Shown here: piece by piece, positions 1 through 64,000 of the stretch
How the letters are laid out: every line of letters starts with the position of its first letter
How positions within the stretch are numbered: the stretch's first letter is position 1
Assembly (NCBI GenBank): GCA_963754305.1
Contig: CAVWFR010000026.1
Coordinates: 42,606-106,605, forward strand
DNA length: 64,000 nt
Direction: 5' to 3'
Origin: an uncultured beta proteobacterium
Lineage (GTDB): Bacteria > Pseudomonadota > Gammaproteobacteria > Burkholderiales > SG8-39
Translations under genes and position numbers: made by a program
Notes under the pieces: generated by a model
What the model was told of the DNA's origin: nothing
Databases searched by the model: none
Seen by the model: the letters and a program-made list of their open reading frames with translations, nothing else

Positions 1-488
1 AGCTTCGGAGGCAAGGCGCCCTTCGCCTCCATCGCCTCCAGGTCCTCGCGCAGGTGGAAGAGCTCTTCGCCCACGAGCCCGCCTGCGCGGTGCTTCTCCG
101 CCATCTCGTGGTAGTAGTCCTCGTGCTTGTCCGTGCCGTACGCGGCCCGGTATCCCACCGGCTTGGTGAAGGCCCACAGCCACGCGATCGGCCAGAGCAG
201 GCCGCCGAACACGAGCGAGAGCAGGCACAGCGTCTGGATCGCGTCCCGCTGCGGGTGGTGGCGCTTGTGCGCGATCTTCTCGGGCAGGACGTGGACGATC
301 CAGAAGAGGACGATGACGACGCACGGCACCACGAAGATCACGAACAGGGCGAGCCAGTCGGCCGCGGTGTCGAGCAGGTCGCCGGAGAGGAACGCTGCCC
401 GGGCCGGGGCGGCGGCGAGCAGGACGAGCCACCCGGCCAGCACCTGCAGCGCGCGGCGCGCCCGGAGCTTCGAAAGCCACTGTCTCAA
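1..488 (-). CDS. DUF3302 (YiaW-like) small inner-membrane protein; 3' end runs off the window
   Basis: Absent from the ORF track because it leaves the window. Manual minus-strand translation from TTG at 488 (GGGAGGG 5 nt upstream) is stop-free to position 1. It reads ...FVVPCVVIVLFWIVHVLPEKIAHKRHHPQRDAIQTLCLLSLVFGGLLWPIAWLWAFTKP..., matching the conserved core I recall from E. coli YiaW/DUF3302. The + strand ORFs 54..578 and 127..606 are low-complexity shadows of it. Confidence 0.7.
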   Translation of the reverse strand, partial: MRQWLSKLRARRALQVLAGWLVLLAAAPARAAFLSGDLLDTAADWLALFVIFVVPCVVIVLFWIVHVLPEKIAHKRHHPQRDAIQTLCLLSLVFGGLLWPIAWLWAFTKPVGYRAAYGTDKHEDYYHEMAEKHRAGGLVGEELFHLREDLEAMEAKGALPPK

Positions 489-749
489 CGATTCCCTCCC
501 ATCAGCCGGGAACTCGTGTACTCCGGGAGCGTGCATCCTGCGTCCTCCTCTAGGTCGGCCGGAATCCGACCAAAGTAGGATTTTCTGGCCGCCTCCCGCA
601 CGCTAGCGTATCTTCGAATCTTTCGCGCGGGCATTGCTATTGTATTGTCAGGCCTGCGCCCGCGGCCGCTTGATCTTCACCAGTGCGGCGTCCCGGGGCA
701 GCAGCGTTCGGCCCGTGCGGGGCCCGCCGACCATCAAGGGAGCTTGAAG

Positions 750-1550
750 ATGCAGATCGCCTCGCAACGCAGTGCCTCGCCGGCCCGTCCGCCGATCGCC
801 ACGCTGCTCTTCGCGCTCGCCGCCGCGGCCTTCGCGGTCGGCGGGCCCGCCTCCGCGCAGCAGCTCGGCACGATCCGGTTCGACAACTGGCTCTTCTACC
901 AGGAAAACATCAACGACAGCGAGCGCTGGCAGTACCGGCCGCGCTTCTTCATCCCGTTCGATCTGCCGCGCGGCTGGACCTTCACTCAGCGCATCGACCT
1001 GCCGGTCCTCTACACCGACAACGCCGGCCCGAAGAACCCTGACGGCGGGTGGAAGTCCGGCATCGGGGACTGGTTCATCGAGGAGGCGTTCACCTCGCCC
1101 GAGGTGAGCAAGAACCTCAAGCTGTTCGGCAGCGTGCGTTTTGTATTTCCGACCGGTGGGGCAGCACCGTTCGGAGGCAACCAGTACCAGTGGGCGCCCG
1201 CGATAGGCGCGATCTACGCGATCCCGGAGCACAGGATCACGCTCAGCCCGACCGCGCGCTACTTCATGAGCTATCACTCCGTCAGGAGCGGCGGGAGCCA
1301 GGTGCGCAGCCTCAACCTCTTCCCCACGGTGACGTTCGGTTTGCCGGACAACTGGTCGCTCGCTTTCTATCCCGAGAACCCGATCGTCTACAACGACGAG
1401 ACCAACAACTGGTTCGTGCCGATCGACGTGCTGCTGATCAAGCGGCTGTCGAAGACCGTCGAGTTCGGCTTCGGCGGCTCCTACGGCCTGGTCAAGGACG
1501 ATCCGCAGTACCAGTACATCATCAATGGCCGGCTGACGTTCTACTTCTGA
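750..1550 (+). CDS. secreted outer-membrane beta-barrel protein, substrate unknown
   Basis: In-frame ATG at 750 inside ORF 645..1550 (AAGGGAG upstream) gives signal peptide MQIASQRSASPARPPIATLLFALAAAAFAVGGPASA. The body is rich in Y/F/G/N and looks like alternating strands. The C-terminus ...GRLTFYF ends in Phe, like an OMP beta-signal. It may belong to the MetA-pathway/phenol-degradation barrel family, but that needs an HMM search. Confidence 0.6.
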   Translation: MQIASQRSASPARPPIATLLFALAAAAFAVGGPASAQQLGTIRFDNWLFYQENINDSERWQYRPRFFIPFDLPRGWTFTQRIDLPVLYTDNAGPKNPDGGWKSGIGDWFIEEAFTSPEVSKNLKLFGSVRFVFPTGGAAPFGGNQYQWAPAIGAIYAIPEHRITLSPTARYFMSYHSVRSGGSQVRSLNLFPTVTFGLPDNWSLAFYPENPIVYNDETNNWFVPIDVLLIKRLSKTVEFGFGGSYGLVKDDPQYQYIINGRLTFYF

Positions 1551-1551
1551 C

Positions 1552-2704
1552 TCATAGCCGACCTAGCCGAAACCGCAGGCCGACCCCGAGCAGCGCGTAG
1601 GCGATCGCGAAGCCCGCGATCATCGGCGCGTAGCCGAGGGCGCTCGCGCCTGCGCCCATGAGCGCCGCGCCGACCGCCTGGCCGCCCTGCCCAGGCCATC
1701 GAGAACAGCGACATGCCGGTCGCGCGCGACTGGGGCGCCATCTCGGTCGCCTTCGTCTGCAGCGTGTTGTGCATCGTGTAGAAGCCGAAGCCGAGCCCGA
1801 TCGTGCAGAGCGCGACGAGCGGCCACACCGGCGTAGCGAGGATGACGAGATAGCACGCGGCGCCGATCAGGCCGCCGGCGAGGACGCAGCCGCGCTGGCC
1901 GAGCCGCGCGAGCAGCCAGTGCACGGCAGTCGTGTACGCGAGGCCGCCGAGACCGAACCCGGCGAGGAGCCCGCCGATCACGGTGAACGGCAGGTCGAAC
2001 CGGTCCTTGAGCATCGCTCCGAGCAGCGAAAACGCGCCGTAGAAGAGCGTCATCTCGAGGAACACGCTGAGGAGCACCGCGCGCGCGCGCGGCAGCCTGA
2101 GGATCGCGAGGTGTCGCACCGGCGAGAAGAGCGGGCCCGGCGTTCGCGGCTCGGCTTTCCACTCCGCGCGGGTTCCGAAGCCGAGCACCGCCGCGACGAT
2201 CGCGAACACCGCACCCAGGGCGATGAACGCCGCCCGCCAGCCGAAGAGATCGGTGAGCGCGCCGCCGACGAACGGCCCGAGCGCCTGGCCGATGATCGTC
2301 CCCGAGACGAACCGGGCGAGCACCGGCTGCCGCGTCGCGGACGGCACGACGTCGGCGAGGTAGGCCATGCCGAGCGTCATCGTCGCCGACGAGAAGAATC
2401 CGGTCGCGAACCGCCATGCGATGAGCGAGTCGAGATCCGTCGCGAACGCGCACCCGAACGCCGCGACCGCCGACAGCGCCATCAGGAGCGTGACGACGCG
2501 AAGCTTCCCGAAGCGGTCGCCGAGCGGGCCGTGGAAGTACTGGGCGCCGGCGTGCGCGAACGCGAACGCGGAGATCACCGCCGCGGTCGCCGGCACGCTC
2601 GTCCCGAAGTCGCTCGCGAGCCGCGGCAGCATCGGCTCGACGATGCGGAGCGCGAGGCCGCTGTTCGCCGCGGCGACGGCGAGGAGGAGGATGGTCTGGT
2701 TCAC
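1552..2704 (-). pseudogene. MFS transporter with an apparent single-base frameshift near 1690-1700 (possibly a sequencing error)
   Basis: GVG-type start: GTG at 2704 opens VNQTILLLAVAAANSGLALRIVEPMLPRLASDFG... followed by many hydrophobic spans typical of MFS. In the start frame the tail turns into Arg-rich nonsense (..FSMAWAGRPGGRRGAHGRRRERP.., stop 1541). The adjacent frame reads a clean last helix, GQGGQAVGAALMGAGASALGYAPMIAGFAIAYALLGVGLRFRLGRL, and stops at 1552. The span 1552..2704 is 3n+1. Confidence 0.65.
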
Positions 2705-2900
2705 GCAGGGCGTGCGCGCGCGGAGCCCGCGAACCCTACGGTTCCGGACGCGCGGCGTCAACGCGCGCTCGCCGCCGCTGTCGCGGGTTGGCACCTGCCG
2801 CCTGCTTTGGGCATACTTCACCTCCCGCGCAGTCGCACCAAGAAGCGAAGACGACGGCTCCTCCCGCCCGGGGCGGGACGAGCGCCAGAGAGGGCTACCT

Positions 2901-4103
2901 ATGCTGAGCCGAGCGCTTGCCTCAGTACGACCCGTCGCATGGCTCGCCGCCGTCGTCGCGGCACTCGCCGCCGGCTGCGCGGAGGAGAGGCCGAAAGCCC
3001 AGCGGCCGGTGCCCGAGGTGACCGTCATCACGGTGCAGCCGCAGAACATCCCAGTCACTGCGAGCTTCGTCGCGCAGACCGAGAGCTCGCGCCAGGTCAA
3101 CATCGTCGCCCGGGTGTCGGGCTATCTCGACAAGATCGCCTACCAGGAAGGCGAGGTCGTGAAGGAAGGCCAGGTTCTCTTCCAGCTCGACCCCAAGCCG
3201 TTCCGGGCGCAGCTCGAGGCCGCGCGCGGGGAGCTGCAGTCGCAGCAGGCGCGGTTCACCACCGCCGACGCCAACCTCAAGCGGGTGAAGCCGCTGACGG
3301 CGCAGAATGCGCTCTCGCAATCGGACCTCGACCGCGCGCAGGGCGAGTTCGACTCGGCGAAGGCGGCGGTCTATTCCGCGCAGGCGAAGGTGACCGAGGC
3401 CGAGCTCAACCTCGGCTACACCACGATCCGCTCGCCGGTGAGCGGGCTCGCGAGCCGCTCGCTGCAGCGCCAGGGGGCGTTCGTCAACGCGCAGAGCGAC
3501 AGCGCGAACCTCACCTATGTCGCGGCGATCGATCCGATCTGGGTGAACTTCAGCGTGTCGCAGAACCTCGCCGCCAAATTGCGCGACGAGGTCGCCAAGA
3601 AGCAGCTCATCGAGCCGAAGAACCGCGACTACGAGATCGAGATCGCGCTCTCCGACGGCACGCTCTACCCCTACAAGGGGAAGATCAACTTCGCCGACCC
3701 GTCCTTCAGCCAGGATACCGGCTCGTTCCTGGTGCGCGCGGTGCTGCCGAACCCGAAGAGGGGGCTGCAGCCGGGGATGTTCGTGACCGCGTACGCGAAG
3801 GGCGCCCTGCGGCCGAACGCGATCGTCGTGCCGCAGCTCGCGGTCCAGCAGGGCTCGAACGGCCACCTGGTCTACGTCGTCAAGCAGGACGGGACCGCCG
3901 AGGTGCGGCCGGTCCTCGTCGGCGACTACTACGGCGAGAAGGAAATCGTCATCCAGAACGGCCTGCACGGGGGCGACCGCGTGGTCGTCGAGGGCGTTCT
4001 CCGGGTCGTCCCGGGCCAGCCGGTGAAGATCGTCGAGCCGGGCGCCGGCGGCGCGGCGAAAGCGGGCGCAGGCGCACCCACGGCCGACGCCGCAAAGAAG
4101 TAG
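2901..4103 (+). CDS. efflux RND transporter periplasmic adaptor (membrane-fusion) subunit, lipoprotein
   Basis: In-frame ATG at 2901 within ORF 2367..4103. N-terminus MLSRALASVRPVAWLAAVVAALAAGC carries a lipobox. AcrA/MexA-like sequence (..VSGYLDKIAYQEGEVVKEGQVLFQLDPKPF.., coiled-coil hairpin, ..YTTIRSPVSGL..). It ends 6 nt before the RND pump gene. Confidence 0.9.
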   Translation: MLSRALASVRPVAWLAAVVAALAAGCAEERPKAQRPVPEVTVITVQPQNIPVTASFVAQTESSRQVNIVARVSGYLDKIAYQEGEVVKEGQVLFQLDPKPFRAQLEAARGELQSQQARFTTADANLKRVKPLTAQNALSQSDLDRAQGEFDSAKAAVYSAQAKVTEAELNLGYTTIRSPVSGLASRSLQRQGAFVNAQSDSANLTYVAAIDPIWVNFSVSQNLAAKLRDEVAKKQLIEPKNRDYEIEIALSDGTLYPYKGKINFADPSFSQDTGSFLVRAVLPNPKRGLQPGMFVTAYAKGALRPNAIVVPQLAVQQGSNGHLVYVVKQDGTAEVRPVLVGDYYGEKEIVIQNGLHGGDRVVVEGVLRVVPGQPVKIVEPGAGGAAKAGAGAPTADAAKK

Positions 4104-4109
4104 GCGCGC

Positions 4110-7100
4110 GTGTTCACGCACTTCTTTATCGACCGGCCGGTCCTCTCGGCGGTCATCTCGATCCTGATCTTCCTCGGCGGCGCGGTGGCGATGTTCGTTT
4201 CGCCGATCTCCCAATACCCCGAGCTCGCGCCGCCGATGGTGACGGTCGAGGCGCGCTATCCGGGCGCGACCGCCGAGATCATCGCCAACACCGTCGCCTC
4301 GCCGATCGAGGCGCAGATCAACGGCATCGACAACCTGCTCTACTTCAACTCGGTCAGCTCGTCGAGCGGCAACATCTCGATCAGCGTGGTGTTCCGGCCG
4401 GGCAGCGACCCGGACATCAACCAGGTCAACGTCCAGAACCGCGTGAGCCAGGCGCTGCCGCTGATTCCCCAGGTGGTGTCTCAGCAGGGCGTGACGGTGG
4501 AGAAGAAGTCCTCCAGCATCATGATGATCCTGTCGGTCTTTTCCCCCGACGAGCGGTACTCCTCCACTTATATCGACAACTACACGAACCTGTACGTGCT
4601 CGAGGAACTGAAGCGCGTGCCCGGCGCCAACCGCGCCCAGGTGTTCGGCCTGCCCGACATCGCGATGCGGGTGTGGCTGCGCCCGGACCGCATGGCGCAG
4701 CTCGGGATCTCGGTGCAGGAGGTCGCTGACGCGATCCAGAGCCAGAACCAGACCTTCGGCATCGGCCAGATCGGCGCGGAGCCGAGCCCGCCGGGCGTGC
4801 AGCAGACGTTCGTGGTCACCGCGCAGGGCCTGCTGACCAAGCCGGAGGAGTTCGAGAACATCATCGTCCGCACGGCAAAGGAGGGCACGGCGATCGTGCG
4901 CGTGCGCGACATCGGCCGCGTCGAGCTCGCCAAGCGCGACTACTCGATCGCGAGCCGCATGAACGGGAAGACCGCGACCACGATTGGCATCTTCCAGCAG
5001 CCGGGAGCGAACGCGGTGCAGACCGCCGGTGCGGTCCGCGCGCGCATGGAGGAGCTGAAGAAGCAGTTCCCCACCGGCCTCGACTACAAGGTCACGCTCG
5101 ATACGAGTCTCTTCACGCTGAACTCGATCGACAAGGTGGTGCACACCTTCTTCGAGGCGGTCGTGCTGGTGATCCTGGTGGTGTACATCTTCCTGCAGAG
5201 CCTGCGCGCCACCATCATCCCGATCCTCGCCGTGCCGGTGTCGATCGTCGGCACGTTCATCGGCATGCATCTCCTCGGCTTCTCGATCAACATGCTGACG
5301 ATGTTCGGCATGATCCTCGCGATCGGGCTGGTGGTCGACGACGCGATCGTGGTGGTCGAGAACGTCGAGGTGAACATGACCAAGCACGGCCTCGGCGCGC
5401 TCGAGGCCGCGAAGCGGGCGATGACCGAGATCGCCGGTGCGCTGATCTCGATCGTGCTGGTGCTGGTCGCGGTGTTCCTGCCGGTCGCCTTTCTCGGCGG
5501 CGTCACCGGCACCCTCTACCAGCAGTTCGCGATCACGATCGCCATCTCCGTGGTGATCTCCGGCGTCATGGCACTCACGCTGTCGCCGGCCCTCGCCGCG
5601 ATCATCATCAAGGCCCACCACGGCGAGAAGAAGGGCTTCTTCCGCTGGTTCGAGAACGGCTTCAACCGCCTCACCAGCGGCTACGTCGGCGGCGTCGCGC
5701 GCCTGATCCAGGGCTGGCCGATCGCGCTTCTCGTGTTCGGCGCGATCATCGCCGGCATTCTGGTGATGTTCCGGATCCTTCCCGGCAGCTTCGTGCCGGA
5801 CGAGGACCAGGGGTACTTCTTCATCGTCGTCGAGGCGCCCGACACCGCGAGCCAGAGCTACGTCGGCGCCCTGACCGAGAAGATCGAGAAGATCCTCGCC
5901 ACCGAGCCGGCGGTGCAGGACGTGGCCGTGGTGAACGGGTACAGCCTCGTCGACGGCACGTTCCGGAACAACGCCGCGATCTTCTTTCCGTCGATGAAAC
6001 CGTTCGACGAGCGCACCGATCCGTCGCAGCTCACCTTCAGCGTGCTGCCGCGGCTCAACCGGCAGTTCGCGCAGCTCAAGGAGGGCTTCGTCTTCGCGCT
6101 CAACCCGCCGTCGATCCCGGGCCTCGGTACGACCGGCGGCTTCGAGTTCTACATCCAGAATCGCGGCGCGGGCGACACGCGGGCCACCAGTCAGGCGGTG
6201 CAGGCTTACCTCGCGGCCGCGCGACAGCGCCCCGAGCTCGCCGGTCTCACCACCACTTTCCGCGGCGCGACGCAGCAGCTCTTCGTCGACCTCGACCGCA
6301 GCAAGGCCGAGGTGCTCGGCGTCCCGGTCCAGGACGCCTTCCAGACGATGCAGACCTTCTTCGGCTCGTCGATCGCCGGCCAGTTCAGCCAGTTCAGCCG
6401 CGTGTGGTGGGTGGTGCTGCAGGCCGATGCGAGCTACCGCATCAACCCGGACGACTTCGACAAGGTGTTCGTCCGATCGAAGACGGGCAACATGGTGCCG
6501 CTGTCGGGCCTGATCACGGTGCGCTACGTGGCCGCGCCGAAGCTGATGGAACGCTTCAACGGCTTCCCCGCGGTGAAGGTCACCGGCAGCCCGGCGCCGG
6601 GCTACAGCTCGGGCCAGGCGCTCGCGGCGATGGAGGCGGTCGCCCGCGAGACGCTTCCCGGCGATTTCTCGTACGCGTGGGCCGGCCAGGCGCTGCAGGA
6701 GAAGCAGGCGGGCGGTACCTCTGCCATCGCCTTCGTCGGCGGCCTGATCGTGGTGTTCCTGCTGCTGGCCGCGCAGTTCGAGAAGTGGACGCTGCCGATC
6801 GCGGTGGTGCTGACGGTGCCGATCGCGATCCTCGGCGCGCTGCTGCTTACCTGGGTGCGCGGCCTCGAGAACGACGTGTATTTCCAGGTGGGACTGGTCA
6901 CGCTCGTCGGCCTGTCGGCGAAGAACGCGATCCTGATCTGCGAGTTCGCGATCGAGCGGGTGCGCCACGGCATGGCGGTGAAGGACGCCGCCATCGAGGC
7001 GGCCGGCCTGCGGCTGCGCGCGATCGTGATGACCTCGCTCGCGTTCGGCCTCGGCTGCGTTCCGCTCGCGATCGCGAGCGGCCCCGGGGCGAACAGCCTG

Positions 7101-7295
7101 CGTGCGATCGGCACCGGCGTGATCGGCGGGATTCTCGCCTCGACCGTGGTCGCGGTCTTCTTCGCGCCGCTCTTCTTCTGGATGCTCGAGAGCATGAGCG
7201 CGCGCTTCGGCGGCGAAGAAAGCGGCCGCCGCGGGCGCACCCGGCGGCGGAGCGCGCCTGCGGCCGCACCGCACGCGAAGCGGGAGGGCGACTGA
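4110..7295 (+). CDS. efflux RND transporter permease subunit (HAE1, AcrB/MexB-like)
   Basis: Intact 1061-aa ORF from GTG 4110. N-terminus MFTHFFIDRPVLSAVISILIFLGG is the classic AcrB-family start. It has the 12-TM plus two large periplasmic loop organisation (..VVDDAIVVVENVE.., ..LSAKNAILICEFA..). Confidence 0.95.
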   Translation: MFTHFFIDRPVLSAVISILIFLGGAVAMFVSPISQYPELAPPMVTVEARYPGATAEIIANTVASPIEAQINGIDNLLYFNSVSSSSGNISISVVFRPGSDPDINQVNVQNRVSQALPLIPQVVSQQGVTVEKKSSSIMMILSVFSPDERYSSTYIDNYTNLYVLEELKRVPGANRAQVFGLPDIAMRVWLRPDRMAQLGISVQEVADAIQSQNQTFGIGQIGAEPSPPGVQQTFVVTAQGLLTKPEEFENIIVRTAKEGTAIVRVRDIGRVELAKRDYSIASRMNGKTATTIGIFQQPGANAVQTAGAVRARMEELKKQFPTGLDYKVTLDTSLFTLNSIDKVVHTFFEAVVLVILVVYIFLQSLRATIIPILAVPVSIVGTFIGMHLLGFSINMLTMFGMILAIGLVVDDAIVVVENVEVNMTKHGLGALEAAKRAMTEIAGALISIVLVLVAVFLPVAFLGGVTGTLYQQFAITIAISVVISGVMALTLSPALAAIIIKAHHGEKKGFFRWFENGFNRLTSGYVGGVARLIQGWPIALLVFGAIIAGILVMFRILPGSFVPDEDQGYFFIVVEAPDTASQSYVGALTEKIEKILATEPAVQDVAVVNGYSLVDGTFRNNAAIFFPSMKPFDERTDPSQLTFSVLPRLNRQFAQLKEGFVFALNPPSIPGLGTTGGFEFYIQNRGAGDTRATSQAVQAYLAAARQRPELAGLTTTFRGATQQLFVDLDRSKAEVLGVPVQDAFQTMQTFFGSSIAGQFSQFSRVWWVVLQADASYRINPDDFDKVFVRSKTGNMVPLSGLITVRYVAAPKLMERFNGFPAVKVTGSPAPGYSSGQALAAMEAVARETLPGDFSYAWAGQALQEKQAGGTSAIAFVGGLIVVFLLLAAQFEKWTLPIAVVLTVPIAILGALLLTWVRGLENDVYFQVGLVTLVGLSAKNAILICEFAIERVRHGMAVKDAAIEAAGLRLRAIVMTSLAFGLGCVPLAIASGPGANSLRAIGTGVIGGILASTVVAVFFAPLFFWMLESMSARFGGEESGRRGRTRRRSAPAAAPHAKREGD

Positions 7296-7296
7296 C

Positions 7297-8768
7297 GTGC
7301 GCAGGCTCGCGCTCGCGGCCGTCGATCGCCGCGCTCGTCTCGGGTTGCACGGTCGGGCCCGACTACTCGCGCCCGACAGACGACGAGCCCGGACAACTGG
7401 CGCATCGACTATCCGGCGGCGGCCGACGTCGCGAACACGCGCTGGTGGGAGCAGTTCAACGACCCGGCGCTGAATCAGCTCATCGATACGGCGCTGCGGG
7501 AGAACCGCGATCTGCTGATTGCCGCGGCGCGGGTCGACCAGTTCGTCGGCCAGCTCGCGGTCGTGCGCTCGCAGTTCTATCCCCAGATCGGTTACAGCGC
7601 CGACGTGAGCCGCAATCGCGCGAGCCGCCTCGGCAATCCCCCGATCCCCGCCCCGGCCGATCCGTACTACACCCTGTACCAGGGCGCGCTGAGCGCGCAG
7701 TGGCAGATCGATCTCTTCGGGCGCGTGCGCCGCCAGAGCGAGGCCGCGCAGGCGCAGGTGTACGCGAGCGAGCAGGGCCGCCGCGGCGTCATCCTGACGA
7801 TCGTGACCAACGTCGCCACCAGCTACATCACGCTGCGCGGGCTCGACCAGCAACTCGAGATCGCGCAGGCGACGGCGAAGAACTACGCCGAGACCGCGCG
7901 CATCTTCGAGCTACGCTTCAAGGGCGGGGTGGTCTCGGAAGTGGAGCTCAACCAGGTCGAGTCGCAATACCAGCAGGCGCTCGCCGCCGTGCCCGCGCTC
8001 GAGCAGGCGATCGCCGCGCAGGAGAACCTGATCTCGATCCTGCTCGGGCGCAATCCCGGCCCGATCCCGCGCGGCCGGGCGATCGACGAGTTCGTCGCAC
8101 CCGCGATTCCTGCCGACCTCCCTTCGACCCTGCTCGAGCGCCGGCCCGACATCCTGCAGGCCGAGCAGACGCTGGTCGCGGCGAACGCGAACATCGGCGC
8201 CGCGAAAGCACTGTACTTTCCGACTCTCTCGCTCACCGGGCTGCTCGGCTCGGTGAGCACGGCTTTCGGCGACTTCCTGAACGGCCCGGCGACCGCGTGG
8301 ACCGTCGCCGCAGGGCTCACCGGCCCGATCTTCACGTTCGGCCTGATCGAGGGCCAGGTGCAGAGCGCCGAGGCCTTCGAGCGCGAGGCGCTCGCCAACT
8401 ACCAGCAGATCATCTTCAACGCGTTCCGCGAGACAAACGATGCGCTCGCCGGCACGGTGAAGAAGCGCGACGAGGTGGCGGCGCAGAACAAGCGGGTCGC
8501 GGCGCTGCGCGAGTACACCCGGCTGTCGCGGTTGCGCTTCGACAACGGCTACGCCGGCTACCTCGAGGTGCTCTATGCGTCGAACGAGCTCTTCGCCGCC
8601 GAGCTCGCCGCGGTCCAGTCACAGGCCGACAGCTACACGCAGCTCGTGAACGTCTACAAGGCGGTCGGCGGCGGCTGGGTCAACGAGGCCGCGAAACTCG
8701 CGCCGCCGCCGCTCCTGGGCGGGGCGCGGCCGGCAGACGGGACCTCTACCGCACAAAACCCGCGCTGA
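7297..8768 (+). pseudogene. efflux transporter outer-membrane factor lipoprotein (NodT/OprM family), two frameshifts in the first 100 nt (possibly sequencing errors)
   Basis: Three frames are needed. GTG 7297 gives MRRLALAA. From 7322 the next frame gives SIAALVSGCTVGPDYSRPTDDEP (lipobox plus the GPDY motif). From about 7393 the third frame gives DNWRIDYPAAADVANTRWWEQFNDPALNQLIDTALRENRDLLIAAARV... through ORF 7563..8768. The span is 3n+2. The start is 2 nt after the RND stop. Confidence 0.8.
8525..8708 (+). repeat. direct repeat A, left copy (3' end of the intact OMF gene)
   Basis: Aligns without gaps to 18042..18225 (offset 9517). 8538-8620 is identical to 18055-18137 (83 nt). The flanks are roughly 85-90 percent identical by eye. 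Confidence 0.85.
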
Positions 8769-8822
8769 GTTCGCGGTGTCGACAAGTGCGGAACCGCGCG
8801 GCCCGCTGCTCGGCTTGCGCCA

Positions 8823-11800
8823 TCACGGCGCGCGGTCGGGCCGCCCGACGAACGGATCGAGGAGGTCGATCGGCGTCTTGACGACCGCGCGTAAGAGATT
8901 CACCAGGCCGTCGCCGATCGCCGCCGGCCCGAGCGGGACGACCCGCGGGTCGTCCAGATCGCCGGTGACGCTGACCGGAATCCCGACCACGCGGGCGCCG
9001 AAGATGCCGCCGATGATCGGGATGTGCTGCATCACCTCCTGGATGCGGTTGAACGGCGCGACGATGCCGCGCATGTCGACTTGCCCCGCAGGAACGTCGA
9101 CCTCGCCGGTCATCGCGAGCCCGAGCGCCGCCGCGTTCAGCGTACCGCTCTCGACGCGCACGCGGCCGCCGTCGACCGTACCCGCGACGGCGAGCTCGCT
9201 GTAGTCGAGGCCCCTTGCCATCAGCTCCGACGGCCGGGCGCGCAGCACCGCGCCGACCGCGTCGAGCGATAGGATGCGCGCGAGGGCCGGTGCCTCCTGG
9301 ATCTGCCCGTCGCGCGCCGTGAATCGGAAGGTGCCGTGCATGGCGCGCGCCAGAGCGTCGGGCGGTCCGCTCGCAGCGAGGTCGGCGTCGAGATCGAACG
9401 TCCCGGTTAGCGCGATGTGCACGCCGGTCAGGCAGATCACCGTTCCCTTGATCGCCTCGCCGCGCGCCGCGATCTTCCACGTCACGCTCGCGCTGCCGGG
9501 CACGAACACCGCGTGCAGCGGCCACGGGAGGTCGCAGAGCCGCGCCTCCTTCACGTCCGCCACGATGCGCTCCGGCGCCAGCATGACGGTGCCCGACACC
9601 GAGCGCGCGATGTACCGGCCGTAGGCGAGGCTCTTCGCGTCGACGGCGATGCGGCCTTCAACCGGCAGGTTCCAGCCAGCCGCGCCTCGCGGCCCGGCCT
9701 CGCCGCGCGGGAACGCGCGGAGCAGGGGCTCGGCGTCGATCGCGTCCGCCGTCGCGCGGAGATCGAGCCCGAACGTCTTCGGCTGGCGCGTGACCGCGCC
9801 GGTGAGCGCGAGCGGCTCGCCGGCGATCACGAATGCGCCTTCGTGGATCCGGACGGCGTCGCCGGCGACGTCGAGGCGCACGCGCTCGATCGCGACCGGG
9901 ATGTCCCAGCGCTCCAGGATGTCGATCCGGTCGCCCTCGAGCGCGCCGGTCGCGCTCGAGCTGGCGCGGGTCGGCGAGATCGATCGTCGCGCTGAAATCG
10001 CCCTGCAGCGCGCCATCCCCTTGCGGCGGATGAGCGAGCACCCGGGCGAGCGTGCGGTTGTCGAGTTTCCCCTTGAACGTGAGCTCGAGCGTCGAGGCCG
10101 CCCACTTCAGCGACGCAGTAGTGTCGGTGTCGGGGTCGTTCACCACCAGCCGCCGGAGATCGAAGTCGCCCGATTGCGTGGTGAGGTCGAAATCGGCCCG
10201 CACGCCGCTGGCGAGGCCGAGCGACGCTTGCGCGGCGAGCGGGGCGGCTTGCCCGCCGGCGCGCTGCACGCGCCCCGACGCGAGCGTGAGCGGCGTGCGC
10301 GGCATCACCTTGAGCGGCAGCCGCCAGCGCGCGCGCGCCCACTCGAGGGTACGGTCACCGGCGCTGCCGTCGGCGAGCGTGAGGTCGAGCTGCGGTTCGT
10401 CCGACGCGTAGTCCGCGATCGTTCCGGACGCGACGACGCGCGCGTCGAGCATCGACGCGTCGAGCCGGTCGAGCGCGACCGAGCGCGGCGTCACCCGCAG
10501 CTCGCCGGCGGAGAGAGTCACCGGCGCAGGTAGCGTCCCCCCGGAGAAGCGCGCCGGCTGAGGTCGGAGCACCGCTTCGTAGTCGAGCGCCGCCGGGTGG
10601 TTCACCGGACCGGAGAGCCGCGCGAGCCTGGACCGCGACCGTACCGGTCGCGTTGAGGATCCCGCTCGTCGGTCGCCGCAGTCCCTCCAGCGAAGCTAGC
10701 CAGGGGTAGATCTCGTCGAGCACGACCACGGCGTCCGCACTTGCCGCGCGCACGGCGGGCTCCCGTCCCAGCGCGAGCTCCAGCGCGCCGCCCTGGATCC
10801 GCGAACGCCCGAGGCTCGCGTCGAGCCGGCGCACGTCGAGACGATCGCCGGCGTAGCGGACCGCGCCGCCCGTGACCTCGATCGGCAACGGCAGGCCACG
10901 GTAGCGCCCGCTCGCCTGCATCCGAGTGAGGTCGACCGCGACGTGCGCGCGGCTGCGGTCGGTTTCGTACGCCACCGTGCCCGACGCGCGCCCGCGCACC
11001 GACTCGACGTTGGCGAGCGCGGCAGGCTCGGGCTTGCCGACCAGGCGCCGCACGATCGCGAGCGTCTCGGCGAGCTCCGCGTCGACCGCCGCCTCGAGCT
11101 TGCGCAGCGCCGCGTCGGGTATGAGGTCGACGGCGAGCGCGCCGCCGGTAAACGTCGACTTGCCGATCGCGCCCGCGAGCTCGGTCCCCCGCAGCGTGCC
11201 GTCGGCGAGCGCGAAGCGCCCGGCGCCGCCGGTAACCGCGATGCCGAACGCCGGCAGCTCGAGCGCACCGTTCGCGAGCTGTGCCTCCACGCGCATCGCC
11301 CCGAGCGCCCCGAGCGCGCCGAAATCGCTCCCCGCTGCGCCGGCGCTCAAGCCGCTCACCGTTCCGGTCGGGACGAATGCGACCGCCGCGCGCACGGCGT
11401 CGAGATCGCCGACGAGCGCCGCAAGGGCTGAGCGCACGCGAGCAAGATCGAGCGCGGGGACCTGCACCTCGATCGCCGGCGCCGTGCCATCCGCCTTCGC
11501 GCGCAGCGTCCCCGTCGCCGCCGGGAGGAGGTCGCCTGCCTTGAGCTCGCGCACCGAAACCGCGAGCGTGGTCTCGTCGCGCTGCGCGTCCAGCGCGGCG
11601 CGCACCGGACCCAGATCGAGCGCGCGGGAACCGCGTGTGAGCGTCATTCCCGGCGCCGCCGCGGTAGCCGTCGCGCGCACGCTCGCGCGTCCGTCCGTTT
11701 GCGCCTCGAGGGACGCGTCGACAGCGCCGGCGCTCACGCGCATCTCGCCCTGCGCGCCGGCCGCCTGCAGCAGCTCCGCCAGGCGCAGGCCGCTCAGCTG

Positions 11801-12454
11801 CAGCTTGCCCGTCGCCGCGAGCGAGCCCGGCGCGATCTTCAGGTCCGCCTTGGCGGTGCGCCACAGATCCGCGGCACCGCTCGCGCTGACTGTGATCGCA
11901 TCCGCCGCGACCTGCGCGTCGGCCGCGAGCCCGGCGAGCGACACCATCCGCTGCCCCGCATACACCACGCCGACCTTGCCGTCGGTGATCCTGAGCGACA
12001 TCCCGCGCGCGTCGCGGACGAGCGCGTCGACGACCGGGCCGAGCGCGGCGCGGTACGCGGCGAGCGGGTCCCCCCCACCGCCGCCGCCGGGCTGGATCGT
12101 GATCTCGAGCTCGGGCCGCCCGACGTTCACCGCCGCCGGACGGACGTTGCCGCTGAGCAGCGGCAACAACGCGATGCGGATCTCGAGCGCACCGATCCGG
12201 CCGTCGAGGGTGCCGGGGATGCGGACGGTGGCGTTGCGGGCTTCGGCGTACGGTTGCGGGAAGAAGCGCAGCTTGAGCGACTCGTAGCGCACCTCGCCGC
12301 CGGCGACCGCCGAGATCCGCTGCTCGACGGCGCGCCGGACGCGGTCGGCGTCGACGAAGAGCGGTGCCGCGGCGAGGGCGGCGACGAGGAGCGCCGCGAT
12401 GGCGGCGATCCCGAAGACGATGCGGCGCAGCCAGCCGGTCCGAGGTGCGGGCAT
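8823..12454 (-). pseudogene. AsmA-family large envelope protein (about 1210 aa if repaired), two frameshifts (possibly sequencing errors)
   Basis: ATG at 12454 gives MPAPRTGWLRRIVFGIAAIAALLVAALAAAPLF, an N-terminal anchor plus AsmA-like N-domain. The sequence continues through three listed ORFs in three frames: 10355..12517, 9658..10605 and 8823..10016. Junctions are near 10627 (..TGTVAVQ / LARLSGPVNHPAALDYE..) and near 9948 (..IDLADPRQLE.. / ..GALEGDRIDILERW..). The C-terminus ..QEVMQHIPIIGGIFGARVVGIPVSVTGDLDDPRVVPL.. is AsmA-like. The span is 3n+2. Confidence 0.75.
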
Positions 12455-12528
12455 GCCCAACCCTAATGCAGCCGGGAACGATCCGCGGCGAAGGCTTGCC
12501 GATGAATCATCTCCCATCCGAGCGTCGG

Positions 12529-12790
12529 TTACCGCTGGCGCGTACCACTGTCATTGCCTGCGCCTTCCGCCAGGAGGGGGCTTCCTGGCGAACGGGCTTC
12601 CAACCCTGACCCGGTCGTGGACGCCGTCGGGGAACCGGGAGGCGGATAGACGATCGATCCGCGGATCTGACCGGCCTGTTCCCGCGAGAAGTTCGGGAAG
12701 GGAAGGGAGCCCTCGTCCCGCCACTCTCGCACCCTGGCTTCCGCTTCCAGTGCTTTCCCCTCGTCGGGACCGTGGTCCGTTCGAAATCGC
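12529..12790 (-). pseudogene. orphan 3'-terminal fragment of an MscS-family channel gene
   Basis: Minus-strand reading gives ..TDHGPDEGKALEAEARVREWRDEGSLPFPNFSREQAGQIRGSIVYPPPGSPTAS..EARSPGSP.. with a stop at 12529. This parallels the C-terminus of the full gene at 15584..17533 (..SDRGPDERKALEAEARVREWRDEGSLPFPNFSPEQAGQIRGSVVYPPPGS..). No MscS-like sequence lies upstream of about 12790. Confidence 0.6.
12575..12790 (-). repeat. direct repeat B, downstream copy (orphan MscS 3' fragment)
   Basis: 12631-12790 aligns ungapped to 15698-15857 (offset 3067). I counted about 13 mismatches there. Identical runs are 12684-12717 (34 nt) and 12719-12758 (40 nt). 12575-12630 aligns more loosely, with indels, to about 15640-15697. 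Confidence 0.8.
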
Positions 12791-12898
12791 CCGGCTTCCA
12801 GGTCTTGAAAAATGCGGAGTGCTCCAGACCAGGCGGCCCGCTCGAACCATTCTTCACCAAACAGTGGCGGCCGAGCGAAATCGAGCTGGTGAAGTAAA

Positions 12899-14311
12899 TC
12901 ACCCGGCGCGCCTGAGAACCGCGGGCCGTGTCAACAGGCTCTCTAGTCGCTGGCAGCACGCGCCGGCGAGAATCTTCCAGAACGGTCTCGAGATTTCTTC
13001 GAGCGGGCGGCCCGGATCCCCAGGCTCAAGCCCATAGCGGATGAGCGCAACCAGGTCTGAACTCACCGCAGGGTCAGAGACGAAATAGCTGTGACCGATG
13101 AAACCGAGTGTTTCGGTGACCTCGATAAAGGTGGCCCAGCCGGCGATTGCCCGCGACTTGTCGAGGTCTTCCTTGCTGAGCGTTGACTGCTTAACACGTC
13201 CCATCCGGCGCAGGCTGCCCATCAAAAATTCGGCCAAGCTGAGCGCCTTATCGCCCTCCGACATGTAAACAGTGAGGCGCAGCGTGGGATGAGGGAAGAC
13301 GAACCGCGGATTCGGCGCATTCCTGTAGGGCAGGTCGGGGTCGGATTCGATGCTGAACAGCTTGGCTATCGCGACATCTAAATCCAGGTCAGGCGACATC
13401 AGCACGATGTTACGTACCTTGAATCTGCTGTCGAGCAGCATCCCGTTTATGTAGGCCTCGATCTCGAGCTCGCGCAAGGCCGTAGTCAACACATCGGTGC
13501 CGCGACTGTGGGCAAGGAGGTGCATCCGCTCCACTCCGGGCGTGTCGGCGATGATGCGGATGGCCTGCTTGAGGTGAAACACGGCGAACTCGCCCGACTC
13601 GCGATCGACGTTGTAGCCGAAGAACAGGCCGCGCGAGCCGCCCGCGGGCCACGTGAAGATCGCGCAGACGAACTCGCGACCGAGGAAATGGCACAGCTCG
13701 CCCATCGTGAACGACGCGTCCTGGAACGTGTTGGCGTAACCATGGACGAATAGCACGACTTCCTTGCGCGGCGCGGCGGCGAGCCGGCGCGCAACCTCAG
13801 CCTGCAGCGCGGCTGCCGCCTTCTCATGCGCGCCAATCGCAGCGGGGGTCCGCACGAGGCCTGCGGGGGTGGCCTCGACGCCGTAGGAGATCGCCGGAAA
13901 TCGCCCAAGCTCCGTCGTCGGTCCGAGCCTCAAGTCAAGCGGCACCGAGCGCTCGCTCAGGGTGCTCTGGGCAACCAACGTGTTCCAGGGGACCCCTTCG
14001 CCGAACTCGATCGTGACCGCGCCGAACGCCATCGAATGCGAGCGCTCGGCGCTGTAGGGAAGCGTCTTGGCCGCCTCGGTTCCCGGCGCGCGATTGGTGA
14101 CGTACAGCAGATCGACGGAGGCTTTCTGGCTATCGGCCGGAATATCCGCGAACAGGGGCTTGGCCTGTTGCCCGACGTACACCGTTGGAGTGGGCATCAG
14201 CGGATAGGTGGTTGCGCAGCCGGTGAACAGCGCGATTGCCGCAAGCATCGCGATATGGCGGCAATACCGGTACGCGGCGGCACCAATGCCCAGGGCGCGG
14301 ATGAGGATCAC
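12899..14311 (-). CDS. alpha/beta hydrolase lipoprotein (DUF900-type)
   Basis: 470-aa ORF starting at GTG 14311. The lipobox ..AMLAAIALFTGC suggests a lipoprotein; an alternative ATG at 14248 would leave too short a signal. The nucleophile elbow is HLLAHSRGT, preceded by VVLFVHGYANTF. The layout matches what I recall for Pfam DUF900 hydrolases. G+C is visibly lower than in the neighbours. Confidence 0.7.
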   Translation of the reverse strand: MILIRALGIGAAAYRYCRHIAMLAAIALFTGCATTYPLMPTPTVYVGQQAKPLFADIPADSQKASVDLLYVTNRAPGTEAAKTLPYSAERSHSMAFGAVTIEFGEGVPWNTLVAQSTLSERSVPLDLRLGPTTELGRFPAISYGVEATPAGLVRTPAAIGAHEKAAAALQAEVARRLAAAPRKEVVLFVHGYANTFQDASFTMGELCHFLGREFVCAIFTWPAGGSRGLFFGYNVDRESGEFAVFHLKQAIRIIADTPGVERMHLLAHSRGTDVLTTALRELEIEAYINGMLLDSRFKVRNIVLMSPDLDLDVAIAKLFSIESDPDLPYRNAPNPRFVFPHPTLRLTVYMSEGDKALSLAEFLMGSLRRMGRVKQSTLSKEDLDKSRAIAGWATFIEVTETLGFIGHSYFVSDPAVSSDLVALIRYGLEPGDPGRPLEEISRPFWKILAGACCQRLESLLTRPAVLRRAG

Positions 14312-14424
14312 TTCTCAAATGTCGTTGGCTCATGTTCGAGCTTCGTCAAGTCGGCTAAGGTGCAGCGTCGCAATACTGCAACGATACTCCCCGCAGGTCG
14401 GTTTCCAGCTTCAATGCGGCCGCG

Positions 14425-15456
14425 TTACGGGACTGCAGGCCGAGGGTCGGGCAGCCCTTCGCGTATCCGTTGTGAAAATGCGGGATCCCGATCCGCCGCC
14501 TTCGCCTTGCCGTCGATGTGGCTCAGCCTGCGCAGCTCTTCGAAGGGCAGGCGCGTGTCCACGATGCTCTGGTCGTACAAGCGCTCGTCCAGGTAGCCGT
14601 TGGCCAACAGGCGCCAATCGAAAGGAGGTGCGTCCGGTTCGACGTGTTCCGCGTGGCGGCGGATGCTCGTCGTACAGTTGTCGACGAGCGCATTGTAGAA
14701 CTGCGGGCGTTCAACCAGGCCGTTGATGCTGTCGACGTAGTCCAGCAACAGCGCCCGGGCCAGCGCCGGTGTGGACTTGAGTCGGTAAAGGTAGACCTGC
14801 TCGCCGCGATGATTGGTGCGCAGCCCCACCACGTCGCGCTCGTCGGCCACCACATAGATGATTTCGTACTGCCTGAAAAAGCCCTTGAGTGCGGAGTATT
14901 CCTGCCCCCTGCGCTTGCGCGTCTCGATCGAGACGGCTAGTGGCGGCGCGTTCTCGAACTGCCAGCTCATGATCGTGTGCGCGATGGCCGGCGAACCCCA
15001 ATAGGACATGAAGAAGTCGACCCCGCGCAGCTTGGAGAGATCGTAGGTGCGATCCTCGTAGCGCGCGGTGAAGTCGCCTTCGGTGCGGTAATCGAAGTTA
15101 CGAACGTTGCGGATGGTCAGCTGCTCTCCCCGCACCTCGACCCGCGGCAAGCGCGCCACATCGGGCTGCCAGTCGCGGTCGTTGCTGGGCCGAATCGTGC
15201 TCCACCAGATGAGCAAGGCGACAAGGGCGAGGCCCCAGACCGCGAGTGCCCAGCCGAACGGGCGCAACCACAGAAGGATCGCCAGCGTGCCCAATGCGTA
15301 AGCCGCCGCGAACCCAGTCCTAAGCCACGCGGGGTCGGGCCCCGCAAATACCAGGGCAAGCGTCCACCACGCCGTCACCAAGAGGATGGGTATGCTCGCA
15401 GCGACACTTGTCGCGCGTTTCACGTCGGATTTCCTCTCTCGACATCCGTCGTTCAA
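14425..15456 (-). CDS. DUF4105-domain membrane protein (N-terminal transmembrane helices plus periplasmic domain)
   Basis: 343-aa ORF. Hydrophobic helices at the N-terminus (..IPILLVTAWWTLALVFAG.., ..AAAYALGTLAILLWL.., ..WALAVWGLALVALLIWW..). These are followed by ..RPSNDRDWQPDVARLP.., ..SYWGSPAIAHTIMSW.., ..YNALVDNCTTS.., which I recognise as DUF4105-like. It lies 114 nt upstream of, and co-oriented with, the DUF900 gene. Confidence 0.65.
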   Translation of the reverse strand: MNDGCRERKSDVKRATSVAASIPILLVTAWWTLALVFAGPDPAWLRTGFAAAYALGTLAILLWLRPFGWALAVWGLALVALLIWWSTIRPSNDRDWQPDVARLPRVEVRGEQLTIRNVRNFDYRTEGDFTARYEDRTYDLSKLRGVDFFMSYWGSPAIAHTIMSWQFENAPPLAVSIETRKRRGQEYSALKGFFRQYEIIYVVADERDVVGLRTNHRGEQVYLYRLKSTPALARALLLDYVDSINGLVERPQFYNALVDNCTTSIRRHAEHVEPDAPPFDWRLLANGYLDERLYDQSIVDTRLPFEELRRLSHIDGKAKAADRDPAFSQRIREGLPDPRPAVP

Positions 15457-15583
15457 GCGGCCGGCCCTTCCAGGAGCGACAGGCTCATCCGCACTGGCCG
15501 CTGGGTATTGCTAACCTAAGTTGTTATTTCCCGCCTTCACTCGCCGAAGCACGGGGAAGACCGCCGAGTTCCCTAAGTTTTCT

Positions 15584-17533
15584 CTAGGTTCGCTTTGGCC
15601 GCCCGACCCTTGCATGGTCGTCGGCCAGGTCTTCTGCCGACGGGGGATTCCCCGGCGAACGCGCTTCCGACCCCGATCGGGCGGCGGGGGCTGCCGTGGA
15701 ACCGGGCGGCGGATAGACGACGGATCCGCGGATCTGGCCGGCCTGTTCCGGCGAGAAGTTCGGGAAGGGAAGGGAGCCCTCGTCTCGCCACTCTCGCACC
15801 CTGGCTTCCGCTTCCAGTGCTTTCCTCTCGTCCGGGCCGCGGTCGCTACCGAGATACAGCGTCTGCGAGGGAAACGCGAACGCCGCGCCGGCTTGCTCGA
15901 CGAGATCCATGATCCGCAGCAGGATGTCCTGCCGAATGCCGAGGAATTCCGCCCAGTCGCGGGTCATCACGTAGGCGAACACCTCGATGTCCACGGAGGA
16001 GGCCCCGAACCCGATGAACCGCGCGCGCGCCGGGTCGGGGTCAACTCGAGGATGGCCCAGCAGCAATTGCTGGAGCTTGACGAGGACGTAGCGCAGCTGT
16101 TCCGGTTTTGTCTCGTAGCGCAAACCGATGACGGTCTGGATCAGCATCTGGTCCCGCCGCGTGAGGTTCACGATCGGCATCTTGGCCAGCGCCGCGTTGG
16201 GAATCGTCGTGAGCGTGCGATCCACGCCTCGGATCCGGGCCGAGCGAATGCCGATCGCCTCCACCGTCCCGACCGCGTCGCCGTATTTGCAGACATCGCC
16301 GACCCGGACGGGCTTGTCCGCGAACAGGCTCAAGCCCCCGATCAGATTCTCGACGGTCGGCTGCGCGGCCAGGGCGATGGCCAATCCCCCGACGCCCAGC
16401 CCGGCGACGATTCCATACACCGGCACCCCCAACCGGTCCGCACCCACCGCGAGCAGCGCCATGCCGACGACGATTCCCAGCAGACGGGCGCCGACGCGGA
16501 TGAGATGGGCGTCGATGCTCTCGGGCGCGATTCTCGGCGAGGCGATGATCGCTTCGGCGACCACTGGTGCGAGGCGCCACGCCATCCATGCGCCGGCGAG
16601 GAACACGACCGCGGTCGCTGCGAGTTCGATCGCGCTGCCCAGGGCACCGACCACGTTGAGCTGATCGAGCGCCAGGTAGGCCGCCGCTGGCGTCGCGGCG
16701 AGAACCGAGGCCGGCAGAGCGAACTGCGCCAATGCCCGTAGAAACGGGTGCTCGTGGCCGCCCAGCTGCGACACGCGGTACGCGAACCACAGGAAGAGCG
16801 CGAGAACGCCCAGGACCAGGGCGAGGCCGATCCACTTCCAGCCCGACTGGCCGGCAATCGGGGTGCGCAGCGACGCCGGCAGCGATTGAATCCAGGCGTA
16901 CGGAACCATCCAGCCCCCGGCGATGGCGTCGAACTCTTTCAGGTTTTCGAAAGGAACCGGACGGATGTAGGGCAATCCGCGAACCCGCTCGTAGAACTCG
17001 TCCGCCCGGGCAACGGTCTCGGCGCTGAACAGGAACTCGCCGCTGCGTGGCCCGCTTTGCGCGCGTTCGAGGGCAATCTCCGTGTTCGGGATCACCCAGC
17101 GCGTCGGGCCGGTGCTGGCGGGCTGCTTGACCTGACTGGCGTCGGGGATCTCGTCGAGAGGCGGAAGCGGGATCCTGCTCAGGATCTCGTACAAGGCCAC
17201 CGCCGCCGCCACGCCCGTCGTTTCGCGGGCCGCCGGCGGCACCTCGCTCAAGTCCAGAGATTGCACGGGAATCCTGCTCAGGGCGATCAGGCGGTCCTGC
17301 GCGCGCGAGGGAGACGGCAGGTAGTCGCGCGCCAGAAACGCGGCAACGTTGTCAACGGAATCGAGAAACGTCTTCAGCGTGGCGCGCGGACTTGATCGGT
17401 CGGGGGGCTTGAGCGGATGCACCTGCTCCTGGGCGAGCGCGACCGCGGCAATCAGGAGAAACGCCAATGGCGCAACCAGCCGGCAAAGCCGCTTGCCGCC
17501 CGCCGAAAGAAAACCCGATCCGAGCCTCGTCAT
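15584..17533 (-). CDS. mechanosensitive ion channel family protein (MscS-like, large periplasmic N-domain)
   Basis: ATG at 17533 inside ORF 15584..17770 gives signal-like MTRLGSGFLSAGGKRLCRLVAPLAFLLIAAVALAQEQ. The MscS core is ..PTVENLIGGLSLFADKPVRVGDVCKYGDAVGTVEAIGIRSARIRGVDRTLTTIPNAALAKMPIVNLTRRD.. . Confidence 0.85.
   Translation of the reverse strand: MTRLGSGFLSAGGKRLCRLVAPLAFLLIAAVALAQEQVHPLKPPDRSSPRATLKTFLDSVDNVAAFLARDYLPSPSRAQDRLIALSRIPVQSLDLSEVPPAARETTGVAAAVALYEILSRIPLPPLDEIPDASQVKQPASTGPTRWVIPNTEIALERAQSGPRSGEFLFSAETVARADEFYERVRGLPYIRPVPFENLKEFDAIAGGWMVPYAWIQSLPASLRTPIAGQSGWKWIGLALVLGVLALFLWFAYRVSQLGGHEHPFLRALAQFALPASVLAATPAAAYLALDQLNVVGALGSAIELAATAVVFLAGAWMAWRLAPVVAEAIIASPRIAPESIDAHLIRVGARLLGIVVGMALLAVGADRLGVPVYGIVAGLGVGGLAIALAAQPTVENLIGGLSLFADKPVRVGDVCKYGDAVGTVEAIGIRSARIRGVDRTLTTIPNAALAKMPIVNLTRRDQMLIQTVIGLRYETKPEQLRYVLVKLQQLLLGHPRVDPDPARARFIGFGASSVDIEVFAYVMTRDWAEFLGIRQDILLRIMDLVEQAGAAFAFPSQTLYLGSDRGPDERKALEAEARVREWRDEGSLPFPNFSPEQAGQIRGSVVYPPPGSTAAPAARSGSEARSPGNPPSAEDLADDHARVGRPKRT
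15640..15857 (-). repeat. direct repeat B, upstream copy (3' end of the intact MscS-family gene)
   Basis: See 12575..12790. Confidence 0.8.
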
Positions 17534-18024
17534 CGGTCGATCTCCTCCTCGAGTCAGAGCCCGGCGGCCCAGCGCTATTGCCACGCGATGCCGACCGCGC
17601 TGAACTGGTTCCGGTGCGAGCCGCCAGTGGGTGGGCGAGCTGCAAGAGCGGGGTGCATCCGGCGCCGAGCATGAAGACGTTCGCACGATTGTCCCGCCAG
17701 AACGCGCCTCCGGCGCAAAGAAGCCCAGCGCGTTGCTCTCGCCGCCCGCGGCTTCCTGCCATCCGTGCATGAGGCGAGTCTAGCCCAGTGCGCGAAGGGA
17801 CAAAGCGGGCGTGCTCGCGCGAGCAGCAGCCCCTAACCCTGATTGCCTCGAAGAGGTACCCAACCCAGCAATCCGGACGACGGCCAACAAAACGGTATGC
17901 GAGAATTCTCGCGCTTGGCTTGAAAGGTATCCTGCTTGCGCTCATTCGCGGATACCCGCCCGCTCGAGCGGATCTGCCAATGAAGGAGTCGCCAGCGTAC
18001 TGTTCCGCCGTCGACGCTCGATTG

Positions 18025-18273
18025 CCCGATGACACCGTTCGGTCGCGGCTGCGTTTCGACAACGGCTACGCCGGCTACCTCGAGGTGCTCTATGCGTCGA
18101 ACGAGCTCTTCGCCGCCGAGCTCGCCGCGGTCCAGTCGCAGGTCGAGGATTACTCGCAGCTCGTGAACGTGTACAAGGCGGTCGGCGGCGGCTGGGTGAA
18201 CGAGGCCGACAAGCTCGCGCCGCAGCCGCAGGGCATGGCGGCGCGCGAGCCCCGGGAGCCCGAAGGGAACTGA
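18025..18273 (+). pseudogene. orphan 3'-terminal fragment of an efflux OMF (NodT-family) gene
   Basis: The tail of ORF 17788..18273 reads ..RSRLRFDNGYAGYLEVLYASNELFAAELAAVQSQVEDYSQLVNVYKAVGGGWVNEADKLAP.. . This parallels residues near the C-terminus of the OMF at 7297..8768. Sequence upstream of about 18025 has no OMF similarity. Confidence 0.7.
18042..18225 (+). repeat. direct repeat A, right copy (orphan OMF 3' fragment)
   Basis: See the left copy at 8525..8708. Confidence 0.85.
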
Positions 18274-18314
18274 GCGCGCGGCCGCCGCCGGCGGCCATTT
18301 CAGGGAGGGCCGGA

Positions 18315-19087
18315 ATGGGAATGGATTTCACGCTGCAGGTCGTGCTGTTGGCGGGCGGTATCTTCGCCGCGATGCTGGGCTGCCTGGAGATCGGCCGCCG
18401 GTACGGCGCCCGCCGGAGAGCGCAGGATCCGGAGGGTGCGGGCGCGGGCGTCGTCGACGGGGCGGTGTTCGCGCTGCTCGGCCTGCTGGTGGCCTTCACC
18501 TTCTCCGGGGCCGCGTCGCGCTTCGACGAGCGCCGCAAGCTGATCATCGAGGAGGCCAACGCGATCGGGACGGCGTACCTGCGGCTCGACCTGCTGCCCG
18601 CCGCGGCGCAAGGCGAACTGCGCGCCCGGTTCCGCGACTACCTCGATTCGCGGCTCGCCGTGTATCGCGCGCTGCCCGACCTCGACAAGGCGAAGGCCGA
18701 GCTCGCCCGCGCCAGCCGGCTCCAGCAGGAGATCTGGTCGAAATCGGTCGCGTCCGCGACTGGGTCGCGCCGCCCGCCACCATGCTGCTGTTGCCGGCGC
18801 TCAACGCGATGATCGACATCACGACCACGCGCACCATGGCGGCGGAGATGCACCCGCCGAAGATCATCTTCGGCCTGCTCTTCGGGCTCTCGCTGCTGAG
18901 CGCGCTGCTCGCCGGCTACACAATGGCGAGCGCCAGGGCCCGCGACTGGTTGCGCATGGGCGCGTATGCCTTCACGCTAGCGGGGGCGGTGTACGTGATC
19001 CTCGACATCGAGTATCCCCGGGTCGGCCTGATCCGCGTGGATGCCTTCGATCGCGTGCTGGTCGAACTGCGGGAGAGCATGCGGTAG
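18315..19087 (+). pseudogene. DUF4239-like membrane protein, one frameshift near 18755-18780 (possibly a sequencing error)
   Basis: ORF 18315..18812 (MGMDFTLQVVLLAGGIFAAMLGCLEIGRRYG...RLQQEIWSKSVASA) degenerates into ..RRPPPCCCCRRSTR. ORF 18782..19087 in another frame continues sensibly: (PPAT)MLLLPALNAMIDITTTRTMAAEMHPPKIIFGLLFGLSLL... . The span is 3n+2. The family call comes from memory of the DUF4239 pattern. Confidence 0.55.
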
Positions 19088-19172
19088 GCGCCGCACGGGC
19101 GCGCGTCGGGGCGCTTGGCGCGCGCACCCGGGCACGGGCATACTCCACGTCCGCTGCCATTTCGCCTCCGCG

Positions 19173-20027
19173 ATGACCCCGTTCGAGCTCGCCGAACCAC
19201 GCACGCTGCGCGACGCGCTCGCGCTCCTCGATCCCGACGACGCCACGGTCCGCCCGATCTCCGGCGGTACCGCGGTCATGCTGATGATGAAGGCCGGTGT
19301 GCTGCGGCCGCGGCGGCTCGTCAGCCTGCGCTCGATCGACGGCGGGCTTGCCGGCATCGGCCTCGATGCCGACGGCGGGTTGCGCATCGGCGCGATGACG
19401 CCGCTCGCCGAGCTCGAGCGGTCGGAGACGGTGCGAAAGGGCTGGCCGGTGATCGCGCGGACGCTCCGCACGCTCTCCAACGTGCGCGTCCGCAACGTCG
19501 CGACGATCGGCGGGCACCTCGCGCACGGCGATCCGCACCAGGACCTGCCGCCGGTGCTGAGCGCGCTTGGCGCGCGCGTCGCCGTCGCCGGCCCGAAGGG
19601 CGAGCGCACGGTGCCGGTGGAGCGGCTCGTCACCGGCTACTACGAGACGGTCCTCGCCCGGGACGAGCTGATCACCGCGGTGAGCGTTCCGGCGCTCGGG
19701 AAGAAGCGCGCCGCCTATCTCAAGTGCACCACGCGCTCGGCCGACGACTGGCCGGCGCTCGGGATGGCGGTCGCGCTGGAAACCGAAGGCGACGCGATCC
19801 GGACGGCGAGCATCGTCATCGGCGCGGCGACCGACAAACCGACCCGGCTCCTCGCGGCCGAGAGCGCGCTCCGCGGCGCGCGCGCCGACGAGGCGACGCT
19901 CGCGCGGGCGGGCGACGCGGCGGCCGACGAGCTCGCGATCGTCGGCGATACGCGCGGTTCGGCGGGCTACAAGAAGCAGCTCGCCCGCGTCTACCTCCGG
20001 CGCGCGGTGCGCGCCGCACTCGGATAG
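19173..20027 (+). CDS. xanthine dehydrogenase family FAD-binding subunit (CoxM-like)
   Basis: ATG at 19173 inside ORF 19041..20027: MTPFELAEPRTLRDALALLDPDDATVRPISGGTAVMLMMK.., ..NVATIGGHLAHGDPHQDLPP.., and the C-terminal ..GSAGYKKQLARVYLRRAV.. typical of medium subunits. Confidence 0.85.
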   Translation: MTPFELAEPRTLRDALALLDPDDATVRPISGGTAVMLMMKAGVLRPRRLVSLRSIDGGLAGIGLDADGGLRIGAMTPLAELERSETVRKGWPVIARTLRTLSNVRVRNVATIGGHLAHGDPHQDLPPVLSALGARVAVAGPKGERTVPVERLVTGYYETVLARDELITAVSVPALGKKRAAYLKCTTRSADDWPALGMAVALETEGDAIRTASIVIGAATDKPTRLLAAESALRGARADEATLARAGDAAADELAIVGDTRGSAGYKKQLARVYLRRAVRAALG

Positions 20028-20040
20028 CGACCGGTCCGAG

Positions 20041-22338
20041 ATGAAACGCGCCAGCACACCCACCGAAACGCCGCAGGTCGGCCGCTCGATCCCGCGCCTC
20101 GAGGCGTGGCAGAAGGTCACCGGTCGCGCCGAGTACGTCCACAACCTGCGGCTGCCGGGGATGCTGTACGGCAAGATCTTCCGCAGCACCGTGCCGCACG
20201 GGCGAATCCGGCGCATCGACGTCGGCGCCGCGCAGGCCGTCGGCGGCGTGTACCGGGTGGTCACCGCCGACGACGTCCGCACCATCGTCCCCGAACCGTA
20301 CTACGGCCCGGCCTTCCACGACCAGCCGATTTTGGCGATCGACAAGGTGCGCTACATCGGCGAGCCGGTCGCGATCGTGCTCGCCTCCGATCCGCACGTC
20401 GCGGAGGAGGCGGCGCACCTCATCGTCGCCGAGTACGAGGAGCTGCCCGCGGTCTACGACGAGATCGAGGCGATGACGTCGAAGGCGATCGTGCACGACG
20501 TGCTCAAGCCGGCGGGCACCTTCCCCGACCTGAAGCACCTCAAGGGCCGGGCGAACACCAACGTCGCGCTCGACTACCACCTGCGCCGCGGCGATGCCGA
20601 GGGCGCATTCGCGGCGGCCGACCGGGTCTTCGAGCACACTTTCCGGACGCAGCAGGTGATGCACACGCCGCTCGAGCCGCTCGTCTCGGTCGCCGAGTCG
20701 CGGGAGGACTCGCTCACCATCCACACCGCGTCGCAGAGCCCGTCGTTCGTGCGGATCGAGATCGCGCGCCTCCTCGGCTGGCCCGAGAACCGCATCCGCG
20801 TGCGCGCGCCGTTCCTCGGCGGCGGCTTTGGCGCGAAGCTCTACATCAAGCTCGAGGCGCTGGTCGCGGTGCTCGCGCTACTCACCCGCCGGCCGGTGAA
20901 GGTGTCGCTCACTATGGAGGAGCAGTTCTTCACCATCACCAAGCACGCGACGACCTTCAGGATCCGCAGCGGCGTGACGAACGACGGGCGCATCACTGCG
21001 CGGCAGTGCGAGGTGTGGTGGAACGGCGGGGCCTACGCCGACATCGGCCCGCGGGTGACGCAGAAGTCGGGCTTTACCGCGCCAGGGCCGTACGACATCG
21101 AGCACGTGGCGATCGATTCGTACGCCCTCTATACGAACCTGCCGCCGGCCGGCGCGCTGCGCGGCTTCGGCATTCCGCAGCTCGTCTGGGCCTACGAGAG
21201 CCACACCGACATGATCGCGCGCGAGCTGAAGCTCGACCCGCTCGCGTTCCGCCGCAAGAACCTGCTGCGCGACGGCCGCCCGCAGGCGACCGGCACCGTC
21301 ATGCAGGACGCGGCGCTTGGCAAGGTGCTCGACCGGATCGAGGTGCTCATGGACTGGGAGCGGCCGCTCGAGCGCGGCAGCGGACCGGTCCGCCGCGGCC
21401 GCGGGATCGCGATCGGCTTCAAGGCCTGCGTCGCGCCGACGACCTCGGTCGCGATGGTGACCCTCAACGCCGACGGGAGCTGCATCGTCTACTCGGGCAC
21501 GGTGGACATGGGTCAGGGCTCCGACACCGCGATGGCGCAGATCGCCGGCGAAGTGCTGCACCTGCCCGCCGAGTCGGTGACGGTGGTGCACTCCGACACC
21601 GACGTGACGCCGTACGACATGGCGACGCTCGGGTCGCGGTCGCTGTTCCACATGGGCAATGCGGTCAGGCTCGCCGCCGAGGACGCGCGCGCGAAGCTGC
21701 AGGCACTCGCCACCGAGGCCGGATTGCCGGCCGACGCGGACGTGCCGATCGGCGACATCTTCCGCCAGCGCTACGGCATGCAGGCCGGGAACGTGATCGG
21801 GACGGCGAGCTTCATCCCGAGCTATACCTCCCCTGACTATGCCACCGGGCTCACGCCGAACGCGACGCCGTTCTGGATGGTCGGCGGCGCGGGCGTCGAG
21901 GTGGAGGTGGACACCGAGACCGGCCACGTGCGCATCGCCCGGCTCGTGAACGTGGTCGACGCCGGCACGCCGATCAATCCGAAGATCGTCGCGACCCAGA
22001 TTTCCGGCGCGGCGATCATGCAGCTCGGCTTCACGCTGTTCGAGAAGATGGATTTCGACGCCGGGCAGCTCCGCAACGCGTCGCTCGCGGAGTACAAGAT
22101 CCCCGGCTTTCACGACCTGCCGCGCGAGATGGTGAGCGAGGCGGTCGACGCCGAGCAGCGCACCGGCCCCTTCGGCGCCAAGGGCGTCGGCGAGAGCGGC
22201 ACGTTCGGTGTCTCGCCCGCGATCGCCAACGCGATCGAGGACGCGGTCGGCGTCCGCCTCACATCGCTCCCGCTCACCGCGGAGGCGATCTATCGTGCAT
22301 TGCGCGCCGCGGAAGGCTCGCCGCTGGAGGACGACTGA
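20041..22338 (+). CDS. xanthine dehydrogenase family molybdopterin-binding large subunit (CoxL-like; not a true CO dehydrogenase)
   Basis: Intact 765-aa ORF with aldehyde-oxidase/XDH a/b-hammerhead and Mo-binding motifs (..KVTGRAEYVHNLRLPGMLYGKIFRS.., ..GGGFGAKL.., ..GALRGFGIPQ.., ..GAKGVGESG..). I did not see the CODH active-site AYxCSFR loop. Confidence 0.9.
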   Translation: MKRASTPTETPQVGRSIPRLEAWQKVTGRAEYVHNLRLPGMLYGKIFRSTVPHGRIRRIDVGAAQAVGGVYRVVTADDVRTIVPEPYYGPAFHDQPILAIDKVRYIGEPVAIVLASDPHVAEEAAHLIVAEYEELPAVYDEIEAMTSKAIVHDVLKPAGTFPDLKHLKGRANTNVALDYHLRRGDAEGAFAAADRVFEHTFRTQQVMHTPLEPLVSVAESREDSLTIHTASQSPSFVRIEIARLLGWPENRIRVRAPFLGGGFGAKLYIKLEALVAVLALLTRRPVKVSLTMEEQFFTITKHATTFRIRSGVTNDGRITARQCEVWWNGGAYADIGPRVTQKSGFTAPGPYDIEHVAIDSYALYTNLPPAGALRGFGIPQLVWAYESHTDMIARELKLDPLAFRRKNLLRDGRPQATGTVMQDAALGKVLDRIEVLMDWERPLERGSGPVRRGRGIAIGFKACVAPTTSVAMVTLNADGSCIVYSGTVDMGQGSDTAMAQIAGEVLHLPAESVTVVHSDTDVTPYDMATLGSRSLFHMGNAVRLAAEDARAKLQALATEAGLPADADVPIGDIFRQRYGMQAGNVIGTASFIPSYTSPDYATGLTPNATPFWMVGGAGVEVEVDTETGHVRIARLVNVVDAGTPINPKIVATQISGAAIMQLGFTLFEKMDFDAGQLRNASLAEYKIPGFHDLPREMVSEAVDAEQRTGPFGAKGVGESGTFGVSPAIANAIEDAVGVRLTSLPLTAEAIYRALRAAEGSPLEDD

Positions 22339-22438
22339 AATGAAACCGACGCCGCAGGCGGCGCCTTCGTGGCGTCGGGGAGCACGAGGGGGCGCCGCGA
22401 AGCGGCCTGCCCCTTCGTATCGTGAGGAACTGAAATGA
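22334..22438 (+). repeat. 95-bp intercistronic segment flanked by the 10-bp direct repeat ACTGAAATGA
   Basis: ACTGAAATGA occurs at 22334-22343 (spanning the large-subunit stop) and again at 22429-22438 (spanning the small-subunit start). The enclosed sequence has an 8-bp inverted repeat, CCGACGCC (22346-22353) and GGCGTCGG (22371-22378). Confidence 0.7.
22340..22438 (+). other. 32-codon bridging mini-ORF between the large and small subunit genes (coding status doubtful)
   Basis: The ATG at 22340 lies 2 nt after the large-subunit stop (TGAaATG). The ORF reads MKPTPQAAPSWRRGARGGAAKRPAPSYREELK. Its TGA (22436-22438) overlaps the small-subunit ATG (22435) as ATGA. It lies inside a 95-bp segment flanked by a 10-bp direct repeat. 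Confidence 0.2.
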
Positions 22439-22929
22439 GCGTAGCCGACCGGACGATCCGCTTCCGCTTGAACGGCGAGGCGGTGTCGGCGAAGATCGCC
22501 GCGCACGAGAATCTGGTCGAGGTGCTGCAGGGACAGTTCGGTCTCGGCGGCGCACGCGAGAGCTGCGGGCAGGGGCTGTGCGGCTGCTGCACGGTGCTCG
22601 TCGACGGGACGGCGGTGTCGGGCTGCCTCTACCTCGCCGCATTCGCCGACGGCGCGGACGTGTCGACGGTCGAGCGGCACGCGCCGGGTGCAGCGCTGGA
22701 CGCGGTGCAGGAAGCCTTCATCGAAGCGGGTGCCTTCCAGTGCGGCTTCTGCACGCCGGGGTTCGTGCTGATGACCCGCCAGCTGCTCGCCGCGCATCCC
22801 GACCCCGACGACGACGAGATCCGGCACTATCTTTCCGGCAACCTCTGCCGGTGCGCCGCGTATCCCGAGATCATCGAAGCGGTGAAGCTCGCGGCGCGCA
22901 AAGCGAAGCCGGAACCCGGTGTCCTGTAG
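22435..22929 (+). CDS. (2Fe-2S)-binding small subunit of the XDH-family enzyme (CoxS-like)
   Basis: 164-aa ORF with both cluster motifs: ..CGQGLCGCCTV.. and ..GAFQCGFCTPG..CRCAAYPEI.. . Confidence 0.9.
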   Translation: MSVADRTIRFRLNGEAVSAKIAAHENLVEVLQGQFGLGGARESCGQGLCGCCTVLVDGTAVSGCLYLAAFADGADVSTVERHAPGAALDAVQEAFIEAGAFQCGFCTPGFVLMTRQLLAAHPDPDDDEIRHYLSGNLCRCAAYPEIIEAVKLAARKAKPEPGVL

Positions 22930-22954
22930 CAACATCGTCGTAGGAGGAACGTTC

Positions 22955-23917
22955 ATGCGCCTGCTCAACCTGGTCGTGTCCGCGCTCGTCCTGCTTGCGG
23001 CGTCCGGCGCCGGCGCACAGGACTACCCGTCGAAGCCGATCCGGATCCTGGTGCCGTTCGCGCCTGGCGGCGCGGTCGACACCACTGCCCGGATCCTCAC
23101 CACCAAGATGACCGAGCGTCTCGGCTGGCAGTTCGTCGTCGACAACCGGCCCGGCGGCAACGGCTTCATCGCCACGTCGGCAGCGGCGAAGGCCGCGCCG
23201 GACGGCTACACGCTGTTGATGGCTCATACCGGCGAGTTCGCGGTCAACCCGGCGTTGTTCAAGGACGTTCCGTACGATCTCGACCGCGATTTCGTCGCCA
23301 TCACGATGGTGAGCGACGGGCCGATGCTCTATCTCGCGAACAGCCAGGCGCCATTCAGCAACCTGCAGGAGCTCGTCGCGGCGGCGAAGGCAAAGCCCGG
23401 TTCGATCAGCTACTCCTCCGCCGGCAACGGGAGCATCAACCACCTCGCCGGAGAGTGGCTGGCGCTCGCGGCGGGGATCAAGCTCTTGCACGTGCCCTAC
23501 AAAGGCGGCGCGCCGGCGGCGACTGCGGTCGCGGCGGGCGACGTCCAGTTCGGGGTCATCGCCGTCCCCGGCGCGACGCCGCACCTGAAGTCGGGGCGCG
23601 CCAAGGTCGCGGGGGTCACCACCGCGAAGAAGTCGGCGCTCGATCCATCGTGGAGCACGCCGCGCGATGCCGGCCTCGACGTGGATGCTTCGATCTGGTC
23701 GGGGCTGTTCGCGCCGAAGGGCACTCCGCAGCCGATCATCGACCGGCTGAACGCCGAGGTCCGGAAGACGCTCGAGCTGCCGGACGTCCGCTCGCGGCTC
23801 GCGGACGCCGGGTTCGAGGCCGTCGGGATGTCGCAGGCCGAGTTCGTCGCCCGGATCAAGCGGGATCTCGACCGCTACCGCGACGTCGTGAAGGCGGCGG
23901 GGGTCAAGGCCGAGTGA
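22955..23917 (+). CDS. Bug-family (TctC-like) tripartite tricarboxylate transporter substrate-binding protein
   Basis: ATG at 22955 (AGGAGG 7 nt upstream) inside ORF 22919..23917. Signal MRLLNLVVSALVLLAASGAGA followed by the Bug hallmark QDYPSKPIRILVPFAPGGAVDTTARIL. Confidence 0.9.
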   Translation: MRLLNLVVSALVLLAASGAGAQDYPSKPIRILVPFAPGGAVDTTARILTTKMTERLGWQFVVDNRPGGNGFIATSAAAKAAPDGYTLLMAHTGEFAVNPALFKDVPYDLDRDFVAITMVSDGPMLYLANSQAPFSNLQELVAAAKAKPGSISYSSAGNGSINHLAGEWLALAAGIKLLHVPYKGGAPAATAVAAGDVQFGVIAVPGATPHLKSGRAKVAGVTTAKKSALDPSWSTPRDAGLDVDASIWSGLFAPKGTPQPIIDRLNAEVRKTLELPDVRSRLADAGFEAVGMSQAEFVARIKRDLDRYRDVVKAAGVKAE

Positions 23918-25266
23918 GGCGGAATACCCCGGCGCCGGGCGCTGCCGGGCCGGACGGTGTCACGGCCGCGATCCGCGGGCCGGTGCTCACGTACACCGGC
24001 GATCCGTTCCAGTTGGGGCTCCGGCGCACCCTCGTCTACGAGCCCGACGCCATCGTCGCGATGGCGGACGGCTCGGTCACCCATTTCGGCCCTGCAAGCA
24101 AGCTCCGCCCGCTTCTGCCGCGTCGCACGCCGATCGAGACGTACGGCCGGCACTCGCTCATCATGGCAGGGTTCGTGGACTGCCACGTCCACTATCCGCA
24201 GACGCGGATCGTCGGCGCCTACGGTGCGCAGCTCATCGACTGGCTCGAGAAGTACGCGTATGTCGCCGAGCAGGCGTTCGCCGACGACCGCCACGCACGG
24301 GCGGCGGCGCGGGTGTATCTCGCGGAGAACCTGCGCAACGGCATCACCACCGCGGCGGTGTTCTGCACGGTGCACCCGCAGTCGGTCGACGCGCTCTTCA
24401 GCGAAGCGGCGAAGCTCGATCTGCGCCTGATCGCGGGCAAGGTGCTGATGGATCGCAACGCGCCCGCGCGGCTACGGGACACGGCGCAGCGGGGCTACGA
24501 CGAGTCGAAGGCGCTGATCCGGCGGTGGCACGGCCGCGGGCGCGGGCTCTACGCGATCACGCCGCGTTTCGCCCCGGCCAGCACGCGCGCGCAGATGGAA
24601 GCGACGGGCGCGCTGTGGCGCGAGTCGCCCGGCGCCTACCTGCAATCGCACGTCGCCGAGAACCGCCGCGAGGTAGAGTGGGCGAAGGCGCTCTTTCCCG
24701 AATGCAGAAACTACCTCGACATCTACGATCGCTACGGCCACCTCGGGCCGCGCGCGATCTACGGCCACGGCATCTGGCTCACCGAAGCGGAGCTTGCGCG
24801 CTGCCACGAGTCGGGCACCGCGATCGCACATTGCCCCACATCGAATTTCTTTCTCGGCAGCGGCTGTCTGGATCTCGGCCGGACCGCGCGCAGCGACCGC
24901 CCGGTAAGAGTCGGTCTCGCGACCGATATCGGCGGCGGCACCTCGTTCTCGATCCTGCGGACCATGGGCGAAGCCTACAAGGCGGCGCAGGCGAACCGCT
25001 ACTCGCTCTCGGCGGGGCACGCCTACTATCTCGCGACCCGCGGGTCGGCGCACGCGCTCTACCTGGATGACCGGGTCGGCAGCATTGCACCGGGGATGGA
25101 GGCGGATCTCGTCGTCCTCGATCTCGCGTCGACGACGCTCATCGAGCACCGGATGAAGCACGCCAAGGATCTCGACGAGGCGCTGTTCATCCAGATGACG
25201 CTCGGCGACGACCGGGCGGTGCAGGCAACCTACGTCGCGGGGAAGCGCGTTTATCGACGCGGCTGA
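23914..25266 (+). CDS. guaD: guanine deaminase
   Basis: In-frame GTG at 23914 overlaps the Bug stop (GTGA); the exact start is uncertain. Amidohydrolase motifs typical of guanine deaminase: ..GFVDCHVHYPQT.., ..HVAENRREVEW.., ..AHCPTSNFFLGSG.., ..GLATDIGGGTSF.. . Confidence 0.85.
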   Translation: MRRNTPAPGAAGPDGVTAAIRGPVLTYTGDPFQLGLRRTLVYEPDAIVAMADGSVTHFGPASKLRPLLPRRTPIETYGRHSLIMAGFVDCHVHYPQTRIVGAYGAQLIDWLEKYAYVAEQAFADDRHARAAARVYLAENLRNGITTAAVFCTVHPQSVDALFSEAAKLDLRLIAGKVLMDRNAPARLRDTAQRGYDESKALIRRWHGRGRGLYAITPRFAPASTRAQMEATGALWRESPGAYLQSHVAENRREVEWAKALFPECRNYLDIYDRYGHLGPRAIYGHGIWLTEAELARCHESGTAIAHCPTSNFFLGSGCLDLGRTARSDRPVRVGLATDIGGGTSFSILRTMGEAYKAAQANRYSLSAGHAYYLATRGSAHALYLDDRVGSIAPGMEADLVVLDLASTTLIEHRMKHAKDLDEALFIQMTLGDDRAVQATYVAGKRVYRRG

Positions 25267-25286
25267 TTCCCGCGCGCGGCCCTCGC

Positions 25287-26708
25287 TCAGAGCAGCGAAT
25301 CGGCGAGCCGCGCCGTGTTCTGCGCGACCTTCGCGCCAAGCCGGCGGTTTGCCCAGCTCGCCGCCTCGAGCGTCCGGCTCGAGGCCAGATAGCGCGCCTG
25401 GATCGCCTCGAGCCGCCGCACGACGCGCTCGTCGTAGGCGAGCAGGCTCACCTCGCAGTTGAGCGCGAACGAGCGGATGTCGATGTTGGTCGAGCCGACG
25501 AGCGCGATCGAGCGGTCGACCGTCATGTGCTTCGCGTGCAGGAAGCGCGGCTCGTACAGGTGGATCGCGACGCCCGCCTCGAGCAGCTGCTCGTAGTACG
25601 ACTCCTGTGCGAGCTGGGTCAGCCGCTGGTTCGAATGCGCCGACACGATGAGCCGCGTCTCGACGCCACGCACGGCGGCCGTAGCCAGCGCTTGGAGAAA
25701 AGAGTTGTCGGGGACGAAGTAAGGCGTCGTGATCGCGACGCGCTCGCGCGCGGCGTGGATCAGCGAGACGAGCAGCGCCTGGCCGTTCTCGCGCCCGTAG
25801 CCCGGCCCGCTCGGAAGGAGCTGCGCCGGGGTGTCGCCGGCCGGCGCGACTTGCGGGAAGTGGCGCTCGTCGTGTGCGACATGACCGGTCTCGAAGTAGC
25901 GATCGCCGAGGATCACGGCCTGCAGCTGCGCGACGACCGGCCCCGTAACGCGCGCGACGAGCTCCTCGTTCGGGCAATCGGGAATGAACTCGGGCGCCAC
26001 GATGTTCTGTGACCCGACATAGCCCAGCGCCCCGTCGATCACGGCGAGCTTGCGGTGGTTGCGCAGATCGAAGCGCGCGGCGCCCCGGCGGAGAAGTCCG
26101 ACGGGCAGCAGCGGGACCACTTCGACGCCCGCAGCGCGCATCGCCGGCCCGAGGCGCGCGAGCCCGCGCTTCGCCCCGATGGCATCGGCGAGCACCAGAC
26201 AGGTTGCGCCGCGCTTGCGCGCGCGGGTCACCGCATCGGCCACCCGCCGGCCGATCGCGTCGTCCTCGAAGATGTAGTAGGCGAGATGGACGTGATCGCG
26301 CGCAGAGTCGATGTCCGCGACAAGGCGGTCGATGGAGTCTTCGTAGTCTTCGAGCAGCTCGACCGCGTTCCCGCCCCAGGTCTCGAAATCGCCGAGCCGC
26401 TCGGCAAGGTCGGCCGCGCGCGCCGCGAGCGGCTCGAGCGGCGGGGGTTCGATCGGACGATCGGCGCGCATCTCCGCCTGGGCCTCGCGAATGTACCGCG
26501 AGGCGCGCGCCTGCTCTTCGATCCGCCGCTGCGGATAATAGATCCGGCCGAACACCCAGTACACGAGCAGACCGACGACCGGCAGGAAGAAGACGAGCAG
26601 CAGCCAGGTACGAGCGGCGGCGGCGGTCCGCCGCTGCGGCACGTAGACGAGCATCGCGATACGGATCACCCATTCGCCGGCGTAGTAGAGCGCGCCCCAG
26701 CTCAGCAT
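25287..26708 (-). CDS. cls: cardiolipin synthase
   Basis: 473-aa ORF. Two N-terminal TM helices (..[11 protein letters not shown].., ..[20 protein letters not shown]..). Two PLD HKD motifs (..[19 protein letters not shown].. and ..[21 protein letters not shown]..). Confidence 0.9.
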
Positions 26709-26770
26709 CGTCCTCCCTTCGTCGCGGACGGTACACTTGGCGCCATTCTCGCATCGAGGCGCGCAAGCGA

Positions 26771-27244
26771 ATGAGCTCCAGACCGTTCATGATCCTCGGC
26801 ATCCAGCAGATCGCCATCGGCGGCCTCGACAAGGCGCGCCTCCGGCGGCTGTGGGTCGATACGCTCGGCCTCGCGCCTGCCGGCAACTACCGCAGCGAGC
26901 GCGAGAACGTCGACGAGGACATCCTCGTCCTCGGCGCCGGGCCCACGAAGGTCGAGGTCGACCTCATGCAGCCGCTCGACCCGGCGCAGCGGCCCGCGGT
27001 GCACGAGCCCCCGCTGAATCACGTCGGCCTGTGGGTCGACGACCTCGCGGCGGCGGTAGCGTGGCTGACCGCGCAGGGGACGCGGTTCGCGCCGGGCGGC
27101 ATCCGCAAGGGCGCTGCCGGCCACGACGTGTGCTTCATCCACCCGAAGGGGAACGACGAGTTTCCGATCGGCGGCGAGGGCGTGCTGATCGAATTGGTCC
27201 AGGCGCCGCCCGACATCGTCGCGGCGCTCGCGCCGGAGGACTGA
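26771..27244 (+). CDS. VOC (glyoxalase/bleomycin-resistance/dioxygenase) family protein; candidate methylmalonyl-CoA epimerase-like
   Basis: ATG at 26771 inside ORF 26009..27244. About 157 aa with paired beta-alpha-beta-beta-beta modules (..[17 protein letters not shown].., ..[22 protein letters not shown].., ..GVLIELVQ). The epimerase idea is inference from the nearby pcc/mcm genes only. Confidence 0.6.
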
Positions 27245-27405
27245 ACCGCGATGCGCTTCTCGGTGTCACGCTCGTGCCGTCGACGTTCGTGGGCTGCGCC
27301 TCGCGGCCGGTCAACGCGCCGATCGAAGGAGTCGAGCCGGGCGAGTTCCCGGCGCTCGGCAAGGATCTCGGCGGCACTGCGCCCAAATAGAAGGAGGAGG
27401 GAACA

Positions 27406-28362
27406 ATGAGAAAGCTCGCAGTTCTGCTCGCGGTTCTTGCCGCGACGGTTTCGGCGCAAGCCCAGCAGTGGCCGTCGAAGCCGATCCGGGTAATCGTGAA
27501 CTTTCCGCCGGGCGGAGCAGCCGACCAGATCGCGCGCACCGTCGCGCCGCCGCTCGGCGAGGCGCTCGGGCAGCCGGTGGTGGTCGAGAACCGGCCAGGG
27601 GCGAACGGCAATATCGGCGCCGAGGCGGTCGCGAAATCGCCGCCGGACGGTTATACGCTGCTGATGTCTTCGGGCGGGGCGTTCTCGGTCAACCCGCATC
27701 TCTACAAGAGCCTGCCGTTCGACCCGGTGAAGGATCTCGAGCCCGTGGCCGCGGCCGCGCGGATCCTGGTGTTCCTCGTCGTCAAGCCCGACCTGCCGGC
27801 GAAGTCGGTCGAGGAGTTTCTCGCGCTGGCGCGGGCGAACCCCGGCAAGCTGAGCTATGGCTCGCCGGGGAGCGGGAGCTCGCCGCACATCGCGGCCGAA
27901 ATGCTCAAGCGCGCAACGAACATCAATATCGTCCACGTGCCTTACAAGGGCGCCGCGCCCGCGCTCACCGATCTGCTCGGCGGGCAGCTCGACTTCATGT
28001 TCGACCCGGGAATCGGTCTCGGGCAGGTGCGCGCGGGGAAGCTTCGCCTCCTCGCCGTCGGTAGCCCGAAGCGCTCGCCGCTCTTCCCCGACGCGCCGAC
28101 GCTCGCCGAGGCCGGCATCGCAGGGTTCGACGCCGATTCGTGGTTCGGGTTCTACGCTCCCGCCGGTCTGCCCGCCGACATTGCGGCGCGGCTCAACCGC
28201 GAGCTGAACCGGGCGCTGCAGACGCCGGCGGTCAAGGATCGCATCCTCGCGATCGGCGGCGAAGTGGGCGCGATGACCGCCGCCGAGTTCGCGGCGCTCC
28301 AGCGCGCCGATCGCGAGCGCTTCGGCGCGCTGATCCGCGAGGCGGGAATCAAGATCGAGTAA
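27406..28362 (+). CDS. Bug-family (TctC-like) substrate-binding protein
   Basis: 318-aa ORF with GGAGGAGGG upstream. Signal MRKLAVLLAVLAATVSAQA, then QQWPSKPIRVIVNFPPGGAADQIART. Confidence 0.9.
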   Translation: MRKLAVLLAVLAATVSAQAQQWPSKPIRVIVNFPPGGAADQIARTVAPPLGEALGQPVVVENRPGANGNIGAEAVAKSPPDGYTLLMSSGGAFSVNPHLYKSLPFDPVKDLEPVAAAARILVFLVVKPDLPAKSVEEFLALARANPGKLSYGSPGSGSSPHIAAEMLKRATNINIVHVPYKGAAPALTDLLGGQLDFMFDPGIGLGQVRAGKLRLLAVGSPKRSPLFPDAPTLAEAGIAGFDADSWFGFYAPAGLPADIAARLNRELNRALQTPAVKDRILAIGGEVGAMTAAEFAALQRADRERFGALIREAGIKIE

Positions 28363-28364
28363 GC

Positions 28365-29117
28365 GTGCGCGCGTCGCTCTGCGGCGCGCTCGCGCTCGCC
28401 TCGACGGTGGCGTTCGCCTTCGACGAATCGGGCGACGGCGAGCGCGGCGTGCCGCCGTCGCATGACGAGGCAATCGCCTGGAAGCTCACCGGGACCTACT
28501 ACCACACGACGAACGAGCGGGGCGCAGGCGACGTCAATCTGCGCGGGAACTTGGGTCCTCACACTGCGTGGGTCGGCTACTACGACCAGCCGGGCGAGTT
28601 CCGGCAAGCGCGCGTCGGGTACGAGTACAACGTCAGGCTCCCGCTCACGCAGGCGGTGCTGTCGGGACAGTACGCATCCGGCGGTTTTCTTGGCGGCAGC
28701 GTCGTGGCGGCGATAGGCCGCGAGGTATACGGGATCGTCGGCCTCTCGCGCACCAACGAGAAGCCCTACTTCAATCTCAACTTCGATCCGAACGACGCCT
28801 GGGTCTTCGGGTTCGGCGCGCGCCTGCCGCAGGACACGAGCGTCGTGCTGTACCAGATTCGCGGCGAGTGGGTCGCGGCCGGCCAGCGCGTGACACATGC
28901 GGTCTTCCGGACGAAACCGTCGCCGGACACGCGGCTGAGCGTGGATGCGTTCTACAAGTCGGGTCCGCTCGACAGCGGGGACGGGGGAACGGTGAGCGCA
29001 ACCGGCATCGCCGTCGGCTTCGACTATAGGGCGTGGTTCGCGCGGATCGCGTGGGATCCGAAGGTGAATTTCACGCCGAACGACATGCTCCGGGTTGCGG
29101 TGGGAAGGCGGTTCTAG
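28365..29117 (+). CDS. hypothetical outer-membrane beta-barrel protein, translationally coupled to the Bug gene
   Basis: GTG at 28365 (in frame in ORF 28140..29117), 2 nt after the Bug stop. Signal VRASLCGALALASTVAFA. The sequence is rich in Y/G/N and strand-like. The C-terminus ..MLRVAVGRRF ends in Phe. Confidence 0.55.
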   Translation: MRASLCGALALASTVAFAFDESGDGERGVPPSHDEAIAWKLTGTYYHTTNERGAGDVNLRGNLGPHTAWVGYYDQPGEFRQARVGYEYNVRLPLTQAVLSGQYASGGFLGGSVVAAIGREVYGIVGLSRTNEKPYFNLNFDPNDAWVFGFGARLPQDTSVVLYQIRGEWVAAGQRVTHAVFRTKPSPDTRLSVDAFYKSGPLDSGDGGTVSATGIAVGFDYRAWFARIAWDPKVNFTPNDMLRVAVGRRF

Positions 29118-29210
29118 GGTCACGGCAGGCGCCCTCGTCCTCGGGCGTCGCCATCCGGTAACTTCCGGTGCATGACACGGCCAGCGGACGCTGCCGGCCT
29201 GACGCGATCC

Positions 29211-31199
29211 TCAGCGGAACTCGATGATCGGCTGATCCACCGCGAGGCTGTCGCCCGCCTTGGCGAGCAGTTTCGCGACCACCGCGTCGTTCTCGGCGCG
29301 GAGCACGTTCTCCATCTTCATCGCCTCGATCACCGCGAGCTTTTCGCCCGCCTTGACCTCCTGGCCGGCATGGACCGCGAGCTCGGTGAGCAGCCCCGGC
29401 ATCGGCGACAGGAGGAACTTCGAGAGGTCGGGCGGCGGCTTGTTCGGCATCAGCGCCTGCATCTTCGCGGCATGCTCGGTCAGGACCAGCGCCTCGACCT
29501 GGACGCCGGCGTGCGTCAGAAGGTACTTGATGCCGGCGCGCTCGAGCTGGACGTGCACGCGCTTGCCCCTCAGCGTGCCGGTGAAGAGCGGCTCGCCGAG
29601 CTTCCAGTCGGACTGGACTACGACGGAGTTGCCCGCGAGGAAAACTTCCTGGCCGCCCGGGATGGACCGGACTCGCACCGGATACGCCTCGCCGCGCAGG
29701 TGCACGACGCGCGCGTCGCCGACGTCGCGTTCGAGGCCGCGCACCTGGCCGGCGATCTTCGCGGAGCGCTCGGCATACCGCCAGTGCACCGCTGCGGCGA
29801 CGCCGATGAAGAGGCTCGGGTCCTCGATCGGCGCCGCGGCGGGTGTGTACCCGCCGGGGAACTCTTCGGCGATGAAGCCGGTGTGAAAGGTTCCTCCCGC
29901 GAAGCGTGGATGGCGCGCGACCGCCGCCAGAAACGCGATGTTCGTCGCCGGGCCTCTGACCACGAAGGCATCGAGCGCCTCGGCGAGCCGCGTCCGCGCC
30001 TCCTCGCGGCTCGTACCGTGGCAGATGAGCTTCGCGATCAGCGAGTCGTAATGCATCGACACCTCGCCGCCTTCGTACACGCCGGTGTCGACGCGTACCG
30101 CTCCGTTGCGCTCCGTCGGCGGGCGGAACTGGATCAGCCGCCCGGTCGAAGGCAGGAAGTTCCGCGACGGGTCCTCGGCATTCACGCGCGCCTCGATCGC
30201 CCAGCCGCGCAGGGCGATCTCGTCCTGCGAAAACGGGAGCTTCTCCCCGGCGGCGACGCGGATCATCAGTTCGACCAAATCGAGCCCGGTGACCATCTCG
30301 GTCACCGGGTGCTCGACCTGCAGGCGGGTGTTCATCTCGAGGAAGTAGAAGCTGCGGTCGGCGCCGACCACGAATTCGACGGTGCCGGCGGAGCGGTACT
30401 TCACTGCCTTCGCGAGCGCGACCGCCTGCCTGCCCATTGCATGCCGCGTCTTCTCGTCGAGAAACGGGGAGGGCGCTTCTTCGAGCACCTTCTGGTGTCG
30501 GCGCTGGATCGAACACTCGCGCTCCCAGAGGTAGACGAGGTTGCCGTGCGCGTCGCCGAGCACCTGCACCTCGATGTGCCGCGGCTCCTCGATGAACTTC
30601 TCGATGAAGACGCGATCGTCGCCGAACGCTGCTCTGGCCTCGCTCTGGCAGCTCACGAACCCCTCGCGGCACTCGATGTCCGACCGCGCGACGCGCAGAC
30701 CCTTGCCGCCGCCGCCCGCGCTCGCTTTGATCATCACCGGATAGCCGATCTTCTTGGCGATCTCCGCGGCGTGCACCGCGTCGCGGACCACATCGGTGTA
30801 GCCGGGGATGGTGTTGACCTTCGCCTTCTCGGCCAGCTTCTTGGAGGCGATCTTGTCCCCCATACCGGCGATCGCTTCGACGTTCGGCCCGATGAACGTG
30901 ATGCCCGCCGCCGCGAGCGCCCGCGCGAAGCGCTCGTTCTCGGACAGGAATCCGTAGCCGGGATGAACTGCTTCGGCGCCGGTCTGCCGGCAGGCCTCGA
31001 TGACGCGTTCGATGACGAGGTAGCTCTGGGCCGAGGGCGCCGGGCCGATCGCCACCGCCTCGTCCGCGCGCGCGACGTGGAGCGCATCCTCGTCCGCCTC
31101 CGAGTACACCGCCACCGTCCTGATGCCCATGCGGCGGGCGGTGCGGATCACCCGGCAGGCGATCTCGCCCCGGTTCGCGATCAGGATCTTCTTGAACAT
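29211..31199 (-). CDS. pccA: propionyl-CoA (acyl-CoA) carboxylase alpha subunit: biotin carboxylase plus BCCP domains
   Basis: 662-aa ORF. MFKKILIANRGEIACRVIRTA.. is the biotin carboxylase N-terminus. The ATP-grasp core is present, and the C-terminal ..LAVIEAMKMENVLRAE.. is the biotinyl-lysine motif. It is adjacent to a PccB-type beta subunit. Confidence 0.85.
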   Translation of the reverse strand: MFKKILIANRGEIACRVIRTARRMGIRTVAVYSEADEDALHVARADEAVAIGPAPSAQSYLVIERVIEACRQTGAEAVHPGYGFLSENERFARALAAAGITFIGPNVEAIAGMGDKIASKKLAEKAKVNTIPGYTDVVRDAVHAAEIAKKIGYPVMIKASAGGGGKGLRVARSDIECREGFVSCQSEARAAFGDDRVFIEKFIEEPRHIEVQVLGDAHGNLVYLWERECSIQRRHQKVLEEAPSPFLDEKTRHAMGRQAVALAKAVKYRSAGTVEFVVGADRSFYFLEMNTRLQVEHPVTEMVTGLDLVELMIRVAAGEKLPFSQDEIALRGWAIEARVNAEDPSRNFLPSTGRLIQFRPPTERNGAVRVDTGVYEGGEVSMHYDSLIAKLICHGTSREEARTRLAEALDAFVVRGPATNIAFLAAVARHPRFAGGTFHTGFIAEEFPGGYTPAAAPIEDPSLFIGVAAAVHWRYAERSAKIAGQVRGLERDVGDARVVHLRGEAYPVRVRSIPGGQEVFLAGNSVVVQSDWKLGEPLFTGTLRGKRVHVQLERAGIKYLLTHAGVQVEALVLTEHAAKMQALMPNKPPPDLSKFLLSPMPGLLTELAVHAGQEVKAGEKLAVIEAMKMENVLRAENDAVVAKLLAKAGDSLAVDQPIIEFR

Positions 31200-31200
31200 C

Positions 31201-32733
<1,533 letters not shown>

Positions 32734-32757
32734 AACGTCCTCCCCAAGTCCTTCCGT

Positions 32758-32779
32758 CGCCCCGGCGAAAGCCGGGGCG
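32758..32779 (-). other. GC-rich stem-loop with GAAA loop in the meaB-pccB spacer
   Basis: CGCCCCGGC-GAAA-GCCGGGGCG has a 9-bp perfect stem. It lies about 25 nt upstream of the pccB start and 35 nt from REP copy 1. There is no U-tract, so it is probably not a terminator. Confidence 0.5.
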
Positions 32780-32813
32780 CGAGCAGCGCCCGCGACTGTA
32801 GCGCGCCGCCATT

Positions 32814-32838
32814 GGATTCCGGCGTTCGCCGGAATGAC
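32814..32838 (-). repeat. REP-like 25-nt palindromic element, copy 1
   Basis: GGATTCCGGCGTTCGCCGGAATGAC is the reverse complement of GTCATTCCGGCGAACGCCGGAATCC. Stem CATTCCGGCG/CGCCGGAATG. It lies in the meaB-pccB intergenic region. Confidence 0.85.
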
Positions 32839-32842
32839 GGGG

Positions 32843-33856
32843 TCAATCCCGGCCGAGCTCGAGCAGCCTGGCTGCCGCCGCGGCCGGCGTCATCGACCCC
32901 TCGCCCACCGCCGCGCGCACGGCGGCAAACTCGCGCCTTACGGCCGGGTGCTGGTAGAACTGCGCGTGGAGTTCATGCTCTACGAGCGCGCTCATCCAGT
33001 CGAGCGCCTGTCGCTTGCGCTTGGCCGCCGCCGCGCCCGCCGCCGTCATCGTGTCGCGGAAGCGCCCGCATTCGCTCCAGAAGTCGTCGATGCCTTGCGC
33101 CTTCAGCGCGCTGAGCGCGACGACCGGAACGGTCCAGCCCGCTTCATGCGGCCGCAGCATCGAGAGCGCGTTGGCGATCTGCGTTCGTGCGAGCTCGGCG
33201 GCCTTGCGGTCGATGTCCGCCTTGTTCACTGCGACGACGTCGACCAGCTCGACGATCCCGCGCTTGATCGCCTGCAGATCGTCGCCCGCATTCGGCAGCG
33301 CGACGAGTACGAAGCAGTCGGTCATTCCCGCGACCGCCGTCTCCGACTGGCCGACGCCGACCGTTTCGACGATCACGACGTCGTTGCCCGCCGCCTCGCA
33401 GACGAGCAGCGCCTCGCGGGTCTTGTGCGCGACCCCGCCGAGCATGCCGCCTGACGGCGAGGGCCGGATGAACGCGTTCGGATCGCGCGACAGACGTTCC
33501 ATGCGCGTCTTGTCGCCGAGGATCGAGCCGCCGGACAACGCGCTGGTCGGATCGACCGCCAGCACCGCGACGCGGCGGCCCTGTCCGGTCAGGTAGAGAC
33601 CCAGCGTCTCGATGAACGTGGACTTGCCGGCGCCCGGTGCGCCGCTGATGCCGACCCGAAAGCTCCCCCCCGTGTGCGGGAGTAGGGCCTCGAGAAGCTT
33701 GCCCGCGCGCGCCTGATGGTCGCGCCGCGTGGACTCGAGGAGGGTAATCGTCTTGGCGAGCGCGCGGGGCACCCCCGCGATCACCCCTTCCGCAAGCTTC
33801 CGATCGGCCGGATCGAGATGCGCGGGCGACAGCTGCGCCCGATGGGTCGCCCCCAT
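32843..33856 (-). CDS. meaB: methylmalonyl-CoA mutase-associated GTPase MeaB (ArgK)
   Basis: ATG at 33856 inside the long ORF 32843..35929; only the last 337 aa are real. P-loop ..[15 protein letters not shown].., ..[18 protein letters not shown].., ..[10 protein letters not shown].., ..NKAD.. . The start overlaps the mcm stop (TGATG). Confidence 0.9.
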
Positions 33857-36027
33857 CAGGCGGTGCCGGCGGCGACCCGCGCTACCCGGATCGCACCGAG
33901 CACGGTGCGCGCCGCCTCCGAGATCACCGTGCCTGGACCGAACACCGCCGCGACGCCGGCCGCTTTCAGAAACTCGTAGTCCTGCTGCGGCACCACGCCG
34001 CCGACGACCACCACGACCTCGGGCGCGCCCTGTTTGCGCAGCGCCGCGACGATCTGGGGCACGAGGGTCTTGTGGCCGGCGGCGAGCGTCGACACGCCGA
34101 TCGCGTGCACGTCGTTCTCGATCGCCTGGCGCGCAGCCTCCTCCGGCGTCTGGAAGAGCGGGCCGATGTCGACGTCGAAACCGAGATCGGCGAAGGCGGT
34201 GGCGATCACCTTGGCACCGCGGTCGTGGCCGTCCTGGCCGACCTTCGCCACCATGATCCGCGGGCGGCGGCCTTCCTCGGCCTCGAACCGGTCGATATCG
34301 GCCTTGAGCGCGTTCCAGCCCGGGTCCTGCGCGAATGCCGCGCCGTAGACGCCGGATACCGTCTGGTTCGCCGCCTGATAGCGGCCCCACACCTTCTCCA
34401 GCGCGTCGCTCACCTCCCCTACGGTGGCGCGCGCGCGCACCGCGTCGATCGCGAGCCCCAGCAGGTTGCCTTGCCCGCTGCGCGCTGCATCGGTGAGCGC
34501 GGCAAGCGCCGCCGCCACCGCCTTCGGATCGCGCTTCGTCTTCACGCTCTCGAGGCGCTTCAGCTGGGATTCGCGCACGGCGGTGTTGTCGATTTCGCGG
34601 GTCTGGACCGGCGCCTGTTCGTCGAGCTGATACTTGTTCACGCCGACGATGACGTCCTCGCCGCGGTCGATGCGGGCCTGCTTCTCGGCAGCGCAAGCTT
34701 CGACCTTGAGCTTCGCCCAGCCCGACTGCACCGCCTTGGTCATGCCCCCTACGCCCTCGATCTCCTCGATGATCGCCCAGGCCTTGTCGGCCATGTCCTG
34801 GGTAAGCTTCTCCATCATGTAGGAGCCGGCCCAGGGATCGACCACGGCGGGGATGTGGGTCTCCTCCTGGATGATGAGCTGGGTGTTGCGCGCGATCCGC
34901 GCGGAGAAGTCCGACGGGAGCGCGATCGCCTCGTCGAACGAGTTGGTGTGGAGCGACTGGGTGCCGCCGAACACCGCGGCGAGCGCTTCGATCGCGGTGC
35001 GCACGACGTTGTTGTAGGGGTCCTGCTCGGTGAGCGACCAGCCCGAGGTCTGCACGTGGGTGCGCAGCATCATCGAGCGCGGGCTCTTCGGATCGAACGC
35101 CTTCATCATCCGCCACCACAGCAGGCGCGCCGCACGCAGCTTCGCCACTTCCAGATAGAAATTCATCCCGACGCAGAAGAAAAACGACAGCCGCCCGGCG
35201 AACTCGTCGACGTCGAGCCCGCGCGCGATCGCGGCGCGCACGTACTCGCGCCCGTCGGCGAGCGTGAACGCGAGCTCGAGCGCCTGCGTCGCCCCGGCCT
35301 CCTGGATGTGATAGCCGGAGATCGAGATCGAGTTGAACTTCGGCATGTGCCGCGCGGTGTGCTCGATGATGTCGGCGACGATCCGCATCGACGCCTCCGG
35401 CGGGTAAATATAGGTGTTGCGAACCATGAACTCCTTGAGGATGTCGTTCTGGATCGTCCCCGAGAGCTCCGCCTGCTCGACGCCCTGCTCCTCCGCCGCG
35501 ACGACGTAGCCGGCAAGCACCGGCAGGACCGCGCCGTTCATCGTCATCGACACCGACACCTTGTCGAGCGGGATGCGGTCGAAAAGGATCTTCATGTCCT
35601 CGACCGAGTCGATCGCGACACCCGCCTTGCCGACGTCGCCGACGACCCTCGGATGGTCGGAGTCGTAACCGCGATGCGTGGCGAGATCGAACGCCACCGA
35701 TACCCCCTGCTGGCCGGCGGCGAGGTTGCGGCGGTAGAACGCGTTCGACTCCTCGGCGGTCGAGAAGCCGGCGTACTGGCGGATGGTCCAGGGCTTCACC
35801 GCGTACATCGTCGCCTGCGGGCCGCGGACGAACGGTTCGAGCCCAGGCAGCGTGTTGGCGTAAGCGAGCGCCGCGAGATCTTCGGCGGTGTAGAGCGCCT
35901 TCACCTCGATACCCTCGGGGGTCTTCCACACGAGCTTTTCGGGCGCGCCGGCGGATTTCGCGGCGGCCTTCGCCCAGTCTTCGAGGGTGAAGGTGTTGGG
36001 GATGCTCTCGGGGATGCGGTCGTTCAT
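33856..36027 (-). CDS. scpA: methylmalonyl-CoA mutase, single-chain (catalytic TIM barrel plus B12-binding domain)
   Basis: 723-aa ORF: ..[59 protein letters not shown].. . The C-terminal B12 domain has ..[23 protein letters not shown].. (DxHxxG motif). Confidence 0.95.
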
Positions 36028-36045
36028 GATCGTCCCTCCGACCGC

Positions 36046-36070
36046 GTCATTCCGGCGAACGCCGGAATCC
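36046..36070 (+). repeat. REP-like 25-nt palindromic element, copy 2
   Basis: GTCATTCCGGCGAACGCCGGAATCC is identical to copy 1 in the opposite orientation. It lies in the dedA-mcm intergenic region. Confidence 0.85.
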
Positions 36071-36093
36071 AGGACAGCGGTCGTCTCTACCGA

Positions 36094-36116
36094 ACCCCGG
36101 CATTTGCCGCCGGGGT
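36094..36116 (-). terminator. possible stem-loop downstream of dedA
   Basis: A-CCCCGGC-ATTTGCC-GCCGGGG-T has the same CCCCGGC/GCCGGGG arms as the hairpin at 32758-32779. It lies about 40 nt after the dedA stop and 24 nt from REP copy 2. On the minus strand it is followed only by TTCGG, so the U-tract is weak. Confidence 0.3.
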
Positions 36117-36154
36117 GACGCCGGTTTGCGCGCCGTGCGGATCATCGGCGCATT

Positions 36155-36736
36155 CTACGGGCGAACAGCGGCTTCGGCAGCCGCCCGCCGGCCGCGGCGG
36201 CGCAGCCACCCGAGCAGCACCAGGCCGGCCACGAGCACCACGCCGAACACCCATTCCTCGACCTGCTTCAGGTCGCCGAGCAGCCGCATCAGCGCCTCGC
36301 CGAGGGCGTAACCGATCCCGGCAATCAGCGCCGCCCAGACGATCGCGCCGAGCAGGTTCAGCGTCGCGAACCGCAACCAGTGGACACGGCTCATCCCGAT
36401 CGCGATCGGTCCCACCGTACGCAGTCCGAACATGAATCGCACCCCGAGGATCAGGGGGGTGTCGTGACGCTGAAGAAGCCGCCTCGCGCGCTCGGCGCCC
36501 GGTCGGAGCGCCGGCCAGCGCGCGAGGACCCGCTCGCCGGCGAACCGCCCCACCAGGAAGTAGACCTGGTCGCCGACGAACCCGCCCGCGGCCGCAGCAC
36601 CGATCACCGCTGCGAGCGAGAGATAGCCGCGGTGCGCAGCGAGCGCCGCGAGGGCGAGGATCGTCTCGCCCTCGAGGATGCTACCGATGAAGACCGCCGG
36701 GTAGCCGTAGGACTGGATGAGAGCGGGGAGATCCAC
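36155..36736 (-). CDS. DedA family inner-membrane protein
   Basis: 193-aa ORF: ..YGYPAVFIGSILEGETILALAA.., ..GFVGDQVYFLVGR.., ..RFMFGLRTVGPIAIGMS.. match the DedA/SNARE-associated pattern. Confidence 0.85.
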   Translation of the reverse strand: MDLPALIQSYGYPAVFIGSILEGETILALAALAAHRGYLSLAAVIGAAAAGGFVGDQVYFLVGRFAGERVLARWPALRPGAERARRLLQRHDTPLILGVRFMFGLRTVGPIAIGMSRVHWLRFATLNLLGAIVWAALIAGIGYALGEALMRLLGDLKQVEEWVFGVVLVAGLVLLGWLRRRGRRAAAEAAVRP

Positions 36737-36801
36737 GGGGGCGCCAACTATACCGGGGGGAAACTACGGCCGCGTCACGTGTCCCGTCGCGGCGTGCCGT
36801 G

Positions 36802-36823
36802 GTCGCCGCCACGGGGCGGCGAC
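36802..36823 (-). terminator. possible stem-loop just after the pyrophosphatase-like gene
   Basis: GTCGCCGCC-ACGG-GGCGGCGAC has a perfect 9-bp stem. It lies 7 nt downstream of the stop at 36830. There is no clear U-tract. Confidence 0.3.
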
Positions 36824-36829
36824 TTCCGC

Positions 36830-37342
36830 TCAAAACGGAACCGGCGGTCCCCGCCAGGAGTCGTCCCGCGGCCTAGCGCGCGCGATCGCCTCGCTCGCCG
36901 AGCACCAGCCCTCGCAGGCATTGCGACCTGGGCGCCGGCGCCAGAGATTCAGCAACCCCTTGCACTTCGCGTAAAAGTGGAAGAAGCGAAGGACCCTGCG
37001 CCGCTGATCGGGGCGCAAGGGCTGCGCGCTGCAGATCAGCTTGTCGTCGGTCATGCCGCGGTCGGTGAGAATCACCGCCCCCCAGGCACGCACCGACCTC
37101 CGGGCGCCGAGCGGCAGCCGCGGCCCGAGCACCACCGCATCCAGCAGATCGCCCTCGAGACCCAGGTACTTCGGCACCGAACCGTAGTTGAACGGGCAGG
37201 GCAGGGGCGAGACGAAGTCGACGCGTCCGGTGGACCCCCGCTTGATGAAGCTGCCGCGCGGGATCTCGATCAGCACCTCCACCGCGAGCGGGTCGGCCAA
37301 GGCGTCCCGGTACGAGGAGCGGTTGGACGTCGCGTCGTTCAT
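36830..37342 (-). CDS. inorganic pyrophosphatase-family protein (short form)
   Basis: ATG at 37342 within ORF 36830..37453. ..VEVLIEIPRGSFIKRG..GRVDFVSPLPCPFNYGSVP..LGLEGDLLDAVVLG.. resembles the family I PPase core. It is divergent from the PPK2 gene. Confidence 0.55.
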   Translation of the reverse strand: MNDATSNRSSYRDALADPLAVEVLIEIPRGSFIKRGSTGRVDFVSPLPCPFNYGSVPKYLGLEGDLLDAVVLGPRLPLGARRSVRAWGAVILTDRGMTDDKLICSAQPLRPDQRRRVLRFFHFYAKCKGLLNLWRRRPGRNACEGWCSASEAIARARPRDDSWRGPPVPF

Positions 37343-37496
37343 GCCGCCAGCGTACACGGCCCAATGGGGGCGCGCCGGCGAAGTGGTCGATTCCGGATCT
37401 GGCCCGGACTCGGCGACCGCATGTTGCCTGCATGCCGATCGACACATGTTCAAATACGAGGATAGATCGATCGTTCGTGAACGCTAGGGGGACGAA

Positions 37497-38390
37497 ATGA
37501 AGAAGCGGCTCTACAAGGTTCTCGACCGTTACCGGGTGACGAAGGGGAAAAATTTCCGCCTGAAGGATGTCGACCCTGGCGACACCTACGGCTTGAAGAC
37601 CGAGGTCAAAGAGGAAGCGAGGCTGTTCCTCCAGCAGGGCGTCGCCTACCTCGCCGAGCAGCAGGACAAGCTCTACGCGCAAGACCGCTGGGCGCTGCTG
37701 CTCATCTTCCAGGCGATGGACGCGGCGGGGAAGGACGGCACGATCAAGCACGTCATGTCGGGCGTGAACCCGCAGGGCGTCGAGGTCGCGTCGTTCAAGG
37801 CGCCCTCGAACGAGGAGCTCGACCACGACTACCTTTGGCGCTGCATCCCCTCGCTGCCGAACCGCGGCCATATCGGCATCTTCAATCGCTCCTACTACGA
37901 GGAGGTGCTGGTGGTCCGCGTGCACCCCGAGTACCTCGCGGCCCAGAAGCTGCCGCCGGAGGTGGTGGGGAAGCGCATCTGGGAGGAGCGCTACGAGGAC
38001 ATCAACAACTTCGAGCACTATCTCGCGCGCAACGGCACCGTCATTCGCAAGTTCTTTCTGCACGTGTCGCGGAAGGCGCAGAAGAAGCGCTTCATCGAGC
38101 GCCTCACCCAGCCCGAGAAGTACTGGAAGTTCTCCGCCGCCGACGTGCGCGAGCGCGCGTACTGGGACGACTACATGAAAGCCTACGAGACCATGATTCG
38201 CGCGACGGCCACGCCGCACGCGCCCTGGTACGTCGTCCCGGCGGACAACAAGTGGTTCACGCGGCTCGTGGTCGCGGCGGCTGTCGGGGAGGCGATGGGA
38301 GGGCTGAAGCTCCAGTACCCGAAGGTGGACAAGAAGAAGCTCGCCGAGCTGGCGGCGGCGCGAAAGCTCCTGCTGCAGGAGGACGATTGA
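37497..38390 (+). CDS. polyphosphate kinase 2 family protein (polyphosphate:nucleotide phosphotransferase)
   Basis: 297-aa ORF: ..LLLIFQAMDAAGKDGTIKHVMSGVNPQGVEVASFKAPSNEELDHDYLWR.. (Walker A-like), ..GIFNRSYYEEVLVVRVH.., ..YWKFSAADVRERAYWDDY.. are typical single-domain PPK2 features. Confidence 0.85.
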   Translation: MKKRLYKVLDRYRVTKGKNFRLKDVDPGDTYGLKTEVKEEARLFLQQGVAYLAEQQDKLYAQDRWALLLIFQAMDAAGKDGTIKHVMSGVNPQGVEVASFKAPSNEELDHDYLWRCIPSLPNRGHIGIFNRSYYEEVLVVRVHPEYLAAQKLPPEVVGKRIWEERYEDINNFEHYLARNGTVIRKFFLHVSRKAQKKRFIERLTQPEKYWKFSAADVRERAYWDDYMKAYETMIRATATPHAPWYVVPADNKWFTRLVVAAAVGEAMGGLKLQYPKVDKKKLAELAAARKLLLQEDD

Positions 38391-38502
38391 GGCGCAACCC
38401 GGCGCAATCGAATGCGGTAACATCGACGCGCCGGTGCGCCGCTGCCCTGAACGCCGGGCTGGGCGACGCGCGGAAAGCGTACCCGGACTAAAAGGAGCGA
38501 CC

Positions 38503-39477
38503 ATGCGGTCCACCATTCTCCGCGGCATCTCCGTAGTGCTCGCGCTCGCCGCCGCGGCCAGCGCCTCCGCGCAGTACCCGACGAAACCCGTCACGATGAT
38601 CGTGCCGTTTGCCGCCGGCGGCCCGACCGACACCGTCGCTCGCTCGATCGCCGCGTCGATGCAGAACACGCTCAAGCAGACGGTGCTCGTCGAGAACGTT
38701 GGCGGCGCCGGCGGCACGATCGGCGTTGGGCGAGCGGCCAAGGCGAGCCCCGACGGCTACACGATCCTGATGCACCACATCGGTATGGCGACCGCGCCGG
38801 CGCTCTATCGCAAGCTGACGTTTGATCCGCTGAAGGATTTCGAGTACGTCGGGGAGGTCACCGACGTCCCGATGACGATGATCGCGCGCGGGAACTTCCC
38901 GGCGGCCAACTTCAAGGAGTTCCTCGCCTACGTCAAGGCGAACAAGGGCAAGCTCTCGTACGCGAACGCCGGCCTCGGCTCCGCCTCGCATCTGTGCGGA
39001 CTGCTGTTCATGAGCACGATCGAAGCCGATCTTACTACCGTGCCCTACAAGGGTACCGCGCCGGCGATGAATGATTTGCTCGGCGGGCAGGTCGACCTCC
39101 TGTGCGACCAGACGACCAACACCACCTCGCAGATCAAGAGCGGAAAGGTGAAGGCATATGCGGTCACCACGCCGAAGCGGGTCGCGTCGCTGCCAGACCT
39201 CCCGACGATGCAGGAGGAGGGGTTGAAGGGCTTCGACGTCGCGGTGTGGCACGCGATCTATGCGCCCAAGGGCACGCCGAAACCGGTGGTCGACAAGCTG
39301 GTCGAGGCGCTGCAGACGGCGCTCAAGGACGACGGTGTGAAGAAGCGCTTCGCCGATCTCGGGACCGAGCCGGTGCCGCCGGAGAAAGCGACGCCGGCCT
39401 ATCTCCAGAAGCATCTCGCGGCCGAGATCGCGAAGTGGAAGCCGATCATCGAGAAGGCCGGGCAGTACGCCGACTGA
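38503..39477 (+). CDS. Bug-family (TctC-like) substrate-binding protein
   Basis: ATG at 38503 (AAGGAG upstream) inside ORF 38434..39477. Signal MRSTILRGISVVLALAAAASASA, then QYPTKPVTMIVPFAAGGPTDTVARS. Confidence 0.9.
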   Translation: MRSTILRGISVVLALAAAASASAQYPTKPVTMIVPFAAGGPTDTVARSIAASMQNTLKQTVLVENVGGAGGTIGVGRAAKASPDGYTILMHHIGMATAPALYRKLTFDPLKDFEYVGEVTDVPMTMIARGNFPAANFKEFLAYVKANKGKLSYANAGLGSASHLCGLLFMSTIEADLTTVPYKGTAPAMNDLLGGQVDLLCDQTTNTTSQIKSGKVKAYAVTTPKRVASLPDLPTMQEEGLKGFDVAVWHAIYAPKGTPKPVVDKLVEALQTALKDDGVKKRFADLGTEPVPPEKATPAYLQKHLAAEIAKWKPIIEKAGQYAD

Positions 39478-39480
39478 AAC

Positions 39481-40053
39481 ATGGCGCGGCCCGCGTGCAT
39501 CGTCGCGCTGATCGCACTGATTGCCGCGCTGCCGCTGGCGGCGCTCGCCGATGAAGCCCTCTGGTCGCAGCTTCGGTCGGGCGGCTTTGTCGTTCTGATC
39601 CGGCACGGCTTGACCGACCCGGGCGTCGGCGACCCGCCGGGCTTCACGCTCGGCGACTGCAGGACTGAACGGAATCTGAACGACGCCGGGCGCGCCGAGG
39701 CGAAGCGGGTCGGCGAGGCGTTCCGGCGTAACAAGGTGCCCGTGGCGCAGGTGCTGTCGAGCGAATGGTGCCGCTGCCGGGACACTGCCCAGCTTGCCTT
39801 CGGAACCTACGAAGCCTGGCCGGCCCTCAACAATCTCTTCGGCCGCCCGGAGAACGCGGCCGCGCAAACGCGCGCGATTGTCGAGCGTGCGAGCCGCGCC
39901 CGCGGGCCGGCGAACCTCGTCCTCGTTTCGCATGGGAGCACGATCACCCCGATCTCGGGCGTGAGCCCGGCGCCCGCCGAGATGATCGTGATGAAGCCTG
40001 CCGGCGCGGGCTCGCTCAAGCTGGTCGGACGGATTCCGGTCGCGCCGGATTGA
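39481..40053 (+). CDS. secreted histidine phosphatase family protein
   Basis: 190-aa ORF. Signal MARPACIVALIALIAALPLAALA. RHG motif (..VVLIRHGLTD..) and the second catalytic His context (..LVLVSHGSTI..). Its 3' end overlaps the convergent hydrolase gene by 38 nt. Confidence 0.75.
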   Translation: MARPACIVALIALIAALPLAALADEALWSQLRSGGFVVLIRHGLTDPGVGDPPGFTLGDCRTERNLNDAGRAEAKRVGEAFRRNKVPVAQVLSSEWCRCRDTAQLAFGTYEAWPALNNLFGRPENAAAQTRAIVERASRARGPANLVLVSHGSTITPISGVSPAPAEMIVMKPAGAGSLKLVGRIPVAPD

Positions 40054-40928
40054 CGGCGAGAAACTCGGCGATCGGCCCGGCGATCGCCGCCGGCGCCTCC
40101 TCGGGAATGAAGTGCCCGCAGTCCACCGTGAAGCCGCGCGCGTCGTGCGCGTACTGCCGCCACACCTCGAGCGGGTCCGCAGATTTGCCCTTGCCGACGA
40201 AGGTGCCCGACCAGATCGCGAGCACCGGGCAGGCGATTTTCCGCCCGGCGTCGAGATCCGCGCGGTCGTGCTCGTCGTCCAGGGTCGCGCCCGCGCGATA
40301 GTCGGCGCACGTCGCGGCGATCACCTCGGGCCGCCGGAACGCGCGCTTGTACTCGTCCAGAGAATCATCGAGCGCGGGCCGCGCCGCGCGCCCATCTGCG
40401 GCAGCAGGACTCGAGCCAGAAATCCGGGTCGCCGCCGATCAGCCGCTCGGGCAGGCCTCCGCCTTGCGCGAGAAAGCCCCAGTGGAAGGTGTTGATCGCG
40501 AAGACGCGCGTCGCGCCAGCCCACATCGCACCGGTCGGGACGATGTCGAGCGCGACGAGCTTCGCCACCGCCGCGGGATGGTCGAGCGCGAGACGGTAGG
40601 CAACACGCGCGCCCCGGTCGTGGCCGACGACCGCGAAGCGCTCGTGGCCGAGTTTGCGCATGAGCGCGACGAGCTCGGCTGCCATCGTGCGTTTGGAGTA
40701 GTTCGCCGCATCGAGCGCCGGCGCCGGCGCGTCGCTCGCGCCATAGCCCTTGAGGTCGGGTACCACGAGGGCCCAGCGCTCGGCCCAGCCGGGCGCGAGT
40801 CGCCGCCAGACAAGATGCGTTTGCGGGTAACCGTGCAGCAACAGCACGGCGGGCCCGGAGCCCGCCGTGTTCACGCTGAAGCCCACGCCGGCGGCCTCGA
40901 CCCGCCGCTCGGTAAAACCCGCGATCAC
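40016..40928 (-). pseudogene. alpha/beta hydrolase (haloacetate dehalogenase/epoxide hydrolase-like), one frameshift near 40385 (possibly a sequencing error)
   Basis: GTG at 40928 (GTGA overlap with the DLH stop): VIAGFTERRVEAAGVGFSVNTAGSGPAVLLLHGYPQTHLVWRRLAP...VVGHDRGARVAYRLALDHP...GGDPDFWLESCCRRWARG, then a premature stop at 40365. The next frame continues ..RPALDDSLDEYKRAFRRPEVIAATCADYRAGATLDDEHD...VDCGHFIPEEAP (ORF 40016..40324). The span is 3n+1. Confidence 0.7.
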
Positions 40929-41815
40929 GCGACGCCGTGCTTCTTGAACCAGGCGAGCATGCGCTTCCAACCGTCCTCGGCCGCTTCCTTGCGGTAGGTG
41001 TTCCGGTAGTCGGCGTGGAACGCGTGCGGCATGCCGTCGTAGACGACGATCACCGAATCCTTGTCCTTGCCGAACGCCAGGAGACCCGCGCGCATGCGCT
41101 CGACGAGGTTGAGCGGAATGCCTCCGTCCGCGCCGCCGTAGAGGCCGAGCACCGGGGCGTTGAGCTTGTCGGTGATGTCCATCGGCGTGGCCGTGATGCC
41201 GGGCGGGGCGGGCGTGAGCTGGCCGTACCACGCGACCCCGGCCTTGATCTTCGGGTTGTGCGCCGTATACATCCACACCGTCCGGCCGCCGCGGCACATC
41301 CCGGTGATCCCGAGCTTCGTAGCGTTCGCCTTGGGCTGCTTCTCGACCCAGGCGACCAGCGCGTCGAGGTCGGCGAAGGCTTGCGCGTCGGTGAGCGCGT
41401 TCGCCGCCGCGATCACCTGCTTGACGTCGGCGACCTTCGAGAGATCACCCGACCGGAAAAATGGATCGGCCGAGATCGCGTAATACCCGGCCTTCGCCAG
41501 CCGACGGACGATGTCCTTCTGGTATTCGTGCAGCCCGAACACCTCGGGAATGACGATGATGACCGGGAGCTTGCCCGCTCTTTTTTTCGGCGATGCCGTA
41601 TAGGCCGGCATCTGTGCCCCGCCACCCACCGGGATCATCACGTCGGCGACATCGAGCCCGTCGGCGGAGGTCTTGATCACCTGCTGTGCCATCAGCGGAC
41701 CGGCGGCGAGCGCGAAGCCGGTGGCGGCGCCGGACACGAGGAAGCCGCGGCGCGAGAACGGCACGGCGGGCACGAGGCTGTCGAAATCGGGCGTAGTCAG
41801 CTCGCGGTCGTTCAT
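40925..41815 (-). CDS. dienelactone hydrolase family protein with Tat signal
   Basis: 296-aa ORF. Twin-arginine signal ..VPFSRRGFLVSGAATGFALAAGPLMAQ. DLH-like ..LPVIIVIPEVFGLHEYQKDIVRRLAKAGYYAI.., nucleophile region ..GITGMCRGG.., C-terminal ..MPHAFHADYR.. . Confidence 0.8.
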   Translation of the reverse strand: MNDRELTTPDFDSLVPAVPFSRRGFLVSGAATGFALAAGPLMAQQVIKTSADGLDVADVMIPVGGGAQMPAYTASPKKRAGKLPVIIVIPEVFGLHEYQKDIVRRLAKAGYYAISADPFFRSGDLSKVADVKQVIAAANALTDAQAFADLDALVAWVEKQPKANATKLGITGMCRGGRTVWMYTAHNPKIKAGVAWYGQLTPAPPGITATPMDITDKLNAPVLGLYGGADGGIPLNLVERMRAGLLAFGKDKDSVIVVYDGMPHAFHADYRNTYRKEAAEDGWKRMLAWFKKHGVA

Positions 41816-41875
41816 CGAATCCTCCAGGTTGAGGTGGTAACGGGTACTGCGGAGCGAACGGATTCTGCCAGCTTC

Positions 41876-43216
41876 TCATTCCGTTAGCGACGCCGGACCG
41901 GGCGCCAACTCGGCGAGCCGATCCCGGTACCAGCGGTTGCCGGGTCGCGCGGCCGTGCACTCGGAGAGAATGGCGCACGCAAGCGGCAGCCGGCCGGCGC
42001 GGGCCGCCGCGTCGACGAGGATCTGGGTGAAGAGATCGCGCTGCGCGTGGCTGCCGCCGATCCGCGCGAGCCGCCCGCGGAGCGGCGCCAAGCGTTCGAC
42101 CGTGGTGGTCCAGTCGCCGGCACGGTAGGCGACCAGCCCTTCGCAAAGCGCGCGGCCGGTCTCGGCGGCGATCGCCGCGGTGGTTCCCGCGCCGGCGGCC
42201 GCGCAGGCGGCGATCGCCGCCCGCAGCCGATCGGCCGCCTCGCGGTCGCCGGCCGCGGCCAGCGCGAGCGCATAGTGCGCGTCGATGAAGACCAGGATCC
42301 TGGCCTCGAGCTGCCCGCGGATCTTGTCGGCGATGTGCGCCCATCGCTCGCCGACCCCGAGCCCGGCGATCTCGAGCCGCTGGAGCAGCGCGGCGTCGTT
42401 GCACAAATCGAGGTACTCGTCGGACGCCGGGTCGCACACCCGCTCGTCATAGAGCGCGAGCGCGGCCTCGGCCTCGCCGAGTCCGAGCAGCATCAGCGCG
42501 CGATGCCACCAGAGGTGATAGCGGAAGTTGTTGCAAGCGTCCCAGCGGCGCTCGAGGCCGTCGATCCACGCCAGGCCGTCGCGAGCGCGATCCTGCATCT
42601 CCAGCACGTGTGCCACCGCGTGCACCGCCCACGGATCGTCGGGCGCGAGCTCGACGGCCCGCTTGCCGGTGCGCTCGGCGTCCGCGTAGGCGCCCGACTC
42701 TTCCAGACCGAACGCGTACATCCCGAGCACGCTGCCGTAGCCCGGCACCGCTTCGTCCCAGGCGTACAGCGTGCGCGCGACCGAGTCGCGCATCGCCTGC
42801 GCGCCGTCGCTGTAGAAGTGCAGATAGTGCGCGACCTTCAGCGCGACGACGTCGCGCGGATGGTCGATGAGGATCGCCTCGAGCGCCTCCAGCGCACCCT
42901 GGAAATCGCTGCGGCACCAAGCGTCCAGCGCCGCGGCGTGCCGGCGCTCGCGCCCGGTCGCATGCTCGAGCCCTCGTTTCGCGGCCGCGGCGGCTTCGAC
43001 CGCCTTCGCGAGCAACGCGGGCTTCCCCATCAGCAGGAAGAAGTACCCGCGCAGAACCTGCGCGAGCGGCATCGACCGATCGGCGTCGAGCGTCGCCTTG
43101 AGACGCGCACCCGTGTCGCGCGCGAAGGCGAGATAGCCGTCGACCGTCGCATCGAATGCGGCGGTCGCGGCGGCATTCGACGCGGTGAGCTCGAGTCCCC
43201 GGCAGTCGCGCTGCAT
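41876..43216 (-). CDS. tetratricopeptide-repeat protein (TTC38-like)
   Basis: 446-aa all-helical ORF with repeated A/L/Y-rich TPR-like units. The N-terminus ..ASNAAATAAFDATVDGYLAF..LAQVLRGYFFLLMGKP.. resembles the TTC38 family as I recall it. Confidence 0.6.
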   Translation of the reverse strand: MQRDCRGLELTASNAAATAAFDATVDGYLAFARDTGARLKATLDADRSMPLAQVLRGYFFLLMGKPALLAKAVEAAAAAKRGLEHATGRERRHAAALDAWCRSDFQGALEALEAILIDHPRDVVALKVAHYLHFYSDGAQAMRDSVARTLYAWDEAVPGYGSVLGMYAFGLEESGAYADAERTGKRAVELAPDDPWAVHAVAHVLEMQDRARDGLAWIDGLERRWDACNNFRYHLWWHRALMLLGLGEAEAALALYDERVCDPASDEYLDLCNDAALLQRLEIAGLGVGERWAHIADKIRGQLEARILVFIDAHYALALAAAGDREAADRLRAAIAACAAAGAGTTAAIAAETGRALCEGLVAYRAGDWTTTVERLAPLRGRLARIGGSHAQRDLFTQILVDAAARAGRLPLACAILSECTAARPGNRWYRDRLAELAPGPASLTE

Positions 43217-43255
43217 GGCCCGCGAAGAATCCGCTGCGGGCGCGCGGTTGTCAAA

Positions 43256-43282
43256 CCGCGGGTGCGCGTTCGCGCACCGCGG
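43256..43282 (-). terminator. possible intrinsic terminator after the P460-cupredoxin gene
   Basis: CCGCGGGTGCGC-GTTC-GCGCACCGCGG forms an 11-bp GC stem with a one-base bulge. It starts immediately after the stop codon. On the minus strand it is followed by TTTG, a short U-tract. Confidence 0.4.
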
Positions 43283-44062
43283 CTATTTCACCTCGACCTG
43301 TCCCTTCATCGTCGGGTGCAGCCCGCAGATGTAGTCGAACAGCCCCGCCTGGTCGAACTTGAGCGCAGCGCTCTGTCCTTTGACCAGTACGCCGGTTCTG
43401 CGGTTGGCCACCGAGATCTGGTGCGGCGAGTCGTCGGTGTTGGTCCAGTTGACGGTCTGGCCCGGCGCCACGCTGATCTTGCCGGGCCCGAACACGAATC
43501 CGGCGATGTTGACCTCGGTCGTGCCCGAGCGCGGCTTTGCAGCGGCGGTGGGGAAGGTGCCGTTGAGCTTGGCGAGCGAGATGACGAAATCCTGCTTCTC
43601 GTGCGGCTTGTGGCAGTCGAAGCAGGCGCGGATGTTCGCTTTCGGGTTGACGCGCCCGTCGGCGGTGAAGGCCTGGTATTCCCATTCGCCGTTCCGCCAG
43701 TCCGCCGGGTACTCCTTGCCCCAGCCGGTGCGCTTCTCCATGATCGCGTTGGCGACGACGTCTTTTTTCTGGAAGCGGCCGTCGGCGCCCTTGATCGGGT
43801 TGCCCTGGGCGTCGGTTTCCACGCTCCACTGCACCATCGTGATCACCGCGCCGCTGGGGATCGGCTGGCCCTTCCGCACGGCTTCGACCACATCGGCCTG
43901 GGTGTAGAACTCGCGGTACTGCTTGATATCCGGGCGGTCGATGGTGTAGTAACGCTCGCCCTTCAAGTAACCGGACGGGAACTGGACGTTCTCGGGGCCG
44001 GCGTGGGCCGCTGCGGCGGCGGCGATGGCAATGGCTGCGACGTAGCGCGTGCGGACTCTCAT
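43283..44062 (-). CDS. secreted fusion protein: cytochrome P460-family heme domain plus type-1 copper cupredoxin domain
   Basis: The second ATG at 44062 is preferred because GGAGGGG precedes it. Signal MRVRTRYVAAIAIAAAAAAHA. The N-domain ends with ..NGEWEYQAFTADGRVNPKANIRACFDCHKPHEKQDFVIS.., a CXXCH near the domain end as in the P460/c'-beta family. The C-domain ..VNWTNTDDSPHQISV...LFDYICGLHPTMKGQVEVK carries the His/Cys/His/Met blue-copper ligand pattern. Confidence 0.75.
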   Translation of the reverse strand: MRVRTRYVAAIAIAAAAAAHAGPENVQFPSGYLKGERYYTIDRPDIKQYREFYTQADVVEAVRKGQPIPSGAVITMVQWSVETDAQGNPIKGADGRFQKKDVVANAIMEKRTGWGKEYPADWRNGEWEYQAFTADGRVNPKANIRACFDCHKPHEKQDFVISLAKLNGTFPTAAAKPRSGTTEVNIAGFVFGPGKISVAPGQTVNWTNTDDSPHQISVANRRTGVLVKGQSAALKFDQAGLFDYICGLHPTMKGQVEVK

Positions 44063-44337
44063 AAACCCCTCCATTTATGAACCCGTAGCTGTATACACCG
44101 GCGCCACACACCTGGATGCGGCGCCGGTTCCGGCTCTTGACGTGCGTCAACAGCGGGCGGCGGTGGCGAATTCCCCCGCGACCCGCCGGCCCGACCGCTT
44201 CGCAGCAGCGCCAGAGCGACGGACGTCACGATCAGGAACGCAGGGTACTCCCACCGCCTGGCGTGGTGAACACCCAACCGTTCGGGCCATTCCACCCGGA
44301 CCGCCCCGACGACCAGGGCCAGGGGCAGGGGCACGCG

Positions 44338-44478
44338 TTACGCCGTCACCGCCAGGTCGCCGCGCTCTACGGGTAGGCCTGCGTCCTGCCAGTCCTGCTT
44401 CCCACCGGCGTACACCGCGACGTTCGAGTAGCCGAGGGCTTCCAGGCAGGCGCTGGCGCGGCTGCTGCACGCCGCGCG
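44338..44478 (-). pseudogene. possible C-terminal remnant of a rhodanese-domain gene
   Basis: The minus-strand tail reads ..CSSRASACLEALGYSNVAVYAGGKQDWQDAGLPVERG.. with a stop at 44338. It resembles the end of single-domain rhodaneses (..G..nV..l.GG...W). The N-terminal half of the domain is not findable in any frame, and the upstream region overlaps the neighbouring ORF. Confidence 0.3.
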
Positions 44479-44513
44479 CGGCGAAGCCGCCGCGCGCTGA
44501 TTCGGCGAACCGG

Positions 44514-44909
44514 TCAGCGGATCAGCGCCCGGCTCCCGACGATCAGGACGACGACGAACACGCAGGCAAGAAAGACGAGCAGCGCGCGGCGCGCCTTGGC
44601 GCGCCGCTCGGCGGTCTCGACTCGCTCGTTCTCCATGAGCGCCGCGACCCGCGCCCACTTGTGTTCTGCGGTCGCCGGCGGCTTCTGCGCCGCCGGATGG
44701 TCCCACCCGAGCACCGTCTGCGCGTCGAGCGGCGTCGTCGCGCGGGGGTCGCGGCGGGGCGGTGTGGGCGCGGCGCTCCCGCGATGGGGCGCCGACCCGG
44801 CGAGGCCGGCGGTGTCCACCACCTCGCGCCGCTTGACCTTGGCGGCGACCTCGCGCCGCGCCGACTGCAGCAGCGCGCGCTCCCGGTCGCTGAGGCTCTT
44901 GTCGCTCAC
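44514..44909 (-). CDS. hypothetical protein with C-terminal transmembrane anchor
   Basis: This is the C-terminal portion of ORF 44514..45509. From GTG 44909 it reads VSDKSLSDRERALLQSARREVAAKVKRRE...AERRAKARRALLVFLACVFVVVLIVGSRALIR. The start is uncertain and I see no clear RBS. Upstream of 44996 the same frame overlaps the citryl-CoA lyase gene out of frame. Confidence 0.35.
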   Translation of the reverse strand: MSDKSLSDRERALLQSARREVAAKVKRREVVDTAGLAGSAPHRGSAAPTPPRRDPRATTPLDAQTVLGWDHPAAQKPPATAEHKWARVAALMENERVETAERRAKARRALLVFLACVFVVVLIVGSRALIR

Positions 44910-44995
44910 CGGCCGGATTCTGCCGTCTTGCCCGCGCCCCGGTCCAGGGTCCCCGCCGTCGCCGCAGTGCGGTTTTTCCGCCCTGGGCGCATCCG

Positions 44996-45796
44996 TCAAT
45001 CCTCGGGCGGACGGGCATGCGCACTCGCCTCGTCCTCGACCCGGTGCCAGATCTCGAGCGCCATCGGGCGCTCGCTCTCCTCGAGGAGATGCCCCACCAG
45101 CCCGACGGCGCGGGCCATAACGCCGAACCCGCGGACGATCCGGTCGGAGAAGCCGAGCTCGCAGCAGATCGGGGCGATCGCGCCGGTCGCATTGATCGGC
45201 AGCGAACGCGCCGAGACGCGCTCCGCCTCCGCGCCGATCCGCTTCATGAGCCCGACGTAGTTGCCGGCGAGCCCGTTCTCGGCCGCGAGCTGGAACAGCC
45301 GCGGCGTACGCGGATCGACCGGCTTGTGGATCGGGTGGCCGATCCCCGGGATGATCTCCTTGCGCGCGCGATAGTCGGCGACGGTCTGGCGCGCGATCTC
45401 GTCGAGCTCGGCGGCGGTCGCGGCGCGCGAGCGCTCGCGCGGGAGCACGGTGTAGAGCATCCGCGCCGCGCCCTCCATGCTGCCCACGAACACCGTGCCC
45501 AACCCGCACAGCCCCGCGGCGACCGCCGCCTGCAGCGATTCCGGCGCGCCGGCATAGGTGAGGCGGGCCGCGAGCGCGCTCGGGGTGATGCCGTGCTCGA
45601 CTAGCGTCACGAGGATGGCGTTGAACATGATCGATTCCTGCGGGGTCGGCAGGCGCGCGGTCAGCTCGAGAAACGCCATGTCGCCGAGATTGATCTTCCC
45701 GAGCAGCTCGCCCGGGAGGTCCTTGCCGCGGACGACGATGCGGTCCGCGGTGCTCCAGCCGAGATCGCTGCGGATGGGCTTGCGGGGTCTGGCCAT
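44996..45796 (-). CDS. citryl-CoA lyase (citrate-synthase-like small family)
   Basis: 266-aa ORF: ..RIVVRGKDLPGELLGKINLGDMAFLELTARLPT.., ..LVTLVEHGITPSA.., ..IIPGIGHPIHKPVDPR.., ..LPINATGAIA.. follow the citrate-synthase-like fold signature of citryl-CoA lyases. Confidence 0.75.
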   Translation of the reverse strand: MARPRKPIRSDLGWSTADRIVVRGKDLPGELLGKINLGDMAFLELTARLPTPQESIMFNAILVTLVEHGITPSALAARLTYAGAPESLQAAVAAGLCGLGTVFVGSMEGAARMLYTVLPRERSRAATAAELDEIARQTVADYRARKEIIPGIGHPIHKPVDPRTPRLFQLAAENGLAGNYVGLMKRIGAEAERVSARSLPINATGAIAPICCELGFSDRIVRGFGVMARAVGLVGHLLEESERPMALEIWHRVEDEASAHARPPED

Positions 45797-45821
45797 CGGG
45801 CGTCCTTTCAGAACAGCGGCT

Positions 45822-46727
45822 TCAGACCGGATCCCAGCTGAACACGTCGGCGGAGACGTCGAGCGGGGCGAAGCTCGCAGCCAGCGCCGGGAGCGCGTGC
45901 TCGGCGATCGTCTGCGGCGTCCAGCCTTCCGCGCGATGCACCGAGCGGACCGGCCGCGGCTGGCTGATCACGAAGATCTCGTTCGCCCGCACCGCGAAGA
46001 TCTGCCCGGAGACGTCCTTGGCCGCGTCGGCGGCGAGAAACACCGCCATCGGCGCGATCTTGCCCGCTTCCATGCGCTGCAGCTTCGCGACGCGTGCTTT
46101 CGCCTCCGGCGTCTCGGCGGGGATCGAGGCGATCATCCGGCTCCAGGCGAACGGCGCGATGCAGTTCGAGCGCACCCTGAACCGCCGCATGTCGAGCGCG
46201 ATCGACTTGGAGAGCGCGGCGAGCCCGAGCTTCGCCGCGGCGTAGTTCGCCTGGCCGACGTTGCCGATCAGGCCGGAAGTGGACGTCATGTGGATGTAAG
46301 CGCCGTGCTCCTGGTCGCGGAAGTGGGTGGCGGCGGCGCGGCTCACGTAGAAGCCCCCCATCAGGTGGACCTGGATCACCGCCTCCCAGTCCTCGGGCGT
46401 CATCTTGTGGAACAGGCGATCGCGGAGGATGCCGGCGTTGTTCACGATGCAGTCGACGCGGCCGAAGGCATCGAGCGCGGTCTGCACGATGCGGTTGGCG
46501 CTCGCCCAGCCGGCGACGCTCTCGGTGCTCGCGGTCGCGTTACCGCCGCCGGCGCGGATCTCGTCCACCACCCTGTCCGCCGGGCCCTTGTCGGCGCCTT
46601 CGCCGGCGAGCGACGCGCCGATGTCGTTCACGACGACGCTTGCGCCCGCGGCGGCCATCGCGAGCGCGATCTCGCGCCCGATGCCGCCGCCCGCGCCGGT
46701 GACGATCGCTACCTTGTCTTTCAGCAT
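45822..46727 (-). CDS. SDR family NAD(P)-dependent oxidoreductase (hydroxyacyl-CoA dehydrogenase-like)
   Basis: The ORF is 45822..46733. The ATG at 46727 is preferred (GAGGTG 5 nt upstream): MLKDKVAIVTGAGGGIGREIA.., ..NNAGILRD.., catalytic ..YAAAK.. . Confidence 0.85.
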   Translation of the reverse strand: MLKDKVAIVTGAGGGIGREIALAMAAAGASVVVNDIGASLAGEGADKGPADRVVDEIRAGGGNATASTESVAGWASANRIVQTALDAFGRVDCIVNNAGILRDRLFHKMTPEDWEAVIQVHLMGGFYVSRAAATHFRDQEHGAYIHMTSTSGLIGNVGQANYAAAKLGLAALSKSIALDMRRFRVRSNCIAPFAWSRMIASIPAETPEAKARVAKLQRMEAGKIAPMAVFLAADAAKDVSGQIFAVRANEIFVISQPRPVRSVHRAEGWTPQTIAEHALPALAASFAPLDVSADVFSWDPV

Positions 46728-46743
46728 GCGCACCTCACACCAA

Positions 46744-46779
46744 GATCCACATCGGGATCTACCTCAGGATCTACATCAG
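46744..46779 (-). repeat. 12-bp tandem repeat x3 spanning the rng stop codon
   Basis: GATCCACATCGG / GATCTACCTCAG / GATCTACATCAG. On the minus strand these read CTGATGTAGATC, CTGAGGTAGATC and CCGATGTGGATC. The first unit holds the last two rng codons plus TAG. Confidence 0.7.
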
Positions 46780-48234
46780 GATGATGTCGAACTGCTCCTG
46801 CGTATAGCTCGTCTCCACCTGCATCGACACCGGCTTGCCGATGAAGTCGCCGAGCATCGCCAGCGACTGCGACTCCTCCTCGAGGAAGAGATCGATCACG
46901 CTTTGCGCGGCGAGGATCCGGAACTCGCGCGGGTTGAACTGCCGCGCTTCGCGCAGGATCTCGCGCAGGATCTCGTAGCACGCCGTGCGCGCGGTCTTGA
47001 TCACGCCGCGCCCGCTGCAGGTCGGGCATGGCTCGCACAGCACGTGCTCGAGCGACTCGCGAGTGCGCTTGCGCGTCATCTCCACCAGCCCGAGCTGGGT
47101 GAAGCCGTTCAGCGTCATCTTCACGCGATCGCGGGCGAGCGCCTTCTGAAACTCGGCGAGCACGGCCCCGCGATGGTCCTCGTTCTGCATGTCGATGAAA
47201 TCGAGGACGATGATGCCGCCCAGGTTGCGCAGGCGCAGCTGCCGGGCGATCACCTGCGCCGCCTCGAGGTTGGTCTTGAAGATCGTGTCATCGAAGTTGC
47301 GCACGCCGACGAAGCCACCGGTGTTGACGTCGATCGTGGTCATCGCCTCGGTCTGGTCGACGATGAGATAACCGCCGGACTTGAGCTCGACGCGACGGGC
47401 GAGCGCCTTCTCGATCTCCTCCTCCACGTTGAAGAGATCGAAGAGCGGGCGCTCGCCGGCGTAGTGCTCGACCTTCGGCAGAACCTTGGGGACGTAGTCG
47501 CTCGCAAAGGCCTGCAGCCGCACGAAGTTTTCGCGCGAGTCGACCACGATCCGCCCGGTCTCCTCGTGGACGAAGTCGCGCAGCACGCGCTGGGCGAGCG
47601 ACAGATCCTGATGGAGCAGGGCGGGCGCGTGCGACGTCTGGGCGCGCTCGCCGATATAGCCCCACAGCCGGCGCAAGTATGCGAGGTCGTTCGCTAGATC
47701 GGCCTCGGAGGCCGACTCGGCGACGGTGCGGATGATGAAGCCGCCGCGCTCGTCGGTGCGGATGAGCTGCTGCAGCTTTTCGCGCAGCAGCTTCCGGCCG
47801 GTCTCGTCCTCGATCCGCTGCGAGATACCGATGTGCGAGTCCTGCGGCAAATAGACGAGCAGGCGCCCGGCGATCGAGATCTGGGTCGAGAGCCGCGCGC
47901 CCTTGCTGCCGATCGGGTCCTTGACCACCTGCACCATGAGCGGCTGTCCCTCGGCGAGGATCCGCTCGATCGGGCGCGGCGGCGCGGCCGGCTCGCCGTT
48001 CTGGCGCTCCTCCCAGATGTCGGCGACATGAAGAAATGCGGCGCGCTCGAGTCCGATCTCGATGAACGCGGATTGCATGCCGGGGAGCACCCGCACCACG
48101 CGTCCGGTATAGATGTTGCCGACGAGTCCGCGGCTCGCCGCGCGTTCGACGTGCAGCTCCTGCACGACGCCGTTCGCCATGACCGCGACACGCGTCTCCT
48201 GCGGCGTGACGTTGATGAGAATCTCCTCGGCCAT
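46771..48234 (-). CDS. rng: ribonuclease G (Rne/Rng family)
   Basis: 487-aa ORF. S1 domain MAEEILINVTPQETRVAVMANGVVQELHVER..GNIYTGRVVRVLPGMQSAFIEIG.., ..TTIDVNTGGFVG.., ..GGIIVLDFIDM.. . Confidence 0.9.
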   Translation of the reverse strand: MAEEILINVTPQETRVAVMANGVVQELHVERAASRGLVGNIYTGRVVRVLPGMQSAFIEIGLERAAFLHVADIWEERQNGEPAAPPRPIERILAEGQPLMVQVVKDPIGSKGARLSTQISIAGRLLVYLPQDSHIGISQRIEDETGRKLLREKLQQLIRTDERGGFIIRTVAESASEADLANDLAYLRRLWGYIGERAQTSHAPALLHQDLSLAQRVLRDFVHEETGRIVVDSRENFVRLQAFASDYVPKVLPKVEHYAGERPLFDLFNVEEEIEKALARRVELKSGGYLIVDQTEAMTTIDVNTGGFVGVRNFDDTIFKTNLEAAQVIARQLRLRNLGGIIVLDFIDMQNEDHRGAVLAEFQKALARDRVKMTLNGFTQLGLVEMTRKRTRESLEHVLCEPCPTCSGRGVIKTARTACYEILREILREARQFNPREFRILAAQSVIDLFLEEESQSLAMLGDFIGKPVSMQVETSYTQEQFDIILM

Positions 48235-48279
48235 GGCGGCCGAAGCTTACCGCGGATGGATGCGGGTATCAGGGCTCGC

Positions 48280-48951
48280 TCAAGCGAAGCGCGCCTGGTA
48301 TCTGCGCAGCAGGCTCGCCGTCTCGTAGAGCGGCAGCCCCATGACGCCGGTGTAGCTGCCGAGGATCTCCGGAATGAACGTCGCGGCGCGGCCCTGGATC
48401 GCGTACCCGCCGGCCTTGTCGAACGGCTCGCCGGTGGCGACGTACTCCTCGATCTCGCTCTCGGTCAGCTCGCGGAACCGCACGACGTTTTCGTTGACGA
48501 TGATGTCGAGCACCGTTTCGTGCTTGAGCACGACCGCGGTGAGCACCCGGTGCTCGCGCCCGGAAAGCTCCGTCAGCATGGCGATCGCGACCGCGCGGTC
48601 GCCGGGTTTGCCGAAGATCCGGTCGCGCAGGCACACGACGGTATCGGCCGCTAGCACCGGGAATCGCGGCAGGCTGCGTTGCGTGACTCTCAGCCAACCG
48701 GCCTCTGCCTTTTCGCTCGCGACGCGCTGGACGTAGGCCTCGGGCGGCTCCTGCTCGTGCGGCGCCTCGTCCATGTCTTTGCCGCGCAACCCATGCTCGC
48801 GGAAGAGGAGCACCTCGAACGGGCACCCGATCTGCTTCAAGAGCTCCCGGCGGCGCGAGCTGCGCGAGGCGAGGTAGATGCGCGGGAGGCTCGAGGGCAC
48901 GAGGGCTCGATGTCGAGGCGCTGCGGCGAGTGCGGATCCGTTCGGCGTCAT
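48280..48951 (-). CDS. maf: Maf-family nucleoside triphosphate pyrophosphatase
   Basis: 223-aa ORF: ..IYLASRSSRRRELLKQIG.., ..VLAADTVV.., ..DKAGGYAIQG.. . The start could instead be the in-frame GTG at 48900, which would give a more typical N-terminal length. Confidence 0.85.
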   Translation of the reverse strand: MTPNGSALAAAPRHRALVPSSLPRIYLASRSSRRRELLKQIGCPFEVLLFREHGLRGKDMDEAPHEQEPPEAYVQRVASEKAEAGWLRVTQRSLPRFPVLAADTVVCLRDRIFGKPGDRAVAIAMLTELSGREHRVLTAVVLKHETVLDIIVNENVVRFRELTESEIEEYVATGEPFDKAGGYAIQGRAATFIPEILGSYTGVMGLPLYETASLLRRYQARFA

Positions 48952-48999
48952 TTCGGGGTCATTCCGGGGTGGTCATTCCGGGGTGGTCATTCCCTGTGG
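48947..48999 (-). repeat. 14-nt tandem repeat (2 perfect plus 2 degenerate units) filling the rlmH-maf spacer
   Basis: GTCATTTCGGG / GTCATTCCGGGGTG / GTCATTCCGGGGTG / GTCATTCCCTGTGG. Each unit carries ATGA on the minus strand. The first 10 nt, GTCATTCCGG, equal the REP half-site. Confidence 0.8.
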
Positions 49000-49457
49000 T
49001 AGGGGTGATTATCGAGGATGGAGAGGGCGCGATAAAGCTGCTCCGCTAACACGATGCGAACCAGTGCATGCGGAAGCGTCAGACTGGAGAGCCTGAGCTG
49101 GAGGTCGGCCGAGCGCTTGAGGGCCGGATCGAGCCCGTCGGGGCCGCCGACCAGGAATGCCGCGTCGCGTCCCTCGCCGAGCCAGCCCGCAACCAGCCCG
49201 GCGAGCCCGGCGGTAGTCACCTCTCGGCCGTGCTCGTCGAGGGCGATGCGGCGGCAGCCCTTCGGCAGGGCGGCCGCGATACGCTTTGCCTCACTGGCGA
49301 GCGCCTGCGCGGCGGTCCGGGTCGTGCCGCGGCGCTCCGGCCGGATCGCGGCGAGCTCGATGCGGGCCTTGCGAGGGAATCGCCGGGCGTACTCCTCGAA
49401 CCCTTCGTCGACCCAGCGGGGCATCCGCTCCCCCACTGCGACGACGAGGAGCCGCAT
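48987..49457 (-). CDS. rlmH: 23S rRNA (pseudouridine1915-N3)-methyltransferase RlmH
   Basis: ATG at 49457 inside ORF 48987..49940. About 156 aa: MRLLVVAVGERMPRWVDEGFEEYARRF...LLVGGPDGLDPAL...LSSLTLPHALVRIVLAEQLYRALSILDNHPYHRE, the SPOUT RlmH signature. Confidence 0.9.
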   Translation of the reverse strand: MRLLVVAVGERMPRWVDEGFEEYARRFPRKARIELAAIRPERRGTTRTAAQALASEAKRIAAALPKGCRRIALDEHGREVTTAGLAGLVAGWLGEGRDAAFLVGGPDGLDPALKRSADLQLRLSSLTLPHALVRIVLAEQLYRALSILDNHPYHRE

Positions 49458-49471
49458 CCCGCCGTCCGCTC

Positions 49472-49852
49472 TCAGGCCGAGGCCCGCTCCGACGGCTTGG
49501 GCTTCGGCCGCGGGCGCTTCGGCCGCGGGGGCGGCTCGCCCCAGAGCTCCTCGAGGTTGTAATACTCGCGGATCGCCGGCTGCATGATGTGGACGACGAT
49601 GTCGCCGAGATCGATGAGGACCCACTCGCCGGTGCCCTCGCCCTCGGTGCCGTAGACCTTCTCGCCGAGCGACTTCCAACGCTCGTGGACGCGGTTCGCG
49701 AGCGCCTTGGTCTGGCGCGCCGACTCGGCGGTGGCGATGATCACGCGGTCGAACAGGCTGGAGAGATGAGTGACGTCGAATGCAACGATGTCGCGCGCCT
49801 TGACGTCCTCGAGCGCCGCGATCACCGCCTTCTGCTTCTTGCGGATGTCCAT
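49472..49852 (-). CDS. rsfS: ribosome silencing factor RsfS
   Basis: 126-aa ORF: ..ALEDVKARDIVAFDVTHLSSLFDRVIIATAESARQTKALA.., ..WVLIDLGDIVVHIMQPAIREYYNLEELW.. . Confidence 0.9.
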   Translation of the reverse strand: MDIRKKQKAVIAALEDVKARDIVAFDVTHLSSLFDRVIIATAESARQTKALANRVHERWKSLGEKVYGTEGEGTGEWVLIDLGDIVVHIMQPAIREYYNLEELWGEPPPRPKRPRPKPKPSERASA

Positions 49853-50520
49853 CAGGGAGCTTTTGCTTCCTCCGGGTAGAGTCGATGCGTCCGAATATAG
49901 GCGAGAACTTCCGGCGGGAGCAAGTAACGCGCGCTCTCACCGCGTGACAGCCGCCGACGGATGTCGGAGGCGGAGATGCCGAGGAGCGTCATCGGGAACG
50001 CGGCCATCCGGCCGGCGGGCGCAGCGCCCAACGTCTCGGCGCCAACGACGCGCCGGCGCCACTCGCTCGCCACCGCCGCGGGTAGCGCGTCGGGCGCGAC
50101 CGCATAGCCCGGCCGCTCGCCGACCGCGAAGTGCGCGTGGTCGAGGAGCTCGCGCCACGCGCGCCAAGTGTCGAGCTTGTGGAGCTGGTCCGCGCCGATG
50201 ATCAGCACGAGCGGCGCCTCGCTCCCGAGCTCCGCACGCAAGCGGCGCAGCGTGTCGATCGTGAACTGCGGCGCCGCGGCTGTCGCTTCCGCGTCGTCGA
50301 CGGTGAAGCGCGGGTTGCCGCGAACGGCGAGCTTCACCATCTCGAGGCGATGGGCGGCGCTCGTGCCCGGCGCGGCGCGATGGCCGGGGTGGCCCGACGG
50401 GATCCAGCGGACGCGCTCGAGCGCCAGATGCCCCGCCGCCTCTTCGGCGAGACGGAGGTGCGCGAGGTGCACCGGGTCGAAGGTGCCGCCCATGAGGCCG
50501 AGCGGAGCAGGCGCGGTCAC
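49852..50520 (-). CDS. nadD: nicotinate-nucleotide adenylyltransferase
   Basis: 222-aa ORF: ..LGLMGGTFDPVHLAHLRLAEEA.. (the (H/T)xGH-type motif), ..ISASDIRRRL.. (ISSTxxR-like). Confidence 0.9.
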   Translation of the reverse strand: MTAPAPLGLMGGTFDPVHLAHLRLAEEAAGHLALERVRWIPSGHPGHRAAPGTSAAHRLEMVKLAVRGNPRFTVDDAEATAAAPQFTIDTLRRLRAELGSEAPLVLIIGADQLHKLDTWRAWRELLDHAHFAVGERPGYAVAPDALPAAVASEWRRRVVGAETLGAAPAGRMAAFPMTLLGISASDIRRRLSRGESARYLLPPEVLAYIRTHRLYPEEAKAP

Positions 50521-50535
50521 GCGAAGATCCGGCGC

Positions 50536-51162
50536 TCAGGGCTGGCGCGTGGCGGCAACCGGGAGGTATCGCAGGCGCTTCATCTCGTCGGACTCGAAGA
50601 GCTGCGGGTCGTCGAGATACCCGAGCAGCATCGCGGTCGCGTCGAGGCCCCAGAACAGGTGCTCGTCGACGACGAACGTCGGCACACCGAATACGCCGGC
50701 GCGGATCGCCTCGTCGGTGTTGTGCTTGAGCTCGGTTTTCACCCCGGCGCTCGCGGCGAGCACTTCCGCCCCTGGGACGCCGATCGTGTCGCAGAGCGCC
50801 TGCCACTCGTCGTTCGGCGAGCGGCCCTGGGCCCAGATGAAATCGAAGATCGCCTTGACGGTGTCGTAGGTGCCGCAGAAGGCGATCGCGAGCCGCAGCG
50901 CGTGCAGCGAGTTGAACGGATGCCCCGGCGGGTACTTCATCGGTAGCCCGAGCTTGTCCGCCTGCCACTGCGTGTGGCGGTAGGTGTGGACACGCTTTGG
51001 CTCGATCTCGGCTGGGCCCTTGTGCTCGAAATGCTTCAGCAGGCCGGCGAAGAGCACCGGCTTGAGGTCTACGTCGGAGCGCCGGAAGAGACCGGGATGG
51101 CCGGTGAACTGGAGATACGCGAAGGGCGAGACGAAGTCGAAGTACCAGACGAGTCGCGCCAT
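50536..51162 (-). CDS. 2-hydroxychromene-2-carboxylate isomerase / DsbA-like thioredoxin-fold protein
   Basis: 208-aa ORF: MARLVWYFDFVSPFAYLQ.., ..GVFGVPTFVVDEHLFWGLD.. are typical of the HCCA isomerase family. Confidence 0.75.
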   Translation of the reverse strand: MARLVWYFDFVSPFAYLQFTGHPGLFRRSDVDLKPVLFAGLLKHFEHKGPAEIEPKRVHTYRHTQWQADKLGLPMKYPPGHPFNSLHALRLAIAFCGTYDTVKAIFDFIWAQGRSPNDEWQALCDTIGVPGAEVLAASAGVKTELKHNTDEAIRAGVFGVPTFVVDEHLFWGLDATAMLLGYLDDPQLFESDEMKRLRYLPVAATRQP

Positions 51163-51167
51163 CCGCG

Positions 51168-52424
51168 CTAGCTCCTCACCTGCCCGCTGCCGAGCACGAC
51201 GAACTTCTGCGACGTGAGGCCCTCCAGCCCCACCGGGCCGCGGGCGTGCAGCTTGTCGGTCGAGATGCCGACCTCGGCGCCGAGGCCGTACTCGAAGCCG
51301 TCGGCGAAGCGCGTCGAGGCGTTCACCAGCACCGAGCTCGAGTCCACCTCGCGCAGGAACCGCCGCGCGCGCGCGTCATCCTCGGTGACGATGGCGTCGG
51401 TGTGTTGCGAGCCGTAACGCGCAATGTGGTCCATCGCCTGGTCGATGTCCTTCACCACCCGCACGTTCAGGATCGGCGCGAGGTACTCGGTGTGCCAGTC
51501 CGCCTCGGTCGCCGGTTTCGTCTGCGGCACCAGCGCACGCGTGGCCTCGTCGCCACGGAGCTCGACGCCCTTGCCGAGGTAGATCTGCGCCAGCTCGGGC
51601 AGCACCTTCGGCGCGATCGCCTCGTGCACGAGCAGCGTCTCCATCGTGTTGCAGGTCCCGTAGCGCTGGGTCTTCGCGTTGTCGGCGATGCGGACCGCCT
51701 TCGCGGCATCGGCGCGGTCGTCGATGTAGACGTGGCAGACCCCGTCGAGGTGCTTGATCATCGGGATGCGCGAGTCGGCCATGATGCGCTCGACCAGGGA
51801 TTTCCCGCCCCGCGGCACGATGATGTCGACGTACTCGTTCATGCGCAGCAGCTCACCCACCGCCGCCCGGTCGGTCGTCTCGACGACCTGCACCGCGTCC
51901 TCGGGCAGGTCCGCTGCGCGCAGTCCCATGCGCACGCATGCGGCGATCGCCCGGTTCGAGTGCCCCGATTCCGAGCCGCCGCGCAGGATGCAGGCATTGC
52001 CCGACTTCAGGCAGAGCGCCGCGGCATCGGCGGTCACGTTCGGGCGCGACTCGTAGATGATGCCGATGACGCCGAGCGGCACGCGCATCCGGCCGACCCG
52101 GATGCCGGAGGGCTGCTCGCGAAACTCGCCGGTCTCGCCGACCGGATCGGGCAGCGCGGCGACCTCGTCCACGCCCCGCGCCATCGCCTCGACCGAAGAG
52201 TCGGTGAGGGTCAGCCGGTCGACGAACGCCGCGTCCTTGCCCGCGGTCCTGGCGCCCGCGACGTCCGTTGCATTGGCGGCGAGGATCGAAGCGCGGTCCC
52301 GGCGGATCGCGGCGGCAATGGCGGCGAGCGCCCGATTCTTGATCGCGGTGTCGGCCCGCGCCAATACGCGGGACGCCGCGCGCGCGCGGCGTCCGAGCCC
52401 TGCCATGTAGCCCTTAACGTCCAT
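51168..52424 (-). CDS. proA: glutamate-5-semialdehyde dehydrogenase (gamma-glutamyl phosphate reductase)
   Basis: ATG at 52424 inside ORF 51168..52961. About 418 aa: ..[33 protein letters not shown].., ..[10 protein letters not shown].., ..[10 protein letters not shown].., ..[22 protein letters not shown].. . Confidence 0.92.
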
Positions 52425-52649
52425 GCCGGTGAGTTTAGAACAAAGCGCCGGCGCGGCACCGACCGCCACGGCGTCGCTGCACAGCAGCGAAGCGCTTGCG
52501 TTGACGGGTGGATGTCCCCCACGCATACTCGGCGTGCCGCCGTAGGACGCTGCAGGGACGACGCTTCCGCCGTTACCACCAGCGCGAAAGCGGGGGTTCG
52601 CGCCGCGCACGGCCGAGGGCGGCTCCACAAGACAAAAGGAGGAGGTTCC

Positions 52650-53956
52650 ATGAAGCGCAGATCGTTTCTGAAGGTGGCTGGTGCCGGGGTCGCGGCGGCC
52701 GGCATCGAGGGCATCCTGACCGCGCACCGCGCGCCCGCTTTCGCGCAGGGCACGACGCTCCACATCCTGCGGTGGAACGACTTCGTTCCGGCGGCCGACG
52801 AGATCTGGCGCAAGGAGTACGTACCGGTGGCGGCGAAATCGCTTGGCATCAAGCTCAACGTCGAGACGATCAACGCGAACGACATCCCCGCCCGCGCCAC
52901 CGCCGCGATCCAGTCGGGCAACGGCCCCGACATCATCATGCTGCTCAACAACTACCCCCACCTGTACGCGGATCCGGGGTCGACGTGAGCGACATCGCCG
53001 AGGAGGTCGGCAAGGCGCAGGGCGGGATTTACCCGCTCCCGCAGGCGCTGTGCAAGGTGGGCTCGCGCTGGGCGGCGATGCCCTGGTCCACGGTGCCGGC
53101 GCTCGTCGCCTACCGCAAGTCCTGGTTCGACGAGATCGGCGCGAAGAGTTTCCCGACCACCTGGGACCAGTACCGCGAGGTCGGCAAGAAGCTCAAGGCC
53201 GCCAAGCGCCCGATCGGCCAGACGCTCGGCCACACCTTCGGCGATGCGCCGACGTTCACCTATCCCTTCATGTGGTCGTACGGCGGGCAGGAGATCGACA
53301 AGGCCGGCAAGGTGGTGCTCGAATCGAAGCAGACGATCGAGTCGGTGAACTTCATGGCCGCGTTCTGGAAGGACGCGCACGACGAGGGCGGCCTCGCCTG
53401 GGACGACACCAACAACAACCGCGCGTTCCTCTCCGGCGAGATCTGCGCCTCGCTCAACGGTGCGTCGATCTACATCGCCGCGCTGCGGGGCAAGGACAAG
53501 TTCAAGACCGAGAAGGGCGCGCCGCTGCACACCGACATCCTGCACGCGCCGCTGCCCAAGGGCCCCGCGGGCGATGCCCCGTACCACACCGCGTTCACGC
53601 ACATGGTGATGAAGTACTCCAAGAACCAGAAGGCCGCCAAGGACTTCCTGCGCTGGGCCCACACCAAGGATACCTACGAGAAGTGGTTCATCGTGCAGAA
53701 GGGCTTCGCGATCGCGCCGACGCGCGACTGGGAGAAGCACCCGATGTGGAAGGAGGACCCGGTGATGCTGCCCTTCAGCAAGGCCTCGCTGACGGGTCGC
53801 GCCATGGGCTATGCCGGCGAGCCGAACAAGAAGGCGGCCGAGGTGTGGAACAAGTACATCATCACCGACATGTACGCCCAGGTCGCAAGCGGCAAGATGA
53901 AGGCCGAGGACTCGGTCAAGTGGGCCGCGGGCGAGCTGCGCAAGGTCTACGGCTGA
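52650..53956 (+). pseudogene. ABC sugar (CUT1-type) transporter substrate-binding protein with Tat signal, one frameshift at the G-run 52976-52979 (possibly a sequencing error)
   Basis: ATG at 52650 (AGGAGGAGG upstream): [45 protein letters not shown]...[11 protein letters not shown], then a stop at 52986. The neighbouring frame (ORF 52508..53956) continues [21 protein letters not shown]...[11 protein letters not shown]. The span is 3n+2. Confidence 0.8.
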
Positions 53957-53966
53957 TCGTCGGGCG

Positions 53967-54927
53967 TTGAGGGGTCCGGTGGTGGCGGGATCCGGGGGCG
54001 CCGCGGGCGCGGCGCTCCCCGCCGATCGCATCGTCGTTTCGCGCTGGACGCGGCTGCTCGAGAATCAGCGCGTCCTCGCCGTGGCGCTGCTCGCGCCCGG
54101 CGTGATCATCCTCACCATCTTCATCGCCTATCCGTTCGTGATGGCGATCTGGTTCGCGCTGACCGACATCAGCGTCGGCGTGGCGGGCAAGTTCGTCGGG
54201 GTCGAGAATTTCAGCCAAGGCCTGGGAGGACACGATCTTCCAGACCGCGTTCAAGAACACGTTCTTCTACACGTTCTGGGCGACTGTCTTCAAGCTGTCG
54301 CTCGGGATGTGGCTCGCGCTGCTCCTCAACCGCCACTTCCGGGGCAAGCGGTTGATCCGCGCTTCGATGCTGCTGCCGTTCATCATCCCGACGGTGCTCT
54401 CGACGTTCGCCTGGCGCTGGATGTTCGACCCGACCTTCAGCGTGATCAACTGGTCGCTCTACCACCTTGGCTGGATCACCGACCGGATCCCGTTCCTGTC
54501 GAACGGCGACTACGCGATGTGGTGCGCGATCCTCGTCAACACCTGGCGCGGGATGCCGTTCTTCGCCATCACGCTGCTCGCCGGGCTGCAGACGATCAAC
54601 CCCGATCTGCACGAGGCGGCGGCGCTCGACGGCGCCAACGCCTGGCACCGCTTCTGGCACGTCACCTGGCCGCTGCTGCTGCCGGTGACGCTCGTCGTCG
54701 TCGTGTTCTCGGTGATCCAGACGTTCTCCGATTTCCAGCTGATCTACGTGCTCACCGGCGGCGGTCCGGCGAACGAGACGCACCTCGTCGCCACTTACGC
54801 CTACCAGATCGGCGTGGCCTCGGGGCTGCTCGGCCAGGGCGCGGCGATCTCGCTCTTCATGTTCCCGGTGCTGTTCGCGGTGGTGTGGGTGCAGCTGCGC
54901 TACCTGAAGCGCATGGAAGGCGCGTAG
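53967..54927 (+). pseudogene. ABC sugar transporter permease (MalF/UgpA-like), one frameshift near 54216-54222 (possibly a sequencing error)
   Basis: The N-terminal part lies in the frame of ORF 53967..56879: ..[55 protein letters not shown]. The rest lies in the frame of ORF 54307..54927: ([29 protein letters not shown])[11 protein letters not shown]...[22 protein letters not shown].. with the EAA loop. The exact start (TTG 53967 or GTG 53979/53982) is uncertain. The span is 3n+1. Confidence 0.75.
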
Positions 54928-54930
54928 GCC

Positions 54931-55782
54931 ATGGTCATCGAGCGGCGCTGGAAGAAGTGGCTGTACTTCTACATTCCGCTGTCGGTGTTCATCCTCTTCA
55001 CGCTGTTTCCGTTCTACTGGATGGCGGTGACCGCGTTCCGCCCGGACCCGGAGCTCTACCGCTCCTGGCGCGCCGCGAACGCGACCCCGTTCTGGACGCT
55101 CGAGCCGAGCCTGGAGCACTTCAAGGGCCTGCTCGAGAGCACCGAGTTCCTGCAGTGGCTGTGGAACACGATGCTGATCGCCACGGTCTCGACGATCATC
55201 TCGCTCATCTGCGGGATGTTCGCCGGCTACGCGCTCGCGCGGCTCCGGTTCAGGGGCTCGGAGTTCCTCGGCACGGCGATCTTCATCACCTACCTCGTGC
55301 CGCAGACGCTGCTCTTCATCCCGCTCGCCGACATTGTCCGCAACATGCACCTCGGCAACACGCCGTGGGCGCTGATGCTGACCTACCCGACGTTCCTGAT
55401 CCCGTTCTGTACCTGGCTCCTGATGGGGTACTTCAAGACCATCCCGAAGGAACTGGAGGAGTGCGCGCGCATCGACGGCGCGACGCGCTTCGGCGCGATG
55501 GTGCGGATCATCTTCCCGGTGGCGGTGCCCGGGATCCTGTCGGCCGGCATTTTCGCCTTCACGCTGTCGTGGAACGAGTTCATCTACGCGCTCGTCTTCC
55601 TCTCGTCGGTCGACGAGAAGACGGTGCCGGTCGGGGTGGTGTCCGAGCTGATCCGCGGCGATATCTTCTTCTGGGGCCAGCTCATGGCCGGCGCGCTGCT
55701 CGGTTCGGTGCCGGTGGCGCTCGCCTACTCGTTCTTCGTCGAGTACTACGTCGCCGGCCTGACCGGCTCGGTAAAGGGCTAG
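54931..55782 (+). CDS. ABC sugar transporter permease (MalG/UgpE-like)
   Basis: 283-aa ORF with six hydrophobic spans and the EAA motif ..[26 protein letters not shown].. . Confidence 0.9.
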
Positions 55783-55784
55783 CG

Positions 55785-56879
55785 ATGGCCGAGGTCGTCC
55801 TCACCGGCATCAACAAGTGGTACGACGGCAACGTCCACGCCGTGAAGGACGTCAACCTGCACGCACGGGACAAGGAGTTCATGGTCTTCGTCGGCCCGTC
55901 GGGTTGCGGCAAGACCACGACCTTGCGCATGATCGCCGGGCTGGAGGAGATCAGCTCCGGCGAGATCCGGATCGGCGATCGGGTGGTGAACGACCTGCCG
56001 CCGATGGACCGCGACATCGCGATGGTGTTCCAGAACTACGCGCTGTACCCGCACAAGTCGGTGTACGCCAACATGTCGTTCGGGCTCCAGATGCGGAAGT
56101 TCCCGAAGGACGAGATCGAGAAGCGCGTCCAGGCGGCGGCCGAGATCCTCGGCATCCAGCCGCTGCTCGCGCGCAAGCCGCGCCAGCTCTCCGGCGGGCA
56201 GCGACAGCGGGTAGCGCTCGGCCGCGCGATCGTCCGGCACCCGCAGCTCTTCCTGTTCGACGAGCCGCTATCCAACCTGGACGCCAAGCTCCGGGTGCAG
56301 ATGCGCGTCGAGCTGAAGCGGCTGCACGAGCGACTGGAGACCACGGCGATCTACGTGACCCACGACCAGGTCGAGGCGATGACCCTCGGCGACCGCGTGG
56401 TGGTGATGAAGGACGGCGTCGTGCAGCAGGTCGGCGAGCCGATGGCTCTGTACGGCAAGCCCGCCAACAAGTTCGTGGCCGGGTTCATCGGCTCCCCGGC
56501 GATGAATTTCGCCGAGGTCACGATCGCGGAGTCCGGCGGCGGGCTGTGGGCCGAAGCCGCCGGCATCCGGATCAAGGTTCCGCAAGCGAGCACCGCGGCC
56601 CTGCGGCCGCACACCGGCAAGCGCGCCACGCTCGGCGTGCGTCCCGAAGCGCTGCGGCTCGCCAACGGGTCGGATCCGGCCGAGTACATCTTCGACGCGA
56701 CGGTGGATGTCGTCGAGCCGCTCGGCTCGGAGATCCTGCTGAACATCACCGCCGGGGCGCACGCGCTCGTGGCGAGAGTCGAGCCGAGCGTCACCGTGAA
56801 GATGCACGAGAAGGTGCGCCTCGCGTTCGATCCGGCGAAGCTGCACTTCTTCGATCAAGCCAGCGAAGCGGCGATCTAG
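55785..56879 (+). CDS. ABC sugar transporter ATP-binding protein (MalK/UgpC-like)
   Basis: ATG at 55785 in the frame of ORF 53967..56879. Walker [11 protein letters not shown]-loop, signature [14 protein letters not shown], Walker [13 protein letters not shown], and a C-terminal TOBE-like regulatory domain. Confidence 0.92.
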
Positions 56880-56882
56880 CAC

Positions 56883-57938
56883 ATGGCCGCGCGCTTCCGC
56901 GTCGGGCTCGCGCCCGATCTGCTCGATGCTGCGGGCAATCCGACGTTCGGTGCCGAGAACTTCGCGGTTCTCGACAGCGCGCCGGAGATCGAACGCGCAT
57001 GGCTGCCCGAACGGCACCGCGAGATCCCGCCCGCGCTCGCGCTCGAGTACGACGCGCTCTATCTCACCCAGGCGCGGGTGACCCGCGCGTCGGTGGCGCG
57101 CGCCGCCGAAGGCCGGCTGAAGGTGATCGCGCGGCACGGCGTCGGGTACGACTCGGTCGACGTGGCGGCGATGACCGAGGCCGGTGTGATCGTCACGAAC
57201 ACGCCCTTCGCGATCCGTCGGCCGGTGGCGACGATCGCGATGACGTTCGTGCTCGCGCTCGCGGGGCACCTCTTCACCAAGGATCGCCTTACGCGCAGTG
57301 GCCGCTGGGACGAGCGCACGAGCTACATGGGCACCGGGCTCACCGGGCGCATGCTCGGCATCGTGGGCGGCGGCGGGATCGGGAAGGAGCTCATCCCGCT
57401 CGCGCGCGCGTTCGACCTGCGGGTGGCGGTCGCCGATCCGTACGTTCCGGCGGCGGACATCGAGCGGCTGGGTGCGACGCTCGTGCCGCTCGACACGATG
57501 ATGGCCGAGAGCGACTTCGTCGTCGTCGCGTGTCTCTTGAACGAGCAGACACGCGCGCTGATCAACGCCGAGCGTCTCGCCTCGATGAAGGCGACCGCTT
57601 ATCTCATCAACGTCGCGCGCGGCCCGATCGTGCACGAGCCCGCGCTCATCGAAGCGCTGCGTGCGCGTCGGATCGCGGGCGCGGCGCTCGACGTCTTCAC
57701 CAACGAACCGGTCGAGAATGACAACCCGCTGCTCGCGATGGACAACGTAATCGTGACGCCGCATGCGCTCTGCTGGACCGACGAGTGCTTCGGCAACATC
57801 GCTTGCGAAGGATTCTCCGGGCTCGTTTCGCTGGCGCGCGGACTGGCGCCGCCGAATGTCGTCAACCGCGAGGTGCTCGCGCACCCGCGGGTGAAGGCGT
57901 GGGTGAAGGGCGACGTGCGAAACCGCCGCGAGGGTTGA
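56883..57938 (+). CDS. D-isomer-specific 2-hydroxyacid dehydrogenase family protein
   Basis: 351-aa ORF with NAD-binding ..LGIVGGGGIGKELIPLARAFDLRVAVADPY.., ..LINVARGPIV.., ..DVFTNEP.., ..VTPHA.. . Confidence 0.85.
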   Translation: MAARFRVGLAPDLLDAAGNPTFGAENFAVLDSAPEIERAWLPERHREIPPALALEYDALYLTQARVTRASVARAAEGRLKVIARHGVGYDSVDVAAMTEAGVIVTNTPFAIRRPVATIAMTFVLALAGHLFTKDRLTRSGRWDERTSYMGTGLTGRMLGIVGGGGIGKELIPLARAFDLRVAVADPYVPAADIERLGATLVPLDTMMAESDFVVVACLLNEQTRALINAERLASMKATAYLINVARGPIVHEPALIEALRARRIAGAALDVFTNEPVENDNPLLAMDNVIVTPHALCWTDECFGNIACEGFSGLVSLARGLAPPNVVNREVLAHPRVKAWVKGDVRNRREG

Positions 57939-57956
57939 GCGGGCTCCCCGACTCCG

Positions 57957-58958
57957 TCACGCAAACCGCAATCCCAGCCGGAGCAGCTCGTCCCAGGGGT
58001 TCCCCTTCGCGAGCCCCTTGATCGTCCGGTCGATCGCTGCGGCGTGGGCGAGCGCCGCTTCGAGCGCCTCGCGCGCCATTCGCCGCGCGGCCGCGCCGAC
58101 GAGCCGCTGGCGCGCATCGCCCCAGACGCGCGCCTCGCGGAGGAGCTCTGCGACCTGGCGTCCCGCGGCGAGCCCCGCGCGCACGCGCAGCACTGCGCGC
58201 ACGTCCTCGGCCATGACCCAGAGCACCCGCGGCGGCGCCTCGCCTTCGCCGGCGAGGCCGTCGAGCACGCGCGCCAGGCGCACCTTGTCGCCGGCGAGCA
58301 TCGCCTCCGAGAGCTGCGACACTTCGAACCGCGCGACGTCGAGCACCGCATCGCGCACCTGCTCGAACGAGAGCTCGCCCGCCGGATAGAGCAGGCCGAG
58401 CTTCTGGATCTCCTGGTGCGCGGCGAGGAGATTTCCCTCGACGCACTCGGCGATGAAGGCGAGCGCGCTTTCGGCGGCGCGCTGCTTCTGGCGCGCGAGG
58501 CGCGCGCCGACCCAGAGCGGCAGCTGCTTGCGGTCCACGGGGAAGACGTTCACGACCACGCCCCCGGCGGCCAGCGCGCCGAACCAGGCGGAGCCCTGCC
58601 CCGCGCGATCGAGACGCGGCAGCGACACGAGCGTGAGCGTGTCGTCGGGCAGCCGGCCGCAGTACTTCGCGATCGCCTCCGCGCCGTCGGTGCCCGGCTT
58701 GCCGGTGGGGATCCGCAGCTCGACGATCCGCCGGCTCGCGAAGAGCGACAGCGATGCCGCGGCCATGGCGAGGCGGCTCCAGTCATAGCCCCGCTCGACG
58801 AGATGGACCTCGCGCTCGCCGTGGCCCTCGGCGCGCGCCTTCGCGCGGATCGCATCCGCCGCCTCGAGCGAGAGCAGCGGCTCGTCGCCATGGACGACGT
58901 AGAGGGCGCTCGAGCCGCGAGCGAGGTGGGCCTCGAGCTGGTCGCCGCGCAGCTGCAA
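57957..58958 (-). CDS. holA: DNA polymerase III subunit delta
   Basis: 333-aa ORF: MQLRGDQLEAHLARGSSALYVVHGDEPLL... in the canonical position after lptE. All-helical C-terminal domains. Confidence 0.85.
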   Translation of the reverse strand: MQLRGDQLEAHLARGSSALYVVHGDEPLLSLEAADAIRAKARAEGHGEREVHLVERGYDWSRLAMAAASLSLFASRRIVELRIPTGKPGTDGAEAIAKYCGRLPDDTLTLVSLPRLDRAGQGSAWFGALAAGGVVVNVFPVDRKQLPLWVGARLARQKQRAAESALAFIAECVEGNLLAAHQEIQKLGLLYPAGELSFEQVRDAVLDVARFEVSQLSEAMLAGDKVRLARVLDGLAGEGEAPPRVLWVMAEDVRAVLRVRAGLAAGRQVAELLREARVWGDARQRLVGAAARRMAREALEAALAHAAAIDRTIKGLAKGNPWDELLRLGLRFA

Positions 58959-58966
58959 CGCCGGCG

Positions 58967-59548
58967 CTACTCGTCGTCCGGCGCCGCGGGCTTGGCCTTG
59001 GCGAGCCGGCGGATGATCTGCTGGACCATGTCGGAGCGCATCTCGGCGTAGAGCTGCCCCTCCTCGACCTCCTTTGCGAGCACCTGGTCGTTGAACGTGA
59101 TGTCGCGCGTGAGTACGACCGAGGTCGGCGGGATGTAGTCGAGGCCCTTCGGGTTCGACAGCCGGTAGACCACGCGGTAGCGCAGCTGGTATTCCCGCAC
59201 CCGCCCCTGGGTGTTGAGCGAGAGGATCACCTTCTCCTGCTGCTCGGTGAGTACGGTCAGGATCGCGTCGGCTTCCGCCGGGGTCGGAACGAGCTTGGTC
59301 TCAGTGCTCGCGGCGACGATGTTCCGCCGCAGCTCGAAGACGAGCGGCGTCGTCTGGGGCGCGCTGATCGTCTCGAACGGGAACGTTTGCTGCCCCCGGA
59401 GCTTGAAGCCGCAGCCCGCGACCGAGAGCGCCGCGCAAGCGAGCAACGCGAGCGCGACACGGCGCGGAAGGTCGCCGTCCCGGTGTACGCCGGTACCCCG
59501 GGCGTGGATTCCGGCGTTCGCCGGAATGACGAATCTAGACCACGACAT
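58967..59548 (-). CDS. lptE: LPS-assembly lipoprotein LptE (N-terminus uncertain; a REP-like palindrome lies within the first codons)
   Basis: ORF from ATG 59548, overlapping the leuS stop by 14 nt. Lipobox ..[22 protein letters not shown] is typical of LptE/RlpB. There is no other plausible in-frame start except TTG just before the lipobox. Codons 6-16 ([11 protein letters not shown]) are encoded by the palindrome at 59506..59530. Confidence 0.8.
59506..59530 (-). repeat. REP-like 25-nt palindromic element, copy 3
   Basis: GGATTCCGGCGTTCGCCGGAATGAC is identical to copy 1. It lies just downstream of the leuS stop and inside the annotated 5' end of lptE. Confidence 0.85.
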
Positions 59549-62189
59549 TGATCAACCTCCCCGGCACCACCACTACCTTCTTCGGCGCCTGCCCATTGGT
59601 GTGCCGCTGGACCGCATCGTTCTCGAGCGCCAGCCGCTCGAGCGCCGCGCGATCGGCGGTTTTCGGCGCCCGCAAATGGCCGCGGAGCTTGCCGTTGACC
59701 TGCAGCACGAGCTCGACCTCGTCGGTTTCCAGCGCGGACTGGTCGACCTCCGGCCATGGTGCAGCCATGATGTCACCGAACTGCCGCTCAAACCCCAGCT
59801 CGGCCCACAGCTTGTGGGTCACATGCGGCACGATCGGGTGGATGAGTCGCAGAAGCACCCCGACACCTTCGTTGAGGAGCTGCCGCCTCGCGTTCAAAGG
59901 CCGCCTTGGCGCGGTAGCATCCAAGGGCGATAGGTCGTCGAGCGGCAGTTTCTCCAGGATATTGAGTATCTTCATCCCGGCCGACGCAACGGTGTTGAAC
60001 TGCATCCGCCCGTAGTCGTAGTTTGCTTGGCTCAGGATGCGGTGGACCTCGGCTCGTTTCTCTCGCAGCACCGGCTCTTCGTTCGACCAGTCAGCGACTC
60101 GCGTGACCACTGGAGCAGGCGCGATGCACGCTTTGTTCCTGTAGCAGAAATCCCACAGACGGCGCAGAAAACGGTGGGAGCCCTCGACGCCCGCATCCGA
60201 CCACTCGAGCGTTTGCTCGGGGGGGCTGGTGAAAATGATGAAAAACCGCGCGGTGTCGGCGCCGTAGTGCTCGATCAGTTCCTGGGGGTCGACGCCGTTG
60301 CGGCTCGACTTGGACATCGTCGAGATGCCGGCGTAGTCCACCGGCAGTCCATCGGACTTCGCGCGCGCCCCCGTCACCCGGCCTGCCTCGTCGTGGACGA
60401 TGTCGAGCTCCTCGGGCGCGAAGAACGTGCGCTTGCCCTTCTCGTCGGTGCGCAGGAACACGTGATTCAGCACCATGCCCTGAGTGAGGAGATGCGAGAA
60501 CGGCTCGTCGAACGAGACGAGACCCAGGTCGCGCATCACCTTCGACCAGAAACGCGCGTAGAGGAGGTGCAGGATCGCGTGCTCGATGCCGCCGATGTAC
60601 TGGTCGACCGGGAGCCAGTACTTCACGCGCTCGTCGACCATCGCCTGCGCCTGGTCCGGGCAGGCGAAGCGCACGAAGTACCACGACGAGTCCACGAACG
60701 TGTCCATCGTGTCGGTCTCGCGCCGCGCGCCGCCGCCGCACTGCGGGCACTTGCAGTCCAGGAACGACGGCGTCTTCGCGAGCGGGTTGCCGGTGCCGTC
60801 GGGCACCAGGTTCTCCGGTAGCGCCACCGGCAGGTCCTTGTCGGGCACCGGCACGTCGCCGCAGGTTGGGCAGTGGATGATCGGCACCGGCGTACCCCAG
60901 TAGCGCTGCCGGGAGATCCCCCAGTCGCGCAGGCGCCACTGCACTTGCTTGCCGCCGAGCCTCTTCGCCGCGATATCCGCCGCGATTGCATCGACCGCCT
61001 CGCGGTAGCCGAGCCCGTCGTACTTGCCGGAGTTGATGCACCGGCCGTAGTCGGCGTACCACGGCTGCCACGCATCGGCGGAGAACGGCTTGCCGGCCAC
61101 GTCTATCACCTGCTTGATCGGCAGCCCGTACTGCTTCGCGAACGCGAAATCGCGCTCGTCGTGTCCGGGCACGCCCATCACCGCACCCTCGCCGTATCCC
61201 ATCAGCACGTAATTGCCGACCCAAACCTCGATGCTCTCGCCGGTGAGCGGGTGCGTCACGGAGAGCCCGGTCGGCATGCCCTTCTTGTCGATCATCGCGA
61301 GGTCGGCTTCCATCACGCTGCCGCGCTTGCATTCCGCCACGAACGCGGCGATCCTCGGATCGCGCTTCGCGGCGTGCGCGGCGAGCGGATGCTCCGCCGC
61401 GACCGCGCAGAACGTGACGCCCATGATCGTGTCGGCGCGGGTCGTGAAGACGCGCATCACTTTCCGCTCGCCGTCGAGCGTGTACGGAAAGCCGAAGTTG
61501 ACGCCCTCGCTCTTGCCGATCCAGTTCGCTTGCATCAGCTTGACTCTCTCCGGCCACCCGGGGAGCTGGTCCAGATCGGCGAGCAGCTCCTCCGCGTACT
61601 TGGTGATGCGGAGGTAGTACATCGGGATCTCGCGCTTCTCCACCACCGCGCCGGTGCGCCAGCCGCGACCGTCGATCACCTGCTCGTTCGCGAGCACCGT
61701 CCGGTCGACCGGGTCCCAGTTCACCACGCCGGTATGCTTGTAGGCGATGCCCCGCTCGAGCATCCGCAGGAACAGCCACTGGTTCCAGCGGTAGTACTCG
61801 GGTGAGCAGGTGGCGAGTTCGCGCTCCCAGTCGATCGCGAACCCGAGCGACTGGAGCTGCTCCTTCATGTACGCGATGTTCTCGTAGGTCCACTTCGCCG
61901 GCGGCACGCCGTTCGCCATCGCCGCGTTCTCGGCCGGCAGGCCGAATGCGTCCCAGCCCATCGGCTGCAGCACGTTGTGGCCGCGCATGCGGTAGTAGCG
62001 GGTGAGCACGTCGCCGATGGTGTAGTTGCGCACGTGCCCCATGTGCAGCTTCCCCGAGGGGTAGGGAAACATCGAGAGGCAGTAGTACTTCGGCTTGCCC
62101 GGCGCCTCGACGGCGCGGAACGCGTGCGTGGCGTCCCAGTGGGCTTGCGCCTCGCGCTCCACCTTGGCCGGCTCGTACTGCTGCTCCAT
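59535..62189 (-). CDS. leuS: leucine--tRNA ligase
   Basis: ATG at 62189 inside ORF 59535..62894. About 884 aa: [45 protein letters not shown] (HIGH motif).. and ..[10 protein letters not shown] (KMSKS motif).. . Confidence 0.97.
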
Positions 62190-62384
62190 CGCGCGTGGAC
62201 TCTGGTCCGAAAGCGCGAAATTATACCTGTGCAATACTGCCGCCCGGCGCGCATCCGCGGCCGGTATGCCGACGTAATAAGCCTCGAACGGGAATCGAAG
62301 GCAGAGAATCGCCGCTCCAGCGGTGATCCGGGGCCCGCGAAGGGAACGCGCCCCTATCGTCAAGACCAGAGAAGGAGCCCTGCA

Positions 62385-63254
62385 ATGACTCGCTTCTTGC
62401 CGATCGCCGCGCTGGCGGTTGCGGCCTTCGCCGCCAACGCACAGGAGCGCGCGCAGGCCGTCGTGGAGGGGGTCCAGATGCCCGCATGGGTCGAGCGGGA
62501 TGGCGCACGCGTGCCGCTCGCGCCCGGCGCCTCGCTCCGGTCGAACGACACGTTGCGCACCGGCGCCGATGCACGGCTCCTGGTGAAGCTCGCCGACGGC
62601 AGCGCGGTGAAGCTCGGCGAGAACGCGCAGCTCCGGCTGACGACGATCGAGACGCGCAAGGACAGCGTGTTCGTGTCGGTAATGAATGTCGCGCAGGGTG
62701 CTTTCAGGTTCACGACCGAGATCCTCGCGCGGGCACGGCGGCGCGACGTCAGCGTTACGGTGGCGACGGTGACGGCCGGCATCCGCGGCACGGATCTGTG
62801 GGGCAAAGCCGCGGCCGACCGCGACATCGTCTGCCTGATCGAGGGTCGGATCGAGGTCTCGCGCCAGGGCGACCCGACCATCACGATGGATCAACCGCTC
62901 TCCTTCTATATCGCTCCCCGAGGCCAGCCGCCGCTACCCGTCGGCCCTGTCAATCCCGATCAGCTCAAGCAGTGGGCGGCCGAAACCGAAATCGCGGACG
63001 GGAAGGGTGCCGCGCGGCGGGGCGGCCGTTGGAAAGTGGTGCTCGCCGCCGGCGAATCGGAGAACGAGGTGCTCAGGGTGTACCAGGACGTGCGCGCGGC
63101 GGGCTATCCAGCCGAACTTGACGTCCGTCGGGCCGAGGGCCGGCGCGCCTACGACGTCCGCATCGCGAGCTTGCCGTCGCGGGCGGAGGCCGAGGCGCTG
63201 GCCGGCCGCCTGACCGGGCAATTCGGTGTCATGGCGCCGCGCGTCACGCAGTAG
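62385..63254 (+). CDS. secreted FecR-domain protein with C-terminal SPOR domain
   Basis: ATG at 62385 (GAAGGAG upstream) inside ORF 61977..63254. Signal [19 protein letters not shown]. FecR-like ..[27 protein letters not shown].. . C-terminal ..[55 protein letters not shown].. resembles a SPOR repeat. Confidence 0.65.
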
Positions 63255-63550
63255 ACGGCCGCTTCGACTCCGGTCCGGGGAGCCGCGCGTTTACGGGGCA
63301 GGGCCATCCGACCAGGAGCCCCCGATGCACCGCGCGCTTCTCGCAAGGTCCGCGCCGCTATGGGGTTGGGGAACGGGCGGATGCCGAGTGTGCCTCCTCA
63401 CATCGTGAAAACGCGAGTGGACAACCCCAGCTCGCGCGCGACGACTACGCGAAGTACGGGCGGCTGATCCGCGAGCTCGCGATCAAGGGCGACTGAGACT
63501 GCCCCGCGAGGCGCGCGGCTCGCTCCGGGGCGCATGCGGCCGTGGCGCGG

Positions 63551-64000
63551 TTACGACCGCCGGCGCGCCGCGAGCACGGCCGCGAGCCGCGATGCTTCCT
63601 TCGCGTCCATCGTTATGCCCTTCTCGCCCGGGAACGCGCCGCGCTTCACGTCCCGGACGTAAGACTCGAACGCCTTCAGCATCTCGGTCCCGAGGTCGGC
63701 ATATTTCGCGGCCATCGACGGCGGCATGAGGGGAAAGGTGCCCACGATGTCGGTGATCGCCTGCAGCTCGCCATCGGTGTTCGGGCCGGAGCCGCTGCCG
63801 ATCAGCGGCACCCAGAGCTCGTCGCGGACCGCGGCGCACACTTCGGCAGGGCAGAAGCCGACTAGGATCGCGAATGCTCCGGCCTTCTCGAGGGCGAGCG
63901 CATCCTCGATCAGCTCGGCCACGTCCTCCGCGGTCTCGAGCCTGGCGGTACTGAGCGGTGTCAGTCCGAGATGGCCCATGACCCGCATGCCGTTCGCCGC
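63551..64000 (-). CDS. 3-methyl-2-oxobutanoate hydroxymethyltransferase (PanB) family protein; 5' end outside the window
   Basis: The minus-strand ORF ends at 63551 and continues past 64000. ..VMGHLGLTPLS.., ..DALALEKAGAFAILVGFCPAEV.., ..VPLIGSGSGPNTDGELQAITDIVG.., ..YVRDVKRGAFPGEK.. parallel the E. coli PanB C-terminal half as I remember it. It may be a paralogue rather than panB itself. Confidence 0.6.
   Translation of the reverse strand, partial: AANGMRVMGHLGLTPLSTARLETAEDVAELIEDALALEKAGAFAILVGFCPAEVCAAVRDELWVPLIGSGSGPNTDGELQAITDIVGTFPLMPPSMAAKYADLGTEMLKAFESYVRDVKRGAFPGEKGITMDAKEASRLAAVLAARRRS

Follow-up and report, generated by a model that had tools for sequence, protein, structure and literature searches.

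Direct duplication of a gene segment around added DNA, and the stranding of gene ends, have both been attributed to recombination. In E. coli, a single crossover with a circular molecule gave duplications of 109-950 bp of the homologous segment (PMC3240628), and homology-facilitated illegitimate recombination or circular intermediates have been proposed for stranded 3' ends at T6SS and Rhs loci (PMC5361080; PMC2935791). Here we describe a locus from an uncultured beta proteobacterium (GCA_963754305.1, contig CAVWFR010000026.1, positions 42,606-106,605 of the forward strand; this whole stretch of 64,000 nt is called the window) in which two membrane-protein genes, an MscS-family gene and an outer-membrane factor (OMF) gene, each have an orphan copy of their own 3' end some kilobases downstream. 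We favour the reading, with a probability of roughly 55%, that the 9.3 kb involved forms a patchwork in which three or more chromosomal segments (A, B and C below) were joined by homology-anchored and illegitimate recombination between related genomes. Such joining is an already known kind of event, not a new mobile element that targets gene ends.

Nested duplication of two gene ends

The features of the locus, in window coordinates, are as follows.

7296-8768, plus strand: intact OEP-family OMF gene (Pfam PF02321), last gene of an MFP-RND-OMF efflux operon
about 8487-8730, plus strand: OMF repeat copy 1 (outer pair), the 3' part of the intact OMF gene, from the repeat search
8731-8768, plus strand: novel 12-codon tail of the intact OMF gene in place of the last ~8 native codons, diverging from the orphan and from L145
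8823-12454 (ORF span to 12517), minus strand: AsmA/YhdP-like gene (PF13116, PF05170), segment B
12529-12790, minus strand: orphan MscS 3' fragment, 87 codons plus stop, with an apparently native "type I" end, recognised as a repeat, segment B
12791-12897, plus strand: DUF1254/DUF1214-family gene-end remnant, last ~27-35 codons, by peptide match, far end of segment C
12899-14311, minus strand: DUF900 alpha/beta-hydrolase gene (PF05990, E = 2e-54), segment C
14425-15423 (ORF span to 15456), minus strand: DUF4105/Lnb_N gene, 332 aa, NlpC/P60-type acyltransferase family (PF13387, E = 1.5e-42), segment C
15476-15583, minus strand: native spacer that follows the intact MscS gene, colinear with L144
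15584-17533 (ORF span to 17770), minus strand: intact MscS-family gene, 649 aa, "type II" tail (PF00924, PF21082), segment A
15584-15857, minus strand: MscS repeat copy 2 (inner pair), the 3' part of the intact MscS gene, from the repeat search
17557-17731, minus strand: decayed Phenol_MetA_deg remnant and leader, by tblastn and alignment, upstream end of segment A
17732-18004, no strand: 273-nt stretch separating the orphan OMF from segment A, where the 9.3-kb insert has its right junction
18005-18273, plus strand: orphan OMF 3' fragment, ~89 codons, with an apparently native end, from the repeat and colinearity with L145
18315-19088, plus strand: bestrophin-like gene (PF14023), native right flank

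A preliminary description of this DNA had reported the MscS 3' end twice on the minus strand, nested inside a like duplication of the OMF gene, and we confirmed both. The inner pair (12564-12777 and 15631-15844) is 85% identical over 214 nt on the same strand at a spacing of 3067, and the outer pair (8506-8712 and 18023-18229) is 89% identical over 207 nt with an identical run of 83 nt. Both pairs are far beyond chance, since the repeat families that come next in size within this 18-kb region measure just 24-46 nt (66-96% identity). When 12631-12790 was compared without gaps to 15698-15857, the identical runs were exactly 40 and 34 nt, as described, but the mismatches numbered 19 rather than about 13, with ten of them within 12631-12777 and the remainder at the homology edge. 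Homology of the orphan MscS extends from about 12790 to its stop codon at 12529.

The comparators, designated by L numbers, were metagenome contigs throughout, many of which look like long-read assemblies with indel errors, and the parental stand-in sequences are 77-92% identical to the window, which places junctions to within ~10 nt. Such indel errors probably explain why the AsmA-like gene is split over three frames in the window (it is a single 1240-aa ORF in L003 and a 931-aa call in L061); the bestrophin-like gene reads as 165 aa in the window versus 257 aa in L056, L060 and L061. The clade comparators are ENA contigs, several with frameshift-type errors, and L056 stops at 12944, near the junction at about 12790, as might be expected if a metagenome assembler had joined two strain haplotypes in series. 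Nevertheless, we consider such an origin highly implausible. Long reads should easily span repeats that are as short as about 250 nt and have diverged by 8-15%, and these are not an assembly artefact, since they recur in four further independent assemblies: the complete structure is present in L061 (an independent sample, 98.9% identity) and in L060 (with an AsmA-side stretch just ~85% identical to the window), and part of it in L056 (98.8%) and L147 (94.8%). The arrangement is confined to this clade of about 95-99% identity, indicating that it is not an ancient conserved duplication.

Empty sites in relatives and the ends of the insert

Two relatives carry the flanking genes without intervening DNA. 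In L063, the AsmA-like gene (84.9%, colinear) follows directly after an MscS gene (86.7% nucleotide identity), an abutment that the preliminary description had suggested looking for. L145 has just one OMF end, with the bestrophin-like gene directly after the RND-OMF genes; this contig is colinear with the window over 1774-8712 and resumes at 18043-27244, and a 187-nt stretch of it matches both OMF copies of the window. Because L063 and L145 show these "empty" arrangements, both orphans appear to be the native gene ends, and they agree with relatives in tail, stop-codon context and downstream DNA. Judged against related genomes, extra DNA separates each orphan tail from its intact gene.

At the outer pair, the intact OMF gene is colinear with L145 (92.2%) up to 8712 and departs from both L145 and the orphan copy after GCGCCGC, 8 codons before the native stop. 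The new tail had been taken for a surrogate OMF end, an interpretation that finds no support: 8731-8768 has no OMF homology and no homolog in any fetched locus, and it sits in the 3' flank of the AsmA-like gene, where homology to L063 past the AsmA stop fades at about 8785-8799. The tail is probably a read-through across the left insert junction into this flank. The orphan OMF, on the other hand, matches L145 at all five distal sites that differ between the copies, and over the distal 48 nt its identity to L145 is 97.9%, versus 87.5% for the intact copy. Its tail and downstream DNA are colinear with L145, and the bestrophin-like gene begins 42 nt after it, as in L145. Neither blastn nor tblastx matched the adjoining stretch at 17732-18004 to a fetched locus of any other species.

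The AsmA-like gene starts ~75 nt downstream of the orphan MscS, in the same way as it follows the MscS gene in L063. The tail of the orphan ends in GTRQR* and is 79% identical to L003 and only 62% to the intact copy, and its stop context, GGTAACCGACGC, is common to L003, L001 and L062, with GGTGACCGACGC in L063.

Segments of the insert and their relatives

The insert divides into segment A (15476-17731: Phenol_MetA_deg remnant, MscS and its own spacer), segment C (12791-15475: DUF4105, DUF900 and the DUF1214 gene-end remnant) and segment B (about 8731-12790: MscS 3' remnant and AsmA-like gene), each with its closest relative in a different genomic context.

In segment A, the intact MscS gene is 87.6% identical to that of L144 over 2001 nt, and its tail is 80% identical to L144 versus 67-69% to L003, L062 and L063. 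Colinearity with L144, in which MscS is followed by a patatin gene, covers this tail, the 108 nt of spacer beyond it and some 200 nt upstream. The spacer ends in a 26-mer (15476-15501) that lies upstream of the patatin gene in both L003 and L144 and is identical at L003 7420-7445. Starting at 17731, homology to L144 passes the stop codon and reaches at least 15510; in the alignment it also takes in the 26-mer and extends to 15476, which places junction J1 between spacer and DUF segment at 15476/15475, in intergenic DNA. Thus, in place of the proposed cargo-borne surrogate end, the intact MscS gene has a tail and spacer colinear with L144, and the DUF segment starts at 15475. At the other end of the segment, the Phenol_MetA_deg remnant (17557-17667) represents the last ~25-35 codons (tblastn with the L003 and L063 proteins, E = 0.002-0.006), with an in-frame stop and a frameshift in the alignment, and the leader of about 60-110 nt beside it is common to L144 only.

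Segment C has its closest relatives in L146, L064 and L065, none with any MscS piece. DUF900 is 88.6% identical in nucleotides to L146 and 82.6% to L064 and follows DUF4105 there too; DUF4105, called at 332 aa in L061 and L147, has homologs of 82-88% identity in other contexts. Homology to L064 starts at 15474 and to L065 at 15459. The far end encodes a remnant peptide, GPLEPFFTKQWRPSEIELVK*, convergent with DUF900, that matches DUF1254/DUF1214 C-termini in L023, L027, L018, L065 and L146. Junction J2, between this remnant and the orphan MscS, lies at about 12790/12791 with at most 2-3 nt of microhomology. The preliminary description had asked whether the DUF pair travels with an MscS 3' segment; it occurs without one in L064, L065 and L146, as well as in the more distant L067, L130, L136 and L141; L057-59 have DUF4105 and a DUF900 remnant, likewise without an MscS segment.

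The DUF pair had also been described as more A/T-rich than its flanks. Raw GC is indeed low (62.8% over 12791-15583 and 56.9% over 13081-13440, versus 68.7% for the window), and the lowest 1-kb windows of the entire 64 kb fall in this region. However, when judged by GC at third codon positions (GC3) the low-GC unit takes in MscS: GC3 is 0.80-0.81 in DUF900, DUF4105 and MscS (0.81 in MscS), compared with 0.85-0.95 in the AsmA-like gene and flanks and a mean of 0.888 (sd 0.042) for 32 other ORFs.

The two MscS copies gave conflicting phylogenies for core and tail. Over the 145-nt core they are 93% identical to each other and 85-88% identical to any relative, with informative quartet sites 5:1:0 for the pairing of intact with orphan; over the 101-nt tail they are 62% identical, with 10:1:0 for intact with L144 and orphan with L003. 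Core and tail differ in mismatch density (Fisher p = 3e-9).

Tails that fall in different clades, an intact MscS gene flanked by native DNA upstream and downstream and the position of J1 exactly at the patatin-upstream 26-mer would also be expected if two full MscS genes had once stood in tandem, a type II gene with patatin (as in L144) and a type I gene with the AsmA-like gene (as in L063), with the orphan as the leftover of the second. This possibility, which bears mainly on the inner pair, invokes no insertion into any MscS gene; DUF4105-DUF900-DUF1214' would have replaced DNA from the patatin upstream region to codon ~560 of the second MscS. It fits the order MscS-DUF4105-DUF900 without an orphan MscS in L147, and the patatin, Phenol_MetA_deg, MscS and AsmA-like genes that are neighbours in L003 and L063. 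We nonetheless regard it as unlikely, since tandem MscS genes of this family were absent from the 55 genome loci and from ENA and JGI contigs, and the outer pair is left unexplained, with both flanks syntenic with single-copy L145 and the intact OMF gene cut short of its native stop.

Routes by which the segments may have been joined

The repeated layout of gene, cargo and displaced native 3' end led the preliminary description to propose a recurrent insertion mechanism that targets gene 3' ends. Because the junctions carry two more gene-end remnants, those of the DUF1254/DUF1214 and Phenol_MetA_deg genes, the scars look like ordinary breakpoints rather than the work of a target-specific mechanism. 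Degenerate site-specific integrative elements, similar to cis-mobilisable ones, with surrogate 3' ends and a recombinase lost or acting in trans, could account for the layout seen twice, the low-GC cargo and the identical runs of 34, 40 and 83 nt, the 34- and 40-nt runs serving as crossover cores. We judge such elements quite improbable. No integrase or transposase was found among the called genes of the clade's five assemblies or related loci, in agreement with the earlier remark that none is present; the window has no tRNA or tmRNA, 7000-20000 has no Rfam match, and none of the segments is bounded by direct or inverted terminal repeats in excess of chance. The 34/40-nt runs, suggested earlier as att-like sites, fall in the most conserved coding motif, WRDEGSLPFPNFSPEQAGQIRGS; none of the 55 MscS loci has a second copy, and the 34-nt run has no exact match in viral contigs. 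Moreover, the OMF tail lacks OMF homology, the MscS tail continues into its own spacer with cargo starting 108 nt past the stop, the DUF pair occurs elsewhere without MscS, and the outer cargo is ordinary chromosomal DNA syntenic with L063.

Also improbable, though slightly less so, is a single replication-based event, by microhomology-primed template switching or break-induced replication, that copied several nearby loci in one pass, duplicated the re-entry points and so created both pairs at once. The repeat cores have nearly equal identities (92.9% and 93.1%), and their divergence of ~7% could indicate one complex event instead of separate ones; long homology is missing at all junctions, several short fillers (8731-8785 and 17732-18004) matched no fetched locus outside the species, and the L003 MscS locus shares its neighbouring MFS gene with the efflux operon of the window, so that the source loci may have been neighbours. 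Against this, the GC3 of A and C departs from that of B and the flanks, suggesting a foreign source; MscS tails from different lineages are not copies of one template; and separate events are favoured by L147, in which A, C and the OMF orphan are present and B is missing.

What the comparisons show for the patchwork of segments is its anatomy, the two empty sites, the segment boundaries and the conflict between core and tail; the route, order and direction of the events we infer. The sources would be related betaproteobacterial genomes with the same envelope and lipid genes in other orders, joined by general recombination. One joint would form in sequence common to both partners, the conserved 3' region of OMF or MscS, and the second without homology, either by homology-facilitated illegitimate recombination or by single-crossover integration of a circularised fragment. 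Either route would leave a direct repeat of 200-260 nt, with a working gene at one end and the resident 3' end stranded at the other. Breakpoints that keep the upstream region of the next retained gene (AsmA-like, bestrophin-like or MscS) would hit the end of the preceding gene; 3' ends would thus recur because viable products survive, not because of a targeting machine. Among the genomes compared, we found no donor with OMF convergent on the AsmA-like gene and none outside the clade with type-II MscS followed by DUF4105-DUF900.

The near-identical repeat cores count against the patchwork in that they need an extra step, gene conversion or heteroduplex mismatch repair. Exchange between the copies seems to have made the cores partly uniform after their formation; the L061 orphan has the derived base of the intact copy at one clear site, a tentative hint of gene conversion or mismatch repair between them. 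The repeats could mediate precise loss of the insert, and the arrangements seen in L063 and L145 could be secondary deletions of this kind.

Just beyond the right flank, a ~500-nt tract (19170-19670) has 2 mismatches to L145, with flanks mostly 80-95% identical; this near-identity suggests that recombination is active at the locus.

Two nested repeat pairs and their uninterrupted counterparts

The 3' end of the gene for the MscS-family channel is present twice on the same strand, as the preliminary description had noticed, with 12564-12777 and 15631-15844 sharing 85% identity over 214 nt and homology that begins at about 12790/15857 and extends to the stop codons. The lengths reported for its identical runs, 40 and 34 nt, were exact; the ungapped stretch, for which about 13 mismatches had been claimed, contains 19, of which 10 fall within 12631-12777. 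The outer pair, formed by the end of the outer-membrane factor (OMF) gene and a stranded copy of it, also proved real (8506-8712 versus 18023-18229, 89% identity, identical run of 83 nt), and the inner scar is indeed nested inside the outer one. The remaining repeat families within the same 18 kb measure merely 24-46 nt. The anchor duplications, ~243 nt for OMF and ~262 nt for MscS, form direct repeats around inserted DNA, arranged as listed below, with genes assigned by Pfam as an OEP-family OMF, AsmA/YhdP-like, DUF900, DUF4105 (current Pfam name Lnb_N, PF13387), MscS-family and bestrophin-like.

Features of the nested structure (window positions)
8506-8712: end of the intact OMF gene, as aligned to its copy
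~8731-12790: segment B, with the orphan MscS 3' end and the AsmA-like gene
8823-12517: AsmA/YhdP-like gene
12529-12790, minus strand: orphan MscS 3' end
12791-15475: segment C, with DUF4105, DUF900 and a DUF1214 remnant
15476-17731: segment A, with a Phenol_MetA_deg remnant, MscS and a spacer
15584-15857, minus strand: 3' end of the intact MscS gene
18005-18273: orphan OMF 3' end
18315-19088: bestrophin-like gene

The longest window ORFs for MscS and DUF4105 have wrong starts, and relatives were reached via homology searches and cluster members (comparison loci and contigs are designated L001-L147). The AsmA-like gene is spread over three reading frames in the window, whereas L003 has it as one ORF of 1240 aa and L061 as a 931-aa call; for the bestrophin-like gene, the reading is 165 aa in the window versus 257 aa in three contigs of the same clade (L056, L060 and L061). 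Both shortened readings probably reflect long-read indel errors in assemblies rather than pseudogenes.

The structure recurs in assemblies of the same clade, in full in L061, which comes from another sample and is 98.9% identical, and in L060, and in part in L056 and in L147, a more distant strain (94.8%) with which the bestrophin-to-DUF900 part is common. This recurrence rules out an assembly artefact. Judged by its nearest relatives, the window comes from an uncultured betaproteobacterium of environmental metagenomes. One stretch of L060 (13127-17883, matching window 14337-9410) is 85% identical with 238 gap openings, between sides that are 96-98% identical; either the consensus is badly polished there or the strain has a diverged allele of its DUF900-to-AsmA region, and the stretch was treated as poor consensus and left out of inference.

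Both uninterrupted arrangements survive in relatives, which makes this locus a clean natural case of two nested insertion scars. An MscS gene directly abutting the AsmA-like gene was found in L063 (86.7% nt identity to the window MscS gene and 84.9% to the AsmA-like gene), where 5510-5760 matches the MscS orphan, stop codon included; in L062, MscS is followed by an AsmA-like remnant. The orphan terminates in GTRQR*, and its stop context (GGTAACCGACGC) is common to L003, L001 and L062, with one base different in L063. For the outer pair, L145 carries an MFS-MFP-RND-OMF cluster with a bestrophin-like gene 50 nt downstream. Its positions 1-6944 match window 1774-8712 (92.2%) and its positions 6758-15913 match window 18043-27244 (85.2%), so that one OMF end corresponds to both window copies and the window holds 9.3 kb extra. 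The distal 48 nt of the OMF orphan are 97.9% identical to L145 and continue into the same downstream DNA. As had been proposed, extra DNA relative to related genomes lies between each intact gene and its stranded end, and each of the two orphans is a native gene end, sharing its tail or downstream DNA with relatives.

Because both uninterrupted arrangements exist, the boundaries can be read almost to the nucleotide, a precision limited by stand-in parents that are only 80-88% identical. The L063-like and L145-like states could also be secondary losses, since the repeats can recombine. For the outer event, a donor origin of the left flank was looked for in comparison with L145, and no identity step marking a crossover was found (~87-95% identity on the left, ~91-97% over the first 700 nt on the right).

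Segments, junctions and composition

The DNA around the intact MscS gene is native to it. Both the tail (ADDHARVGRPKRT*) and the sequence past the stop are colinear with L144, a JGI soil-metagenome contig having a patatin gene after MscS, and the homology runs past the stop to 15510 by blastn and, by alignment, through a 26-mer at 15476-15501. The tail and its 108-nt spacer match L144 and the cargo begins at 15475, which argues against the idea that the DUF cargo brought in a surrogate MscS end. Upstream of MscS, ~200 nt are also common to L144 and hold the decayed last 25-35 codons of a Phenol_MetA_deg gene that is intact upstream of MscS in L003, L062 and L063; in the window, this remnant and the MscS leader occupy 17557-17731 (minus strand). 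Since the remnant and the leader are common to L144 and not to L003, L062 or L063, Phenol_MetA_deg was truncated before the MscS loci of the window and L144 separated, and, with native sequence on both sides of MscS shared with L144, 15476-17731 constitutes one segment (A) with its own native ends. Over the MscS gene body, identity is 85-88% for each of L144, L063, L062 and L003 and the profiles are mosaic, leaving the flanks alone informative on origin.

The 26-mer (GCGGCCAGTGCGGATGAGCCTGTCGC, minus strand) is identical in L003 (7420-7445), despite genes that are only ~85% identical, and nearly identical in L144 (~2670-2700). In both of these loci a patatin-like lipoprotein gene follows it at a distance of 35-90 nt, and in the window its place is the junction ahead of DUF4105; possibly this 26-mer is a conserved regulatory site. 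MscS homologs with 60-69% aa identity are found in MAGs labelled Verrucomicrobiota, Planctomycetota, Deltaproteobacteria, Lentisphaerae, Kiritimatiellia and Betaproteobacteria (L006-L042), a patchy taxonomic spread suggesting transfer of the channel gene itself.

Segment C starts at 15475, the point at which homology to L064, L065 and L146 sets in, ~52 nt ahead of the start of DUF4105. At its far end, the opposite strand of 12791-12897 carries the final 27-35 codons for a DUF1254/DUF1214 protein (GPLEPFFTKQWRPSEIELVK*). The junction of segments A and C (15476/15475) joins two unrelated intergenic regions. At the other junction (12790/12791), where the DUF1214 remnant meets the MscS orphan, the stand-in parents for DUF1214 and MscS have no more than 2-3 nt in common.

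DUF4105 and DUF900 recur together as a two-gene module, found at 88.6% nt identity in L146, 82-84% in L064 and 80-84% in L065, and in more distant carriers (L067, L130, L136 and L141); L057-59 have DUF4105 followed by a DUF900 remnant. Elsewhere the pair neighbours DUF1254/DUF1214 genes, a porin, a sulfatase or Phenol_MetA_deg. The possibility that the pair travels with an MscS segment, raised as a question in the preliminary description, was not borne out, as none lies beside it in those seven carriers, nor beside DUF4105 in L057-59. Full MscS genes of this family do adjoin DUF4105 in some Verrucomicrobiota contigs (L023 and L034), and the two genes look functionally linked, an apparent association that weakens the idea of random cargo. 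A set of neighbours recurs in changing order in Betaproteobacteria and Verrucomicrobiota (L023, L034, L057-59, L063, L003, L065, L146 and L144), comprising a ~650-aa MscS, DUF4105/Lnb-like, DUF1254/DUF1214, patatin, Phenol_MetA_deg, sulfatase and AsmA-like genes together with DUF900 or another alpha/beta hydrolase. This recurrence of envelope and lipid genes suggests a functional guild.

In line with the A/T-richness that had been noticed, raw GC is lowest in the DUF pair (62.8% versus 68.7% in the window; 56.9% at 13081-13440); the low-GC3 unit is not limited to it. GC3 is 0.80-0.81 in DUF900, DUF4105 and MscS alike, so that the compositional unit takes in the intact MscS gene. By comparison, GC3 is 0.85-0.95 in the AsmA-like gene, efflux genes, OMF orphan and bestrophin-like gene and averages 0.888 (sd 0.042) in 32 other ORFs. 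Codon positions 1 and 2 account for the further lowering of raw GC in the DUF pair. L147, represented by one contig, keeps the MscS-DUF4105-DUF900 block, and its synteny with the window ends at 12880, 20 nt into the DUF1214 remnant; beyond that point neither the MscS orphan nor the AsmA-like gene comes next in this contig, a result to be read with caution. The shared GC3 and the block in L147 suggest that segments A and C arrived together. At 6230-6450 of L147, DUF900 is followed by 20 nt of antisense DUF1214 end, then by a forward DUF1214 3' fragment (MFRFYSPTAPLFDGTWKLPDIELMK*) and a radical-SAM gene, which in this single contig reads as an orientation flip at the same breakpoint region.

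At the edge of segment B, the new tail of the OMF gene, PPPLLGGARPADGTSTAQNPR (8731-8768), has no OMF match and falls within the DNA flanking the AsmA-like gene on its 3' side. It seems that the reading frame of the efflux gene simply runs 12 codons across the junction, and the view that the insert carried a surrogate OMF end is not supported, this tail being unrelated to any OMF. Homologs were found for neither of the two fillers, 8731-8785 and 17732-18004.

Repeat cores and the search for a mobile element

The two MscS copies have different histories in core and tail. Over the 145-nt core they are 93% identical to each other and only 85-88% identical to L144, L003, L062 or L063; over the 101-nt tail their identity is 62%, the intact copy matching L144 at 80% and the orphan matching L003 at 79%. 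Quartet sites favor grouping the two copies in the core (5:1:0) and grouping intact with L144 and orphan with L003 in the tail (10:1:0), and mismatch density differs between core and tail (p = 3e-9). A pure in-situ duplication of the MscS end is ruled out because the two tails group with different lineages. The OMF cores behave similarly, with 92.9% identity between copies and 89.3% between each copy and L145, and in the distal part the orphan equals L145 at all five sites that differ between copies.

The identical cores coincide with the best-conserved peptide motif (WRDEGSLPFPNFSPEQAGQIRGS). The runs of 40, 34 and 83 nt lie in cores of 140-145 nt that as a whole are ~93% identical, a level that fits conservation plus exchange between copies. 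To us the cores look like the place where two diverged alleles recombined, or like a tract converted later between them, and not like attachment sites. In L061, the orphan has the derived base of the intact copy at one site, perhaps a slight hint of continuing exchange.

The proposal that the identical runs are att-like cores recurring at island borders found no support, with no exact match of the 34-nt run in viral contigs and one MscS tail per locus at 55 genome loci; the 26-mer also had no exact match in viral contigs. The reported absence of an integrase was upheld in the Pfam-labelled called genes of related loci and in window ORFs between 8.8 and 20.3 kb. Pfam labels gave no recombinase in the four contigs of the same clade (L056, L060, L061 and L147) or in the other related loci (L062, L063, L144, L145, L146 and L057-59), and no transposase was present among the called genes of these loci. 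Direct or inverted repeats at segment ends reached a longest match of 6-8 nt, equal to shuffled controls, and the duplications are instead ~250 nt long; together with the lack of a transposase, this rejects a transposon or insertion sequence. No tRNA or tmRNA gene was found in the window, Rfam gave no match in 7000-20000, and in 12300-18400 there was a single promoter-like site, as expected by chance, and no site resembling a terminator. A plasmid origin was likewise rejected, as distant blastn of 12500-18300 against PLSDB returned only 66-70% matches to DUF900/DUF4105 on rhizobial and other large replicons and no related block. A recurrent insertion mechanism targeting gene 3' ends therefore receives no support: MscS has kept its own end, the tail of the OMF gene is unrelated, there is no recombinase and no repeated use of the site was seen.

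A proposed homology-anchored route and its known counterparts

The observation of two bracketed insertions is confirmed and its interpretation partly supported, in that insertion, nesting and the native status of the orphans hold and surrogate ends, att-like cores and targeting of gene ends do not. Most economically, each pair would have formed through two joints, one of them in shared sequence and the other lacking homology, by a route that would be either homology-facilitated illegitimate recombination or single-crossover integration of a circularised fragment. A joint inside homologous sequence is seen in the switch of closest relative within the repeat, for both MscS and OMF. Among the relatives, which serve as stand-ins, none proved to be a donor with the predicted native arrangement. 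A single complex replication-based event could instead have made both pairs, in keeping with repeat cores that are both ~7% diverged, and a tandem intermediate, in which an MscS tail of the kind now on the intact gene preceded one of the kind now on the orphan, may have existed earlier. Two joints per pair, one homologous and one not, remain the simpler description.

All four remnants (OMF, MscS, DUF1214 and Phenol_MetA_deg) are 3' ends. A breakpoint sparing either the DNA upstream of the next retained gene or a convergent gene's end would fall in the last few hundred bases of the neighbour, and we infer that such survivorship accounts for the 3'-end remnants better than targeting.

In genomic islands and cis-mobilisable elements residing in gene 3' ends, direct 3'-end repeats flank compositionally atypical DNA, with the native end pushed downstream. 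The locus shares these features with islands in protein-coding or tRNA genes but differs in lacking a recombinase, here and in relatives, and in a cargo of ordinary chromosomal genes; moreover, what looks like a surrogate MscS end belongs to the gene itself and keeps its native spacer, the tail of the OMF gene is unrelated sequence, and no recurrent site use was seen.

A closer parallel is provided by illegitimate and Campbell-type recombination, in which one joint lies in shared sequence and the other has at most a few nt of microhomology, and foreign DNA is gained beside a conserved anchor gene without a dedicated recombinase. In E. coli, single crossover with a circular molecule leaves 109-950-bp duplications of the homologous segment (PMC3240628), a range matching the ~243-nt and ~262-nt repeats here. 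Those events come from laboratory crosses with defined donors, whereas donors, direction and order are here deduced from relatives of 77-92% identity. In addition, the classical illegitimate route usually deletes resident DNA (PMC3240628), whereas a partial duplicate remains here, and the repeat cores here would need later homogenisation.

Stranded 3' ends of T6SS effector and Rhs genes have been attributed to homology-facilitated illegitimate recombination or circular intermediates (PMC5361080; PMC2935791). Rhs, CDI and T6SS loci likewise show a working gene, new downstream DNA and a stranded former 3' end with a piece of the conserved core, in a layout that can be repeated or nested, and in the window both former ends (12529-12790 and 18005-18273) are retained downstream with a core fragment. 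The genes here, in contrast, encode a mechanosensitive channel and an efflux outer-membrane factor, an immunity gene and selection for tip diversity are both absent, and MscS gained no new functional tip with the cargo. The locus is not that of a polymorphic toxin, its neighbours being DUF4105 (Lnb_N), DUF900 and the AsmA-like gene. It is a fresh example of an already known type of recombination scar and reveals no new mechanism.

It seems unlikely that the displacement process of toxin loci acts generally on conserved envelope genes. If it did, 3' homology in membrane-protein genes would repeatedly anchor the recombinase-free capture of lipid and envelope segments from relatives, each capture would leave a 200-260-nt direct repeat and hence be reversible by simple recombination, and the MscS, DUF4105/Lnb-like, DUF900, DUF1254/DUF1214, patatin, Phenol_MetA_deg, sulfatase and AsmA-like set would have been reshuffled in this way across phyla. 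The locus itself offers a small view of the reshuffling of envelope and lipid operons. It also illustrates that the look of a mobile element, with a gene followed by compositionally different DNA and an old gene end, can arise by ordinary recombination between differing gene orders, a caution for island-finding based on repeats and GC.

Within a FAD_binding_5 gene, window 19170-19670 differs from L145 by 2 mismatches over ~500 nt, in surroundings that are mostly 80-95% identical. This tract looks like a recent homologous exchange between the window and L145 lineages, so that recombination between them is evidently active.
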